From positions 2,112,001 to 2,176,000 of the forward strand of contig CM000151.3 of assembly GCA_000004695.1 (NCBI GenBank): a stretch of DNA of 64,000 bases. The letters are read 5' to 3'. The notes under the pieces were generated by a model, which searched no databases, had not been told where the DNA came from, and worked only from the letters and a program-made list of their open reading frames with translations. The stretch comes from Dictyostelium discoideum. Its lineage: Eukaryota. A program made the position numbers and the translations under genes. This document shows, in pieces, positions 1 to 64,000 of the stretch; positions within the stretch are counted from its first letter, which is position 1, and each line of letters starts with the position of its first letter.

Positions 1-1956
<1,956 letters not shown>

Positions 1957-2191
1957 CTTTTAATTTATTTATTATTATTTGTAAACAAAAATCTAATGCT
2001 CAAAAAATGAAAAAAAAAAAAAAGTTTGAAAAAGAAAAAATAAAAAAAAATAAAAAATAAAAAATAAAAAAAAAAATTGGCGCACTTTTTCGACGCTATT
2101 TTCTTAGAAAAGTGTTAATCTAAATTTTAAACGATAATGATAAACTAATAAACTAATAAATTGGATTTTTTTTTTTTATATACAAGAATAA

Positions 2192-2527
2192 TTAATTAAG
2201 ATTTATTATTTGCTGATTTAATTGTTGAATTTGTAATTTAAGATGTTGAATTTGTAAAAATAATTGTTGATAATAATTTCGTATTGGAATACTATTATTA
2301 CTATCGTTATTATTTTTATTATTATTGTTGTTGTTATCATTATTATTATTCTTGGTAATATCTAATAAATTTATATATTGAGTTGTTTGAATTGTATGCA
2401 TTTCTTTTGAAATGGATTTAATTTGATTTTCTTTTACTAAAATTATATGTTTAGTATTCACTCTTTTTATAAAATTATTATATTGAGATGGTAACTTTAT
2501 GTGATTTGGTAATTGATGAGACTTCAT
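2192..2527 (-). CDS. Small basic/coiled-coil protein, tandem family copy 1 (about 111 aa; MKSHQLPNHIKLPSQYNNFIKRVNTKHI...NYYQQLFLQIQHLKLQIQQLNQQIINL)
   Basis: Complete ORF. The true ATG is at MKSHQ; the ORF-track start at 2536 is a TTG alternative start. About 90% identical at protein level to the ORFs at 3195..3599 and 5004..5300. Internal poly-Asn; C-terminal heptad-like Q/L repeat. Confidence 0.6.
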   Translation of the reverse strand: MKSHQLPNHIKLPSQYNNFIKRVNTKHIILVKENQIKSISKEMHTIQTTQYINLLDITKNNNNDNNNNNNKNNNDSNNSIPIRNYYQQLFLQIQHLKLQIQQLNQQIINLN

Positions 2528-3084
2528 ATGATTCAAACATTTTATATATAATGGATCATTAATATCTATTTTATTCTCTTGAAGTTCATTTAATTTCTAT
2601 TTTTTTGGAGAGAAAAAAAAAAAAAAAAAAATAATAAAAGAAATTTTTTTAAATTAATAAAAAAAAAAATATACATACATTATATCCAATACAAAATAAT
2701 TTTATAATTTCTGTATTATTTTTATTATCACTTTGTTTTTCACTATTTATTGAGTATGTTGGAATTTGTATTTTGTGTGTATTAATTTTAAAGAAAAAAA
2801 AAAAAAAAAAAAAAGTATTTTAAGTAGTAGTAAAATCTGAAAGTTTAATATTGATTTCATATATAAAAAACTTTATTTTTAATGTTTTTTTTTTTTTTTT
2901 TTTAATATTTACACAATTTTTTTTTTCAATGGAAATTTACAAAAAATAAAAAAATAAAAAAAATCTAAAAAAAAAAAAAATCTGAAAAAAAAAAACATAA
3001 ATGATGCCATTTTTTTTGAATTGTAATAAAAAAATCCAAAATCGAGATCTTTGCAAACTTAATTTTCCATTCAACATTTTTTTT

Positions 3085-3200
3085 TAAAATCTTTCAATAA
3101 AGACTAGCAACATCAATGACGACCACAAATTTCAATAACAACACCAATGATATTTCTTTCCACTCCCATTCCAAACCATCACAGCCGCAAAATGCTACCC
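3085..3200 (-). pseudogene. Degenerate fragment related to the 3' part of the hssA-like gene at 4293..4516
   Basis: GC-richer island. Minus-strand frames give ...NIIGVVIEICGRH* and VAFCGCDGLEWEW..., which resemble ...[18 protein letters not shown] / [11 protein letters not shown] but carry stops and frame breaks. Confidence 0.3.
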
Positions 3201-3213
3201 CAACTTTCTCCAC

Positions 3214-3270
<57 letters not shown>

Positions 3271-3599
3271 ATCTTAAAAAAAAACAAATCAAAAAAAATT
3301 TTAATGTATAAGAATAATAAATAAAGATTTATTATTTGCTGATTTAATTGTTGAATTTGTAAAAATAATTGTTGGTAATAATTTCTCATTGAAATACTAC
3401 TATTATTATTATCCTTATTATTATTTGTAATATCTAATAAATCTATATATTGATTAGTTTGAATTGTATGCATTTCTTTTGAAATGGATTTAATTTGATT
3501 TTCTTTTACTAAAAGTATATGTTTAGTATTCACTCTTTTTATAAAATTATTATATTGAGATGGTAACTTTATGTGATTTGGTAATTGATGAGATTTCAT
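3195..3599 (-). CDS. Small basic/coiled-coil protein, tandem family copy 2 (C-terminus reads through into a poly-F low-complexity tail and is probably slightly mis-terminated)
   Basis: ATG MKSHQLPNHIKLPSQYNNFIKRVNTKHILLVKENQIKSISKEMHTIQTNQYIDLLDIT...NYYQQLFLQIQQLNQQIINL. Paralog of 2192..2527. Confidence 0.55.
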
Positions 3600-4175
3600 A
3601 TGGTTTAAACATTTTAAATATAATGGATCATTATTGTCTATTTTAATCTCTTGAAGTTCATTTAATTTCTAAATTTATTTAAAATAAATAATTAAAAAAA
3701 AAAAAAAAAAAACAAAAAAAAAAAAAGTGTAAGTTTTTTTTGTTTTAAAAATAAAAAAAATAAATGATAGAGATATAAAGATATGGATATACATACAGTA
3801 TATCCAATACAAAATAATTTTATAATTTCTAAATTATTTTTATTATCGCTTTGTTTTTCATTAATAATTGAGTATGTTGGAATTTGAATTTTGTGTTAAA
3901 GTTATTTCTAAAATTTGAATATTTTAATAATGATTTGATTTTTTAAAATTACATTCTTTTATACAAAGGTTTTTTTTTTTTTTATTAATATTGTTTTTAG
4001 TAAACTAAATGACTGAAACCATAATTTAAAAAAAAAAAAAAAAAAAAAATCCAAAAATGACACCACCCAGAAAATTAAAATCTGAAAAATAATTAAAAAA
4101 AAAAAAAAAAAATCCAAAAATAAAAAAAAAAACATGGGGTTTTAAGTAAAAAAAAAACTAAAAATGTAAAATTAG

Positions 4176-4209
<34 letters not shown>

Positions 4210-4292
4210 CAAAAGGTTTTAAGTTATCGTCTTCTAGAATACAGTTTTTTTATTTTTTTTGTTTTATTATGTTTTAAAATATCTTTTTAATC

Positions 4293-4605
4293 TTAACAAC
4301 ATCTACGATGATGACGACGACCAATATCAATGTCAACATTAATTATATTTATATTTCTACCTCCACTAATACAACAACCACCACCTCCCATACAACCATC
4401 AAAACCACCATCAAAACATGCAACTGAATTATTACCAATGTTTTTACCAAAGCTACTTAAAGTTGAAATTGAACTATTGATTGACTTTGTTGGATTGGAA
4501 ATTGATGAAATTGAATCTATTAAATAAAAAAAAAAAAACTATTAGTTTTGTTTTATTAATTTTTTTTTTTTTTAAAACCAAATTTCAATTACCGAAAATT
4601 GCCAT
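4293..4605 (-). CDS. Small Gly/Cys/Ser-rich protein resembling the Dictyostelium hssA/2C/7E (sigN) family; 2 exons (4605..4593, 4516..4293), about 78 aa
   Basis: Not in the ORF track. Minus strand: ATGGCAATTTTCG|GTAATTG...TTTAATAG|ATTCAATTTCATCA gives [78 protein letters not shown]. The locus is GC-richer than its flanks; consensus donor/acceptor; frame is preserved across the intron. Confidence 0.55.
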
Positions 4606-5003
4606 TGTTTGATTTTAAATTATTTGTTCTTTTATTAGTTTATATTTAAAAAATAATTAATAATAAAAATTTTAAAAAAAAAAAAAAAAAACATATTTTT
4701 ATAACTTTAAAACATTTTGAATAAATTGTCTATATAAATATTTTTTAATTGAAATAAAATGAAATGTGTTAATAGAAAAGTTTTTTTTTTTTAAACTATT
4801 GAAAGGAATTTTCTGAGCCATTTAAAGTATTTTAAATATTAATTAATAAATTCAAATATTTTTAAAGCTTTTTTTTTTTTTTTGGTAATAGGAAAAAAAA
4901 AAAAAAAAGAAAAAAAAAAAAAAACAAATGAATAAAATAAATGAGTAATGATAACAATAAAAATAATAAAGAACTAATGAAAATATTTTATATACAAGAA
5001 TAA

Positions 5004-5300
5004 TTAATAAAGATTTATTATTTGATTATTTAATTGTTGAATTTGTTGTTTAAGATGTTGAATTTGTAAAAATAATTGTTGGTAATAATTTCTTATTGAA
5101 ATACCACTATTATTATCATTGTTGTTTGTGATATCTAATAAATCTATATATTGAGTTGTTTGAATTGTATGCATTTCTTTTGAAATGGATTTAATTTGAT
5201 TTTCTTTTACTAAAATTATATGTTTAGTATTCACTCTTTTTATAAAATTATTATATTGAGATGGTAACTTTATGTGATTTGGTAATTGATGAGACTTCAT
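5004..5300 (-). CDS. Small basic/coiled-coil protein, tandem family copy 3
   Basis: MKSHQLPNHIKLPSQYNNFIKRVNTKHIILVKENQIKSISKEMHTIQTTQYIDLLDIT...NYYQQLFLQIQHLKQQIQQLNNQIINLY. The ORF-track start 5309 is TTG; real ATG at about 5300. Confidence 0.6.
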   Translation of the reverse strand: MKSHQLPNHIKLPSQYNNFIKRVNTKHIILVKENQIKSISKEMHTIQTTQYIDLLDITNNNDNNSGISIRNYYQQLFLQIQHLKQQIQQLNNQIINLY

Positions 5301-6090
5301 ATGATCCAAACATTTTATATATAATGGATCATTAATATCTATTTTATTCTCTTGAAGTTCATTTAATTTCTATTTTTATTTTAAAAAATAAAAAAATTAA
5401 AAAATAAAAAAAGTGTTAGTATTTTGTTTTTAAAAAAAAAAAAAAAATAAAAAATTAAGATACTCAAACAATTTACTGACACAAAAAAAAAAATAGCATT
5501 GTATAAAAGAATGTAATTTTTTAAAAATGAATTCATTATCAAAACATTCCCAATAGTTATTTCAAGTAATTTTTAAATTAAACTCATCAACACAAAATGC
5601 AAATTCCAACATACACAATTATTAATAATGAAAAACATTTAACTTATATCAAAAAATAAATTAAAAAAATAAAAAAAAAAAAATTTAAGGTTTAACACCA
5701 CCAAAAAAAAAAAAAAAAAAATTGTGAAAAAAAAAAAAAAAAAGATTTTTGTAGTTATCACCTTTGAAATTCTTTTTTTTTTTATTTTTTTTTAAAATAT
5801 CTTGAATCTTAATTTCCTTTTTCACACTTTTTTTTAATAAACAATTTTTTGTTTTTTTATTTTTTAATTAACATATTTGTGTGAATAATTCAATCACGAT
5901 TGCGGTAATTTCTAAAATAAAAAATTTTCACCAAATTTTTTATTTTTTTTTATTTTTTTTTTTTTTTATTTTTTTATTTTTATTTTTTTTTTTTTTTTTT
6001 ATTGTCAATTTTGATCAGTCCCTCACAAGTTCATATTTTATTTTTAAATCAAACCAATAAAATAAGAAATAAAAAAATAAAAAATAAGAA

Positions 6091-6531
6091 ATGAGTATTG
6101 GTATACCAGTTAAAATTTTACATGAAGCAGATGGACATATAGTAACAGTGGAGTTAAAAAATGGTGAACTTTATAGAGGTACATTAATAGAGAGTGAAGA
6201 TAATATGAATTGTAGAATGAAGAATATTACAGTCACAGCAAGAGATGGCAGAAACTCTCAAATGGAATATTGTTATGTTAGAGGTAGTAAAGTTCGTTTC
6301 ATCATTTTACCAGATATCTTGAAAAATGCACCAATGTTCAAGAGAATCGATGGTCGTGTAGTACTTAAAGGTAAAGCATTAGGTATTGGTAAAGGTGCAA
6401 CCTTTGAACGTGGTAATTTCAGAGGTGGCCGTGGTGGTGGTGGTGATCGTGGTGGTTTCAAAGGTGGTCGTGGCGGTGGAGGTCGTGGTGGTTCTATGAA
6501 TACTTTCCAACAAAGAAGAGGTCCACAATAA
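6091..6531 (+). CDS. snrpD3: Small nuclear ribonucleoprotein Sm D3
   Basis: [84 protein letters not shown]... matches the SmD3 Sm fold almost residue-for-residue. C-terminal RG/GRGGGG tail (sDMA-type). Confidence 0.95.
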
Positions 6532-6569
6532 AATTAAAAAAAAAAAAAAAAAAAAAAAAATTAAAGTTA

Positions 6570-6570
<1 letters not shown>

Positions 6571-6646
<76 letters not shown>
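6571..6646. repeat. (AAT)n microsatellite, about 25 units, 3' of snrpD3
   Basis: Perfect aataataat... run directly visible. Confidence 0.95.
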
Positions 6647-6647
<1 letters not shown>

Positions 6648-6766
6648 GTACACGCTCTAAAAATTTTAATAACCTATACTAGTAACAGCCCATCATTAAA
6701 AACAAATAACACTCAAATTTATTCGTACGCATTCATTTCCACACAAATCAACAAAACTTATGCAAC

Positions 6767-6812
<46 letters not shown>

Positions 6813-7708
6813 AAAAAAATAAATAAATAAATTATTGTAAATAATAAGTATACTTTTTTTTTTTATTACTATTACTATTAGTATTATTTATTTTTATTTT
6901 ATTTTATTTTATTTTTATTAAATTTTATTTTATTTTATTTTAATTTTTTTTTTTTTTTAAAAATAATAATAATTAATTAATTTTTTATTACAATAGAAAT
7001 ATCAATTATTATAAATTAAAATAAGTTGTTTATTATAATGATTCTCATTGTTTTTTTTTTTTTTTTTTTACACTCAACTGAAAAATTGTTTTTTTTAAAT
7101 AATTACACGATTGTGTTATGACATCTTTTACAACAAAACACATTATTGTATAACCTTTTAGGATTTTTTAAATTATAGTTATTCGAAATATTATTATTAT
7201 TATTATTATTATTATTATGTTATCTTCATATGTATACATTTTTAAAATTGTAGGGAAATGGGGATAGAGTCAAAAATGAAATAGAAAGAGGGTTATGTTT
7301 TAATTATAATAAATAGGAAATGTTGGTTATTTTATTACAATTTCAGTTATTTTGTTTTTTTGTTTTTTTAGTTTTTTTTTTTTTCAATAAAATTTTTATT
7401 AAAAAATTCTAAAAAAAGGAATATATCCATAGTTTGTTCCAATATTTTATTTTCATAAAAAAAATTGTTTTATTTTTTTTTTTTTAAACAGTTTGGATTT
7501 TTAAACACCTTAACACACCCAACAAATAAAAAAATGGTTTTTTTTTTTTTTTTTTTTTTTAAAATTTTATTTTAATTTTATTTTATTTTTTAAAAATAAA
7601 AGTTATCAATTTGTAATTTAATTCATTGTGTTATTATTATTGAAAATACATATATATTTTTTTTGTTTTTTTTTAAAATTGATCTGATCTGTTAGAACTG
7701 CAGATTGT

Positions 7709-7730
7709 TTGTGGTGTGTGGGGTTAAAAT
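7709..7730. promoter_or_regulatory. G-rich 'G-box' (TGTTTGTGGTGTGTGGGGTT) of the type bound by Dictyostelium G-box binding factor (GBF)
   Basis: Isolated GT-rich 20-mer in an otherwise more than 90% A/T intergenic region. Matches the (T/G)G(T/G)G(T/G)G half-site pattern of CAEs. Confidence 0.4.
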
Positions 7731-7945
7731 TTTCTTTTTTTATCATTTTTATTTTTTTTTTTTTTTTTTTTGAATTCAAGAAAAAAATTAATATGATACA
7801 TTATTCCTTATTTATTTTCTTTGATATTAAAGTTCCTCTGAATTTTATTAGATTTGAAAAGTCCAATAGTTTTTATTATTATTATTTTTATTATTTTTAT
7901 TTTTTTTTTTAAAAAAAAAATAACCTCTTATAATTTTTAAGAAAG

Positions 7946-7977
<32 letters not shown>

Positions 7978-8598
7978 AATAATTAAAGAATCGTACTCAT
8001 TCCAAATTATTAGTAAATTATTAATAATATAATTATTCCAACATATATGATTTTTTTTTTTATTTTTTTTAACCTTTTTTATTTTTTTTATTTTTATTTT
8101 TTTTTTAATTTTTTTTTTTTACTTGAAATTGAGTATTTTCGTTGCTAGCTCTTATAATCTACTTTTGTCGTCAATATACCACCCTTCCCTCATTTTTAAC
8201 ACACATAAAACACAATAAAACACAAAACACGACCCACATTTTTAAATAATTTATCCACTCCATCCTTAGAATTTATGAATAAATTTTTAAGCTCATTAAC
8301 TAAATTTACAATATAGACTACCCTCTGTTCCTTCTTTTGTTAATGTTTTCATTAGATTAAATGAAATGAATTGTTGGTTTTTTTAAAATATTGATATAAT
8401 TTATTTCTTTTCTTTTTTCTCAAAGAGAGGAACACTTAACTGAAATAAAAAATGTGTGAATAAAAAAGTAGTAGAACTATTAGTATTGTTTTTTTATTTT
8501 TTTATTTTTTTATTTATTTATTTTATTTTTTATTTTTTATTTTATTAATTTTTTTAGTATTGTATATATATAAAATATTTAAAGTTGGGAATAAAAAA

Positions 8599-8637
<39 letters not shown>

Positions 8638-8694
8638 CTAATCAATGATTTTATAAAAATTCGTCATAACTAATTTATATAATTATCATTATCA

Positions 8695-9045
8695 TTTCAA
8701 ACCACACACGCTCACACACACACACACAACTACCATATTTATCAAATTTTTTAATTATAATAAATTTTTTAATTTTAATTTTTTTGTTTTTATAAAAAAG
8801 AAAAAATAAAATTTATCATATTTTTTTATATTTATATATATAAAAAAATATATAATTATTTATTATTATTTTTAAAAATAATTTTATAAAAATAAAAAAA
8901 CATTTACCCTTCCCTAGTATTTAAATATATAAAGACACTTATTCAAATTCAAATACACACACCACACTCCACAATCCACCCATCCACAATCCACCCATCC
9001 ACAAGTAAAATAATTAACACACACTCACACACACACATAAATATA
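8695..9045. promoter_or_regulatory. Cluster of CA-rich elements (ACCACACACGCTCACACACACACACAAC at 8700-8730; CCACAATCCACCCATCCACAATCCACCCATCCACA and CACACACTCACACACACACA at 8940-9045), about 500-850 bp upstream of the ATG at 9552
   Basis: C-strand versions of GBF-type CAEs, including a tandem direct repeat CCACAATCCACCCAT x2. This is the only C-rich sequence in a 3-kb A/T desert. Confidence 0.4.
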
Positions 9046-9523
9046 TTTTTCTATTCTAATTTCATTTATGTGATAGTACTAATAGTAGTAGTAGTAGTAA
9101 AATTATAAAAAATAAAAATATATTTTTTTTATACCTAACAAGCAAATCTAAATATAATTATCACAAATTATTTTATAAATATAAAAATTATAAATAATCA
9201 AAAATAAAAAAAATAATAATAATAATAAATAAAAATAAAAAAAATAATAAAAACAAAATAAAAAAAAATAAATAAAATAAAATTAAAATTGGTTGGTTGT
9301 TGTTTAAATTCTTTTATTTATTTATTGTATTTTGTTATTTTCTTACACCCCAACCTACAAATAATTTTTTTTTTTTTAATCACCCATCAAAAATTTTATT
9401 ATTTTTTTTTTTTTCCCTCATAGCCCTTTTTTGTAAAAACAAAAAAAAAAAAAAATAGTAATTATAAATAAAAAAAATTTAAATTATTTTTTTTTGTAAA
9501 TAGTAAATTATCCAAAAAATAAA

Positions 9524-11626
<2,103 letters not shown>

Positions 11627-11897
11627 ATTATTTTTTATATAATAATAACCAACAATATAATATACACATTTTTTTTTTAATATAAATAAAAAAATAATAT
11701 AATACTACTTCATACTATCATTACAATCTAAACAAATTTTATTTTTTTAAAAAAAAAAAAAAAATTTTAAATAAAATACATTTTATTTCAACATACATTT
11801 TATTATTATTTTTATTATTGTTATTATTATTATTATTATTATAATTTATTATTATTATTATTATTATTATTTATTATTATTATACTATTTAAAAATT

Positions 11898-14411
11898 TTA
11901 CTCTAAATTTTTAATTAAATTATAAATTAAACCAGATTGTAAAATTGATTTGCAAGTATTTTCTTTTGCAGTTTTTTTATTTTGACCAGATTTAAAATGA
12001 GAATGTGCAGCTTCTTTATTTATATAGAAAGTAGCAATAGCATTAAAAAAACCAGAACCATCAGGAGTATGTTCCCAAGCTATACCAAAATCAAATGTAT
12101 GTCTTTTAACTTGAATAACCATCTCTTGAACCAAAGCACTAGCAGAAGCAAAATAGGAATTTGTATCCATTTCTTCATCAACTTGATTAACTTGAGTTGT
12201 ATAGTTTTGTTGTTTTAAAGATATTGGAAGTTCACCAGTTTTTAAGAAATTAATAGCCTCTTCTAAATATCTTTCTTGATTTTTAAAGAACTCATAGATG
12301 TTATCCTCTCTTGGATCATCAACTTTGACAATACCATAGAAATAACTATCCCTATTTCTTAATCTACCCCTTGATTGAATATTAGCAGTAACGGTTGTTG
12401 GTGGATCTAATCTAATTACAATATTACATTCTGGTACATCGAATCCTTCTTCCACTACACTAGTTGCAACTATAACATTACATTGATCACTTCTAAACTC
12501 TTCTATAGCCTTCTTTTGAGATGATATTGACATTCCACCAATAGAACCATGACCAACTACTAAATTTGGTTTAATAAAAGAGAATCTATCACCCATTCTT
12601 AATTGATCCAAAAGTGAATAAACTTTCTTTGCTACGTCTCTTGTTTTTACAAATATGATTGCTTTTAAATCATCACTCTTTTTTTCATCCAAAATTTGTA
12701 ACGCAATCTCTAACTTTGAAATACTATCCGCAATCTCTTCATCACAAGGTAACGAATGAACCATTGCTAAAATCTCTGATTGAAGTTCTACATCATCAAT
12801 ATTTGAAATCTCTTCAATTAAAAAGGATTTTAAATTTAAACCAACTGGAATTGCACTACCAAACATTTTAAAATTAATAAAATCATTAATTTTTTCAAAA
12901 AATGATGATAAAAACTTATTTAAATTATGATTTTGAGTACTACTATTGGAACCACCACCACCACCACCAACACCTAAACCTTTTAAAGTATTACTATCAA
13001 TTACTGAAGTAACAGAATCAAATAATTCTTGATTATTACTAAGATTTGGTTTATATTTTGAAATTAAATCTTTTAAGATTTGAATTGAGTGACGTTCTAA
13101 ATTATTTGTTGGAATTGGTATGATTTTAATATTCTTTTGATTAATATATGGAATGATTGATTGATTAGTTGGTTTTATAATTTCACAACGACTAACTTTT
13201 GAAATTAATTTCAAGGATAATAAAGTATTGAAAAAATCTTTTTTACCAGCTGGTGACGCAGTTAAACCTAAAATCTTTGGATGACAAATCTCTGGAATCG
13301 TATTTAATTTATCACGTAATAATTTAGCGAATGAATGCTCTTTAACTATATGATGAGCTTCATCGATAACAATCAAACAGAAACTAAGTATATTTAAATC
13401 ACCATTTGATAAAAGTTTATTGAATAAATCACCAATCACCACCAAAACATCAAATCTTTGCTTCAATTGAACTGGTTTAAATGTTTCACCGTGAGCTGAT
13501 AACACCTTTAACCCCGTCTCTGTCTCTATTACGTCTGATTGTTGGATTACCAATGGGATTCTATCTACAATGAAAACTATTTGCTTTGAAGGATTCAATT
13601 GCTTCATTTTCTTTATCACCAAACATGATATTAAAGTCTTACCTAAACCAGTTGGTAAACAACATATTATATCCTTTTCCATTGATTTTCTATAGAGTTC
13701 ACATTGATAATCTCTTGGTTTACTCTTATTCATCTCCATTGGTTTACCATCATCACCCTGTTGTAATGTTTTTATAATTGGCATACCAATTGTTTTAATT
13801 TGACCGAGTGTAAGATTATTACAATTTTCATCTTGAAAAATGCTATTCATAGTATCAACTCTTTGTTGTAAATCACCAAGTGTTCTCTTTAATCTTTCAA
13901 TTTCATTATCCTTTTCCATTTGAGTTGGTTCATTAAAATGTAAATAACTAAAACCACCACTTAATAAATTTCCATCATTTTTTTGTTTTTCAATTAATTC
14001 ATCTTTAATTTTATTTTTATCTATACTAATAAATTTTGAAAATAATGAATCTATTGATTGTTTTGTTTGATATGTTAATTGTTGTGGTTGTTGTGGTGGT
14101 GGTGATTCTATTTCTTGTTCTTGTTGTTGTCTAGTTTTTTTTTGTTCTTGATATTTATTATTTAAATCTTCTCTTCCCTGTTGATTTAAATAATTTAAAA
14201 CTTTTATTGCGCAACATGATTCTGCTGTTTTTTTATTTTTATACCAATCGGAATATACAATTTTATTGTTATGTTTTGAATTAATTTCACCAACGCGTAT
14301 GTGTGTACGATATTCTCTCTCGTGGTCAGGTCCTCTACACTCTGAATGGTATACTGGTAAATATCCTATTCTTTTTTGTTGAATATAAGTTTGTAAATCA
14401 TTTTTAGTCAT
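11898..14411 (-). CDS. Dicer-type DExH/DEAD helicase flanked by N- and C-terminal dsRNA-binding domains (837 aa); architecture as described for the Dictyostelium RNAi suppressor HelF
   Basis: N-terminal dsRBD (DLQTYIQQKRIGYLPVYHSECRGPDHEREYRTHIRV...KKTAESCCAIKVLNYL). Helicase motifs I CLPTGLGKT, II VIDEAHH, III LTASP, VI QSRGRLR. C-terminal dsRBD-like (YFASASALVQEMVIQVKRHTFDFGIAWEHTPDGSGFFNAIATFYINKEAAHSHFKSGQNKKTAKENTCKSILQ). Confidence 0.8.
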   Translation of the reverse strand: MTKNDLQTYIQQKRIGYLPVYHSECRGPDHEREYRTHIRVGEINSKHNNKIVYSDWYKNKKTAESCCAIKVLNYLNQQGREDLNNKYQEQKKTRQQQEQEIESPPPQQPQQLTYQTKQSIDSLFSKFISIDKNKIKDELIEKQKNDGNLLSGGFSYLHFNEPTQMEKDNEIERLKRTLGDLQQRVDTMNSIFQDENCNNLTLGQIKTIGMPIIKTLQQGDDGKPMEMNKSKPRDYQCELYRKSMEKDIICCLPTGLGKTLISCLVIKKMKQLNPSKQIVFIVDRIPLVIQQSDVIETETGLKVLSAHGETFKPVQLKQRFDVLVVIGDLFNKLLSNGDLNILSFCLIVIDEAHHIVKEHSFAKLLRDKLNTIPEICHPKILGLTASPAGKKDFFNTLLSLKLISKVSRCEIIKPTNQSIIPYINQKNIKIIPIPTNNLERHSIQILKDLISKYKPNLSNNQELFDSVTSVIDSNTLKGLGVGGGGGGSNSSTQNHNLNKFLSSFFEKINDFINFKMFGSAIPVGLNLKSFLIEEISNIDDVELQSEILAMVHSLPCDEEIADSISKLEIALQILDEKKSDDLKAIIFVKTRDVAKKVYSLLDQLRMGDRFSFIKPNLVVGHGSIGGMSISSQKKAIEEFRSDQCNVIVATSVVEEGFDVPECNIVIRLDPPTTVTANIQSRGRLRNRDSYFYGIVKVDDPREDNIYEFFKNQERYLEEAINFLKTGELPISLKQQNYTTQVNQVDEEMDTNSYFASASALVQEMVIQVKRHTFDFGIAWEHTPDGSGFFNAIATFYINKEAAHSHFKSGQNKKTAKENTCKSILQSGLIYNLIKNLE

Positions 14412-14675
14412 TTTATTAAATTTTATTTGTTTATATTATATTTTTATATATTGAAAGAAATAGGGGTAAAACATAATAAATTCCCGTTTTCTCGAAAATA
14501 TAAAAAAATAAAAATAAAAAAAAAAAAAAAATAAAAAAAAAAAGTGTTTGTTTCAACCAATCTTATTTTGTTTTTTTTTTTTCCCTGTAACACATTTTAA
14601 TCAAAATTTTATTTTATTTTTAGAATTTAATTATTAATCATTATTAAAAAAAACAATTACAATAAACGAGAGGGA

Positions 14676-14741
<66 letters not shown>

Positions 14742-14767
14742 GGTTATTTTCGGGGGACTGTGTATTT

Positions 14768-14799
<32 letters not shown>

Positions 14800-14876
14800 G
14801 TTTGAAAATATTATTACTATATAAAATAAAAGTAATAAAGATTAAAAATTTAATTTTTTTTTTTATTTTTTATTTG

Positions 14877-17800
14877 TTACTTTTTTTGTTTTAAATGATT
14901 AATAATCATTTGATTTATAATTTCTAAATTATTTTCTTGAATGGTGTCAGTATTACTATTACTATATTTTGTAATTATATTATGAAGTTGTAAATATTTA
15001 TAAACACAAGAAGAATTATTTGAATCTGTTAAAATTTGAATCCAATCATTAAATTCAATCTGTTTACAATTAAATTCACATTTTAATATTTGATTAATCT
15101 GTTGTGAATTTATATTATTATTATTACTATTATTATTATTTAAATTAATTGTATTAAATAATAATTTTCCTTTTTCATTATCATGCTCATAATAATTTTG
15201 ATTATTTATTTGATTTATAATTAAATTTGATAAATGATTAATTGGAATGGTTGGATATGATGTAGAAACGTTTGGATAAAATCCAATTGAATGACAAGAT
15301 TGTAAAAATAATTGTAATAATTCATTTTCATTTCCTAAACCAGTTTCAATATTTGAAAAAATTGGAGGAATTCTTATCATTGTTGATGGTATATTAAATT
15401 TTATTGAACAATCTTTTAGAAAATGTTCAATTAATAAACTACTTTGAATTTTTCCACTTGATAATGGTAATTTTTCAATTGATTCAAAATTTGGAATTTC
15501 AATACTATTATATTCATTTTCATTAATAAATTCATTTGATATTCCTAAATAAATATATATTGATGATATATTTATAATTGAAATTTTATTATTATTATTA
15601 TTATTATTATTATCATTATTATTACAATAACCATTAATTATTAAAGATTTAATTAATTCTTTAACCAAATTTAATTCAGTTTCATTAAATTCTTGTTCAA
15701 ATAAAATTGAATCTTGAAATGAATCACTTGAAACAATAATTATTAAATTTATATCATTATTTTTGATGAATAATTGATTATAGTCTTTTTCTGATGAAAC
15801 TGATATAATATTAATTTTTGAAATTTCATTTTGATTTAAATTAAAATATAATTGATGGTACTTTAGGCTTTGAATTATTAAATCAATTGATGTATTTAAA
15901 CAATAAACTATAGAACAATTTGAATCTTTAACTAAATTAAATAATAAATAAGTACTTAAATAACCACCACTTGAAAAAGGGAATAATATTCTTTTATTAT
16001 TTTTACTAGTACCACCATTTTTAGTAATATTTACATACGATGATGTTGATGATGAAAATTCATTACCAATAACTTTTAATTTAATTTGTTTTTTCCAAAA
16101 TTTTAAATTTTTAACATTATTATTTTTACTTTTACCCCCAATGAATGAACCAGTTTTAATATTTTCATTATTATTTGATTGTTGATTACTATCTTTTATT
16201 TTTTTATTATCAATAGCTGTAATGATAATTTTAATTACTAAAGAGATTGTATTATTTTGAATTTGTTGAATTGTAATAATATTTGGAGAGATTTCTTTAT
16301 CTATCCAATTTTTTAATTGAACAGTTAATAATGAGTCTGCACCATAATCAAGTAATCGTAAATCTTGATTAATTTTAGATGATTCAATTGAAAGGAATTC
16401 TGATATTTTATTAATGAAAATATCTTTAATATTTAATGAATCTACAACTTTTCCACCACCACCACTGCCACTACTACTATTGGAACCACCACCACCACCA
16501 TCGATTGAATTAATAATAAAATCAAATTTTTGTTTAGGAATTTGAGCATTTACTTTAAAAGCTGGAAAATTGAAATTACAAATTAAAAGATTTGTTGATA
16601 AATGTTGATTTTGAATTTGTAAATCTAATGAACCTAAAATTAAATTTGTAGAGATTGGATTTAAACCTTGACCAACTAACATTTCACCAACTGATTCAAA
16701 TCTTGATACAAATCCTGCATCACCTAAAGAACCATAATTTGTACAAATTGATGGTAACCCAATTGATTTTCTAAATCTTGATAATGAATCTAAAACATTA
16801 TTCGCACAAACATAAGAACATTGTTTTGAAGAACCGATGATTGAAGCAATTGAAGATGCCATTACAAATTGTTTTAATTTCCAATTCCTCTTTATCGATT
16901 GATTATGTAAATTAATTGCACCAAATGTTTTTGCACCATGTGAAATATCCAAACTTTCCATATCAATTTTATTAACTTTTCTAGAAACTTGTTGAAATGC
17001 AAAATGAAAAATTGAATCAACATTATTTATCAATGGATTATCTTTTAATATTTGATCGATTGATTCATTTACTAAACTTTCATTACAAATATCAATACTC
17101 TTAAAATGAAATCTAATATTTGAATTATTGTTTACTAATAATTCTAATTCCCATTTCATTGGTGATTTTGAAAATATTATAATATCTTTAACACAATCTG
17201 AAAATTTAACAATCCATTTTAATATCTCTAAAACTATCCCCGTTTGACCTGTAACTAATATTGTTGAACCTAAATTATCATTATTTATTTTATAATTTGA
17301 TTTTAAAATTGGTTCCTTAACATCAATACTACCACTACCACTACTACTACCACTACTACTACTACTATTGAAATTATTATTTTCAATTAATTTATTTATT
17401 AAATTAATATTATTATTTACAATAATTTTACCAATATGTTTACGTTCATTTATAAATTCAATTGCTTCTTTTATTTTTAAATTTGAATATTCATTAATTG
17501 GTATTAAATTTAATTGATTATTTTCAATTGCATTTGATATTTGTAAAAATAAAATTTGAAGTTTTCTTTTATTTATAAATAATAATTCAACATTATGATA
17601 ACCATAATTATATTTGAATTTACTAAAATCTATATATTCATTTGGATTTAAATGAGTGATTGATAAATCAACGATTCTACCACCACATTCCAAACATTTG
17701 AAATTTGAATCTAAATAATCACTTGATAATGTATTCAATATTAAATCAACACCTTTTTTATTTGATCCCAATTGTTTTAATTTTAATTTAATTTGTTTTA

Positions 17801-19037
17801 CATAATCTTTATTTCTTGTTGAATAAATTCCAGTGATAAAATCACCATAGGTGTCAATAAGATATTGCTCTTTCTCTTTTGAACCTACTGTAACGAATAG
17901 ATGTGATTTATGACCTTTCCATTTCAATATATTCAATGCAGATAAACCAACACCACCAGTACCTGAATGAATTAAAATTGATTCATTATCTTGGATATTG
18001 AAATTACCAATATTGAATATTGAATATAAAGATGTTAAATACACTGCTGGTATTGATGCTGCCTCTGAGTGGCTTAAATTGGTTGGTTTCTTTACAATGT
18101 AATCTTTATCAATGATAATATGAGAAGATGACGAATCGAACGCAATTCCATAAACTTCATCACCCACTTTAAATTGATCTTCACCACAATCTTTTCCAAC
18201 CCTTGTAATGATACCAGAGAAATCAATACCAATCTCTGGATTGTTAATATCACCTTTACGATTACAAATCTCTGGCGGAACCAATCCACAATATACTAAA
18301 TAATCTTTATAATTCACTCCTAAACTTAATACATTCACTTCAACCTTATTCGATTTAATAATTTCTTTTCTCGATTTTAATTTATATTCTAAATTTGATG
18401 TTAATTTTAAATAAACATTTGAAAAAGAATCATTACTAACACCAATACCATATTCAAATGAATTTGATTTAAATGTATTGATTAAATTTTTAATTGATTC
18501 TTTTTTATATCTTTCATAATAAATTTCATTATTCATTATTATAAATTCCTTTTGAGTATTAATAGTCTCATCAATTAAAGAATCAATTTTTGAAATTAAA
18601 TTTAAATTTTCAATTGATTGTTGATCAAAATCTATATAGAAAAGTTGTAATTGTTCTGAAAACTCTTCAAAATACTTTGCAGCTCCAATAACTGATGCTG
18701 ATAAATAATTTTTACCATTATTTACATTGGTTGTAATTAAAACATGTTTACATTTTAAATTATTTGATGATAATAATCTCTTATTAATTTCAATAAATTC
18801 AAATGTTACCAATTTAAAATTTTCAAAGTTTAATTGTTCAATAGGTTTAATAAAATAAATTATTGATTTATTTGTAATAATATTTGATTCTTCTAATTCT
18901 ATAAATTCTTTAATACTTGAAATTTTAATAATAATTTTAAATGAATAAATTGATTCTAACATTTTAATAAAATGATTATTATTATTCTTATTATCTTTAT
19001 CAATTTCATTACAAAATATAATAACATTATCTTCATA

Positions 19038-19118
<81 letters not shown>

Positions 19119-22100
19119 ATTAATTTCTAGAATTGATGGTTTTTTACAATGAATTAAAAAAGAAACTGATTCTAATTCTTTTGACATTATTATATATTTA
19201 AAATTATGATTTGTTAATAAATCGAACCAAGATTGTTGATTCATACAACAACTATCTTTTCTGATATCAGTATCTTGAAATGACCACCACTGATTGAAAA
19301 CACCAAATACATTATCTAGAATTATTGAATTAAATGGTGGTTCTATAAATAATAATTGACCATTTGGTACAAGAACTTTATAAATTTGATCAATTGAAAA
19401 TCTAATATCTTTAACCACATGTAATACATTTGACATTATTACATAATCATAATATGAATATTTCAAATTTTGTTTTTCAATTAATGGTTCTTCTAAATCT
19501 AATGAACGATAAATTATTTTTATACCAAATTTACCACCATCTAAATCTAAATCATTATTATTCTCATTATTATTATTATTATTATTATTGTTTATAATTT
19601 TTGATAATTTTAATTTTGCATCTGGTATGAATGACGTTGAAATATCACTCCATGTATATTCAATATCAATTTGATTAAAAACATTATTACTCTCTTCAAG
19701 TAATTGAGTAATTTTATTTAATACAACCATTGATAATGAAGAAACACCACCACCAAATTCTAAAATTCTTATTGTGATTTTCTCTTTTTTCAATACCAAT
19801 GGTTTAATAGATTCTTTAATAATTTCAGCAAGTAATTGATGATTTTTTGCAACAAATTCAGTATCTGAATAAAATTTATCAAGTAAACCATCTTCAAATA
19901 AAATTTGTGGACTATCTAAATTTGAATCATTTTCATTTTCAAATGGAAATAATTGTTTTGAAATTACTCTAGTTGATCTCTTTAAAATTTTATAATTATT
20001 ATTATTTTCCATTTGTTTTTTTAATTCTTTAAAATTATTATTATTATTATTTTTATAACCAAACATTTTTATAGTTTTAAAAACTGATTTAAATAATCTT
20101 TCATATTGAATTGAATTTTCTAAATTTTTATTAATAAAAATTGATTTAAAATTTAAAAATAATTGATCAATTGATTGATTTTCAATTTCTTTAATTGTTA
20201 TATTTGAATTTCTTTTATTAATATTTAAAAACAATGAAGATGATATAAAATTTTGATAAATTGAAATATTTGAACTATAGATATCTTTTGATTTAAATTG
20301 ATCAGATTCATAAAGTGATTTAAATGATGAAGGTGCACCAATTGGTGAATCTCTTGGTTGTAAATATCTTGAATATACTAAATCAATTGGATATTCAATT
20401 TCTAAGGGATTTTTAACTATTTTTAATGATTTACAAATTACTCTTTCAATTTCAATTAAAATCGTACCATCTTTTAACATTATAATAATTGATGCTAAAT
20501 ATGAATTTCCTAATCTTGATTTAAATTTTGAATAAACGAAAATACTATTATTACTACTATTAATATCATTTGTTTCATATACTTGTAAATTTGATGAATA
20601 ATATTTTAATCCTTCAATTTTATGAAAAACTAGTTGACAATTTTCTTGAATTAATGCAATCATTCCATGTAAACAACTATCTAATAATTGTGTTTTAAAA
20701 AATGATTTTGATGTTGATGAATTAACAGTAACTTCTGATAAAGAACAACTATCACCTAAAAAACACTGAATAACACCTTGAAATTCATCATTATAAGTTA
20801 AACCTGTTTTTGATTTTATATGTTGATATAAATCAATTCTTGATATTTTTGTTTTATTACACTTTTTTGAAATTATTTCTTGTAAATTTAATTTTTTATT
20901 ATTATTATTATTATTACTATTATTATTATTACTATTATTATTATTTAATAATTGAAAATTAGCAATACATGATTGTACCCATTCATTTGATTTATTATCT
21001 TTAAAGTGATAATAAAGTTTAAATTCAGTTTTACCAGTTTGGAAAACATTTGTTTGTAAACATTGATTAATACCATCTATTAAAATTAATGGTGATTTAA
21101 ATTCCATTGAACTAATAGTCAAATCTTGTGATGGATATAATTTCAATAGATTATCAATGTAACCACAACCTGGGAAATAGTATTTACCATTTACAATATG
21201 ACCTTTAAGATATTTGAATGGTTCTTTCTTTATATCAATAAATGTTTGATATGATTTAACATTTGATGAATTATCATAGTTTGATAAACCAAGTATATCA
21301 ATTGGTGGTCCCTCAATTCTATGTTTTTGTTGAATCAAATCTTCTTTCCAATACTTTTCATCATCCCATTGATAATTTGGTAATGGTTGTGGTTGTGGTT
21401 GTTGTAGTGGTGGTATTACTGTGTGGTTGTGGTTATTAATACTACCACAATCAAATTGTGATTTAAAATTAATATTATATCTATTTTCACAATAAAGTTT
21501 AGCAATTGTTTTTTGAATCTCCATAGTATCATTCTTTTTCTTATGAAGTGGTGAATAAATTGATATTTTCCCACTAAAATAATTTGTTGATACAGGTATC
21601 ATTTGTTTTAAATAAAATTGTAATGTTGGATGTGGTGCTAATTCAATGAATACAATATCAGTTCCCAATTTATTTATTTCAATATGTTTATATAAATTTG
21701 ATATAGTTTGTGAAAATTTAACTGGTTCTACTATATTATTATAAATATATTCAGAGTTAAATGGTGTTGTTGTTGTTTCTACATTATTATTATTATTATT
21801 ACTATTATTATTGCTATCATTAAAATTATTATAATATAAATTTGTTGTAACAGTTGAGAAAATTGGTATTTTTGGTAATTCATAATCAATATTTAATTTT
21901 GAAATATCATCTTTTACTATTTTTTGATTTGAAGTATGGAAAGATGATAATGAAGCTAACATTTTTGAGAAAATTCCTTTATCTTTTAATTCATTTGATA
22001 TTTGATTTAATTGTTGTTCTTTACCTCCTAATACAATTGAATTTGGTGAATTGTAACATGCAATTTCAATATCTGGGTATTTAGTTGAATAATTTGATGA

Positions 22101-22898
22101 TAAATAATCTTCAGAGCTAATATTAACTGATAACATTCTACCACCATTACAATGTGTTTGAATTTGTGCTAATGATCTATGATAAATTAAATAACATAAA
22201 GTATCCAATGTAATCATACCTGAGCAATAAGCTGCTGGAATCTCACCTAAACTATGACCAACTATAAATGATGCTTCAATACCCCAATGTTTATAAAATT
22301 CAAATAATGATATAGCTAACATACACATTATTGGTTGTGCGATTGTTGGATGTTGAATACTAATATCATCATCATGATCAGTAATTGATATGAATTTTTC
22401 AAAAACTGAATAACCATAATATTTAAATAATTTATTATCAAACATATTGATTGATTGTTTGAAAATTGGTTCACTATTATATAATTCCATTGCCATTCTA
22501 CTATATTGTGAACCTTGACCTGCAAATACAAATACAACTATAGGATTCTTACTATGAACCATTGACATTGTTGATGACTTTGAATTTAATGTTTGAACTC
22601 TATTTAATTGTTCTTTCTCTTCTCCTTCTCTTTCTTTTTCTTTTTCTTTTTCTTTTTGTGATTGTTTTTGTTTATTAAATTCATCCCAATTTGAAACCGA
22701 AAAAATTACTAAACGTTGATAAAGTGATAAAGATTTATTAAAAATTTGATTTTTAACAAATTCATTAAAATTTATTTTTAATTGAAATTCTTCACTTTCA
22801 ATAATTGATTGATATTTCTTTAATGATAAAGTTGAATTTGCTGAAAAAGGTATTAAATACTTTTTTGGTTGACTATTATCATATTGCTGCTGTCCTCG

Positions 22899-22960
<62 letters not shown>

Positions 22961-24353
22961 GATTTTCATTATTTTTAAATTGTGATAAAATTAAACAACA
23001 ATTTGAACCAGTAATACCAAAACTATTGATTAACATTGTTATTTGTTTATTTGTATTAAATTGAATTGGTTCAGTTACAACTTTTAAATTCCATTCATTA
23101 AATTTAATCATTGGATTTGGTTTATTAAAATTAATATTTGGAACAAAGTAACCATTTTTAAACATTAAACAACATTTAATTAATGATGCAACACCCGATG
23201 CTGCCTCTAAATGACCAATTGAGCTTTTAATTGACCCAATTAATAATGGTTGTTGAGTTGTATTATTATTACTACCACTACAACTACCACTACCAATAGC
23301 AATATCATTTAATTGTTTAAATGAATTTGAAATTGCTTCTAATTCAATTGGATCGCCAGTTGGTGTACCAGTACCATGTGCTTCAATATAATCGATATTA
23401 TTGAATTTAATTTTACCATTGGTTGATTGAATTGCCATTTTAATATTTTCACACTGTGATATTGATGAAGGTGAAAAAAAGTTTTGTTTATCTTTTAAAC
23501 CACCACCATCAACATTTGAACTTGCACCATTGATAATACAATAAATGGTATTACCATCTGATAATGCTTGTTTTAAACTTTTTAAAACCACAATTCCAAC
23601 ACCTTCTCCTCTGACATATCCATCAGCACTTTCATCAAATGTCATACACCTTGCTGTACCATTAGTTGATTTACTTAACATATTTAAATGGGTGAATGAT
23701 TTTGAAACGTTTGTATCCAACAATAAATTTACACCACCGACAATTGATAAATTACAATTGTTCTGCTTACTGAATTTAATTGATTGGTAACCCATTTTAA
23801 TAGCATTCAATGATGATGAACATGCTGTATCAATTGTAATTGATTCATTACGAAAATCAAAACAATATGATATACGATTTGAAATTGAATGATTTGTCAA
23901 CCCGAATATATTAGATTTGTTATTATTCATTTGATTTTGTTGTTGATTTTGATAATCATTAGTTGAACAACCAATGAAAACTGATGTATTTGAACCACGA
24001 ATTTTCATTGGATCAATTCTTGCATCTTCTAATGCTTCCCATGTACATTTTAATAATAGTCTTTGTTGTGGATCAATGCTTGGTGCTTCTGATGGATTAA
24101 TACCAAAAAATAATGGATCAAATGATTTCCATTCATCAAGTGGTAATAAACCAGCATTTCCATTTGAAATTTCACCCAATTCATTGAAATTATCACTCCA
24201 TCTTTCTCTACTTTCAATAATACCATCAAATCCATTCATTAAATTATCCCATAATTCAATTGGTGAATCATTTGATTTAGAAATATCTCCCGATGGTAAT
24301 CTAAATCCAATACCAACAATTGCAATTTCATCATTATCATCAATAATATTATT

Positions 24354-24400
<47 letters not shown>

Positions 24401-24401
24401 T
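14877..24401 (-). CDS. Type I iterative polyketide synthase, 3174 aa: KS - poly-Q linker - AT - DH - C-methyltransferase - ER - KR - ACP - about 450-aa C-terminal domain of unknown function
   Basis: KS (IAIVGIGFRLP...DTACSSSL...HGTGTPTGDP...GHLEAASG). AT (GQGSQY...GHSLGE). DH-like (HxxxG...GHIVNGKYYFPGCGYID). MT (LEFGGGVSSLS, SAM-binding). ER (LIHSGTGGVGLSA). KR (ILVTGQTGIVLEIL). ACP (LDYGADSLLTVQLKNWI). 22-Gln tract from (CAA)n between KS and AT. Confidence 0.92.
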
Positions 24402-25293
24402 ATTTTTGTTATTATTATTATTAAATTTATAAATGAGAATATTAGTAAATTAATAATTTTATATGTTTTAAAAAAAAAAAAAATTTTAATAATAAAATAA
24501 AATTAAATTAAATATATATTAATAGTTAATTAATTAATCTTACTTTTAAACCTTTTTAGAAATTTATCGTTTTTCAAATAAAATTTATTTACTAAAAAAA
24601 CTTCATTTTATCTCTTTATATCTGTTGCAGAATATACAAACTCAAATGAATGAAGAAAAAAAAAAAAAATTGAAAAAAAAAATTGTAAAAAAAAAAAAAA
24701 AAAGAATATTAACAAAAACACCAAATCGACACAAAAAAAAAAAAAAAAAAAAATCTCATTTTTATATCATTTTATGTATGTTTGGGTGCTCTTTTTTTCT
24801 TAAAATAAATAAAATTAAATAATTAATAAAAAAAAAATGAATAATAAAATGAAAAAAAAATAAAATAATGGTGCAGATCTAATCTTTTTAAACCACAAAA
24901 TATAGATTTTTTTTTGAAAATTATTTAATTATCTATTGTAAAAAAATTACACTTTAAAATTTCATTTTTTCATTCAAAAAAAAATAACAAGTAAAATGTT
25001 AATTATTAAATAATTAATTATTAATTACCTTAAAAATCACACCGGTTTTTTCACATGCAAAAAAAAAGAAAATGCTAAAAGTAATTTTTTTTTTTTAAAA
25101 TAATAACAAACTCCCAACTTCCGACACTTTTAAAACCCAAAAACATTGGGGAGTTAAAAAAAGAAAAATGATTTGATCTCTTGGAAGTTTTCAAATTTAT
25201 TTTTAAAAGGAAAAAAAAAAAAATAAAAAAAGATTCAGACTTTTTTATACTTCCATTTACGATTGGGTGAACTTAATCCTGGTCCCAATGTTG

Positions 25294-25324
<31 letters not shown>

Positions 25325-25568
25325 TATTAAGACTTGATTTCAAAGAATGAAAAAAAAAAAAAAAAAAACACCAAAATATGTTAACCTAAAAAAAAGATAA
25401 AAAAAAAAGGCAATGAAATGAATTTTTGATTTTTTGAAAGCATCGACTGGAAAAAAAAAAATTATAAAAAAATAAAAAAAATTAGATATTTTATTGTCAG
25501 TTAAAAATCCTTTTTTTTTTTTTTTTTTATTTTTTTTTTTTTTATCTTTTTTTTTATTTTTTTTTTTT

Positions 25569-25612
25569 CTCACCCCACACAATCACAAAATCAAACCCCC
25601 ACACTCTGACAC
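25569..25612. promoter_or_regulatory. C-rich element (CTCACCCCACACAATCACAAAATCAAACCCCCACACTCTGACAC) in the 1.4-kb divergent intergenic region between the PKS (ATG 24401, -) and the collagen-like/PH gene (ATG 25821, +)
   Basis: Only C-rich island in the spacer. Resembles CA-rich/GBF-type CAEs. Confidence 0.35.
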
Positions 25613-25820
25613 AAAAATAAAAAAAATAATAATATAAAAATAAAAAATAAAACATTGTTTTTTATTTTTAATTTTTTAACTTTTGTTTTTTTTTTTTTTT
25701 TTTTTTTTTTTATTGGTTCAATTGAAACAATTGTTTCAGCAAATATTATAAGTATTAATATAAAAATAAAACAATAAAAAAACAATTATTTATTTTTATA
25801 AAAAAAAAAAAATTTAAAAG

Positions 25821-28800
25821 ATGGCAACTACCAATGTAGTTGCAAGTTTATTGAACAATGGTGTTCATGGTGCAGGTAAATATTTAAATATTGGGCATTA
25901 AAAAATAAAAAATAAAAAATAAAAAATAAATTTCAAGATCGGAATCTAATTATTGTTTTTTTTTATTAATTTTATTCCAAATAATTTCAAAAACAAATGA
26001 ATTATTAATGATTTTATTATAATAATAATTTTCAAAAAGATGGTCCAAATGGTCTTCATGGTGGTAGTGGAGGATATGGTGGTGGACGTGGTGGTGATGT
26101 AAGTTTTTTTTTTTTTCTCCAAACCATTAATAAAAGATTTTAAAATTATAAATATGTATACTAAATTATATTTTTATTTTTTTTATTTTTTTTTTTTTTT
26201 AAAAAAAAATAAAGGGATCTAGAGGTGCAGATGGTAATCATGGTACACCATCAGGTAGTATTGAAGTTTTTTTGGCAACAGATGGAATTAAAAATATTTT
26301 AGTAGATTATACATTAGGACCAACACCAATTCATCATGAAATTAGAAAAGGAGTTGAACCATTGGAATTAGGTAATCCTCAAACACATCTCTATTTATCA
26401 TCTAGAGGAGGAGATGGTGGTTGCGGTGGTCGTGGTGGTGATGGTGGTAGTGGTGGTCCTGGTAGCGCAGGTATGAATGCCACAAGACATAGTTCAGGTA
26501 CAAATGGTGGACCTGGTGGTAATGGTGGTAGTGGTGGTAATGGTGGTAGTGGTGGATCGTCAGGTAATGGTAATGATATTACAATTAGGAATAATCAAGA
26601 AGATATGGATTTGTTAATGATTTTAAAACAAGGAGTTAGTGATACAGGTCCAGGTATACCTGGAAAGGGTGGTGATAAAGGTCATGGTGGTAGAGGTGGA
26701 CCAGGAGGACCAGGTGGTAACTCTTATAGTTGGAGTGAAAGTTATCAAGTTTCAGATGGTAGAGGTGGTACAACAACTCAATATAGACATCATACAAATC
26801 CAGGTGGTATTAGTAAGTTTAAATTTAAATTCTAACATTAAAAAAGGAAAAAAAAAAAAAAAAAAAAATACTAACGAAAAAAAAAAAAAAAAAAAATAGG
26901 TGGTCCAAGTGGACATAGTGGTAGTAATGGTATTGGTAAGTTTAAATTTAAATTTTATTATTGAAAAAAAAGGAAAAAAAAAAAAAAAAAAATTACTAAT
27001 TTTAAAAAAAAAAAAAAAAAAATACTAGATGGTAATAATGGTATTTCAGGTATACCAGGAAAATATTCAATTTTATTAAATACTCATGAATATGGAGTTG
27101 TTAGATATGAAGCACCATATGATTTACATGTTGAAAAGATAAGATATATAGATACGATTGGATATAATATAATTGAACCAGATTCAGATGTTAGATTAAG
27201 TGTTGATCATTTAAATGTTGGTGGTATGCCAACACCATCACATCAAAATATTATGGCATATGTTGGTGATAATGGTTGGGTTGAATGTCCAATAGAGAAT
27301 AGGGTTGCAATGCAAAGATGGATAGTAGAGAAAACCAAATCAAGTTTACCAAAGGAAATTATATTTCATATTAAAGATTATCGTCATGATATTAGAGTGT
27401 TACCAAGAAATCCATTTATTCAAAGTTCTACAATGGATCATCAATGTTTAGTGGATCGTATCAATCAAAGCTTTGCAAGAGTATCAGCTACCAAATCACC
27501 ATTTACCATTGAATATCCAGTTCAGTCATCGATTATCAAAGGTTTAGACTGTGTCACAATGACAGATGAGGCACCATTTACCTATAGTATTTGGAATAAA
27601 TCATTACTATCGATTGGTGTTGAGTCGAATGAGTTTGATAAAAAATCACCAAATCGTGTTTTATTTACAACTCTTAAAATTAATTTAAATACACGTGGTG
27701 GTAATACATCAATTAACGCAACCGATATTATAGTGAGAGATGTTAATGGTAAAATATTCAATAATCCAGAGAATGGATTATATTCAACCATTGAATTAAT
27801 TAATCCACAACAATTGAAATTTGCATCGGCCACAATGACATTTGTAAATCCTGATATTAAACCATACACTCGTGTTTTGGTTGAGTCTTCACTTTATTTA
27901 GGTCATATTAAAGACATGATCAATTCACCACAACCAATCCAATCTAGACCATTTGAAATTCAATTATCAGAGGGTTACTTATCATCATTATTCAATTGTG
28001 ACATTTTATTAGTGGTTAACAACCAATCGGAATACGATGAAATCACTCAATGGAAGTTATTAGCCCATCAATTAGGTTTAACATTAAATGTTTGGAATTC
28101 TGGTTTATATCAAGGTTTTATGTTAAATCATAGAAAAGCAGATGGTCGTACACTTCTTCAAGATTTTAGATCAAAAACAATCATTTATCTAGATAATAAC
28201 TATGTAAAGGATGAATTGTTATATCCAGCCTCTGAGTATATTAGATCAAAAGAATTTTTAAATGCTGCCTATCATCATGGTATTCATGTTTTAATGGTTG
28301 GTAAAAATTTCTCAATCGAGAATGAAATCTTCCCAATTAATACATTTGAAAGAGCAACTTTGGTTTATTATAAACAACATAAACAATTATTATACGCTTT
28401 AAAACATAGAATTCCTTCTGGCACTGGTTGTGGTCAAATTATACCACCACATATGGCTGTTGATGATAATGGTGATCTATCATTAAATCTATTAGTTGAT
28501 AAAAAGAATGAATATTTCATTGTAATCTTTAGACAATTAACCCTACTTTCAATCTTTAAAAAATCAAATTCACTCTACCCAATTAAAACAATTCATTTAG
28601 ATAGTTTTAATTTAACTTGTTTAACTCAACCACATTCTGAAACTAATGAAATCATTACAATTAATTTAGAATTTCAACATTTAGGTTTTAAAATTAATTT
28701 TTCACCATCAAAAGATAAAAAACTTAAAGAAAATTCAATTTCAAAAATTCAACAATTTTTTGAAATTTTACAACAAATTAAAACTTTATCACCAATTAAT

Positions 28801-31410
28801 AATAATAATAATAATAATAATATAAATATAAATGAAAATAATAATAATAATAATTTAAATGGTTTAAATGTTTCAGGTGGTGGTGAAAGAAAAAGTGTTG
28901 GTCCAATTTCAACAATAATTGAAGATGATAATGATATTTATGGTGGTTATTTGTATGTTAAATTTAAAGCAGAAGGATCATATAAAAAATATTATTTCAA
29001 TTTATTAACAAATGCAAAGGTATTACATCAACGTGAAGAAAAGAGTAAAAAAAAATCTAACAACAACAATGTTGCAATTAAAATATTAAATTTAAAGAGA
29101 TTTTCATTGACAAGAGGTAATCAATTTGGTACAGAGAAACAACATCATTTACAAACTTTCCAATTGGTTACACCAGAGACAACTTGGTACTTTAGAACTA
29201 GTTCAAATGATGAATATCAAGAATGGTTAAGTAGATTATCACCAATGTCAATTGAATATAATCTAACCTATTCTGAGCCATCGTCGGTGGTTAAGGACCA
29301 AATCATTTTAAAGAAAGAGGATGCAAGAGGTATACATTTATCACCAAGAACTCCAATTTTAGAAGAGAAGCATATACCAATCATTCAAGTTGTTGATAGA
29401 TTTGTCATTGGAAAACCAAAGGAAAAAGATTTAATAAAGTATGCAGAGAAATTATCGGAAAAGTTAAATTCACGTTTCCCAAATCAAAGAAATATTGTTG
29501 TCTATGAATTTAAACCAAAACAAACTGACGGCTGGAAGAGAATGACACTTGGTAATGTTGAAGTACATAGATCACTAGATAAAATTCAACCACATTTTGC
29601 AAAACTTAATATTGAACAAGATGTTTATATTCATAGTCCAACAATGATTCAAACACCTTCAACCATTTATCATTTCTTTAAAGTTTTAGATTTTAGAGAG
29701 AAATTATCCCTATTGGATAGTTTAGCAGAAAATTTATATTCAAATGATGAAACTTTGAATTTACTCTCAAATATTTCATCTCAATCTAAATTAGGTTTAT
29801 TACTCTTATCAATTTGTTCAGATCTTGCTGAAGAACAACATTGGTTTAGAGATGGTTCAAATTGGAGAGATAAATTATCAATTGATAAAATTAAATTAAA
29901 TTTATTAAAATTAAATATTTTAAAGAATTTCCAATTCAATTCTTATAATAATAGTAATTCAACAAATGTTACAACTAGATTATCTTTACCAATTTCAGAT
30001 CTTTTAATTGAAATTGGTGCTCACTTAAAGATAATTCTTTCAAATTTCCCTAAAAACTTTGCTGATAAAATTTGTTTACGTCGTAGAGCTAATGATGTTA
30101 CTGATGCTTCAAATTCGCTTTGGAATGATATTGTCATGATTCATCTATTTGGTAAAGAATTAAAAGATGATAAACCTATTGGTAAATCTAATCCAAATGA
30201 ATCTCAACTTTTAAAATCAATTAAAGAAACTGAATTGAAAAAACAAAAAGAATGGCAAAATCATTTATTCACTCAACATGGTTCAACTGGTAGTTGGGGT
30301 TACAATTGTACAAAAGCTGATCCTTCAAAAAATAAAAAAGAGAAACGTTGGATTAAAGGCGCCCATGTTATTTTAGCTTATAGAAAACCACCCTTCACTT
30401 CTGTAACAAGTGTTATCGATTGTGAAATCCTTTTACCAACCATTATGTCAAAGCAATCATTCCTTTCAAACTATGTTCCTCCAGTTCAAGGTAGTGCAAT
30501 CGTTGAAGAAAGAACTATTTTCGGTAATAATCAAGAGGCTCGTCAACAATTTATAAATCGTATTGCAACTGAGAAACTAGGTTTCGATATTAATAATACT
30601 GATAGATCATCACATTTAACAGTTTTAGAAAATTATTCAACAATATTTAATAATAATAATCAATCATTAATTCCAGTTGTTCAATTAGAAAAACCAACTG
30701 ATTCAATGACTCAAATTTTACCAAATTCTTATTCTTCAACCGAACCTCTTTCCTCAACCCCTTCTGATAATATTATTAGTATAGATTTAACAAAGAATTT
30801 CCAATCACCTCCAACTACAACTGAAAAACAATTTATTATTGGTGATGATTCAAATGATAATAATAATCTAATTAATAATTCTTTTGAACCTTCAATGGTA
30901 ATTCCATTATCACATTCAAATAATCAACAACAACAACAACAACAACAAGGAGTTAGTGAACCATCTTCGCCTGTGATCATTGACGGAGCTTCAAAACATC
31001 AATATCAAAATGCTGAAAATAATATTATTAACAACGACACCACTACCACTACCACCATTACAGAAACGACTACATCAACAGTTAAAATTGAGAAATTAGA
31101 GAAAAAAGAAGATTTATCAAACACTTCATCATCATCAACACCATCATCATCAACACCATCATCATCAACAATTTCTTCACCATTATTACAACCAATCATT
31201 ACAGTAAACGAGCAAAATATTGAAATTTCTTTAACAACAGCAACTACAATAACACCAGTAATTGAAGAACCATCACCTTTAACAACACCTTCATCTTTAT
31301 CATTATCAATCTCTTCACCATTTTTACCTGAAGAAAATAATAATAATAATAACATCAGTAATAATACAACAAAAGAAGATGATTTAGTAATTGAAGAACA
31401 CCACAATTAA
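25821..31410 (+). CDS. Large (about 1530 aa) protein: collagen-like G-X-Y/(GGX)n Gly-rich N-terminus, central PH domain, Ser/Thr-rich tail. 5 exons (25821..25875, 26040..26098, 26215..26812, 26900..26935, 27029..31410)
   Basis: Exons joined by GTAAAT/GTAAGT...AG introns with preserved phases. MATTNVVASLLNNGVHGAG|DGPNGLHGGSGGYGGGRGGD|GSRGADGNHGTPSG...GGDGGCGGRGGDGGSGGPGSAG...GPGIPGKGGDKGHGGRGGPGGPGG...|SGPSGHSGSNGIG|DGNNGISGIPGKYS...MPTPSH... PH domain near GYLYVKFKAEGSYKKYYFNLLTN...TWYFRTSSNDEYQEWLSRL. Confidence 0.7.
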
Positions 31411-32127
31411 ATCTCCTTTTAATTTTTGTAAAAAATAAAAAGAAAAAGAAAAAGAAAAAGAAAAAGAAACAAAAAGAGTAACAAAAAAAAAACCTTTTAA
31501 ATAAACTATTAAAATTGAAAATGTGTAGAAATATTATTTATTAAATTTAAAATTCTTTTTTTTATTTTTAATATTATTAATTTAAAATCTATTTATTTTT
31601 AAAGTTTTTTGGAATAAATTGGTTAAAGGTATCTCCCTAACAAATAGGTAAAAAATTATTTCCATACAACGTAGACCCAACCAACTTAACAGTAGCAAAT
31701 TAAATATTTATATATCAAACTTTATCAAATAAATATATAATTGTTTATTTATTTTATCTGTTTATTAATTAGTAAATAATAAAAATTAAATAAATAAATA
31801 TATATATATATAACAAAATAAATTAAAATAAAATAAATAAAAATAAAAACAAATTTAAACAAATTAAAACAAAATTTTTTTTTTTTTATTTCAAAAAAGA
31901 AAAGATAAATTAATTTATGGACCATTTTTCTTAAAATTTGATAACTTGTAGACTCATACTATTTATAAAAGTGGGGTATGCGCCAACGAAAAAGAGTTAA
32001 ATATGAATTTCTAATTTTAAGATTTATTTTTTTATTTTTATAAATTAAATAAAATTAAAAAATGTTAAGAAATATTATTTATTAAATTTTAATTTTTTTT
32101 CTTTTTTTTCTTTCATTTTTTTAATAC

Positions 32128-32355
32128 CTATTTAATTCTCCTTTTATTATTATTATTTTTATTATTATTACTAAAATTGAAAGTTCCATAATAATTATCT
32201 AAAACTGTACCATATGGACCTGTATTACCAATACCAATACTTGGTGAATAAAAACTAGTTGGTTGAACATCGACTTGATTAAATGCAATTGTCAAATTAT
32301 CAATTTCATCCCATGCTAATGTGACACTATATTTTTTTTTTTATATAGTCGGTGA

Positions 32356-32395
<40 letters not shown>

Positions 32396-33019
32396 CTTAC
32401 TGTGGTTGAAATTGATCAAAAACGTTTGGAGAACCATATTTTTTAATCATTGCAATTTTTTCATCTCTTAATGGTTCTGGTAATGAATAAACCCAATCTG
32501 GGATAGTTTGATTTGGTGTGATATATTGAAAAGTATTATTTACAACCAAATCTGATAAATATTGTAAACATTGATTATTTTGTACTAACCACATACCATA
32601 TTGTGCTGAAATATCAATTGTTGTCATTTGAACTAAACAATTTTTACCTGCTTGATTTAGTAATGGGAAGATTTGTGAAATTCTAAAATTTATTATTATT
32701 ATTTTAAAATTAGTTTTTTTTTTTTAAAAAAAAAAAATTATTATTAATTATTATTTTTATTTTTATTTTTATTATATTACCCATTTTGAACTAATGGTAT
32801 TTGTTCTTGAACGAAATCAGTTAAATATAATGTAATATGTGGAATTGATTTTGAACCAAGGAAAACTTGATCATTTGGAGCATATTTATGTAACAAATTA
32901 TTATAATCAATTGCAACCTCATTAGTTGTTGGATCTAAATTGATATGAATATCCAATTCAACTGATGAAACAATTGCAACCAAACAAATAACAAAAAAAG
33001 CAATCAATTTGTGTGACAT
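32128..33019 (-). CDS. Secreted 2H-phosphoesterase-superfamily-like protein (signal peptide + two H-x-T-x motifs), 3 exons (33019..32781, 32682..32401, 32326..32128), about 239 aa
   Basis: MSHKLIAFFVICLVAIVSS signal peptide. Motif 1 PHITLYLT in exon 1. Motif 2 HVTLAW is created only by splicing CA|GTAAGT...ATATAG|TGTCAC (exon 2/3 junction). Phases are consistent across both introns. Confidence 0.6.
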
Positions 33020-33073
33020 TTTTCAGTTTTAAAAAATAAAAAAAATAAAAATTAAAAAAAATCCTTTTAATTT

Positions 33074-33104
<31 letters not shown>

Positions 33105-33570
33105 TTTTTTAAAAAAAAAAAGATTTATTTTTATTTTTAATATGAAATTTTGTGTATAAAAATAGAACCCTCAAAAATACACAAAATGATATCAAATTTA
33201 AAAAAATTAATTTTTGGTTTTTTTTTTTTTTTTTTTTTAGCAAACACAAAAAAAAAAAAAAAAATTTGATTAAATAAAGAAAGGCAATAGAAATTTCCAT
33301 TTGAAGCTGCACTAAGAAAATTTTATTTTGACGGTTTTAAAAATTTTATTTTAGAAGCTTTAAAACAAAAAAAAAAACCAAAAAAGAATATAGGATTTGG
33401 ATTCGATCACTTTCTTAAAATAATCTCAAAATAACTAATTAACTTTGTTTTTGGTCAAAAATAAAAAGATTCTCTTTGTATCTTTTTAACTGTAAGGTCA
33501 CATTTCTTTTTTTCGCAAAAAAATAAGATATTTTAATTTTTAAAAAAAATCCAGACATTTTATAATTTTT

Positions 33571-33617
<47 letters not shown>

Positions 33618-33732
33618 GCCGTCTATTTTTCGTAGACTGTAATTATTTATTTTTTTTTTTTTTTATTATTATTATTAATATTATTAATATTATTATTTGG
33701 TTTTTATTTTTTATTTTTTATTTTAAAAATAA

Positions 33733-33764
<32 letters not shown>

Positions 33765-33767
<3 letters not shown>

Positions 33768-34141
33768 AAAATAAATAATATTATAATTTTATTGATCATA
33801 GTATCAATATTTTTATTAAACTCAAAGGTTGATAGTAAATCATTACCACCAAGTTATAATAGAAATAATTTAAAATTACCAAATGAAAAAGATGTTCAAG
33901 ATATTTACAATAGATATAATCTTTTAAATACCGAACACTTTAGTTTAAAACAAAATCCATTTAAAAAAACAAATTTAAATGAAAACTTAAATACAAAATT
34001 ACAAACCTCCTATCCAGTTTCTTCAAATTGTTCAAATGCAATGAGTAATTTATTAAACCCAAATAATCCAGATTTTATGATGTGTAAGTTTTTATTATTT
34101 AAAAAAATAAAAATAAAAATAAAACAAATAATTGATATTAA

Positions 34142-34180
<39 letters not shown>

Positions 34181-36199
34181 GTATTTTATAGTGGTGTTAG
34201 TATAAATGAATTAGGTAATTTTGATTCATGTATTAGTTATGCATCAAATGTTTCACAGTATTGTTTATTTAATACTCAAATTGAAGAGATATTACCAATT
34301 TATATTGGTGTATGTTATCCAAGTGCAATTTATTGTTCACCAGAAGATGTATTGGGTTTAATGACACAATATTCGATTTTAATGCTTTTACAAGCAAATA
34401 TGACATTCAATGCAACAGAGGATTTACATTGTTACAATAGTACCTATCAAACAGTAAACATAGAAGCAACAGCAGGTACATGGGCAATGACGGCAGTTTG
34501 TGCTTTCATCGCTTTGAATATCATAATTGGTACTGTCATTGAATATATATTTGTCATTCAATTATCAAACTATAGAAAGAGATATGGTAACTTAATGAAT
34601 CATCCATATTCATTATTAAATCCAAAGAGTTATTTCGAACCAAATTCAACCAATTTACAAGGTGATAATCAATATAGTTATATTACAAATCAAAATGAAA
34701 ATGAATCAAGTGGTGGTGGTGGTGGTGGTGGTGCTACTACTGCAAGTGGTGGTGGTGGTACAATTGAAAATCTTGGTAATAGTGGTATAAATAATGATTT
34801 TGAACCACAATTTTATGATGGATTTTTTGAAAGAATATCAAATGTTAATGTTGAATCCAATTTATTTATAAAGTATTTCACATGTTGGTCATTAATAAAG
34901 AATTTCAATTCATTAGCCTATGGAAAGAGTGAAAAACGTTATTTCAATTCATTGGATGGTATTAGAACTTTATCAACATGTTGGGTTATTTTAGGTCATT
35001 CATTACTATTTGGTGCATCAGGATATGGTTATGATAATTTAGCATACGTAGCAAGTGGAACTACATTACAAACCTTTGCAGCTCAAGCCATTTTCGGTGG
35101 TGAATTTGCTGTTGATACATTCTTTATGTTAAGTGGTTTCTTGGTTTCTTTCTCTGTATTGAATCAGTTAAGTAAACGTAATAGTATCTATGGGTCAATT
35201 AAATTTTGGGTTGCTTATGTAGTTCATAGATTCGTTAGATTAAGTCCGTTATATTACTTTATGATATTCTTTTCAATGTGGGTTGCACCAATGATTGGCA
35301 GTGGTCCAATTTTCTATCAATATAGTCAATTCACAAATTTGGGTTGTTCAAGTAGTTGGTGGACAAACTTTTTATACTTTAATAATCTTTACTCGACATT
35401 GGCCACCGAATGTTATGCTGTATCTTGGTATTTAGCAAATGATATGCAATTCTTTTTGTTGACACCTTTTATTTTGATACTATTCAGAAAATGGAAATTG
35501 GGTGGTTGGTTATTAACTTTATCACTTATTTTCGCTTCAGTCATTGGTACCACAATCGTCGCCTACAAATACCAATTGGAAACCTTCTTTGATATTTTCT
35601 CAGTAGCCGATGAAACCAATACCAATCCTTTCATAACAGATATCTATCAAAAACCATGGAATAGAATTGGTCCTTATTTAGTTGGTGTTTTGGTTTCTTT
35701 TATTTATACTGCACCAAGATTATCAAAAAGAGTTAGATTTATCTATTATCGTAGAATTACACGTTATATCTTATATTGTATCGCATTCTTTGTAACATTT
35801 TTCCTAGTTTATTGTCCATACACTTTTTATCAAAATGCTTGGAATTATTCTCAAAAGGCAGTGTTCTCTGGTTTCGGTCATACAAGTTTTGTTGTGGGTC
35901 TTGCTATCTTTATGATTGGTACTTTCTTTGGTTATGGTGGTATCGTTAAATGGTTCTTGGAATTGGGTATTTTCAAATTCTTTTCAAAGTTAACCTATTC
36001 AAGTTATCTTGTTCATCCATTGGTAATCATGTTTAGAATCTATTCAATGACAAATTTCTTACATTATTCTGTAACTGAATTCATTGTTTATTATGCTGGA
36101 AATATTGCAACCACTTTTGCTGCTGCTTTTGTAATTCATCTTTTAATTGAAAAGCCATTTGTCAATTTAGAAAGATTAATTTTCTCAAGTTCAAGTTAA
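33765..36199 (+). CDS. NRF-domain + acyltransferase-3 family multi-pass membrane protein; 2 exons (33765..34083, 34182..36199)
   Basis: Signal peptide. Cys-rich NRF-type N-terminal domain spanning the intron (MM-LFYSGVSINELGNFDSCISYASNVSQYCLF...CYPSAIYC). Then about 10 hydrophobic helices (LDGIRTLSTCWVILGHS..., acyl_transf_3-like). GTAAGT...ATAG intron, phase 1. Confidence 0.8.
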
Positions 36200-36456
36200 A
36201 ATAAAAATAAAAATAAAATGAAAATGAATATATGAATTCATGGAAATAAAAAAAAAAAAAAAAAAAAAACAAAAATAAAAATAAAAATAAACTAATAAAA
36301 TATATTATTTTTTTTTATTTATCTTATAAAAAAAAAAAATTCAATTTAAAAAGTTTTTTTGATTATTTTTTTAAAAATACTAGTAAAATATCATATTATT
36401 TCTAAACTAAATTTTCCATTTTTTTTTTTTTTTTTTTTTTTTTTATTTTGCGAATT

Positions 36457-36494
<38 letters not shown>

Positions 36495-36503
36495 TATTAA
36501 CTA

Positions 36504-38108
36504 ATGAATTTTAAAAGGTTGATTACAACATCTTTTACAAATCAAATAAAAAATATGAAATTTAAAAAAACAATTAGTTTTAAACCATTTGATATTAATA
36601 ATCGAATTATTTATGATAAAGAACCTACAATAGTTTTTAAAGATCAAAAATCATGTTTGTTAAAAGATACAATTTCAACAACACTTGAAGATGGTAGTAA
36701 GGAATTAAAAATAAAAATTGGGAGATTTACACCAGGTTTAGATTCAAATAATAATTATATTTCATCAGATATCTTTGAAATTAATATTAACAATTATTCA
36801 AATAAAATTGATTTATGTTTGGTAAGTTTAAAATTTTATATATACATATATTTTATTTAAACAAATAAACAAACAATTTAGCAATACAATTATTGTTAAC
36901 AATCAAAACAATCAAAAAAAAATTACAATCAAATAATAAACAAAACATTAAAAAAACAATATATAACAAATCCATCCAAACAATCTATCAAGTAAATATT
37001 GTTTATTTTTTTTTTTTTTTTAGTTTACACTTTTGATTTGTTTTTTTTTGTTTGGTTGGTTATTCATCTTTTTTATTAAAGATTATTAATAAATTTTATA
37101 TTAGAATGGTAAAAATCCAACATTTTTAAGAAGAAAAGGAAAAATACCGACTAAAGTTAAAAATTGGGAACAATTATTAGGAGAACAATTGGAAATTAGA
37201 AAATCAGTCACTTTGGAAGATGGTGATATAATATCTTTTTTAGGTTTAAATGGTACAACTTCTTCAATACAATTTACAATTGAAGAAGATAATGAAAATG
37301 AAAAAGAAAAAGAAAAAGAAATGGAACTTGATAACGATAATACAAATACAGAATCAATTCCACCAATAACATCAAAATCAACATCAACATCAACATCACT
37401 TATAGATACAAATAAAATTCAATTGAAAAAACATTTTGAAGATCCAAATTCAAAGAATGTAGGTCTTTCAGCATTAGTTTATTTTTGTAATAAACCAGAA
37501 TCATTTCTAGATGTTGTTTTATATTATGATGATAAAACAGTTGCGGTACTTGATAAATATCCAAAAGCAAAACATCATTATTTAGTAATACCAAGAGTTG
37601 AAATCAATACATTGGATGAATTAACACCTTCTTTCATTCCAATGTTAGAACATATGTATAATGTTGCTGATGCAATTATAAATGAAATAATTTCAAAAGA
37701 TAATGATGACGATAATTTAAAAAAATCAGATTTCAAATTAGGTTTTCATGCAATACCATCAATGAAAAGACTTCATCTTCATATTATCTCAAATGACTAT
37801 AATACTAAATATTTAAAAAATAATAAACACTGGAATTCTTTTACTACTGAATTTTATATTCCTTTTGATAAAATCTTAAATGAATTAAAATCAAATGGTA
37901 AAGTTAAAGTAAGTATAAAAAAAAAAATAAAAAAAAATAAAAAAAAACTAATTCACTAAACAAATTATTATTTTAGATTGATCAAGTAAAATATAATTCA
38001 ATATTAAGTCAAATAAAAAAATGTCCAATTTGTAAAGAAGAAAATAAAAATTTAGAAAATTTAAAAGACCATTATAAAAAATGTTTAGAAAAATTTAAAT
38101 CTAAATAA
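36504..38108 (+). CDS. aptx: Aprataxin-like: FHA-like domain + HIT domain + C-terminal C2H2-type zinc finger; 3 exons (36504..36821, 37105..37908, 37977..38108)
   Basis: Exon 1/2 FHA-like (...NGKNPTFLRRKGKIPTKVKNWEQLLGEQLEIRKSVTLEDGDIISFLG). HIT motif HLHIISNDY with upstream KAKHHYLVIPR. Exon 3 IDQVKYNSILSQIKKCPICKEENKNLENLKDHYKKCLEKFKSK*. Introns GTAAGT...TTAG, phase 0. Confidence 0.85.
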
Positions 38109-38156
38109 ATAAATAAAAAATATAGATTTTATATACAAAAAAATTTAAATTTATTT

Positions 38157-39857
<1,701 letters not shown>

Positions 39858-40165
39858 TGTTGCTTTAAATTTGTGAAAAAATTAAAATATTAAAAATTTT
39901 TTTTTTATTATTGGCTGTTAATAAAAAAAAAAAGAAAAAAAAAAGAAAAAAATAAAAAAAATTAAAATAAAAAAAAAAAAATAAAATAAAAAAAAAAATA
40001 AAAAAAAAAATAAAAAGAAAAAAAAAAGAAAAAAATAAAAAAAATTAAAATAAAAAAAAAAATTAAAATAAATTCACAAATTTGGGTCGCCAAGTATAAA
40101 AAAAAAAATAAAAAAAAATAAATAAAAAATAAAAAAAAACTAATTCACTAAACAAATTATTATTT

Positions 40166-40262
40166 TAGATTGATCAAGTAAAATATAATTCAATATTAAG
40201 TCAAATAAAAAAATGTCCAATTTGTAAAGAAGAAAATAAAAATTTAAATCCAAATAAATAAA
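40166..40262 (+). pseudogene. Duplicated, truncated copy of aprataxin exon 3 (zinc-finger exon), with a 47-bp microhomology-flanked deletion
   Basis: 40139-40262 matches 37947-38108 except for loss of GAAAATTTAAAAGACC...AAATTTA between two AAAATTTA repeats. It would encode IDQVKYNSILSQIKKCPICKEENKNLNPNK*. There is no upstream aptx body. Confidence 0.7.
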
Positions 40263-40301
40263 AAATATGGATTTTATATACAAAAAAATTTAAATTTATT
40301 T

Positions 40302-41897
40302 TTATTTTTTATAATCCAATAAAATTACTGGATTGAAATTTTCAGTTTCATAATTGAAAACAAATTTAACTAATTTTAAACTATTTAGATGTTGCTTATT
40401 TTTATCGATTAATGATTGATACGGTTGAATCATATCGGGTCTACCATTAACTTCAACTATACTGACAGAAAAATCAGTGATAGTTTTATTTTGTTCTAAA
40501 ATTCTCTCTATTAATTGTGGACAGTTAATACCTGTACCAAATGATTCCATTGATGTGCTTGATGAAATTAGTGATGAAAATCTTTCAATAAATGTTTTTG
40601 ATGGTGATTGTTTACATAGTAGTATTTGAGATGCATAACATTCATGAAAGAATTCTAAACTTTTTAGGGTTTTATTATTTTTCAAGGCTTCTTTTAAGAG
40701 TCCAATTTTATTGAATTCCTCATTCACTTCCATTGAATTTGAAGGATTCTTATTTCACTTATCACAATTACATTTTTTAATTTTTGATTTCTTTCTTTCA
40801 GTTTTTGTCGATAAATAATATATTAAATTATTAAAACAAATACTAATTACAAGCTGACTTACTTTCTTTGAATAATTTAAAATTAATTCTAAATCTTTTA
40901 ATGAAACTTCCATTGAAAATATTTTTAAAAATTCTATATTTTCTAAATAATTAATTTTTTCATTATATTTCTTATTTTCTTCATTATTATTATTATTAAA
41001 AGGTATAATACCAGCTAATATTGGAAATAATTGCATTTTATCTTGTTGAGAAGTATATTTTATAATGAATAATTGAGCAATTGAATTTTTATATTGTTTA
41101 AATGATTCGATAATGAGTTCATTATCAAAACATGAATTAATTTTCAAAGTAAATACCTTTTTAACATGTTTTTTTATTTTATTTAAAGATTTAAATGTAA
41201 AAATTGGATTTAAATCTAATTCTAATAGATGAATATTACCATCAGTCGCTTCACATCGATAAAGTGATTGTAAAATATCAGTATCTTCAGTCTCGTTTGA
41301 TGATGATATATTTCTTAATATTAAGTTTTTAAATATAATTGTTTGTTGTTGTTGTTGTTGTTTTTGATTTTCTAATAATGATAAAGTTGATGGTATGGTT
41401 GTTTTTAATTTTGATAATTTTTCTAATTCTTTATTAACTATATCCAATTCTATTATTTTTTCATCAGATTTATCGTCATCAAAAATATCATTATCTTTTG
41501 GTGATTGTTTTTTATCTTTTTCATAAATACTAATATCTTTAATATAAAAGAATGAACCTTGATGATCGAAATGTAATTTCAATGTTTTTAAATTCTCTTT
41601 TTTAATTATTGAATATTTTAAATCAATGTCATTTTTATTATTATTATTATTATTATTATTTTTATTATGATTTAAATTTGTATAATTAAAATCAACTGAT
41701 ACAGTTAAATTATTTGATAAAGTTTTAAACCAATCTTGAGATACTAATGCCAATGTTAACATTAATCTTTTAATTTGACTTTCATTCCCTCTATAGTCAC
41801 CACCAACATAATCAATTGATTTATTATTTTTATCTATATATCTACATAAAATTTTAATTATATATTTTTGAATATATAATGGTAATAACACAACCAT
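40302..41897 (-). pseudogene. Copy B of the F-box/LRR-like gene: split into two ORFs by a 1-nt deletion near 40745, poly-N tracts collapsed to 8 and 5 Asn, extra small indel (SIYEKDKKQSPKDNDIFDDDKSD insertion)
   Basis: ORFs 40755..41897 and 40302..40733 are each about 90% identical to parts of 38157..39857. The frameshift shows at ...AATTTGAAGGATTCTTATTTCACTTATCAC vs copy A ...AATTTGAAGGATTTCTAATTAAACTATCAC. Confidence 0.6.
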
Positions 41898-42359
41898 TGT
41901 TGCTTTAAATTTGTAAAAAAATTAAAATATTAAAATTTTTTTTTTTATTATTGGCTGTTAATAAAAAAAAAAAAGAAAAAAAAAAAGAAAAAAATAAAAC
42001 AAATTAAAATAAAATGAAAAATAAAAAAAAAAAAAAAAAAAAATTAAATAAAAAAAAAAAAAAAAAAAATAAATTGTTATGTTTTTCTTAAAATTTTAAA
42101 TATCATGGGGTTTGAAAATAGATTTTTTAAAATTCCAGATTTAAAAAAACTTAATTTGAAATAGAAAAAATAAGGTGGATGGATGTAAAAAGTTCAGAAT
42201 TAAAGTGGAAAAGTAAGTTCTAAACGTTTTTATTTACTGGTCGCAGCCCCCCTTTATAAAAAAAAAAAAAATACAAACATGTACAATTTTTTTTTTTTTT
42301 TTTTTTTTAATAAACTAAAAAAAATGAAAAAAATAATTATTTTATGTTTATTATATTTT

Positions 42360-45300
42360 TTAATTTGAAGGAATATTAAAAGTTATAGTATTTGTATCAT
42401 CTTTAGTTAAAACCAATGAATTTTGATTTGACCAAAATAATTTAATATTTTCAATTTTTGGTATTGTTGGTTGAGAATTATTAATTATAGATTGTTGTTG
42501 TTTTAAGTTATTATTATTATTTTGATTTTGATTTAAAGGTTGAGTTGGTGGTGAATTAAAACCAAGAGAAGTTTGTTTTTCAGAAGCGGTTGAAACTGTA
42601 CGAACACAAGTGAATTGACTTGAATTAATTAAACCAAAAAATGTTGAACTTGCTTGCCAAATTTTAATTTCATTTGAGAGTGAACAATAGCAAGCCAACA
42701 TCTTACCACTTTCATTAAAGGTGACAGCAGAGACAAATGAATTTTTAAATGATTCGAAACGATGCCATCTAGTAGCAGTTTTCAAATCATAGATTACGAC
42801 TAAACCATCCAAAGTACCTAATACCAAACGTTGAGTATCATGATGAAAACTAACCATTGGATATTTATTGACCATTAAATGTAAGACAGCAGTGGTTTGA
42901 CGTATACAAGCCTCACGTAAAACTGGTGTATGAGGATCTAAGCTTTTGATGATTGAATCGATAACACGTGGTAGGAAAGGTAAAACTGAATCGGGATCTT
43001 TCTTTATCAAAGACCCAATGAGTACAATACCATGAACTCTACAAGTGGTACTAGTATTTTCACTTGATATTTCATCGCCAATTACTTGAATAAAAGTTTT
43101 AGGATCTACGGAACCAATTAAAAGCAATGAAGTTTTTGAGGTTGTAGCCAATGGATCCGATTGCATTGTAAGTGTGAATAAACATTTCAATAGACCTGGT
43201 AAATCTTTAATTGAGTCTTTCCAAATGGAGAATCCTTTACCAATCAATTCCACCGCTATAATCGTTAAATTACCTGTACCTTTATAGATCATCTTTTGAA
43301 GTTCAATACCAACACGTGAAGAGAAGGCATTGTTAAAATCTGAATTTGGTCTATTGGATGCAATGATTGCCAAAACAATGATTGAACGTGCTCTTTCAAA
43401 TGGACCCAAACAATCGGCATTCAATACACTACAGAATGAATTTACCAACTGTTTGAATGCAGTATTTGGCATACGTTCAATTGAAATCTTAAATATTGAA
43501 CGAGCACTAATCATAACATCTTCATTACCATCTTGACAATAAGTTGCTAAATAAGAGAAATCTGGATAAACATACCCTTGTAGGGTCTCTGGTAATGTTG
43601 TACAATAGTATGTCGTTAACTGGCTGACGGTATTCTCCATACCACCAATTCTAAGTATAGTTCTACCCAATGCTACCGCTGATAAAGTTGTTTGAGCTGT
43701 TAAAGTTTCTGAACATTGTAATTTACCTGTTGAAAATGATACACTTGGTGTAAGGAAACTCATATTACCACCATGACCTAATAAACCAAATGAAAAATCT
43801 GGTTGTGGTGGTCTTAATTGAAAATCTTTCATATATAATATATCTAATGCTTTATCCATACCCCATGGTATTAAATATGAAAATATTGATACTAATTGAT
43901 TTAAATCTTTTTGAATTATTGATGATCCAATATTTTGTTGTTGTTGTTGTTGTACTTGTTGTTGTTGTTGTTGTTGTGATTGTGATTGTGGTTGTTGTTG
44001 TTGTTGTTGTTGTGATTGTTGTTGTTGTTGTTGTTGTTTTTGTTGAGTTATTAATAAAATATCTTCAGAAATTGATTTTATATTTAAAAATAAAGTTTGA
44101 ATTGGTGGATCATTTTTATGAGTATAAACTAAAGATTTAGTTGGAAAATGTTGACCTGAATGAATTTTACTTTCTTGTTGTTTCCAATTATTCGAGAGTA
44201 ATTCTGAATTATCCAAGATATCCTTAGCGATTTGACCATATACTACACCTTCAAGTTCTCCACTTCCCATCTCCCAAATTGAAACTGAACCATCGATAGT
44301 TTCAACCATTAGATAACCTTGTTCATTCTTCCAATGTACCTTGGATATTGATGAAGAGTGAACACCAAACATGTGTTTACATGATAGATCCTCCATAGAG
44401 TACATACCGATTGTTTTATCTTCAGAGATGGATATGAAGGTATTTCTTCTTGACGATTGTGGTAACGAGAATATTGAATACACGGGACCTGTATGATGAG
44501 AGAAAGTGTGTAACAATTTGAATGTACTTAAATCCCAAACTTTAATTGTGCAATCATTGGATGCAGAGAATAACAATCGTCTTAGACCAGTGCCAGGTGG
44601 TGAACTCATCAAATAGTTTACCCTACTATTATGAGAGTTGTTATAAAATTTCGTAAATAAATCGGTGGGTAATTTACTGGTACTAATACTGCCATCCTCG
44701 TAACCACGTATCAACATCATCGTATCATCCAATAAAAGTGAGGCTGTAACACGTTGTTGTCTTGCTTTGCCACCTTTACCACTCTGTTCAACACTCTTCC
44801 AACCATCAGATATTGATCCTTGTAAATTTGGTTCTCTTAATATTCTCTTACCACTAGTTGTTGCTGTCTGATTAGTTGGATTTAACAATTGTTCACTATT
44901 AACTGGTATTACCCAAATTCTAATATGACCATAAACATCACCAATCATAAATATATTACCAAAACACATTGCTGCTCCAATTTTTAATAATGGTGTTTGT
45001 TGACTATTATTATTATCATTTGAAGTAAAAGTTATTAACAATTGTGGTGGTGGTATACCTGATTGATAAGTGAAATTAATTATTGAATAATCTGGTTGAC
45101 CAATTTTACCATTACTATTATTATTATTATTATTGCTATTGCTATTATTAATATTAAAAGAACTATTATTTAAATTTGAAGAGGAGGATAGAGATGAACC
45201 ATATGATCTTGATAATAATGGTGAGGTACCTTCAATTGGTACAGGGTCACCTAAAGGGAAAGATTTTAAATCGGTTTGATCGATACGATAAAGGAAACCT

Positions 45301-46488
45301 CTGCCTTCTTTATTCCAAATTAAAACCATACTATTATCAATGAACGAACCACCAAACCAACCACCACTAGTTGGCAAACCTGCTTGTTTCTCTTGAATGG
45401 TTGTACAAGGACAACGAATTGAATAGAGTAATCTTGAATTTTGGGTGGTGAAAATGGACCAATTGTTCTTTGTCACAACCAATAACGATTTACCATTGGG
45501 TGAGAATTTAATTGAGATGGGTGCGTCATCCAATGTGTAACTACCATCGACACCACTACCTCCACCATTAACATTTCTAGAATCTATAACTTGCAATGCC
45601 ATATCTTGATCACCGGGTTTGAGTAACCAAAATCTAATAATACCATCCAACCCACCCGATAATAGCATCGAGGTCGAATCTTGCATCGTACAAGAGAATA
45701 AACTTGTCACCCAATCCATGTGATCATTGATCGTACTTACGATTCGCAATGAATGAATATCGACAATATATATATAGTTTGAACCTTTACCACATACAGC
45801 TACCTGTTTCCTATTGGGTAATGATACCATCTGTGTTGGTGAACATGATAGAAAATGTGATACTGTCGACAATAAACATAATCCATCCATTATACTCCAC
45901 ACTGACATACTACCATCTGATGCTGCACTAATAACAACTTCCTTTCTTTCAAATTCTCCTAATGCTAAACATGTAATTGGATTCTCATGTCCAATACCTA
46001 AAATTTTCGGTGTAAATTGATTTTCTTTTCCCTTTATATATATATACATATAAAAATAAATAAAAAATATTAATATTATTTATTTTATAAAATATATAAA
46101 TATTTTTTTTTTTTTTTTTTTTTTTACTTACTTGATCTAATGAAATTGAAGTTATTGCAATGTGACCAGATTGTGAACCTGATATGATTGTTTTTTTATC
46201 TGGAGTAATGATGATTGATGTTATCCAATGTGATGGTGAACCACACCAAAGAACAACTGGTACCAGTATTTCTGTACCTTTATTTAATATATAATTACTA
46301 CTATTATTACCATTAACTGATTGTAAACTATTGGATAGTAATGCATTGCTACCATTCATTCCACTACTACTACTACCACCACTCACTGATAATGGTGATG
46401 GTCCATTTGAATATGTTCCATTACTATTATTATATACTCCACTACCATTTAATACTGACCCACTACTTGAGTTTAAATTAAAACTCAT
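42360..46488 (-). CDS. wdr7: WD-repeat protein, WDR7/rabconnectin-3beta homolog (about 1342 aa); 2 exons (46488..46132, 46031..42360)
   Basis: Exon 1 ...ILVPVVLWCGSPSHWITSIIITPDKKTIISGSQSGHIAITSISLDQ | GTAAGT...ATAAAG | GKENQFTPKILGIGHENPITCLALGE... Multiple WD40 repeats. Conserved C-terminal WD pair (LVLGTLDGLVVIYDLKTATRWHRFESF...KMLACYCSLSNEIKIWQ). Internal poly-Q/poly-N. Confidence 0.75.
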
Positions 46489-46653
46489 CCTTTATAAATA
46501 AATATATAATCTTTAACTTTTTGAAAGTGAATATTTATTTTTCACCTTTTTTTTTTTTTTTTATTAAAAAAAAAAAAATAAATAAATAAAAAAAAAAAAA
46601 CCAAAAAAAAAAAAAAATAAAAATCTTTACACTGGTCACAAATTAAAATTAAA

Positions 46654-46686
<33 letters not shown>

Positions 46687-47392
46687 AAAATTTTAAAAAA
46701 TAAAAAAACAATAAAAAAAAAAATTTTCGTTATCTTAAAATAGGAGTGTTTTCCTAAAATTAAAATCATTTCTTTAAATTAAAATCAATTTCTAAAATAG
46801 ATTAATAATATTATTGACCCCAAATTTCTACCACAAAAACCATTAAACCTATCAAAACCATTCCAATCACCCAATTTCCACACCACCAAAACATACAACT
46901 AGTTGTATGTATTATTATTAATTTAAAACAACACCAAAGTTCAACTTTTTTTTATTTTTTTATTTTTTTTTATTTTTTTTTATTTTTTATATCGAAATAT
47001 ATATAATTATTTAAATTTAATATCAATTTTTTAAATGATTCCAAACCATAAAAAATATTTAGCAAACAAAGAATGTTTATTTGAAAAAAAAATTTTTTGG
47101 AATATCATATTTTTGAAGAGAATAAAAAAAACCTTCTGTGTCGATTAAAAAAAAAAAAAAAAAAATTGAAAACCTTCCATGTCATAACCTTGGGTTGGAA
47201 AAAAAAAAATCTTTTTTTTTTTTTTTTGATGATGTGGAAGGTTTTTTTAAAAAATCTTTTTTTTTTTTTTTTTAAAAATAGAATTGGTTTTTGTTTTTGT
47301 TTTTTTTTTTTTTATTAATAGAATTTATTTTGTTTTTTATTTTTTATTTTTTATTTTTTTTTTTTTTTGATAACATTAATAATAAATAAACA

Positions 47393-48010
47393 ATGAAATT
47401 ATTATTTTCAATTATTTTATTAATTTTTTCAATAAATTCGGTATTTTCATCAAGAAATGAAACAATTATTTTAACTCCATACAAAGATTCAGATTGCACA
47501 GAATTTGGTGGTGGTGTTGGTTATGGGTATATGCCTAATGTACCAAATTCGAATATAATTAGAGTTTTTGGTAATATTTATGATACTTTTGAATTCAAAG
47601 AATCATCAAATGGTGAAATACTTTTAATGAATATTTTAGGATCAAATGGAAAAATTATCAAAACAGAGAGTTTTAATATAAAGAAATGTCAATACTCACA
47701 ATTTTTAAAAACCTATTACTTGTTTGATACAGAAATTAATATCCCAACACCATCAATACAATTTAATCAATGGGCCACTGGTTCAAATAGTGATAGTTTT
47801 AATGGAGAATGTATGGTTGATGTCTATGAAACTTTTAATTTCATAGCAAATGATACAATAATTAATTTACCATATATTCAATCAACCCAACAATTTTATT
47901 GCATAAACGATAGTCCATACTTAAAATCTTGTCAAGAAAATTCAGGTTGCTACACAAATCAATTAACCTCATGTTTTGATGGTGAATACAAAGCAACTTG
48001 TATTAATTAA
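47393..48010 (+). CDS. Secreted Cys-rich protein of unknown function (205 aa, signal peptide, about 10 Cys)
   Basis: MKLLFSIILLIFSINSVFSS signal. Intact ORF in a GC-richer island. No recognisable family. Confidence 0.5.
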   Translation: MKLLFSIILLIFSINSVFSSRNETIILTPYKDSDCTEFGGGVGYGYMPNVPNSNIIRVFGNIYDTFEFKESSNGEILLMNILGSNGKIIKTESFNIKKCQYSQFLKTYYLFDTEINIPTPSIQFNQWATGSNSDSFNGECMVDVYETFNFIANDTIINLPYIQSTQQFYCINDSPYLKSCQENSGCYTNQLTSCFDGEYKATCIN

Positions 48011-48249
48011 AAAATAATAAATAAATGAAATAAATAAATAAATTAAATAAATAAATAAATAAATAAAAATGATTAAACTTTTTTTTTTTTTTTCACTTTT
48101 TTTTATTTTTTTTTTTTGTAGGTGCGTGGATTTTTTTTTTTTTTTTGTATACACATGAAAACTTTTTTTTTAATTTTAGAATAGCAAACTAATACATTCT
48201 AAAAAAAAAAAAAACATCATTATTTATTATTTTTATTTATATGTTTCTT

Positions 48250-50043
<1,794 letters not shown>

Positions 50044-50745
50044 TATCTAAACTATATGTAAATATTTAATATTATGTTTATTTTATTTTATTTTATTCTA
50101 AATTTTTTATTTTTATTTTTTTTATTTTCTTTTTTTTTTTTAAGGATTTATTTGATAAATAATTTATTATTATTAATAATCAATCGCACCACTTTTTTTT
50201 GATTAAAAAAAAAAAACACAAATACACATCACAATTGTTTTATTATTATTATTAATTGTTATGTGAGTGTAGATATATGTATTTATTAATATTTAAATTT
50301 ATATATGTATATTATATGTTTAGGTATGTATGTGTGCTTGTTAGAGAATTGGAAAATAAAAATAATAAAAAAAAAAAAAAAAATTTCATAAAAAAATAAA
50401 AATAATAAAAAAAAATAAAAAATAAAAAAAAATAAAAATAATAAAAAAAAAAAATTCGAAAAAAAACAATTTTTCTATTAATAAAAACATTTAAATATTT
50501 CCATTTTATTTTATTTTATTTTTTTTTAAACAATGATTTAATTTTATTTATTTTTAATATGAATTTAGTATAGATAAATAAAACCCTCGAACAAAAAAAA
50601 GAATAATATTTCTGTTTTTTGAATTTTTTGAATTTTTTTTTTTTATTTTTTTTTTTTTTTTCAAAATAAGATTATTAAATTTTTTATTTTAATTTTCTAA
50701 AATAAGATTATTAAATTTTTAGAAAAAAAAAAAGATTAAGTTTTT

Positions 50746-52524
50746 TTATTTTGGTTTTGATTTTGAAGATAATTTAGATTTACTATGAATTTCTCTAAGG
50801 ATTGATTTTGCCTCTTCTTTTTCAGGACCAGCATAATCCAAGAGACGTAAACAATATTGTTCAGATTGAGTTTGATTTTGATTTTTATAAAAATTTGCAA
50901 GGAATAAGAGAGCATCAATGATTTCTTGACCATCGATTTTCTCTTGATCGCAATAGTATAGATTCTTTTTATAATAGAAGGCTGCTTTTTCATTGTTTTG
51001 AATCTCTTGATAAAGTTTTGCCAATTTATTGATTGCAACACGTTCTCTATCGTAGTTTTCTTCGGCACGTTCGTAGCATTTAATTGCTTCGGGTATTCTT
51101 TCGATGAATTCATAGCAACCACCGGCAGCACACCACATTCTAGGATCATAGGGTCTGAGGGTGGTGGCTTTTTTGAAGTAGTACAAAGAATATAAAGGTA
51201 GCTTGAGTAGTTGATAAGTTTGACCCAACCCATACCAAGCTCTGTAGTCTCTTGGATTGATATCGACCGCTTTTCTATACGCGTTGATTGCAGCGGATAC
51301 ATTCTTAATTTCTAAAAATTCGTGGCCAATCAATGTCCAAGCTGAAAGGTAACGATCATTCAATTTCAAAGCTCTTTGAAAGTAAAGTATTGCCTTGTCA
51401 TGCTCCAATTTCAAACTGTAGTAATTACCAATGATGCAGCATGTCTCTGGACAGTATTTCTCGATCTTCATCGCCTTATGAGCCAGCATACTCAAGGATG
51501 CCTTCTTGTCCCTTACGTAGAGTATGTTGCTGTAGATATCGATATTCTCCAATCTGTTTGGCTCCAACTCTATCAATCTTTCAAATAACTCTTCACCAAT
51601 ATCGTATGCACGTAAATTGTAATTACCAATTGCGGTTTGCGCTAGAATATAAGTGGATTGGGTGAATAGTGTCCTTGAGAGTTGTTGATAGATCACCAAG
51701 GATTCATTGTTTTGTTGAAGTTCCAATTTAAAATGAGCCAAAAAGAAATCTTTCATAAAATGATCAGGTAATGACAATTGCATAATAATATCGGCACTAT
51801 CTGAACACAACGAAGATAGGTCACTCCATGCTGACCAATTACATGGATATTTATGTACAGATTCAATTAATACCTTTCTTGCCATTGTGAAATCTCTTTG
51901 CTTCTTTAATAACATACTATAGAAATATAATAAAAATCCATCCATATCTTTCTTATTTTCAATATATAACTTTTTATAAAATTGAAATAGTTGTTTAAAT
52001 TCTTGACATTGTTCAATCTTTTGTTGTTGTTGCTGCTGTTGTTGCTGATCTGTTTTATTATTATTATTAGTGTCATTATTTTTATCATTTTGTTGTGACT
52101 CTTGTTGTGCTTGTTGAGCTTGTTGTTGTGCTTGTTGCTGTTGCTGTTGTTGTTGAGCTTGTTGTTCAATTATATCTTCTTCTCTTCTTTTTTCAATTGC
52201 TAAATAGGTTGCATAGGAACGTAGGAATATTGGTAATTGATATTTATTACAATCAATTAAAACATCTGAACATCTTCTATACTCTTTTAAATCGAAATAA
52301 TTCTTTGCTAATATATATTTATAATATTCATTACTTCCAATTGGTGGTGATGATATTGATGGTTGTGATATAATTGATAATTGTTCCTCATTGGTTAATG
52401 GTGTAGCCAATATAGTTGGTGATAATCCATTCAATTGTTCTGATGACCATTTTGAACTTAATAATAATCCTCTTGAATTTAAATCATTAATTGATTTAAT
52501 TAATTCAATTTTTATTTGTGACAT
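50746..52524 (-). CDS. anapc8: Anaphase-promoting complex subunit 8 (Cdc23-like TPR protein), 592 aa
   Basis: N-terminal LLSSKWSSEQLNGL Cdc23 motif. 9+ TPR repeats (NPRDYRAWYGLGQTYQLLKLPLYSLYYFKKATTLRPYDPRMWCAAGGCYE...). Internal poly-Q. Confidence 0.88.
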   Translation of the reverse strand: MSQIKIELIKSINDLNSRGLLLSSKWSSEQLNGLSPTILATPLTNEEQLSIISQPSISSPPIGSNEYYKYILAKNYFDLKEYRRCSDVLIDCNKYQLPIFLRSYATYLAIEKRREEDIIEQQAQQQQQQQQAQQQAQQAQQESQQNDKNNDTNNNNKTDQQQQQQQQQKIEQCQEFKQLFQFYKKLYIENKKDMDGFLLYFYSMLLKKQRDFTMARKVLIESVHKYPCNWSAWSDLSSLCSDSADIIMQLSLPDHFMKDFFLAHFKLELQQNNESLVIYQQLSRTLFTQSTYILAQTAIGNYNLRAYDIGEELFERLIELEPNRLENIDIYSNILYVRDKKASLSMLAHKAMKIEKYCPETCCIIGNYYSLKLEHDKAILYFQRALKLNDRYLSAWTLIGHEFLEIKNVSAAINAYRKAVDINPRDYRAWYGLGQTYQLLKLPLYSLYYFKKATTLRPYDPRMWCAAGGCYEFIERIPEAIKCYERAEENYDRERVAINKLAKLYQEIQNNEKAAFYYKKNLYYCDQEKIDGQEIIDALLFLANFYKNQNQTQSEQYCLRLLDYAGPEKEEAKSILREIHSKSKLSSKSKPK

Positions 52525-52647
52525 TATTTATTTTTTTTATTTTTTATTTCTTTATTTCTATTTTACATGTATAATATGTTCATTTGATAATTTTTTTTTT
52601 TTTTTAATTTTTTTTTTTTAATTTTTTTTTTTCAATAATTTTAAGCG

Positions 52648-52684
<37 letters not shown>

Positions 52685-52738
52685 TCCTTTTTTTATTTTT
52701 TTATTTTTTTTTTTTTTTTAATAATTTTATTTTAGGTA

Positions 52739-53144
52739 ATGACAGTAAAACCCGAATTTATATTCAATGAAAATGTTCAATATAATCAAATAAAGTGTAA
52801 TACTAAAACTATTGAATCTTTGAAACTATCATCATATCAATATATTAAATTGTTTATTTCAGATAAACATTGTTTAATAGTTGAAGTTATACCAGATGTA
52901 ACCATTGAAGACAACACCATATTATTATCAAATCAAATAATTAATAAAATTGGTAATAAAAATCAAATAAATAGATATAGTTTTAATTTTGAACCAATAG
53001 AAATTATATCAAATAATAATAATAATAAAAATAAAAATAATGTCACAATTACAATAAAAAATATTAATAGCCCATATAATGGAAAGATTTTAAATAATTC
53101 AATAAAAAGATTCTTTTCATATAAGCCAGTAAGTTTTTATATAC

Positions 53145-53175
<31 letters not shown>

Positions 53176-55055
53176 TATAATTTTAACATTTTCATTAACA
53201 ATAATAATAATAAAATTAAAAATTATAGATTATTAAAGATTGTGAATATTTATGTCCTATGGTCGGTAATATGTGCATATTTAGGGTTGTAGATATTAAA
53301 AGAAATAATAATAATAGTAATAATAATAATAATAATTATGGTGATAATGATAGTTCCTTTGAACATATTCAAGAATTTTTAGAAAATAATAATAATATTA
53401 ATGAAATTATTATAATGGATGATAATACCCCAGAAAATAAAGAGTTGAATATAGAGTTAATCGATATAAAAGAACAAGTTGAACAATTATCAGAATTTTT
53501 AAAATTAAAATTTAATACCTCATTTAGTAACAACAACAACAAATATAGCAATCAATTGAATTTCTTAAAATCAAAAGGTATTTTAATTGATGGACCAGAA
53601 GGCACAAGCAAATTACAATTAATAGAATATATAGCTCAACAATATAACTACAAATATTTAAATTTAAATGAATTAGTTAATGGTGGTAGTGGTGGTGGTG
53701 GTGGTGAACAGTTAAACTCAAAAGAACCAATGATTTACATATTAAATAATTTAGATTCAATTGTTGGTAAAATCAGTGATAATGAGAATAGTTACCAAAA
53801 GAAAGTTATTCAAAGATTAACAAATTTCATTGATCATATAAAGTCTAATGAAATTATTTTATCAACATGTACATCAGTTGAAAATATTGACCAATCAATA
53901 ACACGTGCTGGTAGAATTGATAAATTTATACATTTAACAATTCCAACACAATCTAAAAGAATGTTAATCCTTTCAAACCTTTTAAAGAATACACCATTAC
54001 AATATGACACCAATAATAATAATGATGATATTGATCAGTGTAAAATAAAAGATAAAGAACAATTTATAGTTGAATTAAGTAAAATTACACCAGGTTTCCT
54101 TTTTAAAGATTTAACAAAATTATGTAGAACTGTATCATTATTAACAGTTTCAAGTTTTGAAGAAGAAGAAGAAGAAGAAAATGAAAATGAAAAAGAAATT
54201 AAAATTTCATTTAAAATATTTAAAGAGGCATTAAAATTTATTAAACCATCAACGTTAATAAATTTTGATGTTACAGTTCAAAATGTTAAATGGGATAGAA
54301 TTGGAGGTTATAAACAAGTTAAAGAAAGATTTAGACAATTAATTGAATGGCCATTAAAATATCAAGATACATTCAAGAGATTATCATTGAATAATTCATC
54401 AGGATTATTATTACATGGTCCATCTGGTTGTGGTAAAAGTTTAATGGTTAAAGCAATTGCAACAGAGATGAGTATAAATTTCATATCGATTAAGGGTTCA
54501 GATATCTATTCTAAATGGTTAGGTGAAAGTGAAAGAATCATAAGAGATTTATTCAAGTCTGCTAGATTATCGTCACCGTGTATCATGTTTTTCGATGAAA
54601 TCGATTCATTGACACTCTCAAGAGGCAGTGGTGACGATAATGAGGATGGCGGTACATCCAAACGTATCCTTAGTCAATTGTTGAATGAAATGGATGGTAT
54701 CCAAGTAAAGAGTCAAATATTCTTAATTGGTTGTACAAATTCAATTCAGTCAATCGATAGTGCTCTATTGAGACCTGGTAGATTCGAATCATTAATTCAT
54801 ATAGATTTACCAAGTCTTGATGATCGTTTAGATATTTTAAATGTACTATCAACAAATTCTTTAAATTTCAATAAAGATGAAATCACCCAACAAGTATGGT
54901 TAGATATCGCTACTCAAACCAGTGGTTTCACAGGTTCACAATTATATGATCTTTGTAATCAAGCTGGTATCATTCAATTAGAAACTGACATCGTCAACTC
55001 TCAATCAATTTCAAAACAATCCTTATATGAAAGTTTAAATAAACTTAAAAATTAA
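52739..55055 (+). CDS. Two-domain AAA+ ATPase (degenerate D1, canonical D2) with N-terminal domain; 2 exons (52739..53148, 53229..55055), about 745 aa
   Basis: GTAAGT...TATAG intron, phase 0. D1 GILIDGPEGTSKLQLI (non-canonical Walker A). D2 GLLLHGPSGCGKSLMVKAIATE...IMFFDEIDSL...SQLLNEMDG (Walker A/B, SRH). Pex6/SPATA5-like layout. Confidence 0.75.
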
Positions 55056-55089
55056 ATAAAAATTAAATATTTATAAAAAAATTATAAAA

Positions 55090-57650
55090 CTATGTTTTTA
55101 TTTCTTTGTTTTTTCTTTTTAATAAATTGAATTAAAGAATTGATAGTATTACTTTGAATTTGTAGAATGGTTACTAAATTTATACCAATTTCTTTATCTA
55201 TCCAATTCTTTAATTGAGCAATAAATAAAGAGTCTGCACCATAATCCACAAGACCAATATCTAAATTTAGTTTAATTTCTTCAATTGATAATAACTCTGA
55301 TATCTTGGAAATAATTAACCACCACTCATATTAGATTGCTTTGAAAATTCTGTTGCTGATTCTTCAATAAGATTTTCAAATTTAATTGAGATTGAATGTT
55401 GTGGATTATTTTTAAATATATTAAAATTAAATTGGTTGAAAGTCTTGATTTTGAATTTGTAAATCTAATGAACCTACTTTATTCATTGTGACAATATTGT
55501 AACCTTGAGCCTCTAATGTAACTGCAATCGATGCATTTCTTAAAACTAAACCAGATTTAATTGAACAAATTGATGGTAATTTAAATCTGATACGATTTCA
55601 TTTAATTTTTGTTCATTACCTGCAATGACAATTGATGTCGGTGAATTGTAACATGAAATTTCAATATCTGAATATTTTTAAGAATAATTTGATTTAAATT
55701 TAGATTCATCAATGTTTATTGATAACATTCTACCATTAGCATGGGTTTTATTTTGTGCAATTGATCTATGATAAATTAAATAACATAAAGTATCCAATGC
55801 AATCATACCTGAACAATAGGCTGCTGAAATTTCACATAAACTATGGCCAACTATAAATAATGCTTCAATTCCCCAATGAGTATATAATTTAAATAATGAA
55901 ATTGTTAACATGCAAACTGATGGTTGTGCAATTGTTGGTTCATGAATTGATTGAGTATCAGTTGTTCTTAATTTCTCAAAAACAGAATAACCATAATACT
56001 TTGACAATGCTTCATTTAATTGATAAATTGATTGTTTGAAAATTGGTTCGTTATTATATAATTCAATTGCCATTGTATTATATTGTGAACCTTGACCTGC
56101 GAATACAAATATGGTAATTGGTTTCTTTCTTTTAATTGATATATTTGCTGATTTTGAATTTGATGTTTTAAAATATCCTAATGATGGTGTTTTAAATTGA
56201 TCCCAATTTGATGCAATTATTACAGATCTTTGAAATAATGATCTTGATTTCTTTAAAATTTGATTTTGAACAAATATTGAAAATTCAACAAAATCAATAT
56301 CTTTTGAAATTAATTGTTGTTGATAATCTTCCAATGATTTTGTTGAGTTTGCTGAAAATGGTACTAAATATTCTTTATTTTTATTTTTTATGGTGTTAAT
56401 AGACTTTTCAGGAATTGTTTCTTTAAATTCGGATAAAACTAAACAACAATTTGAGCCAGTAAAACCAAAATTATAAATTACAATTGAAAAAGGTTTATTA
56501 TTATTATTAAACTTTGAAAATGGTTCTGTAATAACTTTTAAATTCCATTCATCAAATTTAATCATTGGATTTGGAATTGAATAATTTATATTTGGAACCA
56601 AGCTTTTATTAAAAAGTATTAAACAACACTTGATTAATGATACTACACCAGATGCAGCTTCAGTAAGACCAATCGAACATTTAATTGAACCAATTAATAA
56701 TGGATTTTCTTTTGAACGAGTGCCATCATTATTAAAAACCATTGATATACTTTTAGTTTCTAATATTTGTAGCTTGGGATAATGGTGCATAAAAATTTGA
56801 TTTATCCTCAAGACCGAAACCATCGACATTTGAATTTGCACCTTTTAAAATACAATAAATTTTATCACCATCTTTAATTGCTTTTGTTAATTTCTTTAAA
56901 AGTACAATACCAGTACCCTCTGCACGAACAAGGCCATTGGCATCTTTATCGAATGGTCTACAAACCCCAGTTTTACTTAACATATTAAGGTATGAAAATG
57001 CTTTAATATTTGTTGTATCCAGAATTAAATTTACACCACCAACAATTGATAAATCTGATTTACCTGTTAAAATTGATTGACGACCTAATGTAACTGCAAC
57101 ACCTGATGATGAACATGCAGTATCAACAGCCATTGACTCACCACGTAAATCAAAACAATAGGAGATACGATTAGCTGTTCCATGTGCATATGTACCAAAA
57201 ATATTTAAATATTGTTTATTTTGATTTACATTGGATTCTCTATATTCTGATGTTGAACAACCAACAATTACCGATGTGTTTGATGCTCTTAATTTCATTG
57301 GATCAATTCCTGCATCTTCAAATGCTTCCCATGTACATTTTAATAGTAATCTTTGTTGTGGATCAATAGTTGATGCTTCTGATGGACTAATACCAAAAAA
57401 TAATGGATCAAATGACTTTAGTTCGTCAAATGGTAATAAACCTGCATATCCATTACTTATTTCTCCCAATCTACTGAAATTATCACTCCATCTCTCTGTT
57501 GTTTTTACAACACCATTAAATCCATTCATTAAATTACTCCATAACTTAATTGGTGAGTCATTGTTTGCTTTTTCTTCGCCACTTGGTATTCTAAATCCAA
57601 GCCCAATAATTGCTATATCTTCATTATCATTATTTATAGTAAACTTCTTT
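55090..57650 (-). pseudogene. Relic of a type I PKS paralogous to 14877..24401: KS (no ATG, frameshift at about 56800) + N-terminal half of AT (GHSLCE) + tail of KR + ACP; DH/MT/ER and the C-terminal domain are deleted
   Basis: Minus-strand frames: [26 protein letters not shown]...[11 protein letters not shown]... (KS, 60-70% identical to the intact PKS). ...FVFAGQGSQYNTMAIELY...GHSLCEISAAYCSG... then stop. 55480-55570 VGSLDLQIQNQDF. 55130-55330 [45 protein letters not shown] (ACP). Confidence 0.8.
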
Positions 57651-57984
57651 TTTTTTTTTTTTTTGATTTATTTACTTTTTCTTTTTTTTTTTTTTTTTTT
57701 TTTTTTTGGTTTAATATCTTCTAAAATAATAAATAACAATAAATGTTTTTAAAGGAAAAAAAAGCTAATAATTTAATGATTATACAAATCAAAAGAATAA
57801 AAAAAAAAACCAAATGTATTTCCTTACATTATGTGATACCAATTTGATAACTTTTTTTTTTAATCAAATGGGAAATAAATAAATTATAAATTAATATTAA
57901 TTTTTTTAAATAATATTTTCAAATGAAATATAAGGTTCATACAATGCCCAATTTTTTACTACCCTCCCTTTTTTTTTTTTTATT

Positions 57985-58010
57985 TAATTATTATTTTGGG
58001 GGTTGGGTGT
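57985..58010. promoter_or_regulatory. G-rich element TTTTGGGGGTTGGGTGTTTGTTT about 340 bp upstream of the PKS relic
   Basis: GBF-type G-box-like. Isolated in an A/T-rich spacer. Confidence 0.3.
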
Positions 58011-58267
58011 TTGTTTATTAATAAAAATGATTTTTTGTACAAATTGTCATTATTTTTACTTTTAATTTATTTAAAAAAAATAAATTTATCCTTGTGGTAA
58101 GATATAATTTCAAATAATGAGTCGTTAAAAAAAAAGTTGCTTTTTGAAATTTTTAATCTTATTTTATCTATTATTTTTTTTATTTTATTTTATTTTATTT
58201 TTTTGTTTTATTTTACTATTTTTATTACGTGAATATTAGTATTTTAATTTATTTGTTATCATCATTT

Positions 58268-58334
<67 letters not shown>

Positions 58335-58340
58335 CCTTAC

Positions 58341-59350
58341 CTATTTTTTAAAAAAGAAATCGTTTAAAATGGCCAAAGTATTAGCTGGTGATTTTACAGT
58401 AAAAGATTGTGTAATTCTTGGGTGATTAGCAATTTCATAATCATTACCACCCAAAAAAGTTTTATCACCAAAAAAGTAGAGTGTTTTAAATTCATCCTCT
58501 GGTAAATGACGTAAACAATAAGTTTTATCCCAACCAATTGGAAAAACATCAAAACTTATTTGACCACCAATTGAATATTGTAAACCAAAAGATTTAAATT
58601 CCTCTTTTAATATTGATACCATTGTTGATCTAATTTTGTGTTCCTGAAAAAAAAAAAAAATTATTATTAAATTTAATATATATATATTTAATCATATTTA
58701 AAAGTACAATAAACCTACCAAATCATACTTTTCAAATTCTTCACGTTCTTGTTGGGAACAATTTCTACCAATTGGCGAGATATTAAGCATACCATTTCTA
58801 AATTCAACAAAGGTACCTCTTTTTATTGGAATATCAAGATCAGCTACATAATGTAACACAAAATTAATAAATTTTTTGATATTTTCTTCACCTAAATACT
58901 TTTTAATATCCTAAAATAATATTTAATTATTATGATGCTATATATTTTATTTATGATTACTACTATTAATATAATAAAAAATTTTAATAATTACTTGAAT
59001 TTCTAATAATGAACCATCTTTATATGCTATTAAACCATTTTCTGCAAATACATAATCAAAATCATTAATAAAATTTTCACCTAATTGCTCTTTAATTTTA
59101 TTAAAATTAGAGCCACCAACAACACCTATCTTTATTTTTGTTCTTAAAGATGCCAATAATTCTTTCATTTCATTGGTGATTGCCTATTTATTTTTTAAAG
59201 CATTTTTATTATTTTATTTTATAAAAATGTTAACCAATCATTTTATTAATTTATTTTATAAAAATATAAAATACGGATACTTGCATTTCTCGGTTTAGTT
59301 AAAGTATCATCCACATCAAACAAACATATAGTGTTTTTATTTTGTGACAT
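58341..59350 (-). CDS. pmmA: Phosphomannomutase; 4 exons (about 59350..59285, 59183..58995, 58910..58709, 58643..58341)
   Basis: [22 protein letters not shown] | [35 protein letters not shown]...[10 protein letters not shown] | [64 protein letters not shown] | [47 protein letters not shown]...[16 protein letters not shown]... Aligns colinearly with PMM2. Intron 1 uses a GCAAGT donor. Confidence 0.85.
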
Positions 59351-59797
59351 TTCAAAGGAATTTTTGTTAATAAATCTCACAAATCAGATTAATCAAAACA
59401 AATGAAAAAAAAAAAAAAATGAAAAAATAAGAAAATAAAAAAAAAATTTATAACATAAAAAAAAGGAAAAAGGAAAAATTGAAAAAAAATCAACATAAAA
59501 AAAAAAAAAAAGGAAAAATTAAAAAAAATTATTGCGTTGTTGCCAATGGGAGCATGGAAAAAAAGGTAAAATAAAAAAAGAGGTGACTAACCGAGCAGCG
59601 CCACATAGAAATAAATAATAAATAATTAATTATTTTTATATCCAGCCAATCTTAGTTGTTTATTTTAAAGAAAAAGATTTTTTTTTTTTAAAGATTTTTT
59701 TTTTTCCCAACACCCAATATATTTATAGTTTTTGAAATTTTTATTTTTTTTTTTTTTTTTTTTTTTATTTTTCATTTTTTATTTTTTTTTATTTTTA

Positions 59798-59829
<32 letters not shown>

Positions 59830-60066
59830 GAACTATGGAATATTATTAGAGAACCAAATGGAAATGGAATGAAAAAGCTATAATGATTAGGTTTATAGTT
59901 TTTTAAAAAATAAAAAATTAAAATTAAAAATAATTAAATATAATTAAAAATAATTAAAAATAATTAAAAATAAAAATAATTTTTGGTAAAAAAGATTATT
60001 TAAAAAAAAAAAAAAGAAAAAAAAAAAAAAACCTAAATACTATTTTTAAAAAAAAAAAAAAAAAAA

Positions 60067-61694
60067 ATGGGTGGTGCGGTGCTTATTAATAGTGGTAACA
60101 GTAGTAATACTCCTATTAATGAAGAAGAGCCGTCTGGATTGGAAACTAATTTTGGTACCACTACTCCAAATTTAAAAAAAAAGTACTTAATTCAGTATAT
60201 AATATTATATGCATATTTAGCGTGTATTTTTATATCAACATTTTTATATGATATTTTCATTCCAACTTTATTATTTCATTATGTTGAACATAAATTTCCA
60301 GATTTAACACCTCAAGAAAAAAGTTCGAAATCATCATATTATAAATCTTATTCTGATGGTTTTCCATTTTTAGTTATGTTTTTATTTGTAAGTTTTTAAA
60401 TAATAATTTTTAATATTTTATAACAATAGAATAATTGTTAATAATTATTAATTGTTTTTTTTTTTTTTTTTTTTTTAATAAAAATAAGGGACCACTTGTG
60501 GGATATATTTCAGATAGATATGGAAGAAAATCCAATTTTTATTTATCAGTTTTAACAGTTATGTTTGTTATTATGTCATGTTTTGTATCAATGGAAACAA
60601 ATAACATTTATTGTTTTTATGTTTTCCATACCATTGGTGGTTTATATAATGTTTCAAACTCTGTAGTTTTTTCATTCATTTATGATATTTCCGATGAAAA
60701 AGATATTCCAGTTTTGTTTACATTATGTGGACTTTCAATGGGCCTTGGTACAACGATTGGATCTTTAATTTATGCATTTGTACCAACTGATAAGGTTCCA
60801 TATATGATGTTATACATTTCTAGTGGGTTCGCTTTAGTATCTCTTATACTTGTTCCATTTTTAATTGAAACCATTCACATCTCTCGAGAAAATAATAAAA
60901 ATAAAACTTTTGTAAAAAAAAGTTTTGAAAATCCAAATCCATTCTCAACTATTAAAAGTTTATTCACAAATAATGGTTTTATTTCTTGGACAATTTTATT
61001 ATTTTTTTCAATTCAATATACTGGTCAAGATATCTGGTCAACCTTTTACTATTACTCATATCTAATGTATAACTGGAATCAAAAAACAATTGGTCTTTTT
61101 ACTCTTGGTGTTGGTGGTGCAACAATTTTATATAGTGTTTTAATTGTTCCATTATTTTTAAAAGTTTTATGTATGTTGTAAATTTATAAATTATTTTTTA
61201 TTATTGTTGAACAAATTTAATTAAATATTAACTTTTTTTTTTTTATTTCTTTCTTTTTTTTTTTTTTTTTTTTTTTTTTAGCTGAAAAAAAAGTAATTAC
61301 AATTGGATTCTTTATTACATTCTGTGCACATGTAATGCTATCAAGTTCAAAGTTTTCACAATATCTTTTTATTTTTGGTGCAATAGTTAGTAGTATTGTT
61401 CCATGTGTTTCGAATTTATTATGCTCTGTAATATCTAAATCTACACCTCAAGAAGTTCAAGGATCAGTATTAACAGGTCTTCAATCTGTAAAAGCACTTG
61501 GTAGCTTTGCTGGTGCCATGGTAGCTAATAATTTACTAAGTCATTTCTCAAGTGATGAATCATCGATTTACTTTCCTCAAGCTATCTATTTTTTAAATGG
61601 TGTTGTATTATTTATAATAATGATCATTTCTATTTTAGTTTGGAGATTTTATAAAAACAAAATCAAAAATAATGTAAACAATAATAACAATTAA
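60067..61694 (+). CDS. Major-facilitator-superfamily transporter; 3 exons (60067..60387, 60489..61170, 61282..61694), about 471 aa
   Basis: MFS motif A GPLVGYISDRYGRK at the start of exon 2. About 11-12 hydrophobic helices. Introns GTAAGT...AAG (phase 0) and GTATGT...TTAG (phase 1). Confidence 0.75.
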
Positions 61695-61912
61695 TAAAAT
61701 TAAAAATTATTTTTTAATTTTGTTCACTTCAAAGTAAAATAATTAATTTTTTTTTTTTTTTTTTATTTTTTATTTACTTTTTTTATTTTTTTTATTTTTT
61801 TTTAAACCAATATGGTATATTTAAATTAAAGAAAAAACAAAAAAAAACAAATAAATAAATTTTAAGTTTTAATATTATTTTTTTTATTTTATTTTTTTTT
61901 TATTTGAATAAT

Positions 61913-63703
61913 TTAAACATATCCACCTTGGTTACCGAAAATTGATTGAATTTGAGTATTGTATTGATTAATTTCACCTAACCATTCTGGTTTATCTTGA
62001 GCGATTTGGTTATAGAAAACTCCGGCCATTAAGTAATTTGCAATTTGGTTTGGATGGAAACCATCAATTGGTTCTATAATAGGAAAAATTAAAAAAAAAA
62101 AAAAAAAGTTAGTATTAACTTTATTTAAAATTATTATTATTATTATTATTAAAACTTACCAATAAGATCATAAGTTTGACCACCTTGAGCAACCCACATT
62201 TCATTAATAGTTGCGAATGGGAAATCGTAATAAATCATATCGAAATTATTAAAAGTATAATTTTTAATGAGTTGATTATAAACGAGAGATAATTGAGCAG
62301 CACGATTACTGGTATAATCACGAACTGTTTCATTTGGATTCATCCAACCCCAACATGGACTTACTTGAATACAATTTAAGAAATCATAAACCTCTTCATA
62401 TGTACAACCGAGTGGATGTGTTCTATTCCATAAACTATCCCAAAGTACTCTACCATCAGCTAAACCAACAAAAACGACATGTGAACCTTTTGGTAAAGTT
62501 GTTTCTAAATAATTTAAGATTGTTAAAATGTTTTCACCAAATTCTTCTACGGTAGTCATTGAATCATAATCATGATGACCACTACAAACATCGTTACCAA
62601 TGAGTTCGAGGAATAATAAAACTGGTTTATCAGTGTTTTGGTTACGGTTAATGGTTTGAATGATGGTTCTTGTACTTGATGAGCTAGCACCATTTACACC
62701 TAAATTTTGGTAATCTCTATGATTACATAAATTTCTTTCTCTCATTCTGAGATACATTGAATCTACGTTTGGTGCAGATGTATCCCAACCAGTGTAACAT
62801 GATCTCATTGGCCAATCGACTTCAGTCTCTAAAATGTCAATCATTCCTTTGTAAGTGGTGGAATTAATATCTCTTGCTGTCATCCATTGTGGTGGAATTG
62901 AGAAATGTGCACCTGCTGAATCACCAGAAACAATTACACCCATTGCACCAGAGTTGGAACAAAATAATTCTTCATATGATTGTGATTGATTATTGACACC
63001 AAAAATACCATTACAATTCTTATCAACACTTGCATCACCTGTACCTTCAATTGTACCTGGATATGATGATTTATCAAAATCATTACAATCTTTACCTCTC
63101 CAATTATAACCTCTAAAAGTTGCTTCAACTAAAAAAATAAAAAAATAAAAAAAATAATAAAAAAAATAATAATTAAATATTTAAAATTAGTAAATTAATT
63201 TAAAAATAGAATTAAAATAAAACTAAAATAAAATACATACGTGAATGATGATCACCATCAAAATCTTGAATTGGTAAATGTTCAGATGAAAAGACTTTAA
63301 TTAATTCTTGAATCCAAGCCCATGGACTACCTCCAACTTTTGGATCTTCTTTGTTATATTCTTGATGAACATGATCTGGATTATAGAATTTAGATGGTGC
63401 ACTTGTGAATAATCTACAAGTTGGTGATGTACAAACGTTCATTGCATGACATACATCATCAGCATTTTGGTATTGATCAAAGTATGAAATGATTTGTTCA
63501 CCATAAGTATTAACTAACCATGTACAAAGTGAACCAGCTTCATCTGGGAAAAATGAACATAATTCATCTAATGAATCTTCAATTGATTTATTATGAATAC
63601 CTGAATATTGGTTAACTAAACTTAATACCTTTTTTTTTTTTTTTTTAATTTTTTTTTTTTTTTTTTTTTTTTCGAAAATGGAAAAAAAGTGATTAGAAGA
63701 TAT

Positions 63704-63742
<39 letters not shown>

Positions 63743-63949
63743 CAAAAATGATAATAATTAATTAATTCTTACAATTGTACATGCAGCACAGTGTGTACCA
63801 CCATTAGCTGATTTTACATCATTTGAAATAAATTCTTCAAATTTATTTTTTATTTCCAATGATTTTCCATTTACTGGAATGTTTACGGCAGTAGTAAAAT
63901 TAATTAAAACTGATAATACTATAAATAATAATACAAATACAGATTTCAT
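61913..63949 (-). CDS. aoah: Acyloxyacyl hydrolase-like protein: signal peptide + saposin B-type domain + GDSL/SGNH lipase domain; 4 exons (63949..63773, 63628..63241, 63128..62160, 62073..61913), about 564 aa
   Basis: Exons 1/2: MKSVFVLLFIVLSVLINF...THCAACTI|VLSLVNQYSGIHNKSIEDSLDELCSFFPDEAGSLCTWLVN...DDVCHAMNVC (six saposin Cys). Exon 3: ...RGKDCNDFD...DKNCNGIFG...VIVSGDSAGAHF (GDS motif). Exon 4: EPIDGFHPNQIANYLMAG... Phases 0/1/1 all consistent. Confidence 0.85.
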
Positions 63950-64000
63950 TCTTTATTTTATTTTTTATTTTTTATTTTTTTTTTATTTCACTTAATAAAA

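Follow-up and report, generated by a model that had tools for sequence, protein, structure and literature searches.

A tandem array of two-exon zipper genes between mcm6 and snrpD3 in Dictyostelium discoideum, probably inactivated by loss of the gene starts

Genes and features of the locus

The window analyzed here, a 64-kb stretch of AX4-type Dictyostelium discoideum chromosome 2 with a GC content of 22.9%, carries three copies of a gene of an unrecognized family between mcm6 and the Sm-D3-like gene snrpD3 (Table 1). Because its predicted product ends in a four-heptad coiled coil, it is referred to below as the zipper gene. The copies form a direct repeat on the minus strand (2335-2634, 3407-3706 and 5108-5407; 91-94% identity over 300 nt), which bears out the three-copy tandem array described in an earlier note on this DNA. 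Comparison of the window with itself revealed longer paralogous segments at 4986-5449 versus 2174-2673 (85%), 4896-5462 versus 3214-3775 (82%) and 3299-3896 versus 2173-2778 (78%). Neither additional zipper-gene copies nor tRNA genes were found in the 64-kb window. All three open reading frames (ORFs) listed in the earlier note are present. Their proteins, which it had given as about 90% identical, agree at 92-97% only in the ungapped N-terminal part and at 74-81% when aligned with gaps, while the length of the poly-Asn tract differs between copies, as expected of the unstable repeat that had been proposed.

The array also holds, as noted earlier, an hssA-like gene and a decayed fragment of one, the latter aligning above the shuffle maximum. 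The gene, located between copies 3 and 2, consists of the 13-nt ORF ATGGCAATTTTCG (4593-4605) and a second exon (4293-4516) whose product ends in GRRHHRRCC before the stop. A first-exon ORF of 13 nt is the hallmark of the hssA/2C/7E (sigN) family (PMC2257962), and the neighbor gene also conforms to this family in having one short intron and a Gly/Ser/Cys-rich product of ~75-95 aa.

Table 1. Coordinates of the features between mcm6 and snrpD3 (window positions)
Feature	Position	Strand	Evidence or remark
mcm6, first exon (flank)	1516-1956	-	ORF; syntenic gene with MCM_N, MCM_OB, MCM and WHD_MCM6 Pfam matches in L001 and L002
Copy 1 exon 2 with stop (KLNELQ...QQIINLN)	2192-2596	-	In-frame extension upstream of the ATG of the earlier note; TAG acceptor 2597-2599; orthologue P0002 in L001
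Copy 1 intron, 82 nt (GTATGT...TAG)	2597-2678	-	Junction confirmed by intronless paralogue in L005
Copy 1 exon 1, 31 codons (IQIPTYSINSEKQSDNKNNTEIIKLFCIGYN)	2679-2771	-	Alignment to intact orthologues
Decayed hssA-like 3' remnant, between copies 2 and 1	3076-3156	-	Local alignment to 4266-4351, score 45 (shuffle mean 21.5, maximum 36)
Copy 2 exon 2 with read-through	3195-3668	-	Alignment to orthologues
Copy 2 intron, 128 nt	3669-3796	-	CCATATCTTTATA insertion common to orthologue (P0004 gene)
Copy 2 exon 1	3797-3889	-	Alignment to orthologues
Copy 2 promoter remnant	3956-4021	-	Cross-species upstream alignment; TATAAAAG at 3956-3963, degenerate inverted repeat at ~3995-4021
hssA/2C/7E (sigN)-family gene, between copies 3 and 2	4293-4605	-	Same gene in L002 carries PF05710
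Copy 3 exon 2 with stop, frame intact	5004-5369	-	ORF; alignment to orthologues
Copy 3 intron, 3' part only	5370-5461	-	Collinear alignment to L001 resumes at L001 7201
Copy 3 5' module, inverted	5462-5652	+	Matches to L001; inverted self-matches to copies 1 and 2; same arrangement in L002
hssA-like 3' flank remnant, upstream of copy 3	5706-5813	-	Alignment to 4182-4297, score 87 (shuffle maximum 44)
snrpD3, LSM-domain gene (flank)	6091-6531	+	ORF; syntenic gene with PF01423 LSM in L001, L003, L004, L006 and L007
ORFs of the earlier note	2192-2527/2536, 3195-3599, 5004-5300/5309	-	Present

A two-exon gene of a clade-restricted family

Five other assemblies encode full-length relatives that start with MQIPTY, comprise 150-166 aa and occupy the corresponding site between snrpD3 and mcm6. 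Copy number is three in another D. discoideum assembly (L001) and two in D. cf. discoideum (L003); D. citrinum, D. dimigraforme and D. firmibasis (L004, L006 and L007) have a single copy each. The location is fixed in six assemblies, with a different right flank in L003; the zipper genes always adjoin the LSM gene, and hssA-type neighbors occur in L001, L003, L006 and L002, an independent assembly. The duplication, previously considered recent, is old: each copy already has its own orthologue, recognizable by intron indels and flanks, in L001, an assembly whose non-coding DNA is ~12-15% different.

Alignment to these relatives supports a gene of two exons with a putative ancestral product of 150-166 residues. 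Exon 1 comprises 31 codons and is followed by a GTATGT donor, an intron of 82-128 nt and a TAG acceptor; the in-frame extension, donor and acceptor are kept in all six genes compared. In an intronless paralogue (P0011, assembly L005) exons 1 and 2 are joined exactly as predicted, which therefore supports the splice model, and exon 2 has a dN/dS of 0.10-0.37. Copies 1 and 2 conform to the full layout (a 93-96-nt exon 1 ending in KLFCIGY(T/S/N), GTATGT donor, TAG acceptor and an exon 2 starting with KLNELQ), while only exon 2 remains in cis in copy 3.

The earlier note had instead amounted to a model in which each unit is a working microprotein gene with a product of about 100-130 aa that starts at MKSHQL, duplicated together with a leader and a promoter. 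It is true that the ORFs are present and conserved and that their initial methionine, Met55 of the full-length protein, is kept in most relatives. However, the ~70-nt "leader" (2528-2596, 3600-3668 and 5301-5369) is in-frame coding sequence under purifying selection (KLNELQENKIDINDPLYIKCLNH), the 5' part of exon 2 with the TAG acceptor just before it, and the "upstream block" regarded as the promoter is coding exon 1 including the former initiator codon (2679-2771 and 3797-3889). In copy 3 this block is inverted (plus strand, ~5462-5652) rather than diverged. All intact relatives start 54 residues further upstream, and ORFs beginning at Met55, such as 2192-2527 in the 3' part of copy 1 exon 2, lie behind three to four out-of-frame AUGs in the spliced mRNA and omit 54 residues with 19 of the 65 invariant positions and two predicted helices. 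The considerable length of the copy 2 ORF (134 aa) is due solely to the loss of its stop codon. We therefore regard functional microprotein genes as very unlikely; the ORFs would be the longest ATG-initiated remnants of exon 2, left by truncation. Membership in the microprotein/sORF peptide class (up to 100 aa, single short ORF) is ruled out by the ancestral coding sequence of 150-166 codons in two exons.

The conserved promoter, as defined by cross-species upstream alignment, lies further upstream and consists of an inverted repeat (GTGTCA-N14-TGACAC), an A-run and TATAAAAG. Its elements are common to copies 2 and 3, not copy 1, and the exact palindrome was found only upstream of orthologues.

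Homology within the family extends over the whole conserved region (E = 1e-43 to 1e-139), with 65 invariant columns among eight full-length members, and the exon 1 residues 21-30 (E..KLFCIGY) are invariant throughout. Among 5.8 billion proteins, the family accounts for 12 clusters. When 1.84 billion representatives were searched exhaustively with a profile, only family members were returned; no Pfam match reached the cut-off, the PDB sequence search gave no match, and Foldseek found nothing at E<=0.001. On these sequence comparisons the family appears confined to the D. discoideum/citrinum/dimigraforme/firmibasis clade, with no detectable relative and a predicted fold class no more specific than a generic helical bundle. 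Searching the literature turned up no paper that names the genes, and their ids did not occur in the supplementary files of an RNA-seq paper. The MQIPTY...zipper family of group-4 Dictyostelium is an unnamed orphan family that includes the AX4 "hypothetical proteins" DDB_G0272853 and DDB_G0272762.

That the repeats form part of a mobile element, or are non-coding and contain ORFs only by chance, is scarcely credible. The intronless dispersed copy in one strain (L005) would fit such an element, but the snrpD3-mcm6 position is fixed, dN/dS is well below 1 and the protein clusters are few. A search for transposon domains (transposase, reverse transcriptase, integrase) found none. With one syntenic locus and one intronless copy in a single strain, a transposable-element gene was rejected.

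Architecture of the predicted protein

The ancestral protein, in which no signal peptide was found, comprises a highly conserved N-terminal two-thirds, a variable poly-Asn linker and the C-terminal four-heptad coiled coil. AlphaFold2 predicted it to be all-helical with four helices (13-38, 46-57, 68-117 and 127-165) at a mean pLDDT of 73.8, this being a monomer model and one of five that vary widely (mean pLDDT 43 to 74). The heptad tail reported earlier is a true repeat, with Y/I/I/I at a and I/L/L/L/L at d in a region of predicted helix; over four heptads, all a/d positions (100%) are hydrophobic in six of the eight members scanned, the scan of P0002 having been anchored in the poly-Asn tract although its zipper sequence itself is the same, and the score for D. 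dimigraforme was 0.82. Beta-branched Ile at a combined with Leu at d specifies parallel dimers in GCN4 variants. Ile/Tyr at a and Leu/Ile at d form the textbook pattern of a parallel dimer; hence, the intact protein most likely functions as a homodimer or paralogue heterodimer. In the AlphaFold2 monomer model, the C-terminal helix may fold back on helix 3 instead.

The basic N-terminal half on which a nucleic-acid-binding function had been based is a property of the truncated ORF only, as the actual N-terminal 54 residues have a pI of 5.6, compared to 9.9 for residues 55-112 and ~9 for the whole protein. No basic region abuts the zipper, and nothing was found in support of nucleic-acid binding. 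A bZIP transcription factor was likewise rejected: no N-x7-R/K basic region precedes the zipper, where poly-Asn and SISIRNYY are found instead, a separate helix 30-70 residues upstream holds the basic residues, and there was no bZIP Pfam match even at E<=10.

Loss of the starts and status of the copies

Each of the three copies in this genome has lost either the ancestral initiator or the first exon, with lesions placed at aligned columns against three intact ATG orthologues. The lesions recur in L002, the independent assembly, which shows 99.27% identity over 9 kb, and in both assemblies none of the three copies retains an ATG opening MQIP... together with a complete frame. Neither frameshifts nor stops have yet arisen in the exon 2 frames of copies 1 and 3.

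In copy 1, the former initiator (2769-2771) has changed from ATG to ATA, and no in-frame upstream ATG precedes the stop ending at 2822. The last codon of its exon 1 has changed from ACT to AAT, which makes an ATG (2678-2680) across the donor and is unique to this lineage. The former initiator of copy 2 (3887-3889) now reads ATT. This copy has also lost its stop (3318-3320, TAA to TTA), so that the ORF continues through 41 junk codons to 3195, and a 21-nt deletion has taken out exactly one zipper heptad (HLKxQIQ). Copy 2 was absent from the AX4 proteins returned by the protein search, and we infer that it is clearly dead.

Copy 3 has an inverted 5' module and has lost the 5' portion of its intron along with the 3' part of exon 1. 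The plus strand of the window at 5462-5637 matches the plus strand of L001 at 6931-7114 (91%), while everything else matches in reverse orientation. The module contains the second half of the promoter palindrome (5475-5482), TATAAAAG (5502-5509), and the ATG (5597-5599) with the first 13 codons (MQIPTYTIINNEK), now pointing away from exon 2. Its right breakpoint is uncertain and lies between 5637 and 5675. An inversion breakpoint falls inside the promoter palindrome.

Two of the copies are annotated in AX4: copy 1 corresponds to DDB_G0272853 and copy 3 to DDB_G0272762 (models of 125 and 129 aa), both proteins being identical to the conceptual products of the window. The first model consists of "MY" plus exon 2 with a 33-nt pseudo-intron, and the second obtains its "MFFIINNC" from the antisense of the inverted exon 1. 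Because the AX4 annotators found such alternative starts, N-terminally truncated proteins are possible. In this alternative, copies 1 and 3 would make N-terminally remodeled, exon 2-containing zipper proteins, copy 1 using the ATG at 2678-2680 and a donor displaced by 6 nt, copy 3 using an ATG at 5636-5638, antisense to the inverted exon 1, together with a fortuitous GTATGT donor. Both ATG/donor pairs are present with the frame kept, exon 2 is intact in both copies, and the change creating the copy 1 ATG is confined to this lineage. However, the models stem from automated prediction, the one for DDB_G0272853 needs an implausible 33-nt intron, the invariant exon 1 residues 21-30 would be absent, the copy 3 promoter now faces the other way, and the lesions may be too young for more decay. 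We consider such a rescue unlikely.

A very faint chance attaches to low-level full-length protein from copies 1 and 2 by initiation at AUA and AUU in the A-rich context AAAAUN. These are near-cognate codons that can support low-level initiation, the context is otherwise unchanged, and finding two different substitutions at one and the same base is an unusual pattern, with a probability of ~0.007 if a uniform model is applied post hoc. On the other hand, AUA and AUU are among the weaker near-cognate starts, and copy 2 has been damaged further.

The best overall explanation, which we hold to be probable, is an old triplicated zipper/hssA unit whose starts were lost and whose family was recently inactivated here. 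According to this explanation, the array goes back to three old tandem duplicates, each consisting of a two-exon zipper gene and an hssA/sigN-type gene. All three zipper genes have demonstrably lost their original route to translation initiation: copy 1 by the ATG to ATA change, copy 2 by ATG to ATT together with stop loss, heptad deletion and a degraded palindrome, and copy 3 by inversion of the promoter and exon 1 with deletion of the rest of exon 1. Judged from sequence, a recent, lineage-specific inactivation of the whole family is most likely, and copies 1 and 3 would at best give weakly expressed, N-terminally truncated products. The copies, treated as functional genes in the earlier note, are thus probably pseudogenes, initiator or first exon being lost in three of three.

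A quite unlikely reading is that the 5'-specific lesions are the outcome of selection, in the NC4/AX4 lineage, for silencing or remodeling a strain-variable dimerizing factor rather than of neutral decay. If so, truncated zipper-only products might act as dominant-negative partners; alternatively, family loss might have been favored in social or laboratory settings. In that case the family would represent a young copy-number-polymorphic gene (one to three copies plus a strain-specific retrocopy) between birth and death.

The reference annotation is corrected in that DDB_G0272853 and DDB_G0272762 are makeshift models: in AX4, the true initiator or first exon of these genes is defective. The analysis also delimits an orphan family restricted to one clade, which has a clear architecture, a promoter palindrome that is conserved and a copy number of one to three. 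Some isolates of the D. discoideum complex carry it intact, while it is disabled in the laboratory lineage, which provides a natural loss-/gain-of-function pair for studies of young genes in social amoebae. In addition, it cautions that in AT-rich, intron-containing genomes a "conserved leader and promoter" 5' of a short ORF can be upstream exons. The importance is local, and no new mechanism is hinted at.

Three known systems resemble parts of this locus. Like GCN4-type zippers and bZIP proteins, the zipper protein has four heptads with Ile at a and Leu at d, conserved across the family; unlike these, it carries a poly-Asn/Ser linker before the zipper, lacks a basic DNA-binding region and has mostly Gln at e and g, which argues against charge-based partner specificity. 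With the hssA/2C/7E genes (sigN; PF05710; PMC2257962), which code for small developmental proteins rich in Gly, Ser and Cys, the array shares tandem amplification, location on chromosome 2 and two exons with a short first exon. The two gene types are physically interleaved and were duplicated together, but no sequence similarity was found between them; the zipper protein is helical, is rich in Gln, Asn and Lys and has a first exon of 93 nt, as against a first-exon ORF of 13 nt and a Cys-rich C-terminus in the hssA type. Finally, the copies resemble lineage-specific (unitary or polymorphic) start-codon pseudogenes, in that the initiator is lost here while orthologues in sister lineages are intact and copy 2 exhibits secondary decay (stop loss, in-frame deletion and promoter decay). 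They differ from typical start-codon loss in that three different 5' lesions hit all three paralogues, two of which keep intact downstream ORFs.

Gene structure of the tandem array

The three-copy tandem repeat described in the earlier note is a genuine direct repeat, and its three minus-strand ORFs are present in the window (G+C content 22.9%). Besides the 300-nt core of each unit (see table), paralogy reaches approximately 500-650 nt per unit at 78-85% identity in a BLAST self-comparison, while no fourth copy was found anywhere in the 64-kb window. Since this similarity is far above chance, the original observation stands, but its details do not. The proteins encoded at the array match the Dictyostelium discoideum AX4 chromosome-2 entries DDB_G0272853 and DDB_G0272762. 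Dictyostelium TRE retrotransposons insert beside tRNA genes; a tRNA scan of the window found none.

The ORFs had been read as microproteins starting at Met55, with a leader of about 70 nt and a promoter block further upstream. However, the frame is open for 23 further codons 5' of each ORF (KLNELQENKIDINDPLYIKCLNH), as far as a TAG, and these codons are conserved to the same degree as the ORF proper. Similarly, in-frame translation of the upstream block gives IQIPTYSI...EIIKLFCIGY(N/T), followed by a GTATGT donor. The intron is T-rich and poorly conserved, with a length of 82 nt in copy 1 and 128 nt in copy 2. Full-length relatives in other assemblies comprise 150-166 aa, in which MQIPTY...KLFCIGYT is joined to KLNELQ...HMKSHQL.... 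In the DNA encoding P0011, a divergent paralogue from the D. discoideum strain assembly GCA_054859385.1 (L005), TGTATTGGATATTAT and AAATTAAATGAACTT are contiguous exactly as in the predicted exon junction and the intron is absent, which independently supports the splice model; P0011 is best read as a retrocopy of a spliced mRNA. Together, the in-frame extension, the upstream translation, the full-length relatives and the P0011 junction show that the promoter block is exon 1 and that exon 2 begins with the leader. Pairwise dN/dS values of 0.10-0.37 demonstrate that exon 2 evolved as coding sequence. The array is thus composed of members of a two-exon, clade-restricted gene family.

Coordinates of features of the array and of related loci (window positions unless an assembly is named)
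Feature	Position	Strand	Remark
Repeat core, 300 nt	2335-2634, 3407-3706, 5108-5407	minus	91-94% identity
Copy 1 initiator	2769-2771	minus	ATA in place of ATG
Copy 2 initiator	3887-3889	minus	ATT in place of ATG
Copy 2 stop loss	3318-3320	minus	TAA to TTA
hssA-type gene, intact	4293-4605		
hssA-type 3' remnant	3076-3156		
hssA-type 3'-flank remnant	5706-5813		
Exact palindrome, GCA_054859355.1 (L001)	6926-6951		
Exact palindrome, D. cf. discoideum (L003)	7861-7886		
Exact palindrome, D. firmibasis (L006)	7854-7879		

Lesions in the three copies and their annotation

In the AX4-type lineage, either the ancestral initiator or the first exon is missing from each of the three copies. In the initiator column of the alignment, all three genes of L001, an assembly labeled D. 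discoideum, have ATG. Copies 1 and 2 carry two different substitutions of the same initiator base, with no in-frame ATG upstream before a stop, and copy 3 has a third 5' lesion. Under a uniform model, applied post hoc and ignoring indels, the chance that a disabling substitution falls in the start codon is 0.083, and 0.007 for two copies. This coincidence would be smaller if one start loss had spread by gene conversion and an A<->T change had followed; copies 1 and 2, however, show no sign of recent conversion in exon 1.

In copy 2 the stop codon is gone as well, so that its ORF spans 134 aa and runs into a poly-A tract. In addition, it exhibits a 21-nt deletion between direct repeats (ACAAATTCAACA) at ~3350-3360 (minus strand; compare 2228-2270 in copy 1). 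The deletion removes exactly one heptad, so that the zipper register is preserved, and looks like replication slippage in a coiled-coil coding repeat.

Copy 3 has no exon 1 in cis. The plus strand of the window at 5462-5637 is 91% identical to the plus strand of L001 at 6931-7114, which contains the promoter and the first 14 codons, while the surrounding region is collinear in opposite orientation. Inverted self-matches with the exon 1 region of each of the other two copies confirmed this inversion; the remaining part of exon 1 is absent, as is the 5' portion of the intron. All four lesions recur in the independently assembled GCA_054883475.1 (99.27% identical over 9 kb) and are therefore real rather than sequencing errors. 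The inverted copy 3 promoter and ATG face snrpD3 (6091, plus strand) with a 20-codon ORF (MQIPTYTIINNEKHLTYIKK and a stop; 5597-5659, plus strand), and may drive an upstream sense transcript toward this gene.

The AX4 models of copies 1 and 3 (DDB_G0272853, DDB_G0272762) are work-arounds for the missing starts. The "MY-KLNELQ" model starts at an ATG (2678-2680) that arose when the last codon of exon 1 changed from ACT to AAT, with the donor moved by 6 nt and a 6-nt first exon, and also contains an improbable 33-nt pseudo-intron (2463-2495, minus strand). The "MFFIINNC-KLNELQ" model uses an ATG and a chance GTATGT in the antisense of the inverted exon 1 (5615-5638, minus strand). Copy 2 (3195-3889) was absent among the AX4 proteins returned by the database search, and the ACTFIT assembly has a single 268-aa model (P0001) that fuses copies 2 and 1. 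A literature search by gene id found no paper naming either AX4 gene, and neither id occurs in the supplements to a cell-type RNA-seq paper. The D. firmibasis model P0012 (L006 8001-9086) is a chimeric protein that joins the zipper gene to the hssA-like gene downstream of it; at this locus, tblastn identified an intact stand-alone zipper ORF ending in QLNQL and a stop, with hssA-like genes on both sides.

Exon 2 is intact in copies 1 and 3 despite the 5' lesions, and these copies may be rescued by alternative starts as annotated in AX4, which we regard as unlikely. A functional microprotein starting at Met55, as the earlier note proposed, would miss two predicted helices and 19 of the 65 invariant positions, and out-of-frame AUGs precede Met55 in the spliced mRNA (three in copy 1, four in copy 2), leaving this reading with very little probability. 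Initiation at the near-cognate AUA or AUU of copies 1 and 2 would yield full-length protein, but appears slightly more improbable still. We infer from the lesions that the family has probably been inactivated in this lineage, or reduced to poorly translated truncated products.

Promoter and evolution of the array

Alignment of ~220 nt 5' of the start in eleven genes revealed a conserved block with the inverted repeat GTGTCA-N14-TGACAC, an A-run, then GTATAAAAGAATGTAAT (TATA box) and AAATGAAATCATTATTAAAA; the A-run and TATAAAAG come after the palindrome. An exact copy of the palindrome is present once in each of L001, L003 and L006, at 115-150 nt 5' of an ATG, and is absent from the remainder of the ~118 kb of fetched loci. 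In the window it is degenerate in copy 2 (~3995-4021, minus strand), while in copy 3 the inversion breakpoint cut its spacer and left the second half-site alone (5475-5482, plus strand). In the copy 1 lineage it is missing from both strains. The proposed co-duplication of a promoter thus holds for copies 2 and 3 but fails for copy 1 and for the sequence originally named, as the real promoter lies elsewhere. In the single-copy D. citrinum orthologue (L004 ~7880-8000), an (AAT)n microsatellite of ~100 nt lies between promoter block and ATG.

The gene order in L001 is LSM (Sm-D3), P0003, hssA-like, P0004, P0002, MCM6, of which the window is the mirror image. Judged by intron indels and flanks, the counterpart of copy 1 is P0002, that of copy 2 is P0004 and that of copy 3 is P0003. 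D. cf. discoideum has two copies, and D. citrinum, D. dimigraforme and D. firmibasis a single copy each. The copy-by-copy orthology and copy counts indicate an amplification specific to the D. discoideum complex, and the pairing places it before the split of lineages ~12-15% apart in non-coding DNA, contrary to the recent duplication suggested earlier. Despite its D. discoideum label, L001 (5924-11000) is only ~85-88% identical to the window (1762-6596), intergenic DNA included, and GCA_054859355.1 may represent a cryptic species or very divergent lineage. No relevant paper on the new assemblies turned up in a literature search. In D. cf. discoideum (L003 10754-16597), two polycystin/PKD-channel-like genes replace mcm6 to the right of the array, which indicates a rearrangement at that edge.

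Both the hssA-like gene and its decayed fragment lie within the array, as described previously. The gene has a 13-nt first-exon ORF, a hallmark of the hssA-type family (PMC2257962), and a PF05710 match on record. Every unit in the window is accompanied by an hssA-type gene or remnant, so that the duplicated unit was the zipper gene plus an hssA-like gene.

For exon 2, dS is 0.07-0.15 between paralogues within a genome and 0.14-0.36 between orthologues (window versus L001), with few sites and with poly-N alignment noise that inflates the copy 1 values. Paralogue dS similar to or below orthologue dS may reflect gene conversion between copies; unlike exon 2 dS, introns and flanks follow orthology, which hints that conversion was confined to exon 2. 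P0011 (L005 7990-8390; 127 aa) is intronless, lies at an unrelated locus, shares 58-73% identity with the other family members and carries a new ATG derived from the Ile21 codon. Neither AX4 nor any other assembly yielded an equivalent protein, and P0011 looks like a strain-specific retrocopy.

The zipper protein and the nature of the array

The zipper protein is an orphan. Among 5.8 billion sequences the family accounts for 12 clusters, which come solely from D. discoideum, D. citrinum, D. dimigraforme or D. firmibasis. A word-indexed search seeded with its most divergent member, P0011, yielded no further members, and when 1.84 billion representatives were searched exhaustively with an HMM profile, the family itself was the only result. 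A Pfam scan of full-length and truncated proteins found no family at threshold, and Foldseek no PDB match at E<=0.001. TFIIF_beta_N (15.6 bits, cut-off 25) and DCP2 box A (17.3, cut-off 28) were discarded as composition noise, and a Bartonella Bep protein, the sole PDB-sequence profile match (E=0.13), was dismissed.

AlphaFold2 with an 8-sequence alignment predicted helices at residues 13-38, 46-57, 68-117 and 127-165 (mean pLDDT 73.8). The heptad tail noted earlier is a true heptad pattern in the last helix, perfect in six of the eight members scanned (a = Y/I/I/I, d = I/L/L/L/L). The D. dimigraforme heptad score was 0.82. For P0002 the scan was anchored on poly-N and gave no information, although this member has the same zipper sequence. 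By GCN4 rules, Ile at a and Leu at d favor parallel dimers, and the intact protein probably acts as a zipper-mediated dimer; with e/g positions mostly Gln, paralogues could heterodimerize. The pI is ~9 for the whole protein, with the basic part at residues 55-112 (9.9) and a slightly acidic true N-terminus (5.6). As no basic region abuts the zipper, the protein is not a bZIP, and nothing tested supported the suggested nucleic-acid binding.

The earlier note mis-parsed the array: what it read as regulatory sequence is exonic, and its microproteins are remnants of truncation. The array shows no sign of a new mechanism; it merits an annotation note and offers a natural presence/absence system. 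It is a real feature of an ordinary kind, namely a tandem gene family that is confined to one lineage and is decaying in the reference strain lineage.

Follow-up and report, generated by a model that had tools for sequence, protein, structure and literature searches.

A probable spliced gene of the hssA/2C/7E family with a 13-nucleotide first exon, in a duplicated two-gene cassette of Dictyostelium discoideum

The window considered here is a stretch of 64,000 nucleotides of the Dictyostelium discoideum genome. It contains a tandem array in which a segment of 300-600 bp is present in three copies (~2174-2780, 3279-3896 and 4986-5412). Two of these copies encode exactly proteins of the AX4 reference strain, and for the remaining one (copy 2), which is present as an open reading frame only, no AX4 protein was found (Table 1). 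The proteins of this flanking gene are about 125-150 aa long (…MKSHQLPNHIKLPSQYNNFIKRVNTKH…YYQQLFLQIQHLKQQIQQLN), were found only in Dictyostelium and matched no Pfam family. Between copies 2 and 3, and immediately downstream of the latter, lies the small spliced gene that is the subject of this report (hereafter the hssA-like gene), read like its neighbours from the minus strand; between copies 1 and 2, at the same relative position and 1.1 kb away, lies a decayed relic of the same type of gene.

Table 1. Features of the locus; positions are counted from the first nucleotide of the window
Feature	Position	Strand	Remarks
TATA-like box	4696..4703	(-)	TATAAAAA; 91-98 nt upstream of the ATG; putative promoter element
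Oligo(dT) run	4674..4691	(-)	downstream of the TATA box, ahead of the probable start of transcription; also in orthologues
Exon 1, coding part	4593..4605	(-)	13 nt, ATGGCAATTTTCG; M-A-I-F and the first base of codon 5
Intron	4517..4592	(-)	76 nt, phase 1, GTAATT...AATAG (GTAATTGA...TTTAATAG), 10.5% GC
Exon 2	4293..4516	(-)	224 nt including TAA at 4293-4295; Ser-rich middle, Gly/Cys cluster, conserved tail
AATAAA, possible poly(A) signal	4263..4268	(-)	25 nt past the stop; easily a chance occurrence in DNA so AT-rich
Array copy 1	2192..2593	(-)	exons 2593-2495 and 2461-2195 encode AX4 DDB_G0272853 (P0035) exactly
Array copy 2	3195..3599	(-)	ORF only
Array copy 3	5004..5638	(-)	exons 5638-5615 and 5369-5007 encode AX4 DDB_G0272762 (P0027, 129 aa) exactly
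Remains of a second hssA-like copy (3' half)	3089..3182, core 3116-3155	(-)	frameshifted, decayed

The exons of the hssA-like gene contain 32% GC, against 11-15% in the flanks, and thus form the GC-richer minus-strand island that had been noticed in the first-pass annotation. The gene model proposed there, in which a 13-nt first exon followed by a GTAATT...AATAG intron restores a protein of about 78 aa in the correct phase, is confirmed to the base: splicing in silico gives a coding sequence of 237 nt without internal stops and a product of exactly 78 aa, in which Ser, Gly and Ile account for 15.4% each and Cys for 7.7%. When introns were enumerated at the locus of another D. discoideum strain (ACTFIT), the combination of a 13-nt exon with a 76-nt intron was the only solution giving the 78-aa product. 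The open frame of exon 2 had been described as devoid of an in-frame ATG; this is right for its 5' end, but one internal ATG is present. It is also true that a six-frame ORF track misses the gene, the ORF list containing at this place only a 32-aa minus-strand fragment that starts at an internal ATG (4293-4391) and a 65-aa ORF on the plus strand (4330-4527).

We located the syntenic loci of other genomes through their SmD3 genes: one in D. firmibasis (L005), two in D. cf. discoideum (L006 and L007) and two in other assemblies of D. discoideum (L008, strain ACTFIW, and L009). An orthologous exon 2 with an open frame occurs at the corresponding position (upstream of SmD3 and between the flanking-gene copies) in L006, L007 and L008 and twice in L005, with identities to the window of 78%, 78% and 80% for the first three and of 61% and 52% for the two D. 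firmibasis copies. L006, L008 and the two D. firmibasis copies each retain the start codon, a 13-nt exon (ATGGCAATTTTCG, ATGGCTATTTTTG or ATGTCAATTTTTG), a GTAA donor, an ATAG acceptor and the phase. Donor and acceptor are invariant in five of the six orthologous sequences, while the length of the intron varies from 71 to 83 nt. Since exon 1, donor, acceptor and phase recur in this way at syntenic positions, the gene model is not a product of chance. The length changes of exon 2 are all multiples of three, and the five orthologous copies all end in ...RRCC*. Pairwise dN/dS values of 0.42-0.67, obtained from only about 45 synonymous sites, suggest a weak constraint and are consistent with purifying selection, the number of sites being too small to go further.

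The same orthologues bear on the 65-aa plus-strand ORF, which might be thought to be the real gene, the minus-strand reading being incidental. This ORF figures in the ORF-finder list and remains open over 61-79 aa in every orthologous copy, so that ORF conservation, which we tried as a discriminator, does not separate the two readings. However, such openness is to be expected, since the two frames share their third codon positions. Moreover, it has no Pfam match and leaves the conserved minus-strand ATG, 13-nt exon and splice sites unexplained. We reject it on the family homology and the splice architecture instead, and consider that there is hardly any chance of its being the gene; its openness probably results from the codon usage of the hssA-like frame.

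The orthologues are not intact everywhere. Those of L006 (8165-8460, 72 aa) and L008 (8000-8340, 87 aa) are, whereas in L007 (D. cf. discoideum ACTFIY, 8167-8440) a deletion has removed the splice donor and the adjoining 3' end of exon 1; this orthologue also has an altered C-terminus (…GGSRHFRRFC) and is probably a pseudogene. At the syntenic locus of D. discoideum strain ACTFIR (L009), the hssA-like gene is absent. This loss and the deletion in L007 indicate that the gene is dispensable in nature.

The assignment to the hssA/2C/7E (sigN) family, already proposed in the first-pass annotation from the look of the sequence, is borne out by several lines of evidence. The 78-aa product matches the Pfam model of this family (PF05710) over residues 1-57 with 27.4 bits (E = 6.1e-6), the gathering score being 21.4 bits, and the four intact syntenic orthologues also pass it (23.4-33.2 bits). 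A homology search in 5.8 billion proteins returned nine matches, all from Dictyostelium species, a restriction to be read with the fact that this search is word-seeded and that distant relatives could have escaped it. The closest named relatives, both annotated in AX4 as "hssA/2C/7E family protein", are UPF0512 B, which is 53% identical with 100% coverage (E = 1e-12), and UPF0512 V (E = 5e-5); these are family matches of the kind predicted in the first-pass annotation. Across the nine aligned relatives, a start M-x-(I/L)-F-x-SIS-x-IS and an end N-x-(I/F)-IN-x-DIDIGRR...C are invariant. The product carries in addition the complete UPF0512-type tail N-I-I-N-(V/L/I)-D-I-D-I-G-R-R-x(2-4)-R-C-C, whose columns are invariant or nearly so in the same relatives; this motif was defined from the present alignment and not from a publication, and a literature search for "UPF0512" found nothing.

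The gene structure tells the same story. Vicente et al. [quoted passage not shown] (2018) described nearly 100 hssA genes in which a first exon of 13 bp precedes a second one of roughly 200 bp (PMC6198379). With 13, 76 and 224 nt, our gene falls within the published values for exon 1 (13 nt), intron (66-107 nt) and exon 2 (~200-256 nt), and its product, with the composition given above, is of the small (<120 aa), Ser/Gly/Cys-rich kind. In D. firmibasis, a cluster of paralogues in mixed orientations (L002, 5798-9230 and 14860-15818) comprises seven UPF0512-type hssA-like genes of 76-86 aa; all seven have a 13-nt exon 1, their introns measure 65-100 nt, and most of them are without a precomputed Pfam match. 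Two D. cf. discoideum proteins (P0002 and P0003), the closest non-identical matches, come from unrelated loci and were left out of the orthologue set as paralogues. Elsewhere in the window, a Gly-rich stretch on the plus strand (26000-26800, GGDGGCGGRGGDGGSGGPG…) has a weak tblastn match to the Gly/Cys part of the family (best E = 3.5e-4); this looks like low-complexity similarity and we do not count it as a member.

It is useful to compare the product with the members of the family that have been described. It shares with UPF0512 B and V a similar length (78 aa against 86-87 aa), a MAIF/MTLF-x-SISSISN start, a Ser-rich middle, a Gly/Cys cluster and a NIIN(L/V)DIDIGRR..RRCC end. It differs from them by a shorter Gly-rich middle, a CC pair inside the cluster and its different locus; UPF0512 B itself, with 19.1 bits, remains just under the PF05710 cut-off that the 78-aa product exceeds. 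The sigN genes (Groups 1 and 2) resemble our gene by their 13-nt exon-1 ORF, their single short intron with the rest of the coding sequence in exon 2, their small Ser/Gly/Cys-rich products and their tandem or clustered arrangement (PMC2257962). SigN proteins are, however, 87-89 aa long, with a predicted hydrophobic segment at residues 54-76 and without the DIDIGRR..RRCC tail, and prestalk expression and antibody effects have been demonstrated for sigN only. Finally, hssA and the cup-cell-specific hssA-like clade of Kin et al. (PMC6198379) belong to the same family and have the same 13-bp first exon and second exon of ~200 bp.

The first-pass annotation had also mentioned a decayed relative at 3085-3200, and this relic is real, extending over about 3089-3182. 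When exon 2 is compared with the rest of the window, its strongest match falls there, on the same strand (3155-3116, 80% over 40 nt, blastn E = 7.5e-5). A gapped local alignment with frameshifts over ~3182-3089 scores 70, against a mean of 37.2 (sd 6.3) for shuffled sequences, a score reached by none of 1973 random genomic segments. These DNA-level tests were needed because the protein-level search is not significant by itself (E = 4.5). The translation of the relic (...NIIGVVIEICGRH*CC*) contains a premature stop. From its position between copies 1 and 2, it follows that the duplicated unit is a two-gene cassette in which one hssA-like copy has decayed. The layout of this cassette varies between genomes: the window and L008 each combine three flanking genes with a single hssA-like gene, and L006 combines two with one; L007 shows the layout of L006 with two flanking genes and the damaged hssA-like orthologue; in L009 a single flanking gene stands without an hssA-like partner; and in D. 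firmibasis a single flanking gene is accompanied by two hssA-like copies.

The gene had been presented as unannotated, and this is correct for the AX4 reference proteins contained in the collection searched but not for GenBank as a whole. In the homology search of the protein collection, no AX4 protein covers exon 2, the closest AX4 match having 53% identity. The AX4 proteins of the directly adjacent genes (DDB_G0272762, DDB_G0272853 and SmD3) are in the same collection, the SmD3 protein of the window (6091-6531) being identical to AX4 XP_001134627.1, and the helicase (DDB_G0294407) and APC8 ORFs of the window are also exact AX4 matches; the window thus corresponds to AX4 chromosome 2 or to DNA that cannot be told apart from it at these genes. 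As the flanking AX4 proteins are in the collection and none matches this exon, the AX4 set apparently does not include the hssA-like gene. On the other hand, the automatic annotation of the ACTFIT strain (GCA_054883475.1, whose contig is 99.5% identical to the window over 14.6 kb) contains KAM9952009.1, a "hypothetical protein ACTFIT_002696" with the identical 78 aa, the same exon structure and the same 313-bp gene span. It was produced by an independent gene caller and agrees with the splice model given here. This entry is the sole source of the exact 78-aa sequence in the protein collection.

Automatic annotation has dealt with these loci in various ways. The intact orthologues of L006 and L008 are not among the called genes of their GenBank assemblies, and the orthologue of L007 lies inside a 287-aa gene model. 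In D. firmibasis (L005, 7725-8810), the 170-aa RB653_010295 (P0036) is a chimera that joins the N-terminal part of a flanking-gene protein to an hssA-like exon 2 and ends in ...NIINIDIDVCRRHRRRCC; immediately ahead of this exon, the hssA-like copy fused in it (copy b) still possesses an intact ATG, 13-nt exon and intron. In ACTFIT (L001, 10582-12413, corresponding to about 2193-4024 of the window), a 268-aa model runs across array copies 1 and 2 together with the relic that separates them; it probably represents two genes fused by automatic annotation.

With these elements in hand, one may ask whether the copy studied here is a silent or dying duplicate, with an intact frame but no longer expressed or useful. 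A decayed copy lies close by, the gene has been lost in L009 and damaged in L007, the constraint measured by dN/dS is weak with few sites, and the AX4 annotators did not call the gene despite EST support for many family members. Against this, the ATG, 13-nt exon, splice sites, frame and C-terminal motif have been kept out to D. firmibasis, although the intron and the Gly/Cys region have accumulated many indels, and a TATA-like block upstream of the gene, (A/G/C)(C/T)TATAAAAA, is conserved in most of six aligned orthologous upstream regions. We therefore regard a silent duplicate as unlikely. We consider instead, with high confidence, that the locus contains a genuine minus-strand protein-coding gene of the hssA/2C/7E (sigN-related, PF05710) family, UPF0512 subgroup, lying in a duplicated two-gene cassette.

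A TATA box followed by an oligo(dT) run is an arrangement typical of Dictyostelium promoters. The hssA-like gene would probably be transcribed on the minus strand from such a putative promoter, situated ~70-100 nt upstream of the ATG. Removal of the 76-nt phase-1 intron would then join the 13-nt coding exon (MAIF-) to the 224-nt exon, and the message so formed would direct the synthesis of a small protein of 78 aa that is predicted to be unstructured: AlphaFold, run with an alignment of nine sequences, gives a mean pLDDT of 42.7 and a pTM of 0.13, with no secondary structure and no fold. In the same scheme, tandem duplication of the two-gene cassette would have left one hssA-like copy intact and the next as a frameshifted relic.

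It could also be imagined that transcription and splicing proceed as modelled, with the RNA and not the 78-aa protein as the active product. Suppression of a statA-related defect was still obtained with a frameshifted hssA (PMC6198379), so that for this member an action at the RNA level may be envisaged. The in-frame indels of exon 2 and the constant RRCC end reported above do not favour this idea; neither does the fact that the N- and C-terminal protein motifs are the most conserved parts, which points to selection on the protein, nor the detection of SigN proteins of the family by antibody (PMC2257962). An action through RNA thus seems to us very improbable for this gene. As judged from the aligned sequences, a protein product is favoured by the in-frame indels and by the conservation of both terminal motifs.

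What such a protein may do can be approached by analogy with its relatives. The sigN genes are prestalk-specific (PMC2257962), one hssA-like clade is expressed at a very high level in cup cells (PMC6198379), and 2C and 7E are described as cAMP-inducible in the family literature; by this analogy, the expression of our gene may be developmentally regulated, in prestalk or cup cells as in its relatives. Mounds fell apart under the action of antibodies to SigN Group 2 proteins, which were themselves seen in small vesicles (PMC2257962), while single knockouts of six genes of the hssA-like class gave no phenotype, which suggests redundancy (PMC8554618); the authors of the latter study put the suppressor of polyglutamine aggregation SRCP1 in the same broad class. 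The product studied here may similarly act as a small, redundant and possibly vesicular or secreted protein. Its conserved polybasic -RRCC tail might be a candidate signal for lipidation or membrane association. One can go further and imagine that the hssA-like gene and its DDB_G0272762-type neighbour co-duplicate as a fast-evolving module, polymorphic for presence and absence among natural strains of the D. discoideum group (0-2 and 1-3 copies, respectively), which could contribute to social or developmental differences between them, with -RRCC as a possible lipid anchor; we would not bet on this proposal and mention it as a speculation.

In practical terms, ORF-based scans overlook genes whose first exon measures 13 nt, and automatic pipelines treat such loci badly; at this same locus in other genomes, the hssA-like gene is either uncalled or fused to a neighbour. 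What is new here is the addition of a gene to the AX4 set, the family being already known and an identical prediction already existing in the GenBank annotation of another strain. The hssA-like gene is an ordinary member of a known dictyostelid-specific family of about 100 genes, and our knowledge of the hssA/2C/7E family is unchanged by it; the finding amounts to a small fix to the AX4 reference annotation, which gains one more member of this family.

Follow-up and report, generated by a model that had tools for sequence, protein, structure and literature searches.

The DNA analysed here, referred to as the window, is a 64-kb stretch of chromosome 2 (chr2) of Dictyostelium discoideum AX4, in which a window position equals the chr2 position minus 2,111,999, an offset that we checked on three genes. 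The stop codon of the SmD3 gene (DDB_G0273003) lies at 6531 and the ATG of DDB_G0273005 at 9552, and the 3,019 bp between them are gene-free. The following features frame this spacer, with the identifier and coordinates of DDB_G0273005 taken from PMC11754127 (source of the identifier: the supplement of the Hi-C paper):

5987-6792, minus strand: antisense RNA model CUFF_1025_1 (PMC5295588, File S7), over the SmD3 ORF, with its 5' end at ~6792 inside the spacer
6533-9551, no strand: spacer between SmD3 and DDB_G0273005, 3,019 bp, chr2:2,118,532-2,121,550, GC 15.1%
9463-9495, plus strand: putative core promoter, TATAAATA (9463-9470) and then oligo-T at 9487-9495, at 57-89 nt upstream of the ATG
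9552-11626, plus strand: DDB_G0273005, exons 9552-10020 and 10122-11626, 657 aa

DDB_G0273005 codes for an Asn-rich protein with a Cys/His motif and a winged-helix-like domain. Its similarity to the Pcl PHD2-WH structure 5oqd (E=0.002) and to ASH2L-like_WH (E=0.003, short of the Pfam cut-off) is weak, and we regard it as a putative chromatin or DNA-binding protein. Gene callers reproduce the model in nine related assemblies, with a conserved ATG and no upstream coding exon. Dictyostelium promoters feature a TATA box followed by an oligo-dT run ahead of the start site; by analogy, the stretch at 9463-9495 would be the core promoter of this gene.

The original prediction had singled out this intergenic region as unusually long, at about 3 kb, and the comparison bears this out: 3,019 bp stands against a mean intergenic length of ~700 bp in D. 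discoideum (PMC5295588), and gene callers leave 2.7-3.2 kb empty at the same place in the nine related assemblies. In every locus this spacer is the longest, with the others ranging from 106 to 1,400 bp. Its base composition had been overstated, as the measured A/T content is 84.9% and not above 90%. Nor are the CA- and G-rich motifs its sole G/C-containing sequences, since conserved GC-richer islands are found too, for example at 8113-8490 (25% GC) and 6660-6760. The longest ORF in the spacer is a low-complexity one of 67 aa and, with no gene calls there in any of the nine assemblies, we find no conserved coding exon. Scans for tRNAs and Rfam families returned nothing from the spacer, and a sliding-window fold for miRNA-like hairpins yielded only pairings of A-runs with T-runs (best z -3.7).

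CA-rich and G-rich elements upstream of DDB_G0273005

The published consensus of the GBF response element is (T/G)G(T/G)G(T/G)G(T/G), i.e., KGKGKGK (PMC2257962). Of the 35 merged elements of this form in the window, 13 fall in the spacer, which accounts for 4.7% of the sequence and would be expected to hold 1.65 (~8-fold enrichment; binomial P=3e-9). This corresponds to 4.3 elements per kb, compared to 0.30 per kb in other AT-rich DNA, and 2,000 Markov-1 simulations of the spacer averaged 1.0 and never exceeded 6. Several occur as pairs or clusters, namely 8702-8708 with 8714-8728, the trio 8955-8963, 8976-8982 and 8991-8997, and 9017-9023 with 9027-9037. The principal elements are:

7706-7725, plus strand: distal G-rich (G-box-like) element TGTTTGTGGTGTGTGGGGTT, KGKGKGK core at 7713-7723, ~1.83 kb upstream of the ATG
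8701-8730, plus strand: CA-rich element 1, 30 nt, with a (CA)n length that differs between genomes
8955-9003, plus strand: CA-rich element 2, including two copies of the 15-bp direct repeat CCACAATCCACCCAT at 8969-9003
9017-9037, plus strand: CA-rich element 3, ACACACACTCACACACACACA, with CACACACTCACACACACACA at 9018-9037

The motifs quoted in the original prediction thus exist and lie far above chance, albeit with small errors of position: TGTTTGTGGTGTGTGGGGTT is at 7706-7725 and not 7709-7728, and the first CA element is a 30-nt stretch at 8701-8730 that differs from the quoted form because one CA had been dropped. Their assignment to the G-box/CA-rich type is supported in that they match the published GBF consensus (PMC2257962), are clustered and have conserved positions.

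In an alignment of nine genomes (AX4 and eight relatives), the CA/G elements hold their positions. The core G(G)TGGGGTTAA of the distal G-rich element is kept in 9/9 genomes, with a variable 5' part. In the 3' core of CA-rich element 1, CACACACAACTACCATAT(T/A)TATCAA, two positions vary: two species have CACCCAC, and D. citrinum has A instead of T. For CA-rich element 2, the second repeat copy, CCACAATCCACCCATCCACAAG, is present in 9/9 genomes with a few substitutions and the first is specific to AX4; a CA-rich tract of variable length occupies the place of element 3 in all nine. It should be noted that KGKGKGK is a loose 7-mer and that the AX4 signal is in part a (CA)n microsatellite expansion, variable in length even among close strains.

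All eight close relatives show the enrichment, with 8-13 elements compared to 1.7-3.4 expected. It extends to more distant species: D. purpureum has 14 elements upstream of the orthologue (4.4 expected), C. fasciculata 7 (1.9 expected), and P. violaceum 7 within the 1,448 bp immediately ahead of the orthologue (1.1 expected), a region that another gene separates from SmD3. SmD3 of C. fasciculata likewise has an excess of the motif upstream (6 elements; 1.3 expected), and the gene specificity is therefore weaker in this species. These patterns support a tie of the enrichment to DDB_G0273005 and not to SmD3, with the elements following the gene across a change in synteny. In the D. discoideum group 12 of the 13 elements lie on one strand. 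At greater distance this bias is gone, with C-strand elements making up 4/7 in P. violaceum and 8/14 in D. purpureum, which argues for a function of the elements at the level of DNA rather than RNA.

Conservation of the spacer

The spacer is strongly conserved, with a mean column identity of 0.80 to eight orthologous regions and 45% invariant columns. Three neighbouring intergenic regions, aligned by the same procedure, reach 0.53-0.62 and 6-17%. Windows of 60 nt with identity of at least 0.93 make up 10% of the spacer and are absent from the neighbouring intergenic DNA. Using the helF gene as a yardstick, the whole-spacer average is close to that of third codon positions (0.83), and about ten blocks are constrained like second codon positions (0.93; 76% invariant). 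Among the sub-segments compared, 8624-9514 has the highest identity (0.835), and 7598-8490 reaches 0.831. The conserved segments are:

7250-7340, no strand: smaller GC-richer island, 26% GC, moderately conserved (identity 0.90; 52% invariant columns)
7598-7872, no strand: distal conserved blocks, D (7603-7692) on one side of the G-rich element and E (7783-7872) on the other, identity 0.93-0.95
8113-8490, no strand: distal conserved island, 25% GC, with blocks A (8120-8190), B (8290-8383) and C (8413-8480)
8603-8637, no strand: T35 homopolymer tract, bounding the proximal module on its distal side; the 3' ends of the two minus-strand transcript models described below map here
8641-8667, plus strand: bipartite element ATCAATGAT-N12-CGTCAT, a palindrome and a TGACG (CRE-like) half-site, -911 to -885 from the ATG
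9043-9342, no strand: three proximal conserved blocks (9043-9102, 9133-9192, 9283-9342) that lie past the CA-rich cluster and ahead of the core promoter

Blocks A to C have mean identities of 0.92-0.96 with 70-81% invariant columns, and the CA-rich stretch between A and B (8195-8290) is variable. The proximal blocks reach 0.93-0.96 and include a 27-nt invariant run at 9070-9096. Invariant blocks of 60-95 nt exceed typical clusters of factor sites in length, which speaks against a plain promoter reading.

Beyond the close relatives, nhmmer profiles of the blocks gave no significant match in P. violaceum or in the 3.1 kb of D. purpureum that follow SmD3 up to the contig end, the best being an inverted CTCAAAGAGAG in P. 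violaceum (E=0.039). Searches against these two species with blastn and exact k-mers were swamped by AT-rich low complexity or lay weakly above chance; the k-mer comparison with the distant species found 6 shared 8-mers compared to 1.7 expected (4/200 shuffles). The bipartite element reaches further. It occurs once in the window (0.00 expected), and the pattern ATCAWTGAT-N-CGTCAT, which was derived post hoc from three species, has a single copy in every one of the 11 loci containing it, including those of D. purpureum and P. violaceum, always upstream of the DDB_G0273005 orthologue and on its sense strand; a MAFFT alignment of the module across distant species misaligned it. A Myb-like motif, AACTGAAA, was set aside: three of its ten copies in the window lie in the spacer, but the window as a whole holds no more of them than chance predicts.

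Expression of the gene and transcripts over the spacer

The RNA-seq reading for DDB_G0273005 is 0 at 0, 2, 5 and 8 h (PMC11754127 STab6a). The gene is listed among the up-regulated genes in columns that we assigned as UP_Hr18_rapid and UP_Hr20_gradual (PMC4403905 Additional file 7), the 18 h assignment being a reconstruction from tab counts and identifier slopes and not read from a header. For comparison with this onset at ~18 h, cotB and pspA rise at 10-12 h. Induction at 16-18 h, i.e., culmination, is thus developmental, as had been predicted for the downstream gene, but GBF targets typically come on earlier, after aggregation (8-12 h). Because gbfA-null cells arrest in development before the 16-18 h stage, expression in a gbfA deletion is a weak, non-diagnostic test for this gene. 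A full-text literature search for the identifier gave no match, and no ChIP, EMSA or gbfA-null data were found.

Two published minus-strand transcript models run through the proximal part of the spacer:

8624-9514, minus strand: intergenic lncRNA DDB_G3970163, chr2:2120623-2121513, 890 nt, one exon (PMC5295588, Files S4 and S6)
8616-10777, minus strand: longer transcript model DDB_G3962884 from a different annotation, overlapping the 5' half of DDB_G0273005 in antisense and continuing across the proximal upstream region (PMC11754127 STab6a)

DDB_G3970163 is divergent from DDB_G0273005, spans all three CA-rich elements (GC 15.9%) and, like the lncRNA set to which it belongs, is at least 200 nt long, wholly intergenic and drawn from strand-specific RNA-seq. 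Its level correlates positively with that of DDB_G0273005 (Spearman rho +0.518) and negatively with that of SmD3 (-0.629) (PMC5295588). The expression of DDB_G3962884 is 0 at 0-8 h (PMC11754127), and the lncRNAs of PMC5295588 have a median maximum of 1 RPKM. Since both ends of the DDB_G3970163 model fall at homopolymer runs, they may be limits of mappability. As the proximal module is transcribed, part of the constraint on it could act on RNA. The published lncRNA over the CA-rich cluster had been missed in the original prediction.

The spacer as a candidate control region

In P. violaceum and C. fasciculata, SmD3 and the orthologue flank a strictosidine-synthase-like gene, and the order SmD3-SGL-X is therefore probably ancestral. 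The spacer could then be a mostly neutral leftover, long after loss of the intervening gene in the D. discoideum group, and its CA-rich tracts functionless microsatellites, as would fit the (CA)n lengths that vary among strains and the nearness of the average constraint (0.80) to that of helF third codon positions (0.83). This is hard to square with the far lower conservation of neighbouring intergenic DNA (0.53-0.62, without a single 60-nt window at the 0.93 level), with element cores and a bipartite element kept across deep divergence, or with a motif enrichment that tracks the gene where synteny differs. Moreover, tblastx finds no SGL remnant in the AX4 spacer, and only noise-level similarity in that of D. 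purpureum (E=0.55); a pseudogene of the lost SGL gene was rejected on this negative result, and we judge the neutral reading to be quite improbable. Somewhat less improbable, yet still unlikely in our estimation, is that the minus-strand transcripts DDB_G3970163 and DDB_G3962884 are themselves the functional unit and act on DDB_G0273005 as RNA or via transcription; 8616-9514, and perhaps more, would be constrained for RNA, and the CA-rich DNA would matter as GU-rich RNA. The published models cover exactly this stretch, which holds the highest identity among the sub-segments compared (0.835), and both the rho of +0.52 with the gene and the shared strand of 12/13 elements in the D. discoideum group point the same way. 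However, conservation is equal in 7598-8490 (0.831), where there are no transcript models, and the motif strand bias is gone in D. purpureum and P. violaceum. No window folds convincingly, the best z of -3.7 being an A/T-run pairing, the lncRNAs reach a median maximum of only 1 RPKM (PMC5295588), and the model ends at homopolymer runs are possibly limits of mappability.

The GC-richer islands had been proposed, as 7250-7340 and 8140-8470, to be untranslated exons or a small ncRNA, for which we find no Rfam hit, DUSE, structure or published transcript model. The former has no ORF, Rfam hit or published transcript model, and 8113-8490 has no ORF or Rfam match, fold z-scores of -0.7 and -0.5, and compensatory changes in 0/51 predicted pairs. 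A candidate for a small RNA gene is block B, which is near-invariant (0.96), ends in GGTTTTTTT with a terminating T-run at 8377-8384, and would give an RNA of ~85 nt. The DUSE-like ACCCACAT (8232-8239) lies ~60 nt upstream, a spacing that agrees with the DUSE-to-TSS distance (PMC7919456, PMC3188802), and such an RNA would be unlisted among RNA-seq models that needed at least 200 nt (PMC5295588). DUSE-driven small ncRNA genes (Class I RNAs and snRNAs) are resembled in this ACCCACA ~60 nt ahead of a conserved block ending in a T-run, and in a conserved AAATGTG, the TGTG-box sequence, at 8450-8456. In contrast to them, the spacer lacks the canonical DUSE [AT]CCCA[AT]AA; even the permissive form [AT]CCCA[ACT]AA has 0 matches on both strands, and genome L005 has lost the DUSE-like stretch, which is thus dispensable there, while keeping block B. 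The 11-nt motif of Class I RNAs (CCTTACAGCAA type; CTTACAG is absent) and their terminal stem are lacking, as is any Rfam match at E<=10, and profile searches show no trace of block B in D. purpureum or P. violaceum. With neither DUSE, fold nor covariation, and with the block absent from the distant-species searches, a small RNA gene was dropped as the leading idea and ranks as the least probable of the readings weighed here. Barely better is the chance that the islands are untranslated 5' exons of DDB_G0273005. Transcription would then begin at a distal promoter, such as one just past the T-run that ends at 8120, and splicing would use an acceptor near 9510 (TTTTTTTTTGTAAATAG). The sequence context of Dictyostelium start sites is resembled by this T-run with the conserved block next to it at 8121, an acceptor is plausible at 9487-9503, and plus-strand signal continuous with the gene would be filtered from the lncRNA list (PMC5295588); against this, blocks A to C have no conserved GTAAGT-type donor after them, a standard TATA and oligo-T promoter lies 60-90 nt ahead of the ATG, and an upstream exon is called in 0/9 gene annotations. 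The 378-bp island at 8113-8490 resembles coding DNA in its GC content (25%) and its conservation. That it is an unannotated non-coding element with a function confined to the D. discoideum group, either an unstructured regulatory RNA or an unusually dense distal enhancer, also seems doubtful, though less so than either of these. Were it an enhancer, it would act 1.1-1.4 kb from the gene in a genome thought to be promoter-proximal in its regulation, and the divergent lncRNA could belong to the same switch.

We favour, with a probability of about 60%, the reading of the spacer as an extended and strongly conserved 5' regulatory region of the late-development gene DDB_G0273005, and infer that its sequences act as DNA binding sites. 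The gene is silent in growth and early development and, by the column assignment given above, switched on at ~16-18 h, from slug to culmination. A proximal module of ~0.9 kb (8603-9551) combines the putative TATA/oligo-T core promoter with three CA-rich clusters of the G-box/CAE type at -850 to -515, the deeply conserved bipartite element at about -900 and several invariant AT-rich blocks, and is transcribed away from the gene as the lncRNA DDB_G3970163, whose level rises and falls with that of the gene. The conserved blocks and the G-rich element at -1.1 to -2.0 kb are candidate distal control sequences. A CA/G-box-binding zinc-finger factor, for which GBF is the known candidate, might occupy the CA-rich clusters; that GBF itself is this factor is a tentative proposal by analogy, which we hold to be less likely than not. 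Stage specificity could come from other factors at the conserved blocks, such as a bZIP protein at CGTCAT.

The G-box/CAE promoters of GBF (gbfA) targets, such as cprB, cotC/SP60, pspA and the sigN genes, provide the closest parallel: they too have clustered consensus elements, often in close pairs, situated some hundreds of bp ahead of a gene that is induced in development, with conserved AT-rich blocks. DDB_G0273005 differs from them in its induction at ~18 h rather than at the mound stage, and in that its elements lie at -515 to -850 and -1.83 kb, inside a 3-kb conserved region; its signal is partly simple (CA)n. Similarly, DDB_G3970163 is listed among the developmental intergenic lncRNAs of D. 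discoideum (Rosengarten et al. 2017, PMC5295588), and its level correlates with that of the adjacent gene through development (rho 0.52), but it is divergent from that gene and overlaps a motif cluster whose conservation reaches well outside the D. discoideum group.

The proposed control region is of a known kind, the lncRNA is already published, and nothing known is overturned. Nevertheless, the cis-regulatory logic of Dictyostelium is known from a handful of dissected promoters, and a 3-kb control region would be exceptional in this compact genome. The locus offers a ready-made phylogenetic footprint, with about ten blocks conserved at coding level, a bipartite element found in species as far apart as D. 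discoideum and P. violaceum, and CA-rich clusters that stay with the gene where synteny changes. Thus, it may serve as a test bed for the roles of CA-rich elements outside the classic mound-stage genes, for the relevance of divergent lncRNA transcription, and for the factors that drive the leap in expression at 16-18 h.

The locus and its GBF-type elements

Published gene coordinates (supplementary table, PMC11754127), compared with the genes in the window, place each window position at the chr2 position minus 2,111,999:

6091-6531, plus strand: SmD3 (DDB_G0273003; chr2:2118090-2118531), an ORF identical to D. discoideum AX4 XP_001134627
6533-9551: the spacer, 3,019 bp, GC 15.1%
9552-11626, plus strand: DDB_G0273005 (chr2:2121551-2123626), of the same length as the published gene, 2,075 nt
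11898-14411, minus strand: 837-aa ORF identical to DDB_G0294407 (dsRBD and DEAD helicase of the 8.48-Mb chromosome 2; chr2:2123897-2126411)

The mean intergenic distance in this genome is about 700 bp, and GC content is about 13% in random intergenic DNA, 17% in lncRNAs and 25% in ORFs (PMC5295588). The A/T content of the spacer is 84.9%, short of the >90% of the original prediction. All four motifs quoted there are present in the spacer, with small errors of position or sequence; they are not its only G/C-containing motifs, as a 25% GC island (8113-8490) also lies within it. The ORF scan of the spacer gave none above 67 aa, the 67-aa one being of low complexity, the tRNA scan found none, and the Rfam search returned no match at E ≤ 10. 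Further, all relatives reproduce the start codon of DDB_G0273005 (ATG at 9552) and its one intron (10021-10121), so that no hidden coding exon lies upstream. The gap between the convergent DDB_G0273005 and helicase genes (11627-11897) falls in the chromatin "loop anchor" class of a Hi-C study (PMC11754127 STab6a).

Matches to the response element published for GBF, (T/G)G(T/G)G(T/G)G(T/G) (KGKGKGK; PMC2257962), were merged into elements and counted. Clustering in the spacer is statistically strong: with 4.7% of the 64-kb window it holds 13 of the 35 elements (binomial P = 3 × 10−9), a density of 4.3/kb against 0.30/kb in the AT-rich DNA elsewhere in the window and 0.57/kb in coding-like sequence. 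In 2,000 first-order Markov simulations of the spacer, the mean was 1.0 element and the maximum 6. On the plus strand, all but one of the 13 read as C-rich.

Conservation of the spacer and a bipartite element

Using SmD3 as a handle, we retrieved orthologous loci from D. firmibasis, D. citrinum (two assemblies), D. dimigraforme, D. cf. discoideum and four other D. discoideum assemblies. Across all annotations of these loci, 2.7-3.2 kb is gene-free at this position, the longest spacer in each locus, the remaining ones measuring 106-1,400 bp. Three assemblies labelled Dictyostelium discoideum (L006, L007, L008) show 87-90% identity to AX4 over 6533-9551, and a further one (L011) 98.7%; the former divergence is large for one species, and these strains may represent cryptic species, or the spacer repeats may be unusually polymorphic.

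In a MAFFT alignment with the eight closest orthologous regions the spacer is alignable from end to end. Codon positions of the neighbouring helicase served as a near-neutral yardstick, and three neighbouring intergenic regions, aligned in the same way, as controls.

Conservation of the spacer, helicase codon positions and control regions (mean column identity; invariant columns)
Helicase codon position 1: 0.90; 68%
Helicase codon position 2: 0.93; 76%
Helicase codon position 3: 0.83; 44%
Three neighbouring intergenic regions: 0.53-0.62; 6-17%
Spacer: 0.80; 45%

An identity of 0.93 is reached by 10% of the 60-nt windows in the spacer and by no window of the three controls. Some ten blocks, each 60-95 nt long, have a mean identity of 0.92-0.96 with 67-85% invariant columns, and are separated by variable homopolymer and microsatellite tracts; they are listed here together with the CA- and G-rich elements:

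7603-7692; 7783-7872: conserved blocks
8120-8190 (A); 8290-8383 (B); 8413-8480 (C): conserved blocks of the distal island
8623-8682; 8893-8952: conserved blocks
9043-9102; 9133-9192; 9283-9342: conserved blocks
7706-7725: G-rich element
8701-8730; 8955-9003; 9017-9037: CA-rich clusters

The CA- and G-rich elements hold fixed positions in all nine genomes, with (CA)n of variable length; their conserved cores include GGTGGGGTTAA, CACACACAACTACCATATTTATCAA, ACATTTACCCTTCCC and CCACAATCCACCCATCCACAAG, most cores differing at one or two positions in some species. The distal spacer also contains a conserved palindrome, ACACGAT(T/C)GTGT (7106-7117), perfect in D. firmibasis and D. dimigraforme, which looks like a putative dimeric factor site.

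On reading the sequences, we spotted a bipartite pattern common to three distant ones, ATCAWTGAT-N(1-20)-CGTCAT followed by an AACCAYAC-type CA element. ATCAWTGAT-N(1-20)-CGTCAT has one match in the 64-kb window (8641-8667; 0.00 expected) and exactly one in each of the 11 loci containing it, always upstream of the DDB_G0273005 orthologue and on its sense strand. Since the pattern was set post hoc from three species, the result gives strong support but falls short of a clean test. C. fasciculata lacks the exact pattern but has a TACGTCA core next to a C-rich element.

In P. violaceum (L010 10001-15693) and C. fasciculata (L013 10001-16630), a strictosidine-synthase-like (SGL) gene separates SmD3 from the DDB_G0273005 orthologue. 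Enrichment of KGKGKGK elements persists directly upstream of the orthologue, with 7 of the 16 elements of P. violaceum, within 1,448 bp, and 7 elements in C. fasciculata versus 1.9 expected. In D. purpureum, whose contig ends 3.1 kb past SmD3, the gene-free stretch carries 14 of the 19 elements of the locus. At the distances of P. violaceum and D. purpureum the motifs occur on both strands, which fits recognition at the DNA level better than a function at the RNA level. Profiles of the long conserved blocks gave no significant hit in either D. purpureum or P. violaceum, and three-way exact k-mer sharing is weakly above chance; deep conservation thus lies in short motifs, as would be expected of factor-binding sites with turnover. 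The SGL gene is missing from the interval in the D. discoideum group and from the available D. purpureum sequence, and, as to why the spacer is so long, the gene order of P. violaceum and C. fasciculata suggests its loss from the interval in the D. discoideum lineage. tblastx detected no SGL remnant in the interval, and, judged against the neighbouring intergenic controls, the spacer is much too conserved for decaying DNA.

Non-coding transcripts and GC-richer islands

A published intergenic lncRNA missed by the original prediction, DDB_G3970163 (chr2:2120623-2121513, minus strand; PMC5295588 File S4), corresponds to 8624-9514. Its 5′ end lies 38 nt upstream of the DDB_G0273005 ATG and its 3′ end within a T35 tract (8603-8637), so that it runs divergently across all three CA-rich clusters; homopolymer runs adjoin both ends of the model, making its true extent uncertain. 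Its abundance correlates with DDB_G0273005 at a Spearman coefficient of +0.518 and with SmD3 at −0.629 (PMC5295588 File S6). A longer minus-strand model, DDB_G3962884, covers 8616-10777 (annotation in PMC11754127). An antisense RNA over SmD3 (5987-6792, minus strand; PMC5295588 File S7) starts inside the spacer; this model, CUFF_1025_1, spans the whole SmD3 ORF, starts just after an A26 run (6773-6798) and is anticorrelated with SmD3 (rho −0.59). No published transcript model covers 6793-8615.

The island at 8140-8470 belongs to a 378-bp stretch (8113-8490) with the GC content of the ORF median, 25%, and three near-invariant blocks. The original prediction allowed for a small ncRNA here, and we tested this because block B ends in a T-run and is preceded, at a distance of about 60 nt, by ACCCACAT; a distance of about 60 nt also separates DUSE elements from the Dictyostelium ncRNA genes downstream of them (PMC7919456, PMC3188802). 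The candidate failed on all counts: the spacer has no match even to a relaxed DUSE and lacks the Class I motif, the DUSE-like stretch is deleted in one genome retaining block B, the folding energy is ordinary (z −0.7 and −0.5), and RNAalifold found compensatory changes in 0 of 51 pairs. A TGTG-box sequence (8450-8456) has neither a DUSE 60 nt upstream nor a Class I RNA downstream. The other island (7250-7340) shows moderate conservation (0.90). For both, dense distal control sequence is the best reading, an unstructured RNA being a less likely alternative. TTCCTTCTTTT in block B (8328-8338) and CTCAAAGAGAGGAA in block C (8419-8431) form an imperfect inverted repeat, both arms invariant in nine genomes, and may be a pair of sites bound by a single factor. 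A further, inverted copy of CTCAAAGAGAG lies upstream of the P. violaceum orthologue (nhmmer E = 0.039).

Late expression and product of DDB_G0273005

In PMC11754127 STab6a, expression of DDB_G0273005 is 0, 0, 0 and 0 at 0, 2, 5 and 8 h of development, with SmD3 at 182-236 and the helicase at 35-139. Among genes differentially expressed per time point in filter development, it has two entries in the sheet filter_UP (PMC4403905 Additional file 7). Assigning columns by tab counts and by extrapolating the descending identifier order of the first 24 rows, rather than beneath the header, places it by both methods in UP_Hr18_rapid and UP_Hr20_gradual. With columns so reconstructed, the predicted developmental induction is borne out, but it is late. 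Of two rapid transitions, one falls at 16-18 h, with a sharp climb of ecmA, ecmB and ecmF that follows cudA and mybE at 16 h. In these data, the rise of the classic prespore genes dependent on GBF comes at 10-12 h (PMC4403905).

No Pfam domain scores above cut-off in the DDB_G0273005 protein. The Cys/His motif and the next ~100 residues (about 85-210) align with the PHD2/winged-helix of Drosophila Polycomb-like (PDB 5oqd, E = 0.002) and weakly with an ASH2L-like winged helix (PF21198, E = 0.003). D. discoideum and P. violaceum share 74% identity in this domain, and the resemblance suggests a putative DNA/chromatin binder with a zinc finger and a winged helix, instead of the generic "zinc-binding protein". 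NCBI assemblies carry annotations of DDB_G0273005 and of all its orthologues, yet a large protein collection lacks them, possibly owing to extreme Asn/Ser low complexity, so that a homology search with proteins of this kind comes back empty.

Overall, we favor, with a probability of roughly 0.6, the reading of the spacer as an extended multi-module regulatory region of the late gene DDB_G0273005 with CAE/G-box-type elements, the proximal part of which is also the template of a co-regulated divergent lncRNA. GBF itself would be a plausible but tentative candidate for the factor binding these elements. The element class was already known and the lncRNA published; what is new is the footprint, namely the exceptional conservation and the bipartite element.

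Follow-up and report, generated by a model that had tools for sequence, protein, structure and literature searches.

The closest described counterparts of the gene analysed here are the PKSs of Dictyostelium discoideum which carry a thioester reductase (TR) domain after the ACP. In a 2025 survey (Mol Cell Proteomics, PMC12828403), 21 of the 40 D. discoideum PKSs possess a post-ACP domain and 19 do not, the TR domain is found on 19 of the 40, and all such tails are called 'most likely thioester reductases', with no exceptions. Our PKS is one of the 40 catalogued in this model organism and matches the TR-bearing set in organism, in its KS-AT-DH-MT-ER-KR-ACP core, in the post-ACP position of the extra domain and in domain family; the gene, its architecture and the occurrence of TR-type tails in roughly half the family are already published. 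Our reading of the sequence adds to this survey (PMC12828403) that the TR of this PKS is degenerate, whereas each of the other dictyostelid TRs that were read is intact.

The tail also resembles the terminal R domains of MxaA (4U7W/4W4T), S. coelicolor (8V1X), CAR (5MSV), PhqB (6NKI) and an Mtb NRPS (4DQV), which have an extended-SDR fold directly after a carrier protein, but these possess a nucleotide-binding loop and a Thr/Ser-Tyr-Lys triad, both of which the tail lacks. Pseudo-KR and pseudo-methyltransferase structural domains are known in animal FAS and in type I PKS, and offer a likeness of another kind, being Rossmann-type domains that have lost cofactor binding and have an architectural role in the megasynthase; they are however universal and internal to the modifying region, whilst our tail is terminal and limited to one gene among the dictyostelid sequences read. 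The Steely hybrids StlA and StlB likewise join a Dictyostelium type I PKS to an extra C-terminal offloading domain, in their case a type III (chalcone-synthase) PKS, to which the present tail has no Pfam match. Finally, fungal R* domains (Dieckmann cyclases) such as that of CpaS are terminal R-type domains in which, as here, the catalytic Tyr is replaced, in CpaS with no use of NAD(P)H (Liu & Walsh 2009, reviewed in PMC3202784). R* follows an NRPS module and keeps a GxxGxxG-type motif, whereas this synthase has no NRPS module, its tail has lost the catalytic Lys too, and substitutions and deletions alike have eroded the nucleotide site.

Gene model and reducing core

The gene is on chromosome 2 of D. 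discoideum, where it and the RNA-helicase gene DDB_G0294407 are arranged head-to-tail, and was analysed in a window of 64,000 nucleotides (the whole stretch of DNA examined). It is a single open-reading frame of 9,525 nt on the minus strand encoding 3,174 aa (Table 1), which bears out the uninterrupted 9.5 kb frame of the first-pass annotation; there are 0 in-frame stops, vs. 249 and 598 in the two remaining sense frames. In a second D. discoideum assembly (GCA_054883475.1) the gene was independently called as a single exon of 3,174 aa, the sole difference in the gene being one synonymous SNP at window position 17868. An upstream exon altering the N-terminus is not indicated, as an in-frame stop lies 17 codons 5' of the ATG and the call in the second assembly is the same; the 14 Asn residues described directly after the start codon are present, every codon being AAT.

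Domain calling with Pfam returned the order KS-AT-DH-cMT-ER-KR-ACP, as proposed in the first-pass annotation, and core catalytic motifs are intact in all seven domains (Pfam and motif reading). The Cys-His-His active site of the KS is present (DTACSSS at residues 191–197, EAHGTGT at 340–346 and SIGHLE at ~393–398), and the full reducing set of DH, ER and KR is accompanied by a C-methyltransferase in the order DH-MT-ER-KR, although both DH matches (PF21089 and PF14765), which occur in the expected order, are sub-threshold in Pfam. The description of an intact, highly reducing type I PKS with a C-methyltransferase is therefore supported, and the gene is an iterative, highly reducing type I PKS. 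No NRPS condensation or adenylation domain was found by Pfam in the protein, and after the ACP there was no Pfam, PDB or fold match to a thioesterase (alpha/beta-hydrolase) or a type III PKS terminus, in agreement with the earlier statement that neither end is present. Because KS, AT, DH, cMT, ER, KR and ACP retain their catalytic motifs, what the synthase assembles on Ser2690 of the ACP is most likely a reduced acyl chain, which may be C-methylated.

Table 1 Features of the PKS gene, with residues of the protein and positions in the window.
Feature	Residues	Window position	Strand	Basis
Full coding sequence, one exon, 3,174 codons + stop at 14877–14879		14877..24401	-	ORF list and translation; second-assembly gene call
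Asn14, (AAT)14, directly after start codon		24357..24398	-	Codon count
Ketosynthase (KS)	24–425	23127..24332	-	PF00109 5.5e-65, PF02801 1.9e-27
Gln21, (CAA)21, inserted in KS-AT linker domain	481–501	22899..22961	-	TRF 21.3 copies, 100% match; codon count
Acyltransferase (AT), GHSLG 715–719	623–934	21600..22535	-	PF00698 1.6e-37 and motif
Dehydratase (DH), HxxxGxxxxP (GHIVNGKYYFPG) and DSCLH	1056–1326	20424..21236	-	PF21089, PF14765 (both sub-threshold) and motifs
C-methyltransferase (MT), SAM motif ILEFGGG	1537–1736	19194..19793	-	PF08242 1.9e-09, PF13489 1.2e-07
Asn26, (AAT)26, between MT and ER	1763–1788	19038..19115	-	TRF and codon count
Enoylreductase (ER), NADPH motif GTGGVG	2017–2328	17418..18353	-	PF08240, PF13602
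Ketoreductase (KR), TGQTG and YVCAN motifs	2380–2559	16725..17264	-	PF08659 7.2e-24
ACP, phosphopantetheine Ser2690 in GADSL (2687–2691)	2654–2741	16179..16442	-	PF23297 5e-33 and motif
ACP-TR linker	2742–2802	15996..16178	-	Alignment to homologues
Degenerate thioester-reductase-like domain	2803–3174	14880..15995	-	BLASTP, hhalign, family profile, Foldseek
SSGGYLS, replacing NAD(P)H-binding G-x-T-G-F/Y-L-G	2810–2816	15954..15974	-	Alignments
GKIQSS, replacing catalytic G-Y-x-Q-S-K	2983–2988	15438..15455	-	Alignments

A diverged thioester reductase after the ACP

The ACP is followed by 433 residues, beginning with a linker in which FWKKQIKL matches the (F/Y)W.NE.KLD motif of the homologues' linkers and ending in a folded domain of ~370 aa (residues ~2803–3174). 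The first-pass annotation had placed an uncharacterised post-ACP domain of ~450 aa here, and the strings quoted from it were found in the protein (FPFSSGGYLSTYLL from residue 2807, GYCNNN from residue 2924); the extra domain is indeed present, at ~430 aa counted from the ACP and ~370 aa folded, but 'uncharacterised' did not hold, owing to TR homology seen with BLASTP, profile, hhalign and Foldseek comparisons and to the published survey. The tail is a diverged terminal TR (extended SDR, PF07993/TIGR01746), not a new fold. With BLASTP it matched a free-standing TR protein of D. firmibasis (P0001) with 31% identity over 357 columns (E = 3e-33), and its N-terminal half matched a profile of homologues only in hhalign (probability 98.3%, E = 1.9e-14). 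Compared directly to MxaA (4u7w) the tail gave E = 0.026, whilst a family profile of the tail and seven homologues matched the MxaA R domain at 1e-51 and the S. coelicolor PKS TR (8v1x) at 3e-38, and also matched the R domains of CAR, PhqB and AusA. The AF2 model of the tail (pTM 0.73, mean pLDDT 66.5) has the predicted Rossmann strand order and is only moderately confident, its input being an eight-sequence alignment of mostly intact TRs. Its best Foldseek matches were 8v1x, 6vtj, 4w4t/4u7w, 8aep, 6nki and 4dqv, all of them terminal reductases of PKS, NRPS or CAR (TM 0.49–0.56, 12–16% identity); the comparison with reductase and thioesterase folds proposed in the first-pass annotation thus matched reductases and not thioesterases.

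Against the family models the tail scored poorly. PF07993 gave 16.4 bits (gathering score 20.1, E = 0.005) in the C-terminal part only, a threshold which all seven homologues passed, and TIGR01746 gave 29 bits against a cut-off of 213 in the C-terminal half only, leaving the cofactor-binding half unmatched; P0001 itself reached 152.7 bits, likewise under the cut-off. With default Pfam thresholds the post-ACP tail had no match, as would be expected of a new domain whose fold and function are unknown, but we rejected this reading as scarcely credible because TR domains were matched significantly at the levels of sequence, profile and structure.

The motifs expected of a working TR have been replaced or deleted. 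The SDR pair YxxxK is gone (Tyr to Lys2984, Lys to Ser2988), NSAA has become VSSD, and two segments are deleted, one of 7 aa (CLxR, with the Arg after beta-2) and one of 8 aa (GDL...GL). Eleven of 27 columns that are invariant in seven dictyostelid TRs are lost in the tail: G, T and G of TGxTGxLG, R of CLxR, G of GDL...GL, A of NSAA, the catalytic Tyr and Lys, one further Tyr, one Leu and one Ala. Catalytic Tyr and Lys are kept in all 12 comparison dictyostelid TRs (the seven homologues and five added from loci of D. discoideum and D. citrinum), and the glycine-rich motif is kept in 10 of the 10 that cover that region. Within the five added TRs, Y...K occurs in 5/5 and TGxTGFLG in the three read there, and every comparison TR read across the remaining motifs keeps those motifs. 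The contrast extends to the paralogous PKS TRs of D. discoideum and D. citrinum, which have Y...K in four of four and the other motifs where read, whilst this TR has lost TGxTGFLG, CLxR, GDL, NSAA and Y...K. What is still present is one Gly of the nucleotide loop, the SS(I/V) strand and, in the C-terminal half, most conserved positions (E2992, I3004, P3005, R3010, F3015, T3020, P3043 and P3053), the other changes in that half being mostly conservative. The degenerate tail is identical in the second assembly, so it is not a sequencing artefact.

Since neither the NAD(P)H-binding motif nor the catalytic Tyr/Lys pair survives, the earlier presumption that the tail handles product release becomes doubtful; judged by its motifs it is probably no longer a working reductase, and NADPH-dependent reductive release by it is unlikely because the cofactor site and catalytic pair are gone. 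A functional NADPH-dependent TR with aldehyde or alcohol release, as assumed for all 19 TR-bearing PKSs, would agree with the clear TR homology and fold, with the general statement in the literature (PMC12828403) and with the surviving Gly and SS(I/V) strand. It would however have to work with substitutions at both catalytic residues, in NSAA and at the G, T and G of the nucleotide loop, and without the CLxR and GDL...GL segments, at positions where the comparison TRs are intact, and in a cofactor half which the family models miss; we consider it quite improbable. Unusual cofactor binding might be imagined, as Ser, Gly and Lys residues persist near the old motifs.

Divergence, retention and possible roles of the tail

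The tail is the fastest-evolving portion of the protein. This PKS shares 55–61% identity in KR, ACP and AT with paralogues from other D. discoideum loci, yet only 31–35% in the TR, a domain in which pairs of intact paralogues with comparable core identity are 45–46% identical; for the closest paralogue the values are 61% (KR), 58% (ACP) and 35% (TR). The ratio of TR to KR identity is 0.53–0.73 in pairs which include this PKS and 0.71–0.97 in all remaining pairs. The cofactor-binding half is the more heavily eroded: there the tail shares 34% identity with group-4 TRs where intact pairs share 51%, the corresponding values in the C-terminal half being 34% and 46%. The frame has nonetheless remained open: its 433 codons contain 0 stops, whereas the other frames contain 26–95 and shuffled sequences average 46 (minimum 28), and 6.9% of point substitutions in the tail would yield a stop. 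GC content by codon position is 0.24/0.24/0.05, and the C-terminal helix aligns with the C-termini of the homologues.

A functionless, decaying vestige, so far uninterrupted, would account for the rapid divergence, for the loss of every functional motif and for the low-complexity Asn insertions in the tail, and would suit a lineage of rapid PKS gene turnover (PMC3188802) with relics nearby. We think it unlikely, as the tail has diverged by ~65–70% at the amino-acid level from all relatives with no stop or frameshift, retains a strong codon-position asymmetry, and has a conserved hydrophobic core and the predicted Rossmann strand order.

The reading we prefer, at a probability of about 0.5, is that the tail descends from the terminal TR domain carried by about half of the amoeba's PKSs, is dead as a reductase and has been retained as a pseudo-enzyme domain, with the chain released by another route. 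Retention is suggested because the frame is open to the native C-terminus and fold-determining residues are kept, although the frame would also be open if function had been lost only recently, or if selection acted only against truncated products. On this account the motif loss would rule out NADPH-dependent reductive release by the tail, which may be kept as a scaffold or as a docking module for the ACP or acyl chain. Hydrolysis or a partner acting in trans would probably free the acyl chain, a route that must likewise serve the 19 D. discoideum PKSs with no offloading domain (e.g. Pks5 and Pks16). The published labelling of all such tails as 'most likely thioester reductases' stands against a retained pseudo-reductase (PMC12828403).

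The eroded TR may instead have been recruited anew, either as a non-redox catalyst of release, through R*-like Dieckmann/Claisen-type cyclisation or as a hydrolase or transferase working in the former acyl-phosphopantetheine pocket, or as an ACP-docking gate governing chain length or the transfer of the chain to a partner enzyme. For a catalyst speak the open frame with its codon structure kept, a domain reaching the native C-terminus, the survival of most conserved positions in the C-terminal half, whose other changes are largely conservative, the greater erosion of the cofactor half, and the precedent of CpaS R*, in which Tyr is replaced by Leu and release is NAD(P)H-free (PMC3202784). The substrates of R* are however beta-ketoacyl-aminoacyl thioesters delivered by an NRPS, whilst this PKS is without a C-A-T module; a fully reducing PKS does not normally offer a 1,3-dicarbonyl nucleophile; and R* retains its NAD(P)H-type GxxGxxG (PMC3202784), where the tail has lost the motif and two segments besides. 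The catalyst, like recruitment in general, is a tentative possibility. If recruited, the tail would be an amoebal, NRPS-independent counterpart to fungal R* domains, and a natural case of an offloading domain becoming a pseudo-enzyme in a fast-expanding PKS family. For this synthase, an aldehyde or alcohol should not be assumed in product prediction, and the gene is a handy test case for the role of a dead offloading domain in an iterative PKS.

Neighbourhood and homopolymer tracts

A PKS relic lies at 55184–57637 on the minus strand, 31 kb from the PKS and 54–62% identical. Between them are genes for a PH-domain protein, a membrane acyltransferase, DcpS/HIT, a WD40 protein, a CfaA-like protein, UDG, APC8 and an AAA ATPase, all of housekeeping type or with no Pfam match, and no tailoring enzymes were found adjoining the PKS. 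The case for a secondary-metabolism hot-spot, which had been made from the PKS and its relic, is on these grounds weak.

The homopolymer tracts differ in part from their first description. The tract reported as (CAA)22, a pure poly-Q linker between KS and AT, has 21 CAA codons and is an insertion within a KS-AT linker domain of ~195 aa (PF16197 match at residues 428–511), not the linker itself. Of the two Asn tracts of 20–30 residues proposed, that between MT and ER is present with 26 Asn; the one placed after the KR is absent, the KR-ACP interval holding a stretch rich in Gly and Ser, and beyond the KR no Asn run is longer than N8 (residues 2931–2938), which lies inside the tail. Poly-Q and poly-N tracts are common across the D. 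discoideum genome (PMC3188802) and are not special to this gene.

Gene model, domains and homopolymer tracts

The window is extremely AT-rich (17–34% GC per 2-kb bin), and within it the PKS occupies one reading frame free of internal stops, whereas the other two sense frames contain 249 and 598. The first-pass annotation had described a single uninterrupted 9.5-kb ORF, which holds, but the strand had to be corrected to minus. In a second D. discoideum assembly (GCA_054883475.1, locus L001) the gene was independently called as one exon encoding 3,174 residues, with one synonymous SNP (E2178, GAG>GAA, window position 17868) as the only difference over the 9.5-kb ORF. A missing upstream exon that would alter the N-terminus was ruled out by an in-frame stop 17 codons 5′ of the ATG, by a KS start at residue ~24, the same as in homologues, and by the single-exon call. 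A 152-aa ORF on the plus strand (23974-24432), antisense to the 5′ end of the gene and overlapping its (AAT)n tract, is most likely a low-complexity artefact rather than a gene.

Domain calling with Pfam bore out the proposed order KS-AT-DH-cMT-ER-KR-ACP, and the catalytic motifs DTACSSS, EAHGTGT, GHLE, GHSLG, ILEFGGG, GTGGVG, TGQTG/YVCAN and GADSL (Ser2690) were all found. No Pfam match to a thioesterase or chalcone-synthase domain was detected in the PKS, as anticipated for its terminus.

Fourteen Asn codons (AAT ×14) directly follow the Met, just as first read, whilst the Gln run, reported as 22, is (CAA)21 and lies inside the ~195-aa KS-AT linker domain. Poly-N tracts of 20–30 residues had been placed between MT and ER and after KR; the former is present (Asn26), the latter is not, the interval after KR being Gly/Ser-rich and the longest later run an Asn8 in the post-ACP tail. 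All tract lengths are equal in GCA_054883475.1, a single further assembly that is nearly identical (1 SNP). As homopolymer tracts are abundant in dictyostelid genomes and their positions unconserved (PMC3188802), those of the PKS are considered ordinary.

Coordinates of the PKS, its domains (residues of the protein) and other features of the window
Feature	Position	Strand	Basis
PKS ORF	14877..24401	minus	3,174 codons + stop (ORF list, translation)
KS	residues 24-425	minus	Pfam 5.5e-65 and 1.9e-27
KS-AT linker domain	from residue 428	minus	Pfam
AT	residues 623-934	minus	Pfam 1.6e-37
DH	residues 1056-1326	minus	weak Pfam matches; HxxxGxxxxP + DxxxH present
MT	residues 1537-1736	minus	Pfam
ER	residues 2017-2328	minus	Pfam
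KR	residues 2380-2559	minus	Pfam 7.2e-24
ACP	residues 2654-2741	minus	Pfam 5e-33
RNA helicase, 837 aa, = D. discoideum AX4 DDB_G0294407	11898-14411	minus	protein identity
Membrane acyltransferase (PF01757)	34352-36199	plus	
PKS relic, frame-broken, internally deleted	55184-57637	minus	alignment to intact PKS
MFS transporter fragment	60435-61181	plus	
GDSL lipase	62149-62943	minus	

Family membership of the post-ACP tail

Pfam at default thresholds gave no match beyond the ACP. At lax thresholds the tail matched PF07993 (NAD_binding_4; E = 0.005, 16.4 bits, gathering score 20.1 bits) over just the C-terminal portion of that model, and the terminal R domain of myxalamid MxaA (4u7w; E = 0.026). 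A homologue search with the raw tail returned nothing, poly-Asn words having crowded the candidate list; Asn runs were then removed, and the stripped query yielded one match, P0001, a 440-aa thioester-reductase-domain protein of D. firmibasis (31% identity over 357 columns, E = 3e-33). Only 14 relatives came out of an exhaustive phmmer search against 1.84 billion representatives; for ten of them the source was traced, in every case a dictyostelid (D. cf. discoideum, D. dimigraforme, D. citrinum, D. purpureum, Polysphondylium violaceum, Acytostelium subglobosum and one EukProt entry).

A profile of the tail and seven relatives matched MxaA (1e-51) and the S. coelicolor PKS thioreductase 8v1x (3e-38), and also archaeal NRPS T-R, PhqB, Mtb NRPS R, CAR and AusA R domains. 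Taken by itself, the N-terminal half of the tail matched a homologue-only profile with 98.3% probability (E = 1.9e-14). The AlphaFold2 model (mean pLDDT 66.5, pTM 0.73) exhibited six strands, alternating beta-alpha, and a helical C-terminal subdomain, a predicted strand pattern that would fit a Rossmann-type core. When the model was compared with the PDB by Foldseek, the top matches were terminal thioester reductases only (8v1x, 6vtj, 4w4t/4u7w, 8aep, 6nki, 4u5q/4dqv; TM 0.49–0.56). From these sequence, profile and structure matches the tail is therefore a member of the PKS/NRPS terminal reductase family by descent and fold, and nothing new; the earlier view of a domain of unknown function gives way to the P0001, MxaA and Foldseek matches.

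The P0001 gene (L004:10001-11323, D. firmibasis CM069768.1) has intact motifs and is unattached to any PKS, with a urocanase on one side and a lipase gene on the other. It encodes the closest relative of the tail among those open to sequence search; orthology was ruled out, as the gene stands on its own and its context is unrelated.

Degeneracy and retention of the tail

The KS search yielded short fragments only, and paralogous TRs were read from loci fetched around PKS fragments. This added five: a 3,024-aa D. citrinum PKS and an adjacent fragment (L002), one D. discoideum PKS (L005) and two more (L006). Among seven aligned dictyostelid TRs 27 columns are invariant, of which the tail retains 16 and loses 11, the losses covering the functional positions examined. 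The tail reads SSGGYLS (2810-2816) where homologues have TGxTG(F/Y)LG, and VSSD where they have NSAA; a 7-residue segment with the Arg of CLxR and the 8-residue GDLxKxxxGL segment are deleted; and GKIQSS stands for the catalytic GYxQSK, so that Tyr becomes Lys2984 and Lys becomes Ser2988. Y...K is kept in all five added TRs, and the N-terminal motifs in those read across that region. TIGR01746 scored 29 bits against the tail, at model positions 163-318 only, versus 152.7 bits (positions 2-299) against the free-standing P0001, and PF07993 was passed by all seven homologues (best 1e-56) but failed by the tail. Sequencing error or frameshift behind the odd motifs was ruled out, the tail being identical in the second assembly.

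The gene encodes an intact highly reducing core followed by a TR-derived terminal domain in which the Tyr/Lys pair and the nucleotide loop are missing. We found no statement of this catalytic degeneracy in the searchable literature; it is the only addition to a gene and architecture that are already known. In SDR enzymes, thioester reduction with NADPH needs a glycine-rich loop, a basic residue for the 2′-phosphate and a Tyr/Lys pair. Because all three are absent, NADPH-dependent reduction by the tail would not be expected; judged by its motifs, it is very probably not a working reductase, and continued reductive activity, for all the family resemblance, seems highly improbable. [quoted passage not shown] R* domains, however, keep the GxxGxxG motif (PMC3202784) that is SSGGYLS in the tail, and the PKS has no NRPS module, and we regard such a role as unlikely.

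The tail is the fastest-evolving portion of the protein. Against the closest available paralogue (L005), identity is 61% in KR, 58% in ACP and 35% in TR, whereas intact paralogue pairs with 59–60% KR identity share 45–46% in TR; the TR/KR identity ratio is 0.53–0.73 in pairs with this PKS versus 0.71–0.97 in all others, and erosion is somewhat greater in the cofactor-binding half. Such divergence might be that of a functionless vestige, as yet uninterrupted, a reading we find quite doubtful. The frame runs for 433 codons without a stop, against 26–95 stops in the other five frames and a mean of 46 (minimum 28) in shuffles, with 6.9% of possible point substitutions creating a stop, and GC by codon position (0.24/0.24/0.05) is a clear coding signature. 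The tail also continues as far as the C-terminal helix of its homologues and retains core residues in its C-terminal half (E2992, I3004, P3005, R3010, F3015, T3020, P3043, P3053); it is not junk. We favour, at a probability of about 0.5 for the whole statement, a retained pseudo-reductase that may serve as a scaffold or docking module, in which case the chain would be released by hydrolysis or a trans-acting partner, as required in D. discoideum PKSs without any offloading domain, of which there are 19, e.g. Pks5 and Pks16 (PMC12828403).

Genomic neighbourhood and other dictyostelid loci

The helF-like helicase, with an N-terminal dsRNA-binding motif (dsRBD) followed by DEAD/ResIII/Helicase_C domains, lies head-to-tail with the PKS, 466 bp 3′ of its stop, and its identity to AX4 DDB_G0294407 places the window on D. 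discoideum chromosome 2. Runs of A61 (perfect; 14678-14738), T34 and A42 are found in the spacer between them (14502-14798). ORFs flanking the PKS and between it and the relic are housekeeping-type or without Pfam match (MCM, helicase, PH-domain, membrane acyltransferase, DcpS/HIT, WD40, CfaA-like, UDG, APC8, AAA ATPase).

In residues of the intact PKS, the relic comprises KS 19-321, a frame break, the KS C-terminus with the first half of AT (381-805), and the KR end with ACP (2542-2705); a TR tail is absent, and about 130 bp separate the relic from the start of the next gene (AAA ATPase). At 54–62% identity over the KS and AT parts, it is therefore an old paralogue with internal deletions rather than a recent tandem duplicate. 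Beyond it lie the MFS transporter, the GDSL lipase and a saposin. As trans-acting candidates for release or export, only the acyltransferase, MFS fragment and GDSL lipase are conceivable in the window, and none adjoins the PKS. Clustering of PKS genes is known from the D. discoideum genome. No biosynthetic gene cluster was seen around this PKS in the window, so that, with housekeeping-type genes intervening and the relic an old paralogue, the proposed secondary-metabolism hot-spot is an overstatement. Overall, the observations of the first-pass annotation largely stand, after correction of the strand, the number of Gln residues and one Asn tract, and its interpretation stands in part.

Dense PKS neighbourhoods were seen elsewhere, in L002 (D. 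citrinum JBTAPL010000082.1) and in L005 and L006 (D. discoideum GCA_054859385.1). In L002, two full PKSs and a split PKS fragment are interspersed with three P450 genes; L005 runs from a tail-less 2,514-aa PKS through the TR-bearing PKS to a stand-alone methyltransferase. P0002 (D. cf. discoideum KAM9988497.1) is a short KS-like/AT/ACP/TR protein of 1,272 aa, its TR intact and its KS region without the DTACSS active-site cysteine motif; it is the product of a pseudogene or else a minimal loading/reducing enzyme. The TR domains of L002 and L006 carry a short intron after ...IIIRPP.

Follow-up and report, generated by a model that had tools for sequence, protein, structure and literature searches.

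A conserved glycine-rich N-terminal domain in a DUF7932 protein of Dictyostelium discoideum, and its proposed polyglycine-II-like fold

Folded glycine-rich assemblies of polyproline-II (PPII) or polyglycine-II (PGII) helices form a small and only recently recognised structural class, whose named members are antifreeze proteins, the translation factor Obg, carboxylating enzymes, a phage tail-fibre tip and the kinases ALK and LTK (bioRxiv 10.1101/2023.11.25.568672). PGII sandwiches and bundles are defined by GGX triplets in which the glycines point inward (PMC9436101; bioRxiv 10.1101/2023.11.25.568672), and invariant glycine at two of every three positions, with a variable X at the third, is the published signature of the PGII sandwich (PMC9436101).

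Here we examine a gene of D. discoideum in a window of 64,000 nucleotides (contig CM000151.3, positions 2,112,001 to 2,176,000; all coordinates below are those of the window) whose product begins with a comparable glycine periodicity. With a probability of roughly 0.6, we conclude that exons 1-4, together with the beginning of exon 5, specify a single compact head of about 280 residues in a protein of an ancient cytosolic family marked by DUF7932. The head would be packed in the manner of PGII assemblies, and the protein would act as a binding scaffold.

Gene structure and splicing

The spliced product is a single protein of 1709 aa, read from five exons on the plus strand in a frame that is open for 1709 codons. 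An initial annotation gave its length as 1400 aa, which is too short, exon 5 alone encoding 1460. The exons are as follows.

25821-25875, plus strand: exon 1 (55 nt), from the ATG, aa 1-18 and the first base of codon 19; donor GTAAAT preceded by exonic G
26040-26098, plus strand: exon 2 (59 nt), aa 19-38, DGPNGLHGGSGGYGGGRGGD
26215-26812, plus strand: exon 3 (598 nt), aa 39-237, core of the glycine-rich domain, frame uninterrupted
26900-26935, plus strand: exon 4 (36 nt), aa 238-249, SGPSGHSGSNGI; GTAAGT donor, AG acceptor
27029-31410, plus strand: exon 5 (4382 nt including the TAA stop), aa 250-1709

All four introns are of the GT..AG type, with lengths of 87-164 nt and a GC content of 9-12%. 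Identity to the annotated D. purpureum orthologue (XP_003287331 / F0ZIV0) is 69%, and the two proteins are colinear from residue 2 onwards, their alignment crossing all four splice junctions without a gap. Introns 1 and 2 of the orthologue have the same codon position and phase as those here: the intron after exon 1 is shared, the counterpart of exon 2 is also 59 nt, and the intron that follows is again in the same place. Within exon 3 the sole gap relative to the D. purpureum protein is one 1-aa indel, both junctions of exon 4 are gap-free when aligned to homologues, and bacterial homologues, which have no introns, align straight through the splice junctions. The proposed exon sizes of 55, 59, 598 and 36 nt and their consistent phases are thus confirmed by the spliced frame and by colinearity with D. 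purpureum.

Most of the peptides quoted in the initial annotation are also present, namely GSRGADGNHGTP (aa 39-50), GGDGGCGGRGGDGGSGGP (aa 103-120), GPGIPGKGGDKGHGGRGGPGGPGG (aa 183-206), the PH peptide (aa 888-985) and the Ser/Thr/Pro-rich tail sequence SSSTPSSSTPSSSTISSP. The string given for the exon 4/5 junction was slightly off, the true sequence being SGPSGHSGSNGIDGNNGISGIPGK, but the glycine period persists there, and the claim that it is kept across exon boundaries holds: the nine triplets from G236 to G260 span both junctions of exon 4. The intron-rich 5' end does differ from the neighbourhood, where the adjoining genes are large and single-exon. It is nevertheless common to D. purpureum, whose orthologue has 6 introns at its 5' end, and is unremarkable in itself.

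The absence of the exact 1709-aa sequence from the protein collection (by exact look-up) could be taken to mean that the gene model is an artefact, the glycine-rich exons belonging to a separate gene or being spliced in some other way. We find this scarcely credible given the canonical introns and open frame, the gap-free D. purpureum alignment with two intron positions in common, and the occurrence of the same arrangement in bacterial homologues that consist of a single ORF. A single ORF likewise holds both head and body in the transcript-derived relatives P0007 (MMETSP, marked complete), P0011 and P0123 (Trinity). The stretch with glycine at every third residue is real and correctly spliced.

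Glycine periodicity and conservation of the head

The domain in question occupies a region to which no Pfam model applies.

25821-27123 including 4 introns, plus strand: glycine-rich N-terminal domain, aa 1-281; not covered by any Pfam model

Glycine makes up 28.5% of aa 1-281, against 3.7% of the remaining protein. The region contains 57 G(i)/G(i+3) pairs, compared with 22.3 +/- 3.4 (maximum 36) in 5000 composition-preserving shuffles. The glycines are concentrated in four segments (about aa 12-53, 101-159, 182-208 and 234-261), in which short runs of 7-9 triplets are broken by phase slips (e.g. G26/G27) and separated by beta-strand segments.

Residues 1-281 line up column for column with those of several hundred homologues, intron-less bacterial genes among them. 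When aa 1-279 alone served as the query, an exhaustive search retrieved 592 clusters (50% identity) at E <= 1e-3, with 309 reaching E <= 1e-10. Among the best 150 of the 592, the match consists of one or two stretches, which usually take in the greater part of the domain and are nearly equal in length. In a 67-sequence alignment of homologues, 51 columns are at least 90% glycine, and the columns follow the pattern GG.GG.GG.GG, zero-entropy glycines alternating with high-entropy X. A separate alignment of 24 sequences from bacteria, ciliate, amoeba and fungus contains 29 invariant glycine columns, together with the conserved non-glycine motifs DATRxSSG, SYSWTE and NPGG.

Strings such as GGRGG, GRGGD and RGGPGG could suggest a quite different reading, in which the head is a disordered Gly/Arg-rich (RGG/GAR-like) low-complexity region that binds RNA or forms condensates. 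The local DNA is indeed repetitive, with periods of 3 and 9 nt, and glycine-rich low-complexity tails are found at other places in the window, such as the Sm-like ORF at 6088-6528. Yet individual glycine positions, and the length of the domain, are conserved from bacteria to eukaryotes, whereas arginine sits at the variable X positions. An AlphaFold2 (AF2) model of the head has a mean pLDDT of 94.4, unlike the low confidence typical of disorder. On positional conservation and pLDDT we reject a disordered region as most improbable.

In the full-length relatives examined, the head is accompanied by a body with DUF7932, and DUF7932 is present in nearly all among the 120 homologues listed. In the D. 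discoideum protein, DUF7932 (PF25560) is detected with an E of 4e-7 and 30.9 bits (cutoff 27), over profile positions 2-130 of 130. The architecture of the family (glycine-rich head, DUF7932, second sandwich, alpha/beta domain, C-terminal domain) is colinear here, and residues outside glycine are invariant in the body as well, including E299, P300, N312, M316, P317, P319, N439, W591 and similar positions. Intron-less homologues were found in Polyangiaceae, Kofleriaceae, Pirellulaceae (Rubripirellula obstinata), Bdellovibrionota-type MAGs and Salinisphaera. On this sequence evidence, the protein belongs to an uncharacterised family common to bacteria and protists and marked by DUF7932.

A literature search for DUF7932 found no papers, an NCBIfam search gave no matches, no relatives were found on viral contigs, and no conserved partner gene emerged from the five bacterial neighbourhoods compared. 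PADLOC gave just three matches of 13-15 bits, at a sub-threshold chance level and with no stretch passing alone, and so no link to defence systems. The invariant non-glycine residues of the family alignments include no catalytic signature.

Predicted fold of the head

The five AF2 models of the head all have mean pLDDT values of 93-94.4, the best with a pTM of 0.80. The monomer model is a single domain in which about 10 beta-strands and one helix are interleaved with the glycine-rich segments. The latter (27-59 residues) are predicted with a pLDDT of 96-98 and fall in the DSSP class "other", being neither H nor E.

It had been suggested that glycine recurs here as in a triple helix; on that reading the head would be a collagen-like stalk whose G-X-Y runs trimerise the protein. 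Every-third-residue glycine is far above chance, aa 236-260 are a clean (G-X-Y)9, and Pfam Collagen gives weak matches in 3 of 24 relatives, all below the 27.2-bit cutoff. Against this, the 1709-aa protein itself has no match to Pfam Collagen (PF01391) at E <= 1. Collagen is characterised by long, imino-acid-rich (G-X-Y)n tracts, whereas the longest unbroken run here is that of nine triplets, proline is at 5.7%, and X or Y is frequently glycine, giving GGX. The segments are also interleaved with conserved beta-strands and a helix in one compact, monomeric globular model of a conserved domain of fixed length. Finally, direct reading of the sequence reveals no N-terminal signal sequence, and the PH, J-domain and U-box partners of the family are cytosolic. 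The triple-helix comparison is not supported, and we regard a collagen stalk as highly unlikely.

The model instead describes a compactly folded head with ordered glycine-rich segments that are neither alpha nor beta and without collagen features. Within it, the glycine-rich segments would most likely be short left-handed polyglycine-II (polyproline-II-type) helices. Comparison with solved structures yielded no significant fold match: a Foldseek search of the PDB with the head model returned snow-flea antifreeze protein as the top match, with a non-significant score, and none of the solved PGII bundles (ALK/LTK, gp38, Obg, snow-flea antifreeze) was significant. Sequence searches of the PDB with the whole protein and with the family profile gave chance-level matches only. 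AF2 may itself have a bias that favours PGII-like packing when a sequence contains GGX repeats.

The head could also be a folded, conserved glycine-rich domain whose segments are not PGII helices but tight glycine turns, a solenoid, or loops on a beta-sheet. We consider this unlikely, though a serious contender. The GGX period, with two invariant glycines and a variable X, is the PGII sandwich signature (PMC9436101), and loops would hardly explain stretches of 27-59 residues predicted at such confidence with no helix or strand. The RTX-type beta-roll is rejected: the DNA repeat period of 9 nt corresponds to 3 aa, against 9 aa for RTX.

Body, PH insertion and possible role

Downstream of the head, the protein can be divided into the following regions.

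27124-27516, plus strand: DUF7932 (PF25560), first beta-sandwich, aa 282-412; predicted all-beta by AF2, pLDDT 92-98; EP...N.GGMPTP motif
27541-27966, plus strand: predicted second beta-sandwich, aa 421-562; AF2 strands with pLDDT about 95; L.PGE...V.F.V.N.S...G motif
28003-28410, plus strand: predicted alpha/beta domain, aa 575-710; alternating strand and helix in AF2; LLVVNN...W...W(N/D) motifs
28477-28788, plus strand: putative PH-like module 1, aa 733-836; seven strands then a long C-terminal helix in AF2
28939-29241, plus strand: PH domain, aa 887-987; Pfam PH above its gathering score, and PH fold
29368-30660, plus strand: conserved C-terminal region, aa 1030-1460; small beta-alpha-beta unit and helical domain, AF2 pLDDT mostly 85-96
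30661-31407, plus strand: low-complexity tail, aa 1461-1709, rich in Ser/Thr/Pro/Asn/Gln

The first module is classed as PH-like from its predicted secondary-structure pattern only, and its columns are filled only in amoebozoan orthologues and in one unplaced MMETSP transcript. The C-terminal region aligns with bacterial C-termini and carries the motifs RFPNQRN, LG.VEVHRSLD and SDL.EEQ, while most of the tail is without counterpart in the shorter D. purpureum orthologue (1522 aa). The initial annotation saw in the glycine repeats and the PH module an odd combination. The PH domain is indeed there, but the oddity has an explanation: it is a lineage-specific insertion into a DUF7932 body. Its beta1-beta2 segment, VKFKAEGSYKKYYF, contains basic residues, but by eye it shows no canonical K-Xn-(K/R)-X-R phosphoinositide motif.

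How might such a protein work? In the reading we favour, the four glycine-rich segments alternate with beta-strands; each of their triplets has one glycine, frequently two, and the third position is variable. The short PGII helices would pack tightly on one another and against the beta-sheet, because their buried faces accept only glycine. This would leave the variable X side chains to make up an exposed surface, flat and rigid, that is well adapted to partner binding. The remaining body comprises two Ig-like beta-sandwiches, the alpha/beta domain, and the beta-alpha-beta and helical C-terminus, with the amoebozoan PH-containing insertion lying between the alpha/beta domain and the C-terminus. 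This insertion probably recruits the protein to phosphoinositide-bearing membranes. In other lineages the same core is fused at its N-terminus to a J-domain (P0112, P0151 from the diatom Nitzschia, and P0207), which would serve Hsp70 recruitment, or to a U-box (P0115 and P0117), which would serve ubiquitin ligation. We infer that the protein is a non-enzymatic, cytosolic, membrane-recruited binding or adaptor scaffold; the basis for that role is the domain fusions together with the lack of catalytic motifs.

A bolder version, which we offer tentatively and think rather doubtful as it stands, is that the head represents an undescribed hybrid fold of PGII helices and beta-sheet, the first to be cytosolic and to extend from bacteria of predatory or complex kinds (Myxococcota, Planctomycetota, Bdellovibrionota) to protists that are free-living. 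On this view the domain would be the recognition head of a machine that is plugged into Hsp70, into ubiquitination or, in Amoebozoa via PH, into phosphoinositide membranes. An additional member of the PPII/PGII class, in this case cytosolic, about 280 aa long, beta-sheet-interleaved and conserved across bacteria and protists, would widen that class, supply a new scaffold for protein design, and open a first way into the DUF7932 family with its hundreds of members. There is a lesson for annotation too: a conserved N-terminal GGX or GXY period should not be called "collagen-like" or "low complexity" before conservation and predicted order have been checked.

Among the closest described proteins is the D. 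purpureum orthologue ("PH domain-containing protein"), which has the same full-length colinear architecture but differs in its shorter tail (1522 aa in total against 1709 here) and in intron positions that are partly different. Bacterial members, such as the Rubripirellula reticaptiva "DUF7932 domain-containing protein", share 25-35% identity over 60-85% of the query, and bacterial, ciliate and chytrid members all do without the PH insertion. Compared with the PH domains of Osh3, DAPP1, TAPP1 and Grp1, the one here is inserted within a larger conserved body. Collagen and bacterial collagen-like proteins are similar in having glycine at every third residue and in the single (G-X-Y)9 stretch; they differ from the present protein in that here the HMM is unmatched, the runs are proline-poor and broken, the domain is globular and there is no signal peptide. 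With the PGII assemblies (snow-flea antifreeze protein, the phage S16 gp38 tip, ALK/LTK, the Obg N-domain and the AlphaFold-predicted PE_PGRS proteins) the head shares triplets of strict glycine and variable X, in runs of 3-9 triplets, and, by prediction here, segments that are ordered with high confidence without being helix or strand. It differs in having no significant sequence or structure match to any of them, in glycine segments that are interleaved with about 10 beta-strands and one helix in a single domain, and in belonging to a protein that appears to be cytosolic and is conserved from bacteria to protists, rather than extracellular, virion-borne or at the cell surface.

Gene model and comparison with Dictyostelium purpureum

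The gene was built by reading 25400-27600, translating in three frames and joining exons at GT..AG sites, in a window whose GC content (~22%) and very AT-rich spacers are usual for dictyostelid genomes.

Exons of the gene studied
25821-25875 (+), exon 1, 55 nt
26040-26098 (+), exon 2, 59 nt
26215-26812 (+), exon 3, 598 nt
26900-26935 (+), exon 4, 36 nt
27029-31410 (+), exon 5, 4382 nt including TAA

The four introns (164, 116, 87 and 93 nt) have GC contents of 9-12%, and the predicted spliced product is 1709 aa long, not about 1400 aa as first proposed; judged from the sequence, this gene model is right. The peptides quoted in the initial annotation all occur in the translation, the string across the exon 4/5 junction having been mis-transcribed (true sequence ...NPGGISGPSGHSGSNGIDGNNGISGIPGK...). 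Every donor within the gene reads G, T or A and then GTAAGT or GTAAAT; speculatively, glycine codons (GGT) may act as a source of proto-splice sites.

The closest named relative, D. purpureum XP_003287331 / F0ZIV0 ('PH domain-containing protein'), is 69% identical, colinear from its own residue 2 and gap-free at all four junctions. We reconstructed its exons from genomic sequence (locus L006) and mapped them onto the window protein. Introns 1 and 2 are identical in codon position and phase (after aa 18.33 and 38.0), and exon 2 is likewise 59 nt long. Four further introns (at 117.33, 192.0, 216.0 and 233.67) are specific to D. purpureum, and those at 237.33 and 249.33 in the window gene have no D. 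purpureum match; the first 1.2 kb holds four introns in the window gene (25876-27028) and six in D. purpureum (L006 3001-4217). That only the first two positions are common to both species points to intron turnover inside GGT-rich coding sequence, and the intron-rich 5' end is thus a trait that the two genes share but that is still evolving. The glycine-rich part and the body lie in a single reading frame in transcript-derived homologues (MMETSP, Trinity ORFs), as they do in intron-less bacterial genes; with the colinearity and the two matching introns, this upholds the proposal that the small exons are spliced to the body as one gene. Uncharacterised orthologues of the gene are already annotated as 'PH domain-containing' / DUF7932 proteins, and it is thus not itself new. 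Its interest lies in a glycine-rich, widely conserved N-terminal domain with a confidently predicted fold.

Head-to-head with this gene lies an unbroken 3190-codon ORF (14880-24449, -) with a polyketide-synthase-type N-terminus (IAIVGIGFRLPSG), which the N-terminus of a second ORF (55681-57667, -) resembles. Three tandem paralogous ORFs (2195-2596, 3198-3668 and 5007-5369, -) share the start KLNELQE.KID.NDPLY.KCL.HMKSHQLPNHIKLPSQYNNFIKRVNTKHI and resemble a local repeat or small gene family. Tandem paralogues at 38160-39881 and 40305-41921 (-) have in common one almost identical stretch at the N-terminal end (FF.KFKATMVVLLPLYIQKYIIKILCRYIDKNNKSI) and another at the C-terminal end (QHLNSLKLVKFVFNYETENFNPVILLDYKK), and the window's left edge (2-1959, -) carries MCM-like ORF fragments with a Walker A-type motif.

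The glycine-rich domain and its family

Glycine makes up 28.5% of aa 1-281 (the head) versus 3.7% of the remainder. The suggestion that it recurs at every third residue is borne out by 57 G(i)/G(i+3) pairs, above all shuffles (22.3 +/- 3.4, max 36, n=5000), and the period is indeed kept over exon boundaries, G36-G39-G42 straddling intron 2 and the run from G236 to G260 straddling introns 3 and 4.

A search with aa 1-839 gave 231 relatives, including dictyostelid and other amoebozoan orthologues carrying DUF7932 plus PH, ciliate (Tetrahymena, Stylonychia) and chytrid (Gonapodya) proteins, and many bacterial proteins of 1000-1150 aa. The bacterial members fall in Polyangiaceae, Kofleriaceae, Pirellulaceae (including cultured Rubripirellula obstinata), Bacteriovoracaceae/Bdellovibrio MAGs, Salinisphaera and one Bacteroidia MAG. 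P0003 (Dictyostelium cf. discoideum, 1262 aa; 58% identity over 80% of the query) is a paralogue without the PH insertion, so dictyostelids seem to hold at least two family members. Across these amoebozoan, ciliate, chytrid and bacterial groups, the N-terminal region matches column by column in a 24-sequence alignment, with 29 invariant glycine columns and the non-glycine motifs DATRxSSG, SYSWTE and NPGG. Alignment of 67 sequences shows 51 columns with >=90% glycine, and the pattern GG.GG.GG.GG.Gg.G..G has zero entropy at G and high entropy at X.

When aa 1-279 alone were run exhaustively with HMMER against 1.84 billion cluster representatives, 592 matched at E <= 1e-3 (309 at E <= 1e-10). The best 150 of the 592 match over one or two stretches that mostly span the greater part of the domain at near-equal length, which marks it as a discrete domain of fixed length. 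Pfam-A has no model over it, the sole matches being DUF7932 (aa 282-412) and PH (aa 887-987). Two word-indexed searches with aa 262-840 returned zero matches, though matches to aa 1-839 align over that region, and the D. purpureum orthologue (69% identity) likewise escaped the first word-indexed search and was recovered by the exhaustive one; negatives from such searches therefore need caution.

Architecture of the body and clues to function

AlphaFold2 on aa 262-1460 gave a mean pLDDT of 86.9 and pTM of 0.85.

Predicted domains of the body (AlphaFold2; PH domain also Pfam)
aa 282-412, beta-sandwich (DUF7932) with EP...N.GGMPTP motif
aa 421-562, second beta-sandwich
aa 575-710, alpha/beta domain
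aa 733-836, PH-like module, seven strands and a long helix
aa 838-882, poly-Asn linker, disordered
aa 887-987, Pfam PH domain
aa 1030-1110, beta-alpha-beta unit
to about aa 1460, helical domain

The remainder, up to aa 1709, is a low-complexity tail. The domain search confirms the PH domain noticed earlier. Its alignment columns are occupied solely by amoebozoan orthologues and one MMETSP transcript, which marks the PH region as inserted into an older architecture; in bacterial, ciliate and chytrid members and in P0003, the alpha/beta domain leads directly to the C-terminal domain. What had seemed an odd combination of glycine repeats and PH is no longer puzzling, since the PH region was inserted into a pre-existing family architecture.

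Family-wide conserved residues (E299, P300, N312, M316, P317, P319, N439, W591, P1067, G1091, E1185) are structural in type, with no catalytic constellation evident in the family alignments. We found no neighbour genes shared across five bacterial loci, no NCBIfam matches, no viral relatives and no papers in a literature search for DUF7932; PADLOC gave sub-threshold, chance-level matches only. Independent N-terminal J-domain fusions occur in three cluster representatives (P0112, P0151 from the diatom Nitzschia sp., and P0207), U-box fusions in two (P0115, P0117) and a pentapeptide-repeat fusion in one (P0217). The J-domain and U-box fusions to head and DUF7932 core hint at links to Hsp70 and ubiquitin. 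Taken with the family distribution and the other functional clues, the fusions and the lack of a catalytic constellation tentatively suggest a non-enzymatic scaffold in the cytosol, with a binding or adaptor role. In such a protein, the rigid head would offer a variable surface to a putative ligand, the PH module could couple the window protein to membranes, and the J-domain and U-box might couple other members to Hsp70 and ubiquitination, respectively.

Predicted fold of the glycine-rich head

AlphaFold2 on aa 1-291, from the 67-sequence alignment, gave a mean pLDDT of 94.4 and pTM of 0.80 (five models, all 93.0-94.4). The head is modelled with ten beta-strands and a single helix (aa 166-175). 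Four segments (aa 12-53, 101-159, 182-208 and 234-261; about 156 residues) have pLDDT 96-98 and are assigned by DSSP to neither helix nor strand.

The initial annotation read the triplet period as a collagen-like triple helix, a reading that fails on several counts. The Pfam Collagen model has no match in the window protein at E <= 1 and matches only 3/24 relatives, each below threshold; the longest unbroken G-X-Y run is 9 triplets, with phase slips between runs; proline is merely 5.7%, and glycine itself often occupies X or Y. In the model, the glycine segments alternate with conserved beta-strands, packed into one monomeric domain. Direct reading reveals no N-terminal signal sequence, and the fusion partners (PH, J-domain, U-box) are cytosolic. 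Positional conservation and high model confidence rule out a disordered RGG-type region, and the 3-aa period rules out an RTX-type roll. In contrast to the conserved domain studied here, the Gly/Arg-rich tail at the end of an Sm-like ORF in the window (6088-6528, +) seems to be truly of the low-complexity RGG type. The head is thus very probably a folded conserved domain, neither collagen nor disorder.

In the searches made, no solved counterpart, Pfam model or literature was found for this domain: PDB sequence and profile searches gave no match, and Foldseek of the head model against the whole PDB gave none at E <= 1e-3. The first-ranked Foldseek match, non-significant (E 0.38, TM 0.08/0.22), is snow-flea antifreeze protein, a textbook polyglycine-II (PGII) bundle. 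The conservation pattern and the ordered predicted segments that are neither helix nor strand make a hybrid domain of PGII helices and beta-sheet the most likely reading (probability roughly 0.65), the helix geometry being inferred. Published PGII descriptions (PMC9436101; bioRxiv 10.1101/2023.11.25.568672) agree with the Gly/X conservation pattern of the head, which is probably a new variant within the small class of PGII-helix assemblies.

Follow-up and report, generated by a model that had tools for sequence, protein, structure and literature searches.

The window analysed here, a stretch of 64,000 nucleotides of Dictyostelium discoideum DNA, carries on its minus strand the gene DDB_G0272767, whose features are collected in Table 1. 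Reverse-complementing the sequence and joining the exons by script gave a coding sequence of 720 nt, corresponding to a product of 239 amino acids that is 100% identical to the AX4 protein deposited as EAL71021.1, XP_644954.1 and UniProt Q86L42 under the name "hypothetical protein". The gene model is already annotated, hence not new. The adjoining genes encode a PH-domain protein, an acyltransferase-3 and a HIT protein, all unrelated to it, and no tRNA or Rfam family was found within the window.

DDB_G0272767 is a real gene and is expressed as protein. Its product is present in a published whole-cell life-cycle proteome, in the table entitled "Continuous expression and Stable proteomes", where the intensities are roughly flat (about 6e6 to 1.1e7 in all ten columns) and not aggregation-specific. 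The protein was not found in the searchable supplements of a Mycobacterium-vacuole proteome nor in those of a paper on the secreted cell-density factor (DPF), and a literature search found the gene identifier in no main text. Only one D. discoideum cluster appeared among the matches of the homologue searches.

Table 1. Position of the DDB_G0272767 coding region and of its features within the window
Feature	Position	Strand	Description
DDB_G0272767, whole coding region	32128..33019	minus	3 exons, 2 introns, 239 aa; spliced translation identical to EAL71021.1 / Q86L42
Exon 1	33019..32781	minus	ATG at 33019; codons 1-79 and 2 nt of codon 80
Intron 1	32780..32683	minus	98 nt, GT..AG, phase 2
Exon 2	32682..32401	minus	Cys95, Cys118, N128-N-T sequon, P141-x-W143, invariant KYGSPNV loop
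Intron 2	32400..32327	minus	74 nt, GTAAGT..ATATAG, phase 2; splits the His174 codon
Exon 3	32326..32128	minus	TAA stop at 32128-32130; low-complexity Asn/Lys tail at its end
Predicted signal peptide, residues 1-19 (MSHK / LIAFFVICLVAIV / SS)	32963..33019	minus	sole hydrophobic segment of the protein
First catalytic motif PHITLYLT, residues 60-67 (His61, Thr63)	32819..32842	minus	start of strand 61-70 in the model
Second catalytic motif HVTLAW	32311..32402	minus	span includes intron 2: CA 32402-32401, T 32326, VTLAW 32325-32311; start of strand 174-179

The product begins with MSHKLIAFFVICLVAIVSSVELDIH, and exon 1 encodes MSHKLIAFFVICLVAIVSS, followed by VELD and then by PHITLYLT. Both the spliced translation and the hydropathy profile are in agreement with the initial annotation, which had placed a signal peptide and this motif in exon 1. 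The same annotation proposed that the second motif, HVTLAW, is assembled across the junction of exons 2 and 3, and every splice detail it described was recovered: the His174 codon is composed of CA from the end of exon 2 and T from the start of exon 3, after which VTLAW follows, while retention of intron 2 would make the exon 2 frame read ..QPQ and stop. Mapping proteins onto genomic DNA placed both introns at the same position and in the same phase in D. purpureum, Tieghemostelium lacteum and Cavenderia fasciculata, and the split of the His codon (CA/gt..ag/T) is common to all four dictyostelid genera compared. Transcriptome-derived homologues (TRINITY and MMETSP entries) carry a contiguous Q-P-H-V/I-T motif. 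The statement that the motif exists only after splicing is true, but the arrangement is an ordinary one, a phase-2 intron inside a codon that is conserved across dictyostelids and has no known functional meaning. A regulatory role for the intron within the catalytic His codon was considered and rejected, as this is an old conserved phase-2 intron.

The 2H fold and its protist family

A first homology search retrieved 60 homologues at E ≤ 1e-3, and a profile search of 1.84 billion representatives extended the family to 1513 proteins at the same threshold, with 207 at E ≤ 1e-30. The named members come from dictyostelids, Pelomyxa, Mastigamoeba, Balamuthia, Naegleria, Willaertia and Andalucia, as well as from Carpediemonas (where the protein is entered as "signal peptide protein"), the diatom Fragilaria, a colponemid and marine protist transcriptomes; no animal, fungal or land-plant names were found among the matches listed. 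To judge from these matches, the family is widespread in free-living protists. It has no dedicated Pfam family and its members scatter over several profiles: at E ≤ 1e-3, PF13563 matches 28 of 52 members, PF06299 27, PF02834 9 and Acb1 6, and only one of the 52 matches the Pfam CPDase profile.

Profile searches with the D. discoideum protein itself gave a significant match to the 2H clan. Its score against PF06299 (DUF1045), 24.3 bits, equals the gathering threshold, with an alignment covering only profile positions 36-114 of 159. For the LigT/ThpR profiles it remains below the cut-offs (13.6 versus 27 bits for PF02834 and 11.8 versus 23.3 bits for PF13563), which some of its relatives pass; for the anti-CBASS Acb1 profile (PF23474) it reaches 16.5 versus 27 bits with residues 157-184 alone aligned, and for TIGR03223 it lies far below the cut-off (17.5 versus 248.95 bits). 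Even with the Pfam threshold relaxed to E ≤ 10, no 3',5'-cNMP phosphodiesterase family was matched, and none was present among the structural matches. A single-protein search of the PDB sequences returned only noise (antibodies and a beta-glucosidase), and the family profile gave only weak LigT matches (E about 5e-3), indicating that no family member has a solved structure.

The AlphaFold2 model, calculated with a 52-sequence alignment, has a mean pLDDT of 93.2 and displays a bilobed alpha+beta 2H fold, with the motifs on the central strands and both histidines at the start of a beta-strand; the Asn/Lys tail, whose length differs among Dictyostelium strains, falls below a pLDDT of 50. Each half of the domain contributes one H-x-T/S-x motif, PHITLY (H61, T63) and PHVTLA (H174, T176). 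Within the 52-sequence alignment H61 and H174 never vary, positions 63 and 176 are Thr or Ser in all 52 sequences, and H25, L64, P141, W143, G163, S164, P165, V167 and G213 are invariant as well. In the wider family the H-x-T/S dyad is intact in 217 of the 218 sequences that cover these columns. The pair of motifs is not a chance occurrence, given the 60 homologues, the invariance of both histidines and the identity to an annotated protein. Fold model, 2H-clan profile matches and conserved dyad all confirm that the protein is 2H-phosphoesterase-like, as initially proposed, and we have very little doubt that it is a 2H-fold protein. The assignment is secure, and the pattern of conservation across the alignments is the one presented by an active enzyme.

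Several groups of known 2H proteins can be compared with this family. The LigT/ThpR-type RNA 2',3'-cyclic phosphodiesterases (drCPDase of Deinococcus, 5h7f; the E. coli enzyme, 4qak; PH0099 of Pyrococcus, 1vgj; YjcG of B. subtilis, 2d4g) are cytoplasmic proteins of about 170-190 amino acids that lack a signal peptide, whereas a signal peptide or anchor is an addition of the protist family, as are its sequons, its two covarying cysteines, a P-x-W motif, the invariant KYGSPNV loop and an additional, nearly invariant histidine (H25). The nearest sequence family, bacterial DUF1045 (PF06299; Atu0111, 2fsq), is also cytoplasmic and is encoded by an accessory gene of C-P lyase (phn) operons, specifically of those without phnP, which encodes the ribose 1,2-cyclic phosphate diesterase; DDB_G0272767, in contrast, is a eukaryotic gene with neither an operon nor a phosphonate context, and the C-P lyase association does not extend to it. 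Finally, for the plant and fungal CPDases (Arabidopsis At4g18930, 1fsi) and for vertebrate CNPase the location is the cytoplasm or the cytosolic face of a membrane, and the sequence identity is 9-12%.

While the 2H superfamily and its chemistry were well known beforehand, we found no paper on secreted 2H enzymes, on LigT-RNase T2 fusions or describing this protist 2H family. What appears to be undescribed is an extracytoplasmic 2H clade distributed across protists and distinguished by the extra strand-1 histidine, the KYGSPNV loop, the Cys pair and the fusion to RNase T2.

Predicted entry into the secretory pathway

The signal peptide was called from hydropathy together with the -3/-1 rule. 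The query contains a single hydrophobic segment, at residues 5-17, with a 13-residue Kyte-Doolittle mean of 3.49, and by these heuristics its N-terminus is organized as n-, h- and c-regions consisting of MSHK, LIAFFVICLVAIV and SS, followed by V. The small residues V-S-S come after the hydrophobic segment and lead directly into the first strand of the domain, from residue 19; residues 1-10 have a mean pLDDT of 59. Of 148 family sequences with an initial Met and both motifs, 115 have a hydrophobic N-terminal start, which is signal-peptide-like in 98 and an upstream membrane anchor in 17, and the remaining 33 are mostly fragments or borderline cases.

The mature portion of the protein has further features in agreement with this localization. 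It contains exactly two cysteines, Cys95 and Cys118, and in the 52-sequence alignment they occur as a pair in 47 sequences and are missing together from 5, with no case of a single one, the pattern of co-presence and co-absence expected of a disulfide; a Cys95-Cys118 bridge is thus predicted. The N-x-T sequon at residue 128 is shared by 31 of the 52 sequences. The fusion partners found in the family are exclusively extracytoplasmic: Cys-rich PSI-like segments, a sialidase FRIP motif, a sulfatase, C-terminal membrane anchors and a 7TM receptor. This last case comes from Mastigamoeba balamuthia, where the 2H domain, with both motifs retained, forms the extracellular N-terminus of a 7TM protein that matches Dicty_CAR, the Pfam "slime mold cAMP receptor" family (E 1.8e-9). 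Taken together, these sequence features make it quite probable that the DDB_G0272767 product is extracytoplasmic.

Fusion to RNase T2

The first homology search retrieved a protein, P0028, in which 2H and RNase T2 Pfam domains occur together. In its contig the 2H region reads through into RNase T2 without a stop, and a short intron lies within the RNase part. In at least eight cluster representatives a full RNase T2 domain comes after the 2H domain, and both of its CAS motifs are present where the sequence is complete; besides P0028 these representatives include P0192/P0218, P0247, P0163, P0263, P0264, P0265 and P0319, which share the same domain order and a conserved linker. Three fusions compared pairwise are 50-58% identical over both domains, and the fusions come from four different data sources. 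At one locus (L005), a signal peptide and the first motif (DPHVTLYLTDF) are encoded by exons lying upstream, giving the order signal peptide, 2H, RNase T2.

The loci bearing the fusion are syntenic, compact eukaryotic contigs, and the RNase T2 moiety is closest to green-algal and plant S-like RNases. A search with this moiety returned green-algal and plant-like relatives as well as more fusions, with no Dictyostelium match. From their sequences, the fusion loci probably belong to one lineage of green picoalgae and, since all of them fall within a single syntenic lineage, the fusion is read as one event kept over considerable divergence rather than as repeated independent fusions.

Lysosomes, vacuoles and secretions almost universally contain RNase T2 enzymes, which cut RNA to products with 2',3'-cyclic phosphates and open these only slowly. 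In D. discoideum the corresponding enzyme is, we presume, RNase DdI. Because RNase T2 makes these cyclic phosphates and opens them slowly, the 2H domain fused to it would most simply be the enzyme that opens them.

Candidate substrate and proposed role in RNA salvage

Sequence alone cannot choose among the substrates of 2H enzymes (2-5A, cGAMP, Appr>p and U6 3' ends among them). The most plausible substrate class is nevertheless a 2',3'-cyclic phosphate, to which the recurrent RNase T2 fusion points, and on balance we lean towards DDB_G0272767 being an extracytoplasmic 2',3'-cyclic phosphodiesterase that acts after RNase T2 in RNA salvage. The suggestion of such an activity in the initial annotation is supported as to the substrate class, but the connection that it drew with the cAMP signalling of the social amoeba is not.

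According to the proposed mechanism, for which we infer the compartment, the disulfide, the substrate, the ester bond cut and the RNase T2 partner in Dictyostelium, the protein would enter the secretory pathway co-translationally by means of a cleavable N-terminal signal peptide, would probably fold with one disulfide (Cys95-Cys118) and N-glycans, and would be delivered to the endolysosome or phagolysosome and/or to the medium. At these sites it would use His61/Thr63 and His174/Thr176 to hydrolyse ribose 2',3'-cyclic phosphates, the substrates being the 2',3'-cNMPs and >p-ended oligonucleotides into which RNase T2 cuts the RNA of prey or of autophagic origin. Acid phosphatases could then turn the 2'- or 3'-NMPs so formed into nucleosides and phosphate.

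A functional analogue with the same logic operates in E. coli, where the periplasmic T2-family enzyme RNase I makes 2',3'-cNMPs and CpdB opens them for phosphate and nucleoside salvage; CpdB, however, has a metallophosphoesterase/5'-nucleotidase fold unrelated to 2H, and no homology between them was seen. In plants, a partner cyclic nucleotide phosphodiesterase acting after RNase LE was reportedly inferred in tomato by Abel et al. in 2000. A 2025 Arabidopsis study treats a vacuolar or extracellular enzyme of this kind, acting after RNase T2, as postulated and still undescribed, and it puts forward 2H proteins as candidates for the activity (PMC12369478). The RNA-salvage reading fits this postulated step after RNase LE or RNS2, and the role proposed for the plant enzyme downstream of RNase T2 is the same as the one we propose, although the protist family has no land-plant member among the matches listed. 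A 2',3'-cyclic phosphate as substrate also fits the placement of DUF1045 in phn operons without phnP.

Among the alternatives, the protein could act, in lysosomes or after secretion, as a 2H enzyme that breaks down signalling nucleotides, such as cyclic di- or oligonucleotides of bacterial prey, the c-di-GMP morphogen of the amoeba itself or 2'-5'-linked oligoadenylates. Such a function would resemble the intracellular one of Acb1, poxvirus cGAMP PDE, AKAP7 and ns2, the first two of which share the fold of the protein, and one relative is fused to a receptor. Nevertheless, the structural matches to Acb1 and cGAMP PDE are weaker than those to the LigT/CPDase group, the Acb1 Pfam score stays under its threshold, the partner that recurs in the fusions degrades RNA and leaves 2',3'-cyclic phosphates, and the family is broadly distributed in protists without known cyclic-dinucleotide signalling, all of which makes a function of this type unlikely.

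It is also rather improbable that the substrate is another ribose cyclic phosphate, either ADP-ribose 1'',2''-cyclic phosphate, on which plant and yeast CPDases do act, or the 5-phosphoribosyl 1,2-cyclic phosphate inferred for bacterial DUF1045. These compounds arise from cytosolic or nuclear tRNA splicing or from the bacterial C-P lyase and would be unexpected in an extracytoplasmic compartment of a protist, the match to TIGR03223 falls far short of its cut-off, and the RNase T2 fusion points instead to 2',3'-cyclic phosphates derived from RNA.

The localization could be mistaken as well, if the N-terminal stretch were no secretion signal (a mitochondrial signal, a membrane tail or the consequence of a wrong start codon) and the protein an ordinary intracellular LigT-like RNA 2',3'-cyclic phosphodiesterase, as the closest structures, all of intracellular enzymes, would allow. 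The hydrophobic start is, however, family-wide, and the segment lacks an amphipathic, Arg-rich character; together with the paired covariation of the cysteines, the conserved sequons and the solely extracytoplasmic fusion partners, this leaves us with little expectation of an intracellular enzyme.

A non-catalytic function, with the 2H fold serving as a nucleotide-binding or structural extracellular domain, appears very improbable. Nucleotide binding was the first property reported for some 2H domains (AKAP18 with AMP, 2vfk), the family member P0177 has lost His61 and Thr176, and in the Mastigamoeba receptor fusion the domain might serve as a sensor. Against this, both H-x-T/S motifs persist in all but one of the 218 sequences over very distant eukaryotes, the signature of selection on catalysis, and even the receptor-fused copy keeps them.

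Lastly, an extracellular phosphodiesterase of the cAMP relay, acting on or modulating 3',5'-cAMP, is hardly credible in spite of the signal peptide, of the use of extracellular cAMP as a signal by this organism and of the relative fused to a 7TM domain that matches the cAMP receptor family, given that no matched 2H enzyme is a 3',5'-cNMP diesterase, no Pfam cAMP phosphodiesterase was matched, orthologues occur in many non-social protists, including a diatom and Carpediemonas, and the proteome intensities are roughly flat over the ten columns listed. In Dictyostelium, extracellular cAMP is hydrolysed by PdsA, a diesterase of class II.

Returning to the extracytoplasmic 2',3'-cyclic phosphodiesterase, a broader formulation of it, which we offer tentatively and would not yet call probable, is that DDB_G0272767 is the Dictyostelium member of a eukaryote-wide group of lysosomal or secreted 2',3'-cyclic phosphodiesterases, the postulated and never-cloned accessory of RNase T2, whose domain in some lineages became a 7TM ectodomain that could sense the breakdown of prey RNA.

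What is offered here is a testable functional prediction on an old gap in RNA salvage, and not a categorically new mechanism. The signal-peptide-bearing 2H family, fused to RNase T2 in some lineages, provides a concrete candidate for the postulated cyclic nucleotide phosphodiesterase step, and one that is genetically tractable because Dictyostelium carries it. To our knowledge, the 2H superfamily has so far been described through intracellular enzymes; if the proposed function is true, it would extend this superfamily to extracytoplasmic compartments and would bear on the recycling of prey RNA by phagotrophs and, possibly, on the removal of 2',3'-cNMP signals.

A third conserved histidine and variation within Dictyostelium

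Besides the 2 catalytic motif histidines, the predicted secreted 2H phosphodiesterase DDB_G0272767 carries a third histidine, H25, which is invariant in the 52-sequence family alignment and kept in 212 of the 218 family sequences that cover the motif columns. LigT-type 2H enzymes have no histidine at the equivalent position. H25 is also missing in P0177, the sole member without the catalytic His61. This residue may be a third active-site residue, a pH sensor or a metal ligand.

The length of the C-terminal tail is not fixed across strains of D. discoideum and its sibling species, giving proteins of 233-246 aa (P0001, P0061-P0068), and a second isolate of D. discoideum shows several substitutions relative to AX4, including L112S and G80E, the latter in the codon at the exon 1/2 junction. 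Separately, the models of 3 relatives showed what look like annotation problems: the Balamuthia mandrillaris orthologue (P0087) carries the name 'RWD domain-containing protein', the C. fasciculata model (P0006, L004 2423-2878) has 2 extra exons at its 3' end, whose splice sites (GTGAAT..AAG) are atypical, and the Heterostelium album model (P0007) begins with a 150-aa multi-pass extension, which may be a merged neighbouring gene.

Genomic neighbourhood of DDB_G0272767

An intergenic region separates DDB_G0272767 from a divergently transcribed ORF, which is probably the first exon of the adjacent acyltransferase-3 gene. The PH-domain ORF and the HIT/DcpS_C-domain protein appear to have no relation to the 2H gene.

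Features of the window and loci of 2H-RNase T2 fusion genes
Feature	Position	Strand	Details
Tail of DDB_G0272767	window 32128-32170	minus	C-terminal, Asn/Lys-rich
His25 codon	window 32945-32947	minus	L-D-I-H motif, first beta strand
Intergenic region	window 33020-33764		745 bp, AT-rich, long homopolymer runs
Divergent ORF	window 33765..34148	plus	signal-peptide-like start
Acyltransferase-3 gene	window 34352..36199		Pfam PF01757, E 2.9e-23
PH-domain ORF	window 27226-31410	plus	intronless, 1394 aa, long Asn/Thr/Ser-rich tails
HIT/DcpS_C-domain protein	window 37189-37959	plus	aprataxin-like HxHxH motif, 'HLHIISND'
Fusion gene loci	L001 1-2072; L005 9100-12400; L007 1-6891		2H-RNase T2

Multidomain relatives

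The contigs bearing the 2H-RNase T2 fusion, one of which comes from NCBI assembly GCA_040384145.1, are compact, gene-dense and eukaryotic (49-64% GC), with conserved synteny around the fusion gene (Bmt2, a TPR protein, an HHH_2 protein and a USP47-like UCH). Because the nearest relatives of the fused RNase T2 part are those of Chlamydomonas and Pyramimonas and plant S-like RNases, we suspect a green picoalga as the host.

In 4 metagenome proteins (P0072, P0075, P0079 and P0220), module calls made by eye, not Pfam, place a Cys-rich, PSI-like module (GGCVWCD..FCT) after the 2H domain, followed in P0072 by a sialidase FRIP motif and in P0220 by a PAN-like segment and an arylsulfatase with the C-x-P-x-R signature. 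These partner modules are all of typical extracellular or lysosomal types.

Finally, the Mastigamoeba balamuthi protein P0178 (EukProt EP00727_P008968) retains both H-x-T motifs in its 2H domain and also carries a signal peptide and a multi-pass membrane domain matching Pfam Dicty_CAR (E 1.8e-9). This architecture would correspond to a GPCR-like receptor with the 2H domain as its ectodomain, which might serve as a sensor of extracellular nucleotides.

Follow-up and report, generated by a model that had tools for sequence, protein, structure and literature searches.

A unitary pseudogene represents the loss of a single-copy gene that is still functional in sister species, the textbook example being GULO of primates. 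The genome of Dictyostelium discoideum contains 40 genes that putatively code for a polyketide synthase (PKS), together with five pseudogenes that are interrupted by stop codons (PMC9618038), and rapid birth and death is known for this family (PMC3188802; PMC9618038). The window analysed here, a stretch of 64,000 nucleotides of D. discoideum AX4 DNA, holds an intact PKS gene, pks15, the length and gene ID of which are documented (PMC3188802, Table S6 and supplement file 4), and a PKS relic that lies next to an AAA ATPase gene with published chr2 coordinates (PMC3188802 supplement):

14877..24401, minus strand: pks15 (DDB_G0273007), an intact 3174-aa PKS with the architecture KS-AT-DH-CMT-ER-KR-ACP plus a 430-aa tail (Pfam).
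52739..55055, plus strand: AAA ATPase DDB_G0272777, convergent neighbour of the relic and synteny anchor, to which P0123 is 100% identical.

The position of the AAA ATPase gene was mapped from L001, and an upstream exon is present (738 aa). While pks15 is named in the supplement of PMC3188802, no PKS fragment is given there at the locus of the relic, which seems to have no pks number, going by the chromosomal order of the pks13-pks16 IDs (PMC3188802 supplements); no mention of DDB_G0272777, DDB_G0272779 or DDB_G0272781 was found in the literature searched. As argued below from sequence comparison, the relic is very probably an ortholog, now a pseudogene, of a lineage-specific iterative type I PKS and not a decayed copy of pks15. 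It marks a recent loss of this gene from D. discoideum.

From 57649 to 55082, the minus strand contains a KS, the first two thirds of an AT, the last residues of a KR, a KR-ACP linker and an ACP. A tblastn search with the 3174-aa PKS (14877-24401, minus strand) as query and the 64,000-nt window as target recovers four minus-strand pieces, all colinear and far above chance, and so bears out the same-orientation KS/AT/KR-tail/ACP relic that an earlier note on this DNA had described:

57637-56759, minus strand: piece 1, PKS residues 19-321, 62-63% identity, E 2e-106.
56715-55582, minus strand: piece 2, PKS residues 381-805, 54-55% identity, E 1e-115, in another frame than piece 1.
55588-55445, minus strand: piece 3, PKS residues 2542-2599, 45% identity.
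55318-55120, minus strand: piece 4, PKS residues 2661-2726, 62-67% identity, the ACP with DYGADSL.

The relic itself is made up of four parts:

56762..57646, minus strand: N-terminal part of the KS, with the active-site Cys (DTACSSS) kept.
55582..56759, minus strand: C-terminal part of the KS, KS-AT linker and first two thirds of the AT, with three point lesions.
55319..55579, minus strand: last residues of the KR and KR-ACP linker, in three reading frames.
55082..55318, minus strand: ACP remnant, with the DYGADSL serine motif kept, as the earlier note had it, and no in-frame ATG.

Two corrections to the first description concern its 3' end. The retained 3' part does not jump to the last 20 aa of the KR-ACP linker, as it starts at the last few KR residues, about 100 codons ahead of the ACP, and the distance to the stop codon of the AAA ATPase gene, previously put at about 35 bp, is 26 bp between stop codons.

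The identity of the relic becomes apparent when the same locus is inspected in related species. In the clade of D. discoideum, D. citrinum, D. dimigraforme and D. firmibasis, a PKS gene is flanked by the AAA ATPase DDB_G0272777 on one side and by a phosphomannomutase gene on the other, and in five related genomes this gene is an intact, single-exon PKS of 2125-2299 aa, at the same position as the relic and convergent on the AAA ATPase:

D. cf. discoideum (L009, GCA_054859235.1): intact PKS of 2150 aa.
D. citrinum (two genomes): intact PKS of 2125 aa.
D. dimigraforme: intact PKS of 2132 aa.
D. firmibasis (CM069770.1): intact PKS of 2299 aa.

In D. dimigraforme, D. firmibasis, D. citrinum and D. 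cf. discoideum, 27-45 bp separate the end of the intact gene from the AAA gene. The alignment of AX4 positions 55559-57659 with these genes has two gaps, a large one and one of about 89 bp, and a nucleotide identity of 82-94%. No PKS is found at the corresponding position in D. purpureum. The architecture of the orthologs is KS-AT-DH-(weak ER)-KR-ACP, with the ACP as C-terminus and no Pfam match for a C-MT. They keep the KS Cys/His/His residues and the AT GHSxG and AFH, DH HxxxGxxxxP and ACP DSL motifs, and their pairwise dN/dS is 0.19-0.23 over about 2090 codons. Synteny and identity establish that these genes, intact and under purifying selection, are the orthologs of the relic. Because of this selection, the ancestral gene can be regarded as functional before its loss.

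These orthologs also bear on the origin that the earlier note had proposed, in which the relic is a segmental copy of the neighbouring pks15 that then lost 6.5 kb with the DH-MT-ER-KR block and the post-ACP domain. Such an origin agrees with the location of the two loci, which have the same orientation, lie 31 kb apart and are colinear with 45-67% amino-acid identity over the matching segments, and with the growth of dictyostelid PKS families by local duplication (PMC3188802), of which the tandem copy in D. dimigraforme is an instance. It is nevertheless very unlikely, as five genomes have an intact ortholog at exactly this position, with 82-94% nucleotide identity to the relic, while pks15 is only 53-54% identical to these orthologs at the amino-acid level, and its C-MT and 430-aa tail are missing from them. 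Part by part, the relic is closest to the orthologs: the N-terminal part of the KS has 63% amino-acid identity to pks15 versus 92% to D. firmibasis and 81% to D. dimigraforme (93.8% at the nucleotide level to D. cf. discoideum); the segment 55582..56759 has 54-55% to pks15 and 75-79% to orthologs (91.7% at the nucleotide level to L009, D. cf. discoideum); and the ACP remnant has 62-67% to the pks15 ACP and 81% to D. dimigraforme. The split from pks15 would therefore be older than the divergence of D. discoideum and D. firmibasis, and pks15 is best regarded as a remote paralog and not as the parent of the relic. Since orthologs are intact in five genomes, any duplication that separated the pks15 and relic lineages predates the D. 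firmibasis split and yielded no dead copy; a recent duplication from pks15 is, on these comparisons, already refuted. A protein search for D. discoideum paralogs with the conceptual KS-AT of the relic returned proteins that are all of 1200 aa or less, a range that does not cover full-length PKSs.

Of the earlier interpretation, a dead PKS relic with a big internal deletion stands, and it is the segmental duplication that gives way to a positional ortholog. The figure of about 6.5 kb missing is valid only with pks15 as yardstick, being about 3.7-4.2 kb against the orthologs. Similarly, the DH, the ER-like region and most of the KR were rightly listed as deleted, but the C-MT and the post-ACP domain were never lost in the relic because the orthologs have neither. 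The general theme of PKS birth and death is a fair one, D. dimigraforme carrying a tandem second copy of the PKS that is 89% identical at the amino-acid level.

Measured against the intact orthologs, the AX4 relic has lost about 60% of the gene. Three of its lesions mark the former start and the two main breaks:

57647..57649, minus strand: former start codon, ATG changed to AAG, with the downstream frame otherwise kept.
56760..56761, minus strand: junction of an 89-bp frameshifting deletion, with the KS HGTGT (first catalytic His) region gone.
55580..55581, minus strand: junction of the large internal deletion, with the dinucleotide AT as 2-bp microhomology.

At the start region, ATG AAG TCT AAT GTA AAT AAT GAT in L009 corresponds to AAG AAG TTT ACT ATA AAT AAT GAT in AX4, and no in-frame ATG precedes the KS, which had correctly been described as lacking one. 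A 1-bp deletion after the ATG, considered with D. firmibasis as reference, was rejected, since the closer outgroup D. cf. discoideum has its in-frame ATG at another place, which corresponds to AAG in AX4. Further downstream, the frame is broken where a frameshift near 56800 had been reported, but the cause is the 89-bp deletion after 56761 that takes the HGTGT motif: in a three-way nucleotide alignment, the 89 bases, encoding ...ECHGTGTPTGDPI, are present in D. dimigraforme and D. firmibasis and absent from AX4. The second KS His is changed to Leu (GH>GL, codon 56667-56665). In the AT, the motif GHSLGE indeed reads GHSLCE, with the Ser kept and Gly replaced by Cys (codon 55836-55834), and 52 codons past it a nonsense change (TCA > TAA at 55680-55678) ends the frame early, as had been noted, although AT homology extends 33 codons beyond this in-frame TAA, to 55581.

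The large deletion took the C-terminal third of the AT with its AFH histidine, the DH, the ER-like region and nearly all of the KR. Its size depends on the reference, being 3688 bp when the D. dimigraforme gene is taken, 4213 bp for D. firmibasis and about 3749 bp for D. cf. discoideum. Ortholog codons are kept in AX4 through 726 and then from 1969 onward; AFH, at ortholog codon 742, falls 15 codons into the lost block, and the Pfam match of the KR covers codons 1804-1974. Within 55319..55579 there are AX4-specific deletions of 12, 3, 17 and 31/34 bp, and it is because of the 17-bp and 31/34-bp ones that this part is read in three frames. A 7-bp deletion in the ACP changed the C-terminal tail and shifted the stop codon from 55100-55098 to 55084-55082 (eight-sequence alignment). 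Read as a PKS, the relic thus has no start codon, one nonsense codon and five or more deletions that shift the frame (of 89, 17, 31/34 and 7 bp and of about 3.7-4.2 kb). The Cys of the KS Cys-His-His triad is present and both His are lost; the Ser of the AT Ser-His dyad is present and the AFH histidine is deleted; and the ACP, although its DSL serine is present, is in a frame that differs from everything upstream, is without in-frame ATG and has a frameshifted C-terminus. Judged from these lesions, the AX4 relic cannot make a polyketide. An assembly artefact was rejected because an independent D. discoideum assembly (GCA_054883475.1) carries the same relic with a single substitution, and rescue by splicing was ruled out because the catalytic residues are physically missing from the DNA itself. 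In a check for exaptation as ncRNA or tRNA, no tRNA and no Rfam family was found within the whole 64-kb window.

Three different relic alleles are present within D. discoideum. In two diverged D. discoideum assemblies (L007 and L008, with assemblies matched to strain names by inference from PMC12745789), the relics are different and shorter: L007 keeps about 310 bp of KS and the ACP only, and L008 the KR tail and the ACP only, the KS-AT part being deleted almost entirely in both. Each has private lesions, and no disabling lesion is common with AX4. The start codon is ATC in L007 versus AAG in AX4, ancestral sequence is still present in L008 at the 17-bp and 34-bp sites, and the ACPs of the diverged alleles have their own frameshifts, a Ser>Pro change and a 36-bp deletion.

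It has also to be considered whether the remnant is still useful, be it as a KS-AT protein cut short, as an ACP on its own or as a short PKS made by splicing. Two long frames do remain open in the relic, one of 258 aa that begins with ATG (56753-57529) and one of 387 aa (55678-56841); the ACP serine motif is intact, the dN/dS of the AX4 branch is well under 1, and on another D. discoideum assembly gene callers give an ACP gene of 160 aa as well as a PMM-KS-AT gene of 848 aa. However, the start codon is lost and the ACP frame has no ATG; the catalytic histidines of the KS (both) and of the AT are missing, as is the KR; a low dN/dS is expected under recent inactivation; and the 848-aa model, in which the relic is joined to an upstream gene that has nothing to do with it, seems to be an artefact of annotation. 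Moreover, L007 and L008 have lost nearly all of the KS-AT part, and the lesions of these diverged alleles, which include those in the ACP, therefore indicate that no part of the relic is conserved as protein within the species. A retained function of this kind is extremely improbable, and the truncated KS-AT or stand-alone ACP product once thought conceivable has to be given up on these same grounds.

With pseudogenisation of an ortholog as the preferred explanation, substitution patterns give an indication of when function was lost. On the AX4 branch, 28 non-synonymous and 27 synonymous changes correspond to a dN/dS of 0.28, a value distinct both from 1 (p=6e-6) and from 0.5 (p=0.03), and on the D. 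cf. discoideum branch 17 non-synonymous and 36 synonymous changes correspond to a dN/dS of 0.13. The AX4 value, for which 55 substitutions were polarised by parsimony against a single outgroup, points to a recent, possibly independent decay. We infer that AX4 inactivation took place within roughly the last 10-20% of the branch that began when the cryptic sister species split off, the D. discoideum species crown being at roughly 40-45% of the branch. Decay may have begun separately in the lineage of AX4 and in those of L007 and L008. That the same PKS was lost and eroded independently in at least two to three lineages of D. discoideum sensu stricto, while the cryptic sister species, D. citrinum, D. 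dimigraforme and D. firmibasis all kept it whole and under constraint, is a proposal whose chances we put just short of even. Alternatively, a single ancestral deletion could have come first, with nested deletions added later in the lineages of L007 and L008, a history that is possible, though we would hold it only tentatively. One loss is more parsimonious than three, and the AX4 deletion interval is fully contained in the L007 and L008 deletions, the right breakpoint of L008 lying 14 bp from that of AX4. On the other hand, the regions kept by two alleles have no common disabling lesion, as seen at the start codon; the dN/dS of the AX4 KS and AT is about 0.25 versus about 0.5 expected if the gene had been dead since the species crown (p about 0.01); and over the shared 306 bp of KS there is 1 private substitution in AX4 versus 6 in L007 (p=0.125, not significant alone).

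In the model of pseudogenisation by lineage-specific decay, the ancestral gene of the D. discoideum/citrinum/dimigraforme/firmibasis clade would have encoded a KS-AT-DH-(degenerate ER)-KR-ACP protein of about 2100-2300 aa, the function of which was presumably lost in D. discoideum sensu stricto, with erosion of the gene by deletion-biased decay. In AX4/AX2, this erosion would comprise the ATG>AAG change at the start, the 89-bp HGTGT deletion, the replacement of the second KS His by Leu and the AT nonsense codon, together with an internal deletion of about 3.7-4.2 kb at the 2-bp microhomology that would have removed the AT histidine, the DH, the ER-like region and the KR, and four further small deletions in the linker and the ACP. 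Proximity to the 3' end of the convergent AAA gene may be the reason why the adjoining 3' 300-470 bp persist in every allele.

A dead PKS in a family with fast birth and death is expected and carries little mechanistic weight, being ordinary biology that is well documented by comparison. The value of the relic is that of a clean, datable case, in which the architecture of the ancestor is available from five relatives, the AX4 relic is young and three decay alleles exist; the fresh tandem duplication of the same gene in the sister species D. dimigraforme adds to its value as an example. The locus is also a warning that gene callers make spurious proteins of this relic (the 160-aa ACP and the 848-aa PMM-KS-AT chimera). 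A polyketide pathway that is impossible in laboratory D. discoideum strains is probably present in D. citrinum and the cryptic sister species. If the losses were independent, they would suggest species-wide relaxed selection on one polyketide, or selection for its loss, and would provide a simple presence/absence marker as well as a candidate metabolite that sets D. discoideum chemically apart from its look-alike sister species.

Compared with the systems described so far, the relic is most like the intact orthologs, with which it shares position, orientation, 82-94% nucleotide identity in every kept segment and an ACP end near the AAA stop codon. Yet these are complete single ORFs with a dN/dS of about 0.2 and all catalytic motifs, whereas AX4 is without the catalytic histidines. 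Like the relic, pks15 is an iterative type I PKS of Dictyostelium on the same strand with colinear KS, AT, KR-tail and ACP. Its amino-acid identity to the relic is 54-63%, and a C-methyltransferase, a clearer ER and a 430-aa tail after the ACP distinguish it from the lineage of the relic, in which they were never present. The five known PKS pseudogenes (PMC9618038), of which the relic may be one, are likewise disabled members of the large, fast-turnover PKS family of social amoebae; by their description they are stop-interrupted ORFs, whereas the relic has also lost about 60% of its length. With an intact syntenic ortholog between the same flanking genes in five genomes and ortholog constraint (dN/dS 0.19-0.23, intact motifs), the relic is a candidate unitary pseudogene. 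It shares with unitary pseudogenes the intact syntenic ortholog in relatives, the multiple disabling lesions and the deletion-biased decay, and it differs from a typical one in having three different decay alleles under one species label.

The window belongs to chromosome 2 of Dictyostelium discoideum AX4, and the minus-strand relic (57649-55082) has the following neighbours in it:
11898-14411: helicase of 837 aa (DDB_G0294407)
14877-24401: pks15 (DDB_G0273007; name from the PMC3188802 supplement), intact PKS of 3174 aa
50746-52524: ANAPC8 gene, the upstream anchor
ending at 55055: AAA ATPase gene DDB_G0272777 (chr2:2151170-2153486; PMC3188802 supplement)
58341-59380, minus: phosphomannomutase gene, adjacent to the relic on its upstream side

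When the window is searched with pks15 by tblastn, four colinear minus-strand matches appear downstream of the AAA gene, and because E-values are as low as 1e-115 (the best match) the PKS remnant reported in the earlier note is real:
57637-56759, minus: N-terminal part of KS (KS-N), pks15 aa 19-321, 62-63% identity
56715-55582, minus: C-terminal part of KS, linker and AT, pks15 aa 381-805, 54-55%, different frame
55588-55445, minus: end of KR, pks15 aa 2542-2599, 45%
55318-55120, minus: ACP, pks15 aa 2661-2726, 62-67%

Three-frame translation agrees with that note: the KS lacks an in-frame ATG, the AT has GHSLCE as its motif and contains a TAA (55680-55678), and the ACP serine motif (DYGADSL) is present. 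The strand opposite KS-N is open both in the relic (57231-57752, plus, 173 codons) and in pks15 (23974-24432, plus, 152 codons), and translating these antisense stretches gives two plainly homologous sequences; the ORFs look like a side effect of the codon composition of KS and not like a gene.

The origin of the relic was assessed at syntenic loci fetched via two anchors, the AAA ATPase orthologs and the 90% cluster of ANAPC8, which gave nine informative loci. In five genomes an intron-less, intact PKS converges on the AAA gene and ends 27-45 bp from it: D. dimigraforme (2132 aa), D. firmibasis (2299 aa), D. citrinum (two genomes, 2125 aa) and D. cf. discoideum (2150 aa; 856-7308 in L009, the locus from GCA_054859235.1). 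By blastn, AX4 55559-57659 is 82-87% identical to the PKS of D. firmibasis and D. dimigraforme, 83-89% to that of D. citrinum and 92-94% to that of D. cf. discoideum, the alignments being interrupted by one large gap and one of ~89 bp. The relic had been proposed to be a duplicate of the neighbouring pks15, but its KS-N protein is 92% identical to D. firmibasis versus 63% to pks15, and the orthologs themselves share 53-54% amino-acid identity with pks15. Their Pfam architecture is KS-AT-DH-(ER below threshold)-KR-ACP, with the ACP at the extreme C-terminus and no C-methyltransferase, whereas pks15 also possesses a C-MT and a 430-aa tail, and its ER is clearer. The supposed loss of the MT and post-ACP domain is thus not a loss, as this lineage never had them. 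Because of the identity, synteny and Pfam architecture of the orthologs, the relic is a dead gene orthologous to them, from a separate PKS lineage, and not a decayed pks15 copy. The orthologs are live genes: pairwise dN/dS is 0.19-0.23 (~2090 codons), and the KS Cys/His/His, AT GHSxG and AFH, DH HxxxGxxxxP, KR VTGQSG and ACP DSL motifs are kept. D. dimigraforme carries a second, tandem PKS immediately upstream of the ortholog (19207-22306 of its locus, L002). The last 876 residues of this second copy show 89% amino-acid identity to the first, and it represents a recent duplication within the lineage that is dead in D. discoideum. Among the 120 protein matches listed for a KS-AT query none exceeds 1197 aa, although gene calls of 2100-2300 aa are present at loci from that collection; full-length PKSs appear to lie beyond that protein search, and its top matches for megasynthases are therefore fragments.

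Alignment to the orthologs also bears out the proposal of a dead PKS with an internal deletion. The AX4 lesions, in order along the gene, are:
57649-57647, minus: start codon ATG to AAG
next along the gene: 6-bp in-frame deletion
after 56761, minus: 89-bp deletion, removing ...ECHGTGTPTGDPI
56667-56665, minus: second KS His to Leu
AT: GHSLGE to GHSLCE
55680-55678, minus: nonsense TCA to TAA in the AT
between 55581 and 55580, minus: large deletion with a 2-bp 'AT' microhomology
linker and ACP: deletions of 12, 3, 17, 31/34 and 7 bp

The large deletion measures 3688 bp against D. dimigraforme, 3749 against D. cf. discoideum and 4213 against D. firmibasis, and takes out the AT histidine, the DH, the ER-like region and the KR except its final few residues. 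Whatever is transcribed, the relic encodes no KS histidines, AT histidine or KR, its KS and ACP frames have no usable start, and it does not work as a PKS. An assembly error is excluded since GCA_054883475.1, an independently assembled D. discoideum genome that is probably AX2-214 from PMC12745789, contains an identical relic apart from one substitution. The deposited annotation of that assembly makes two protein genes of the relic (L001 12344-12916 and 12940-16503, equivalent to L010 6873-7445 and 3286-6849; window ~55082-59300), a 160-aa 'ACP' and an 848-aa chimera of the KS-AT remnant with the phosphomannomutase upstream of it. Both are almost certainly gene-caller artefacts, which will spread into protein databases.

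Two further alleles, L007 and L008, come from assemblies labelled D. discoideum that probably represent CR116C and OT3A, tropical isolates in PMC12745789; they are ~1.5-1.8% divergent from AX4 in neighbouring genes and have a phosphomannomutase-AAA gap of only ~1.5 kb. In L009 coordinates the alleles retain:
AX4: 847-1753, 1840-3038 and 6788 to end
L007: 769-1167 and 6991 to end
L008: 6802 to end only, the left break lying upstream of the gene

Neither L007 nor L008 derives from the other because each has sequence missing in the other, and no shared disabling lesion was found in regions kept by two alleles. The start codon has become AAG in AX4 and ATC in L007. Private to L007 are a TGA, a +1 insertion and, within the ACP, a 36-bp deletion (~7090-7130); L008 has private -4 and +2 indels (a 2-bp insertion lies just upstream of the ACP motif) and a phosphopantetheine Ser>Pro change (GADPL; ACP motif at ~7180), and is ancestral at the sites of the AX4 17-, 34- and 7-bp deletions. 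The L007 ACP deletion, the L008 Ser>Pro and the private frameshifts rule out the conserved stand-alone ACP entertained earlier. All alleles keep their final 300-470 bp, the part beside the AAA gene, whose stop is 26 bp away; this may reflect constraint from the 3' end of this convergent gene.

Base substitutions accumulate at a low rate in D. discoideum mutation-accumulation lines, slippage and indels at a high one, and the many indels versus few neutral substitutions in the relic fit this pattern. To date the loss, substitutions were polarised using the D. citrinum sequence as outgroup. After it parted from D. cf. discoideum, the AX4 branch acquired 28 non-synonymous and 27 synonymous substitutions (dN/dS 0.28; p=6e-6 against 1, p=0.03 against 0.5, not different from the family-wide 0.2), and the D. 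cf. discoideum branch 17 and 36 (dN/dS 0.13). If dN/dS was 0.13-0.2 for as long as the gene functioned and 1 thereafter, the AX4 copy would have been dead for roughly 10-17% of its branch. Because the crown of D. discoideum falls at about 40-45% of that branch, this timing, on small counts, favours an AX4 inactivation after the split from the two diverged lineages, and thus independent losses. One ancestral deletion, with nested deletions later in L007 and L008, is less probable but still a live alternative given those small counts: the AX4 junction lies inside the deletions of both shorter alleles, and the right break of L008 is 14 bp from it. The dating and the allelic series depend on genomes that became available in 2025 (PMC12745789), a study mentioning PKSs only as a large orthogroup.

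In D. purpureum (L004 10001-16967) the AAA gene is followed directly by the saposin/GDSL-lipase gene, and the PKS, phosphomannomutase and MFS transporter are absent there; this block either entered the D. discoideum-firmibasis clade by insertion or disappeared from D. purpureum. The three genes move together in the clade having the block, and the phosphomannomutase gene is a second copy in D. discoideum, pmmA being on chromosome 3 (PMC3188802 supplement).

In all, the relic is of an ordinary kind, and a well-resolved case of it. Species-specific turnover of the PKS family is known (PMC3188802), D. discoideum is reported to have about 40 PKS genes and five pseudogenes (PMC9618038), and the relic adds one more member to that class.
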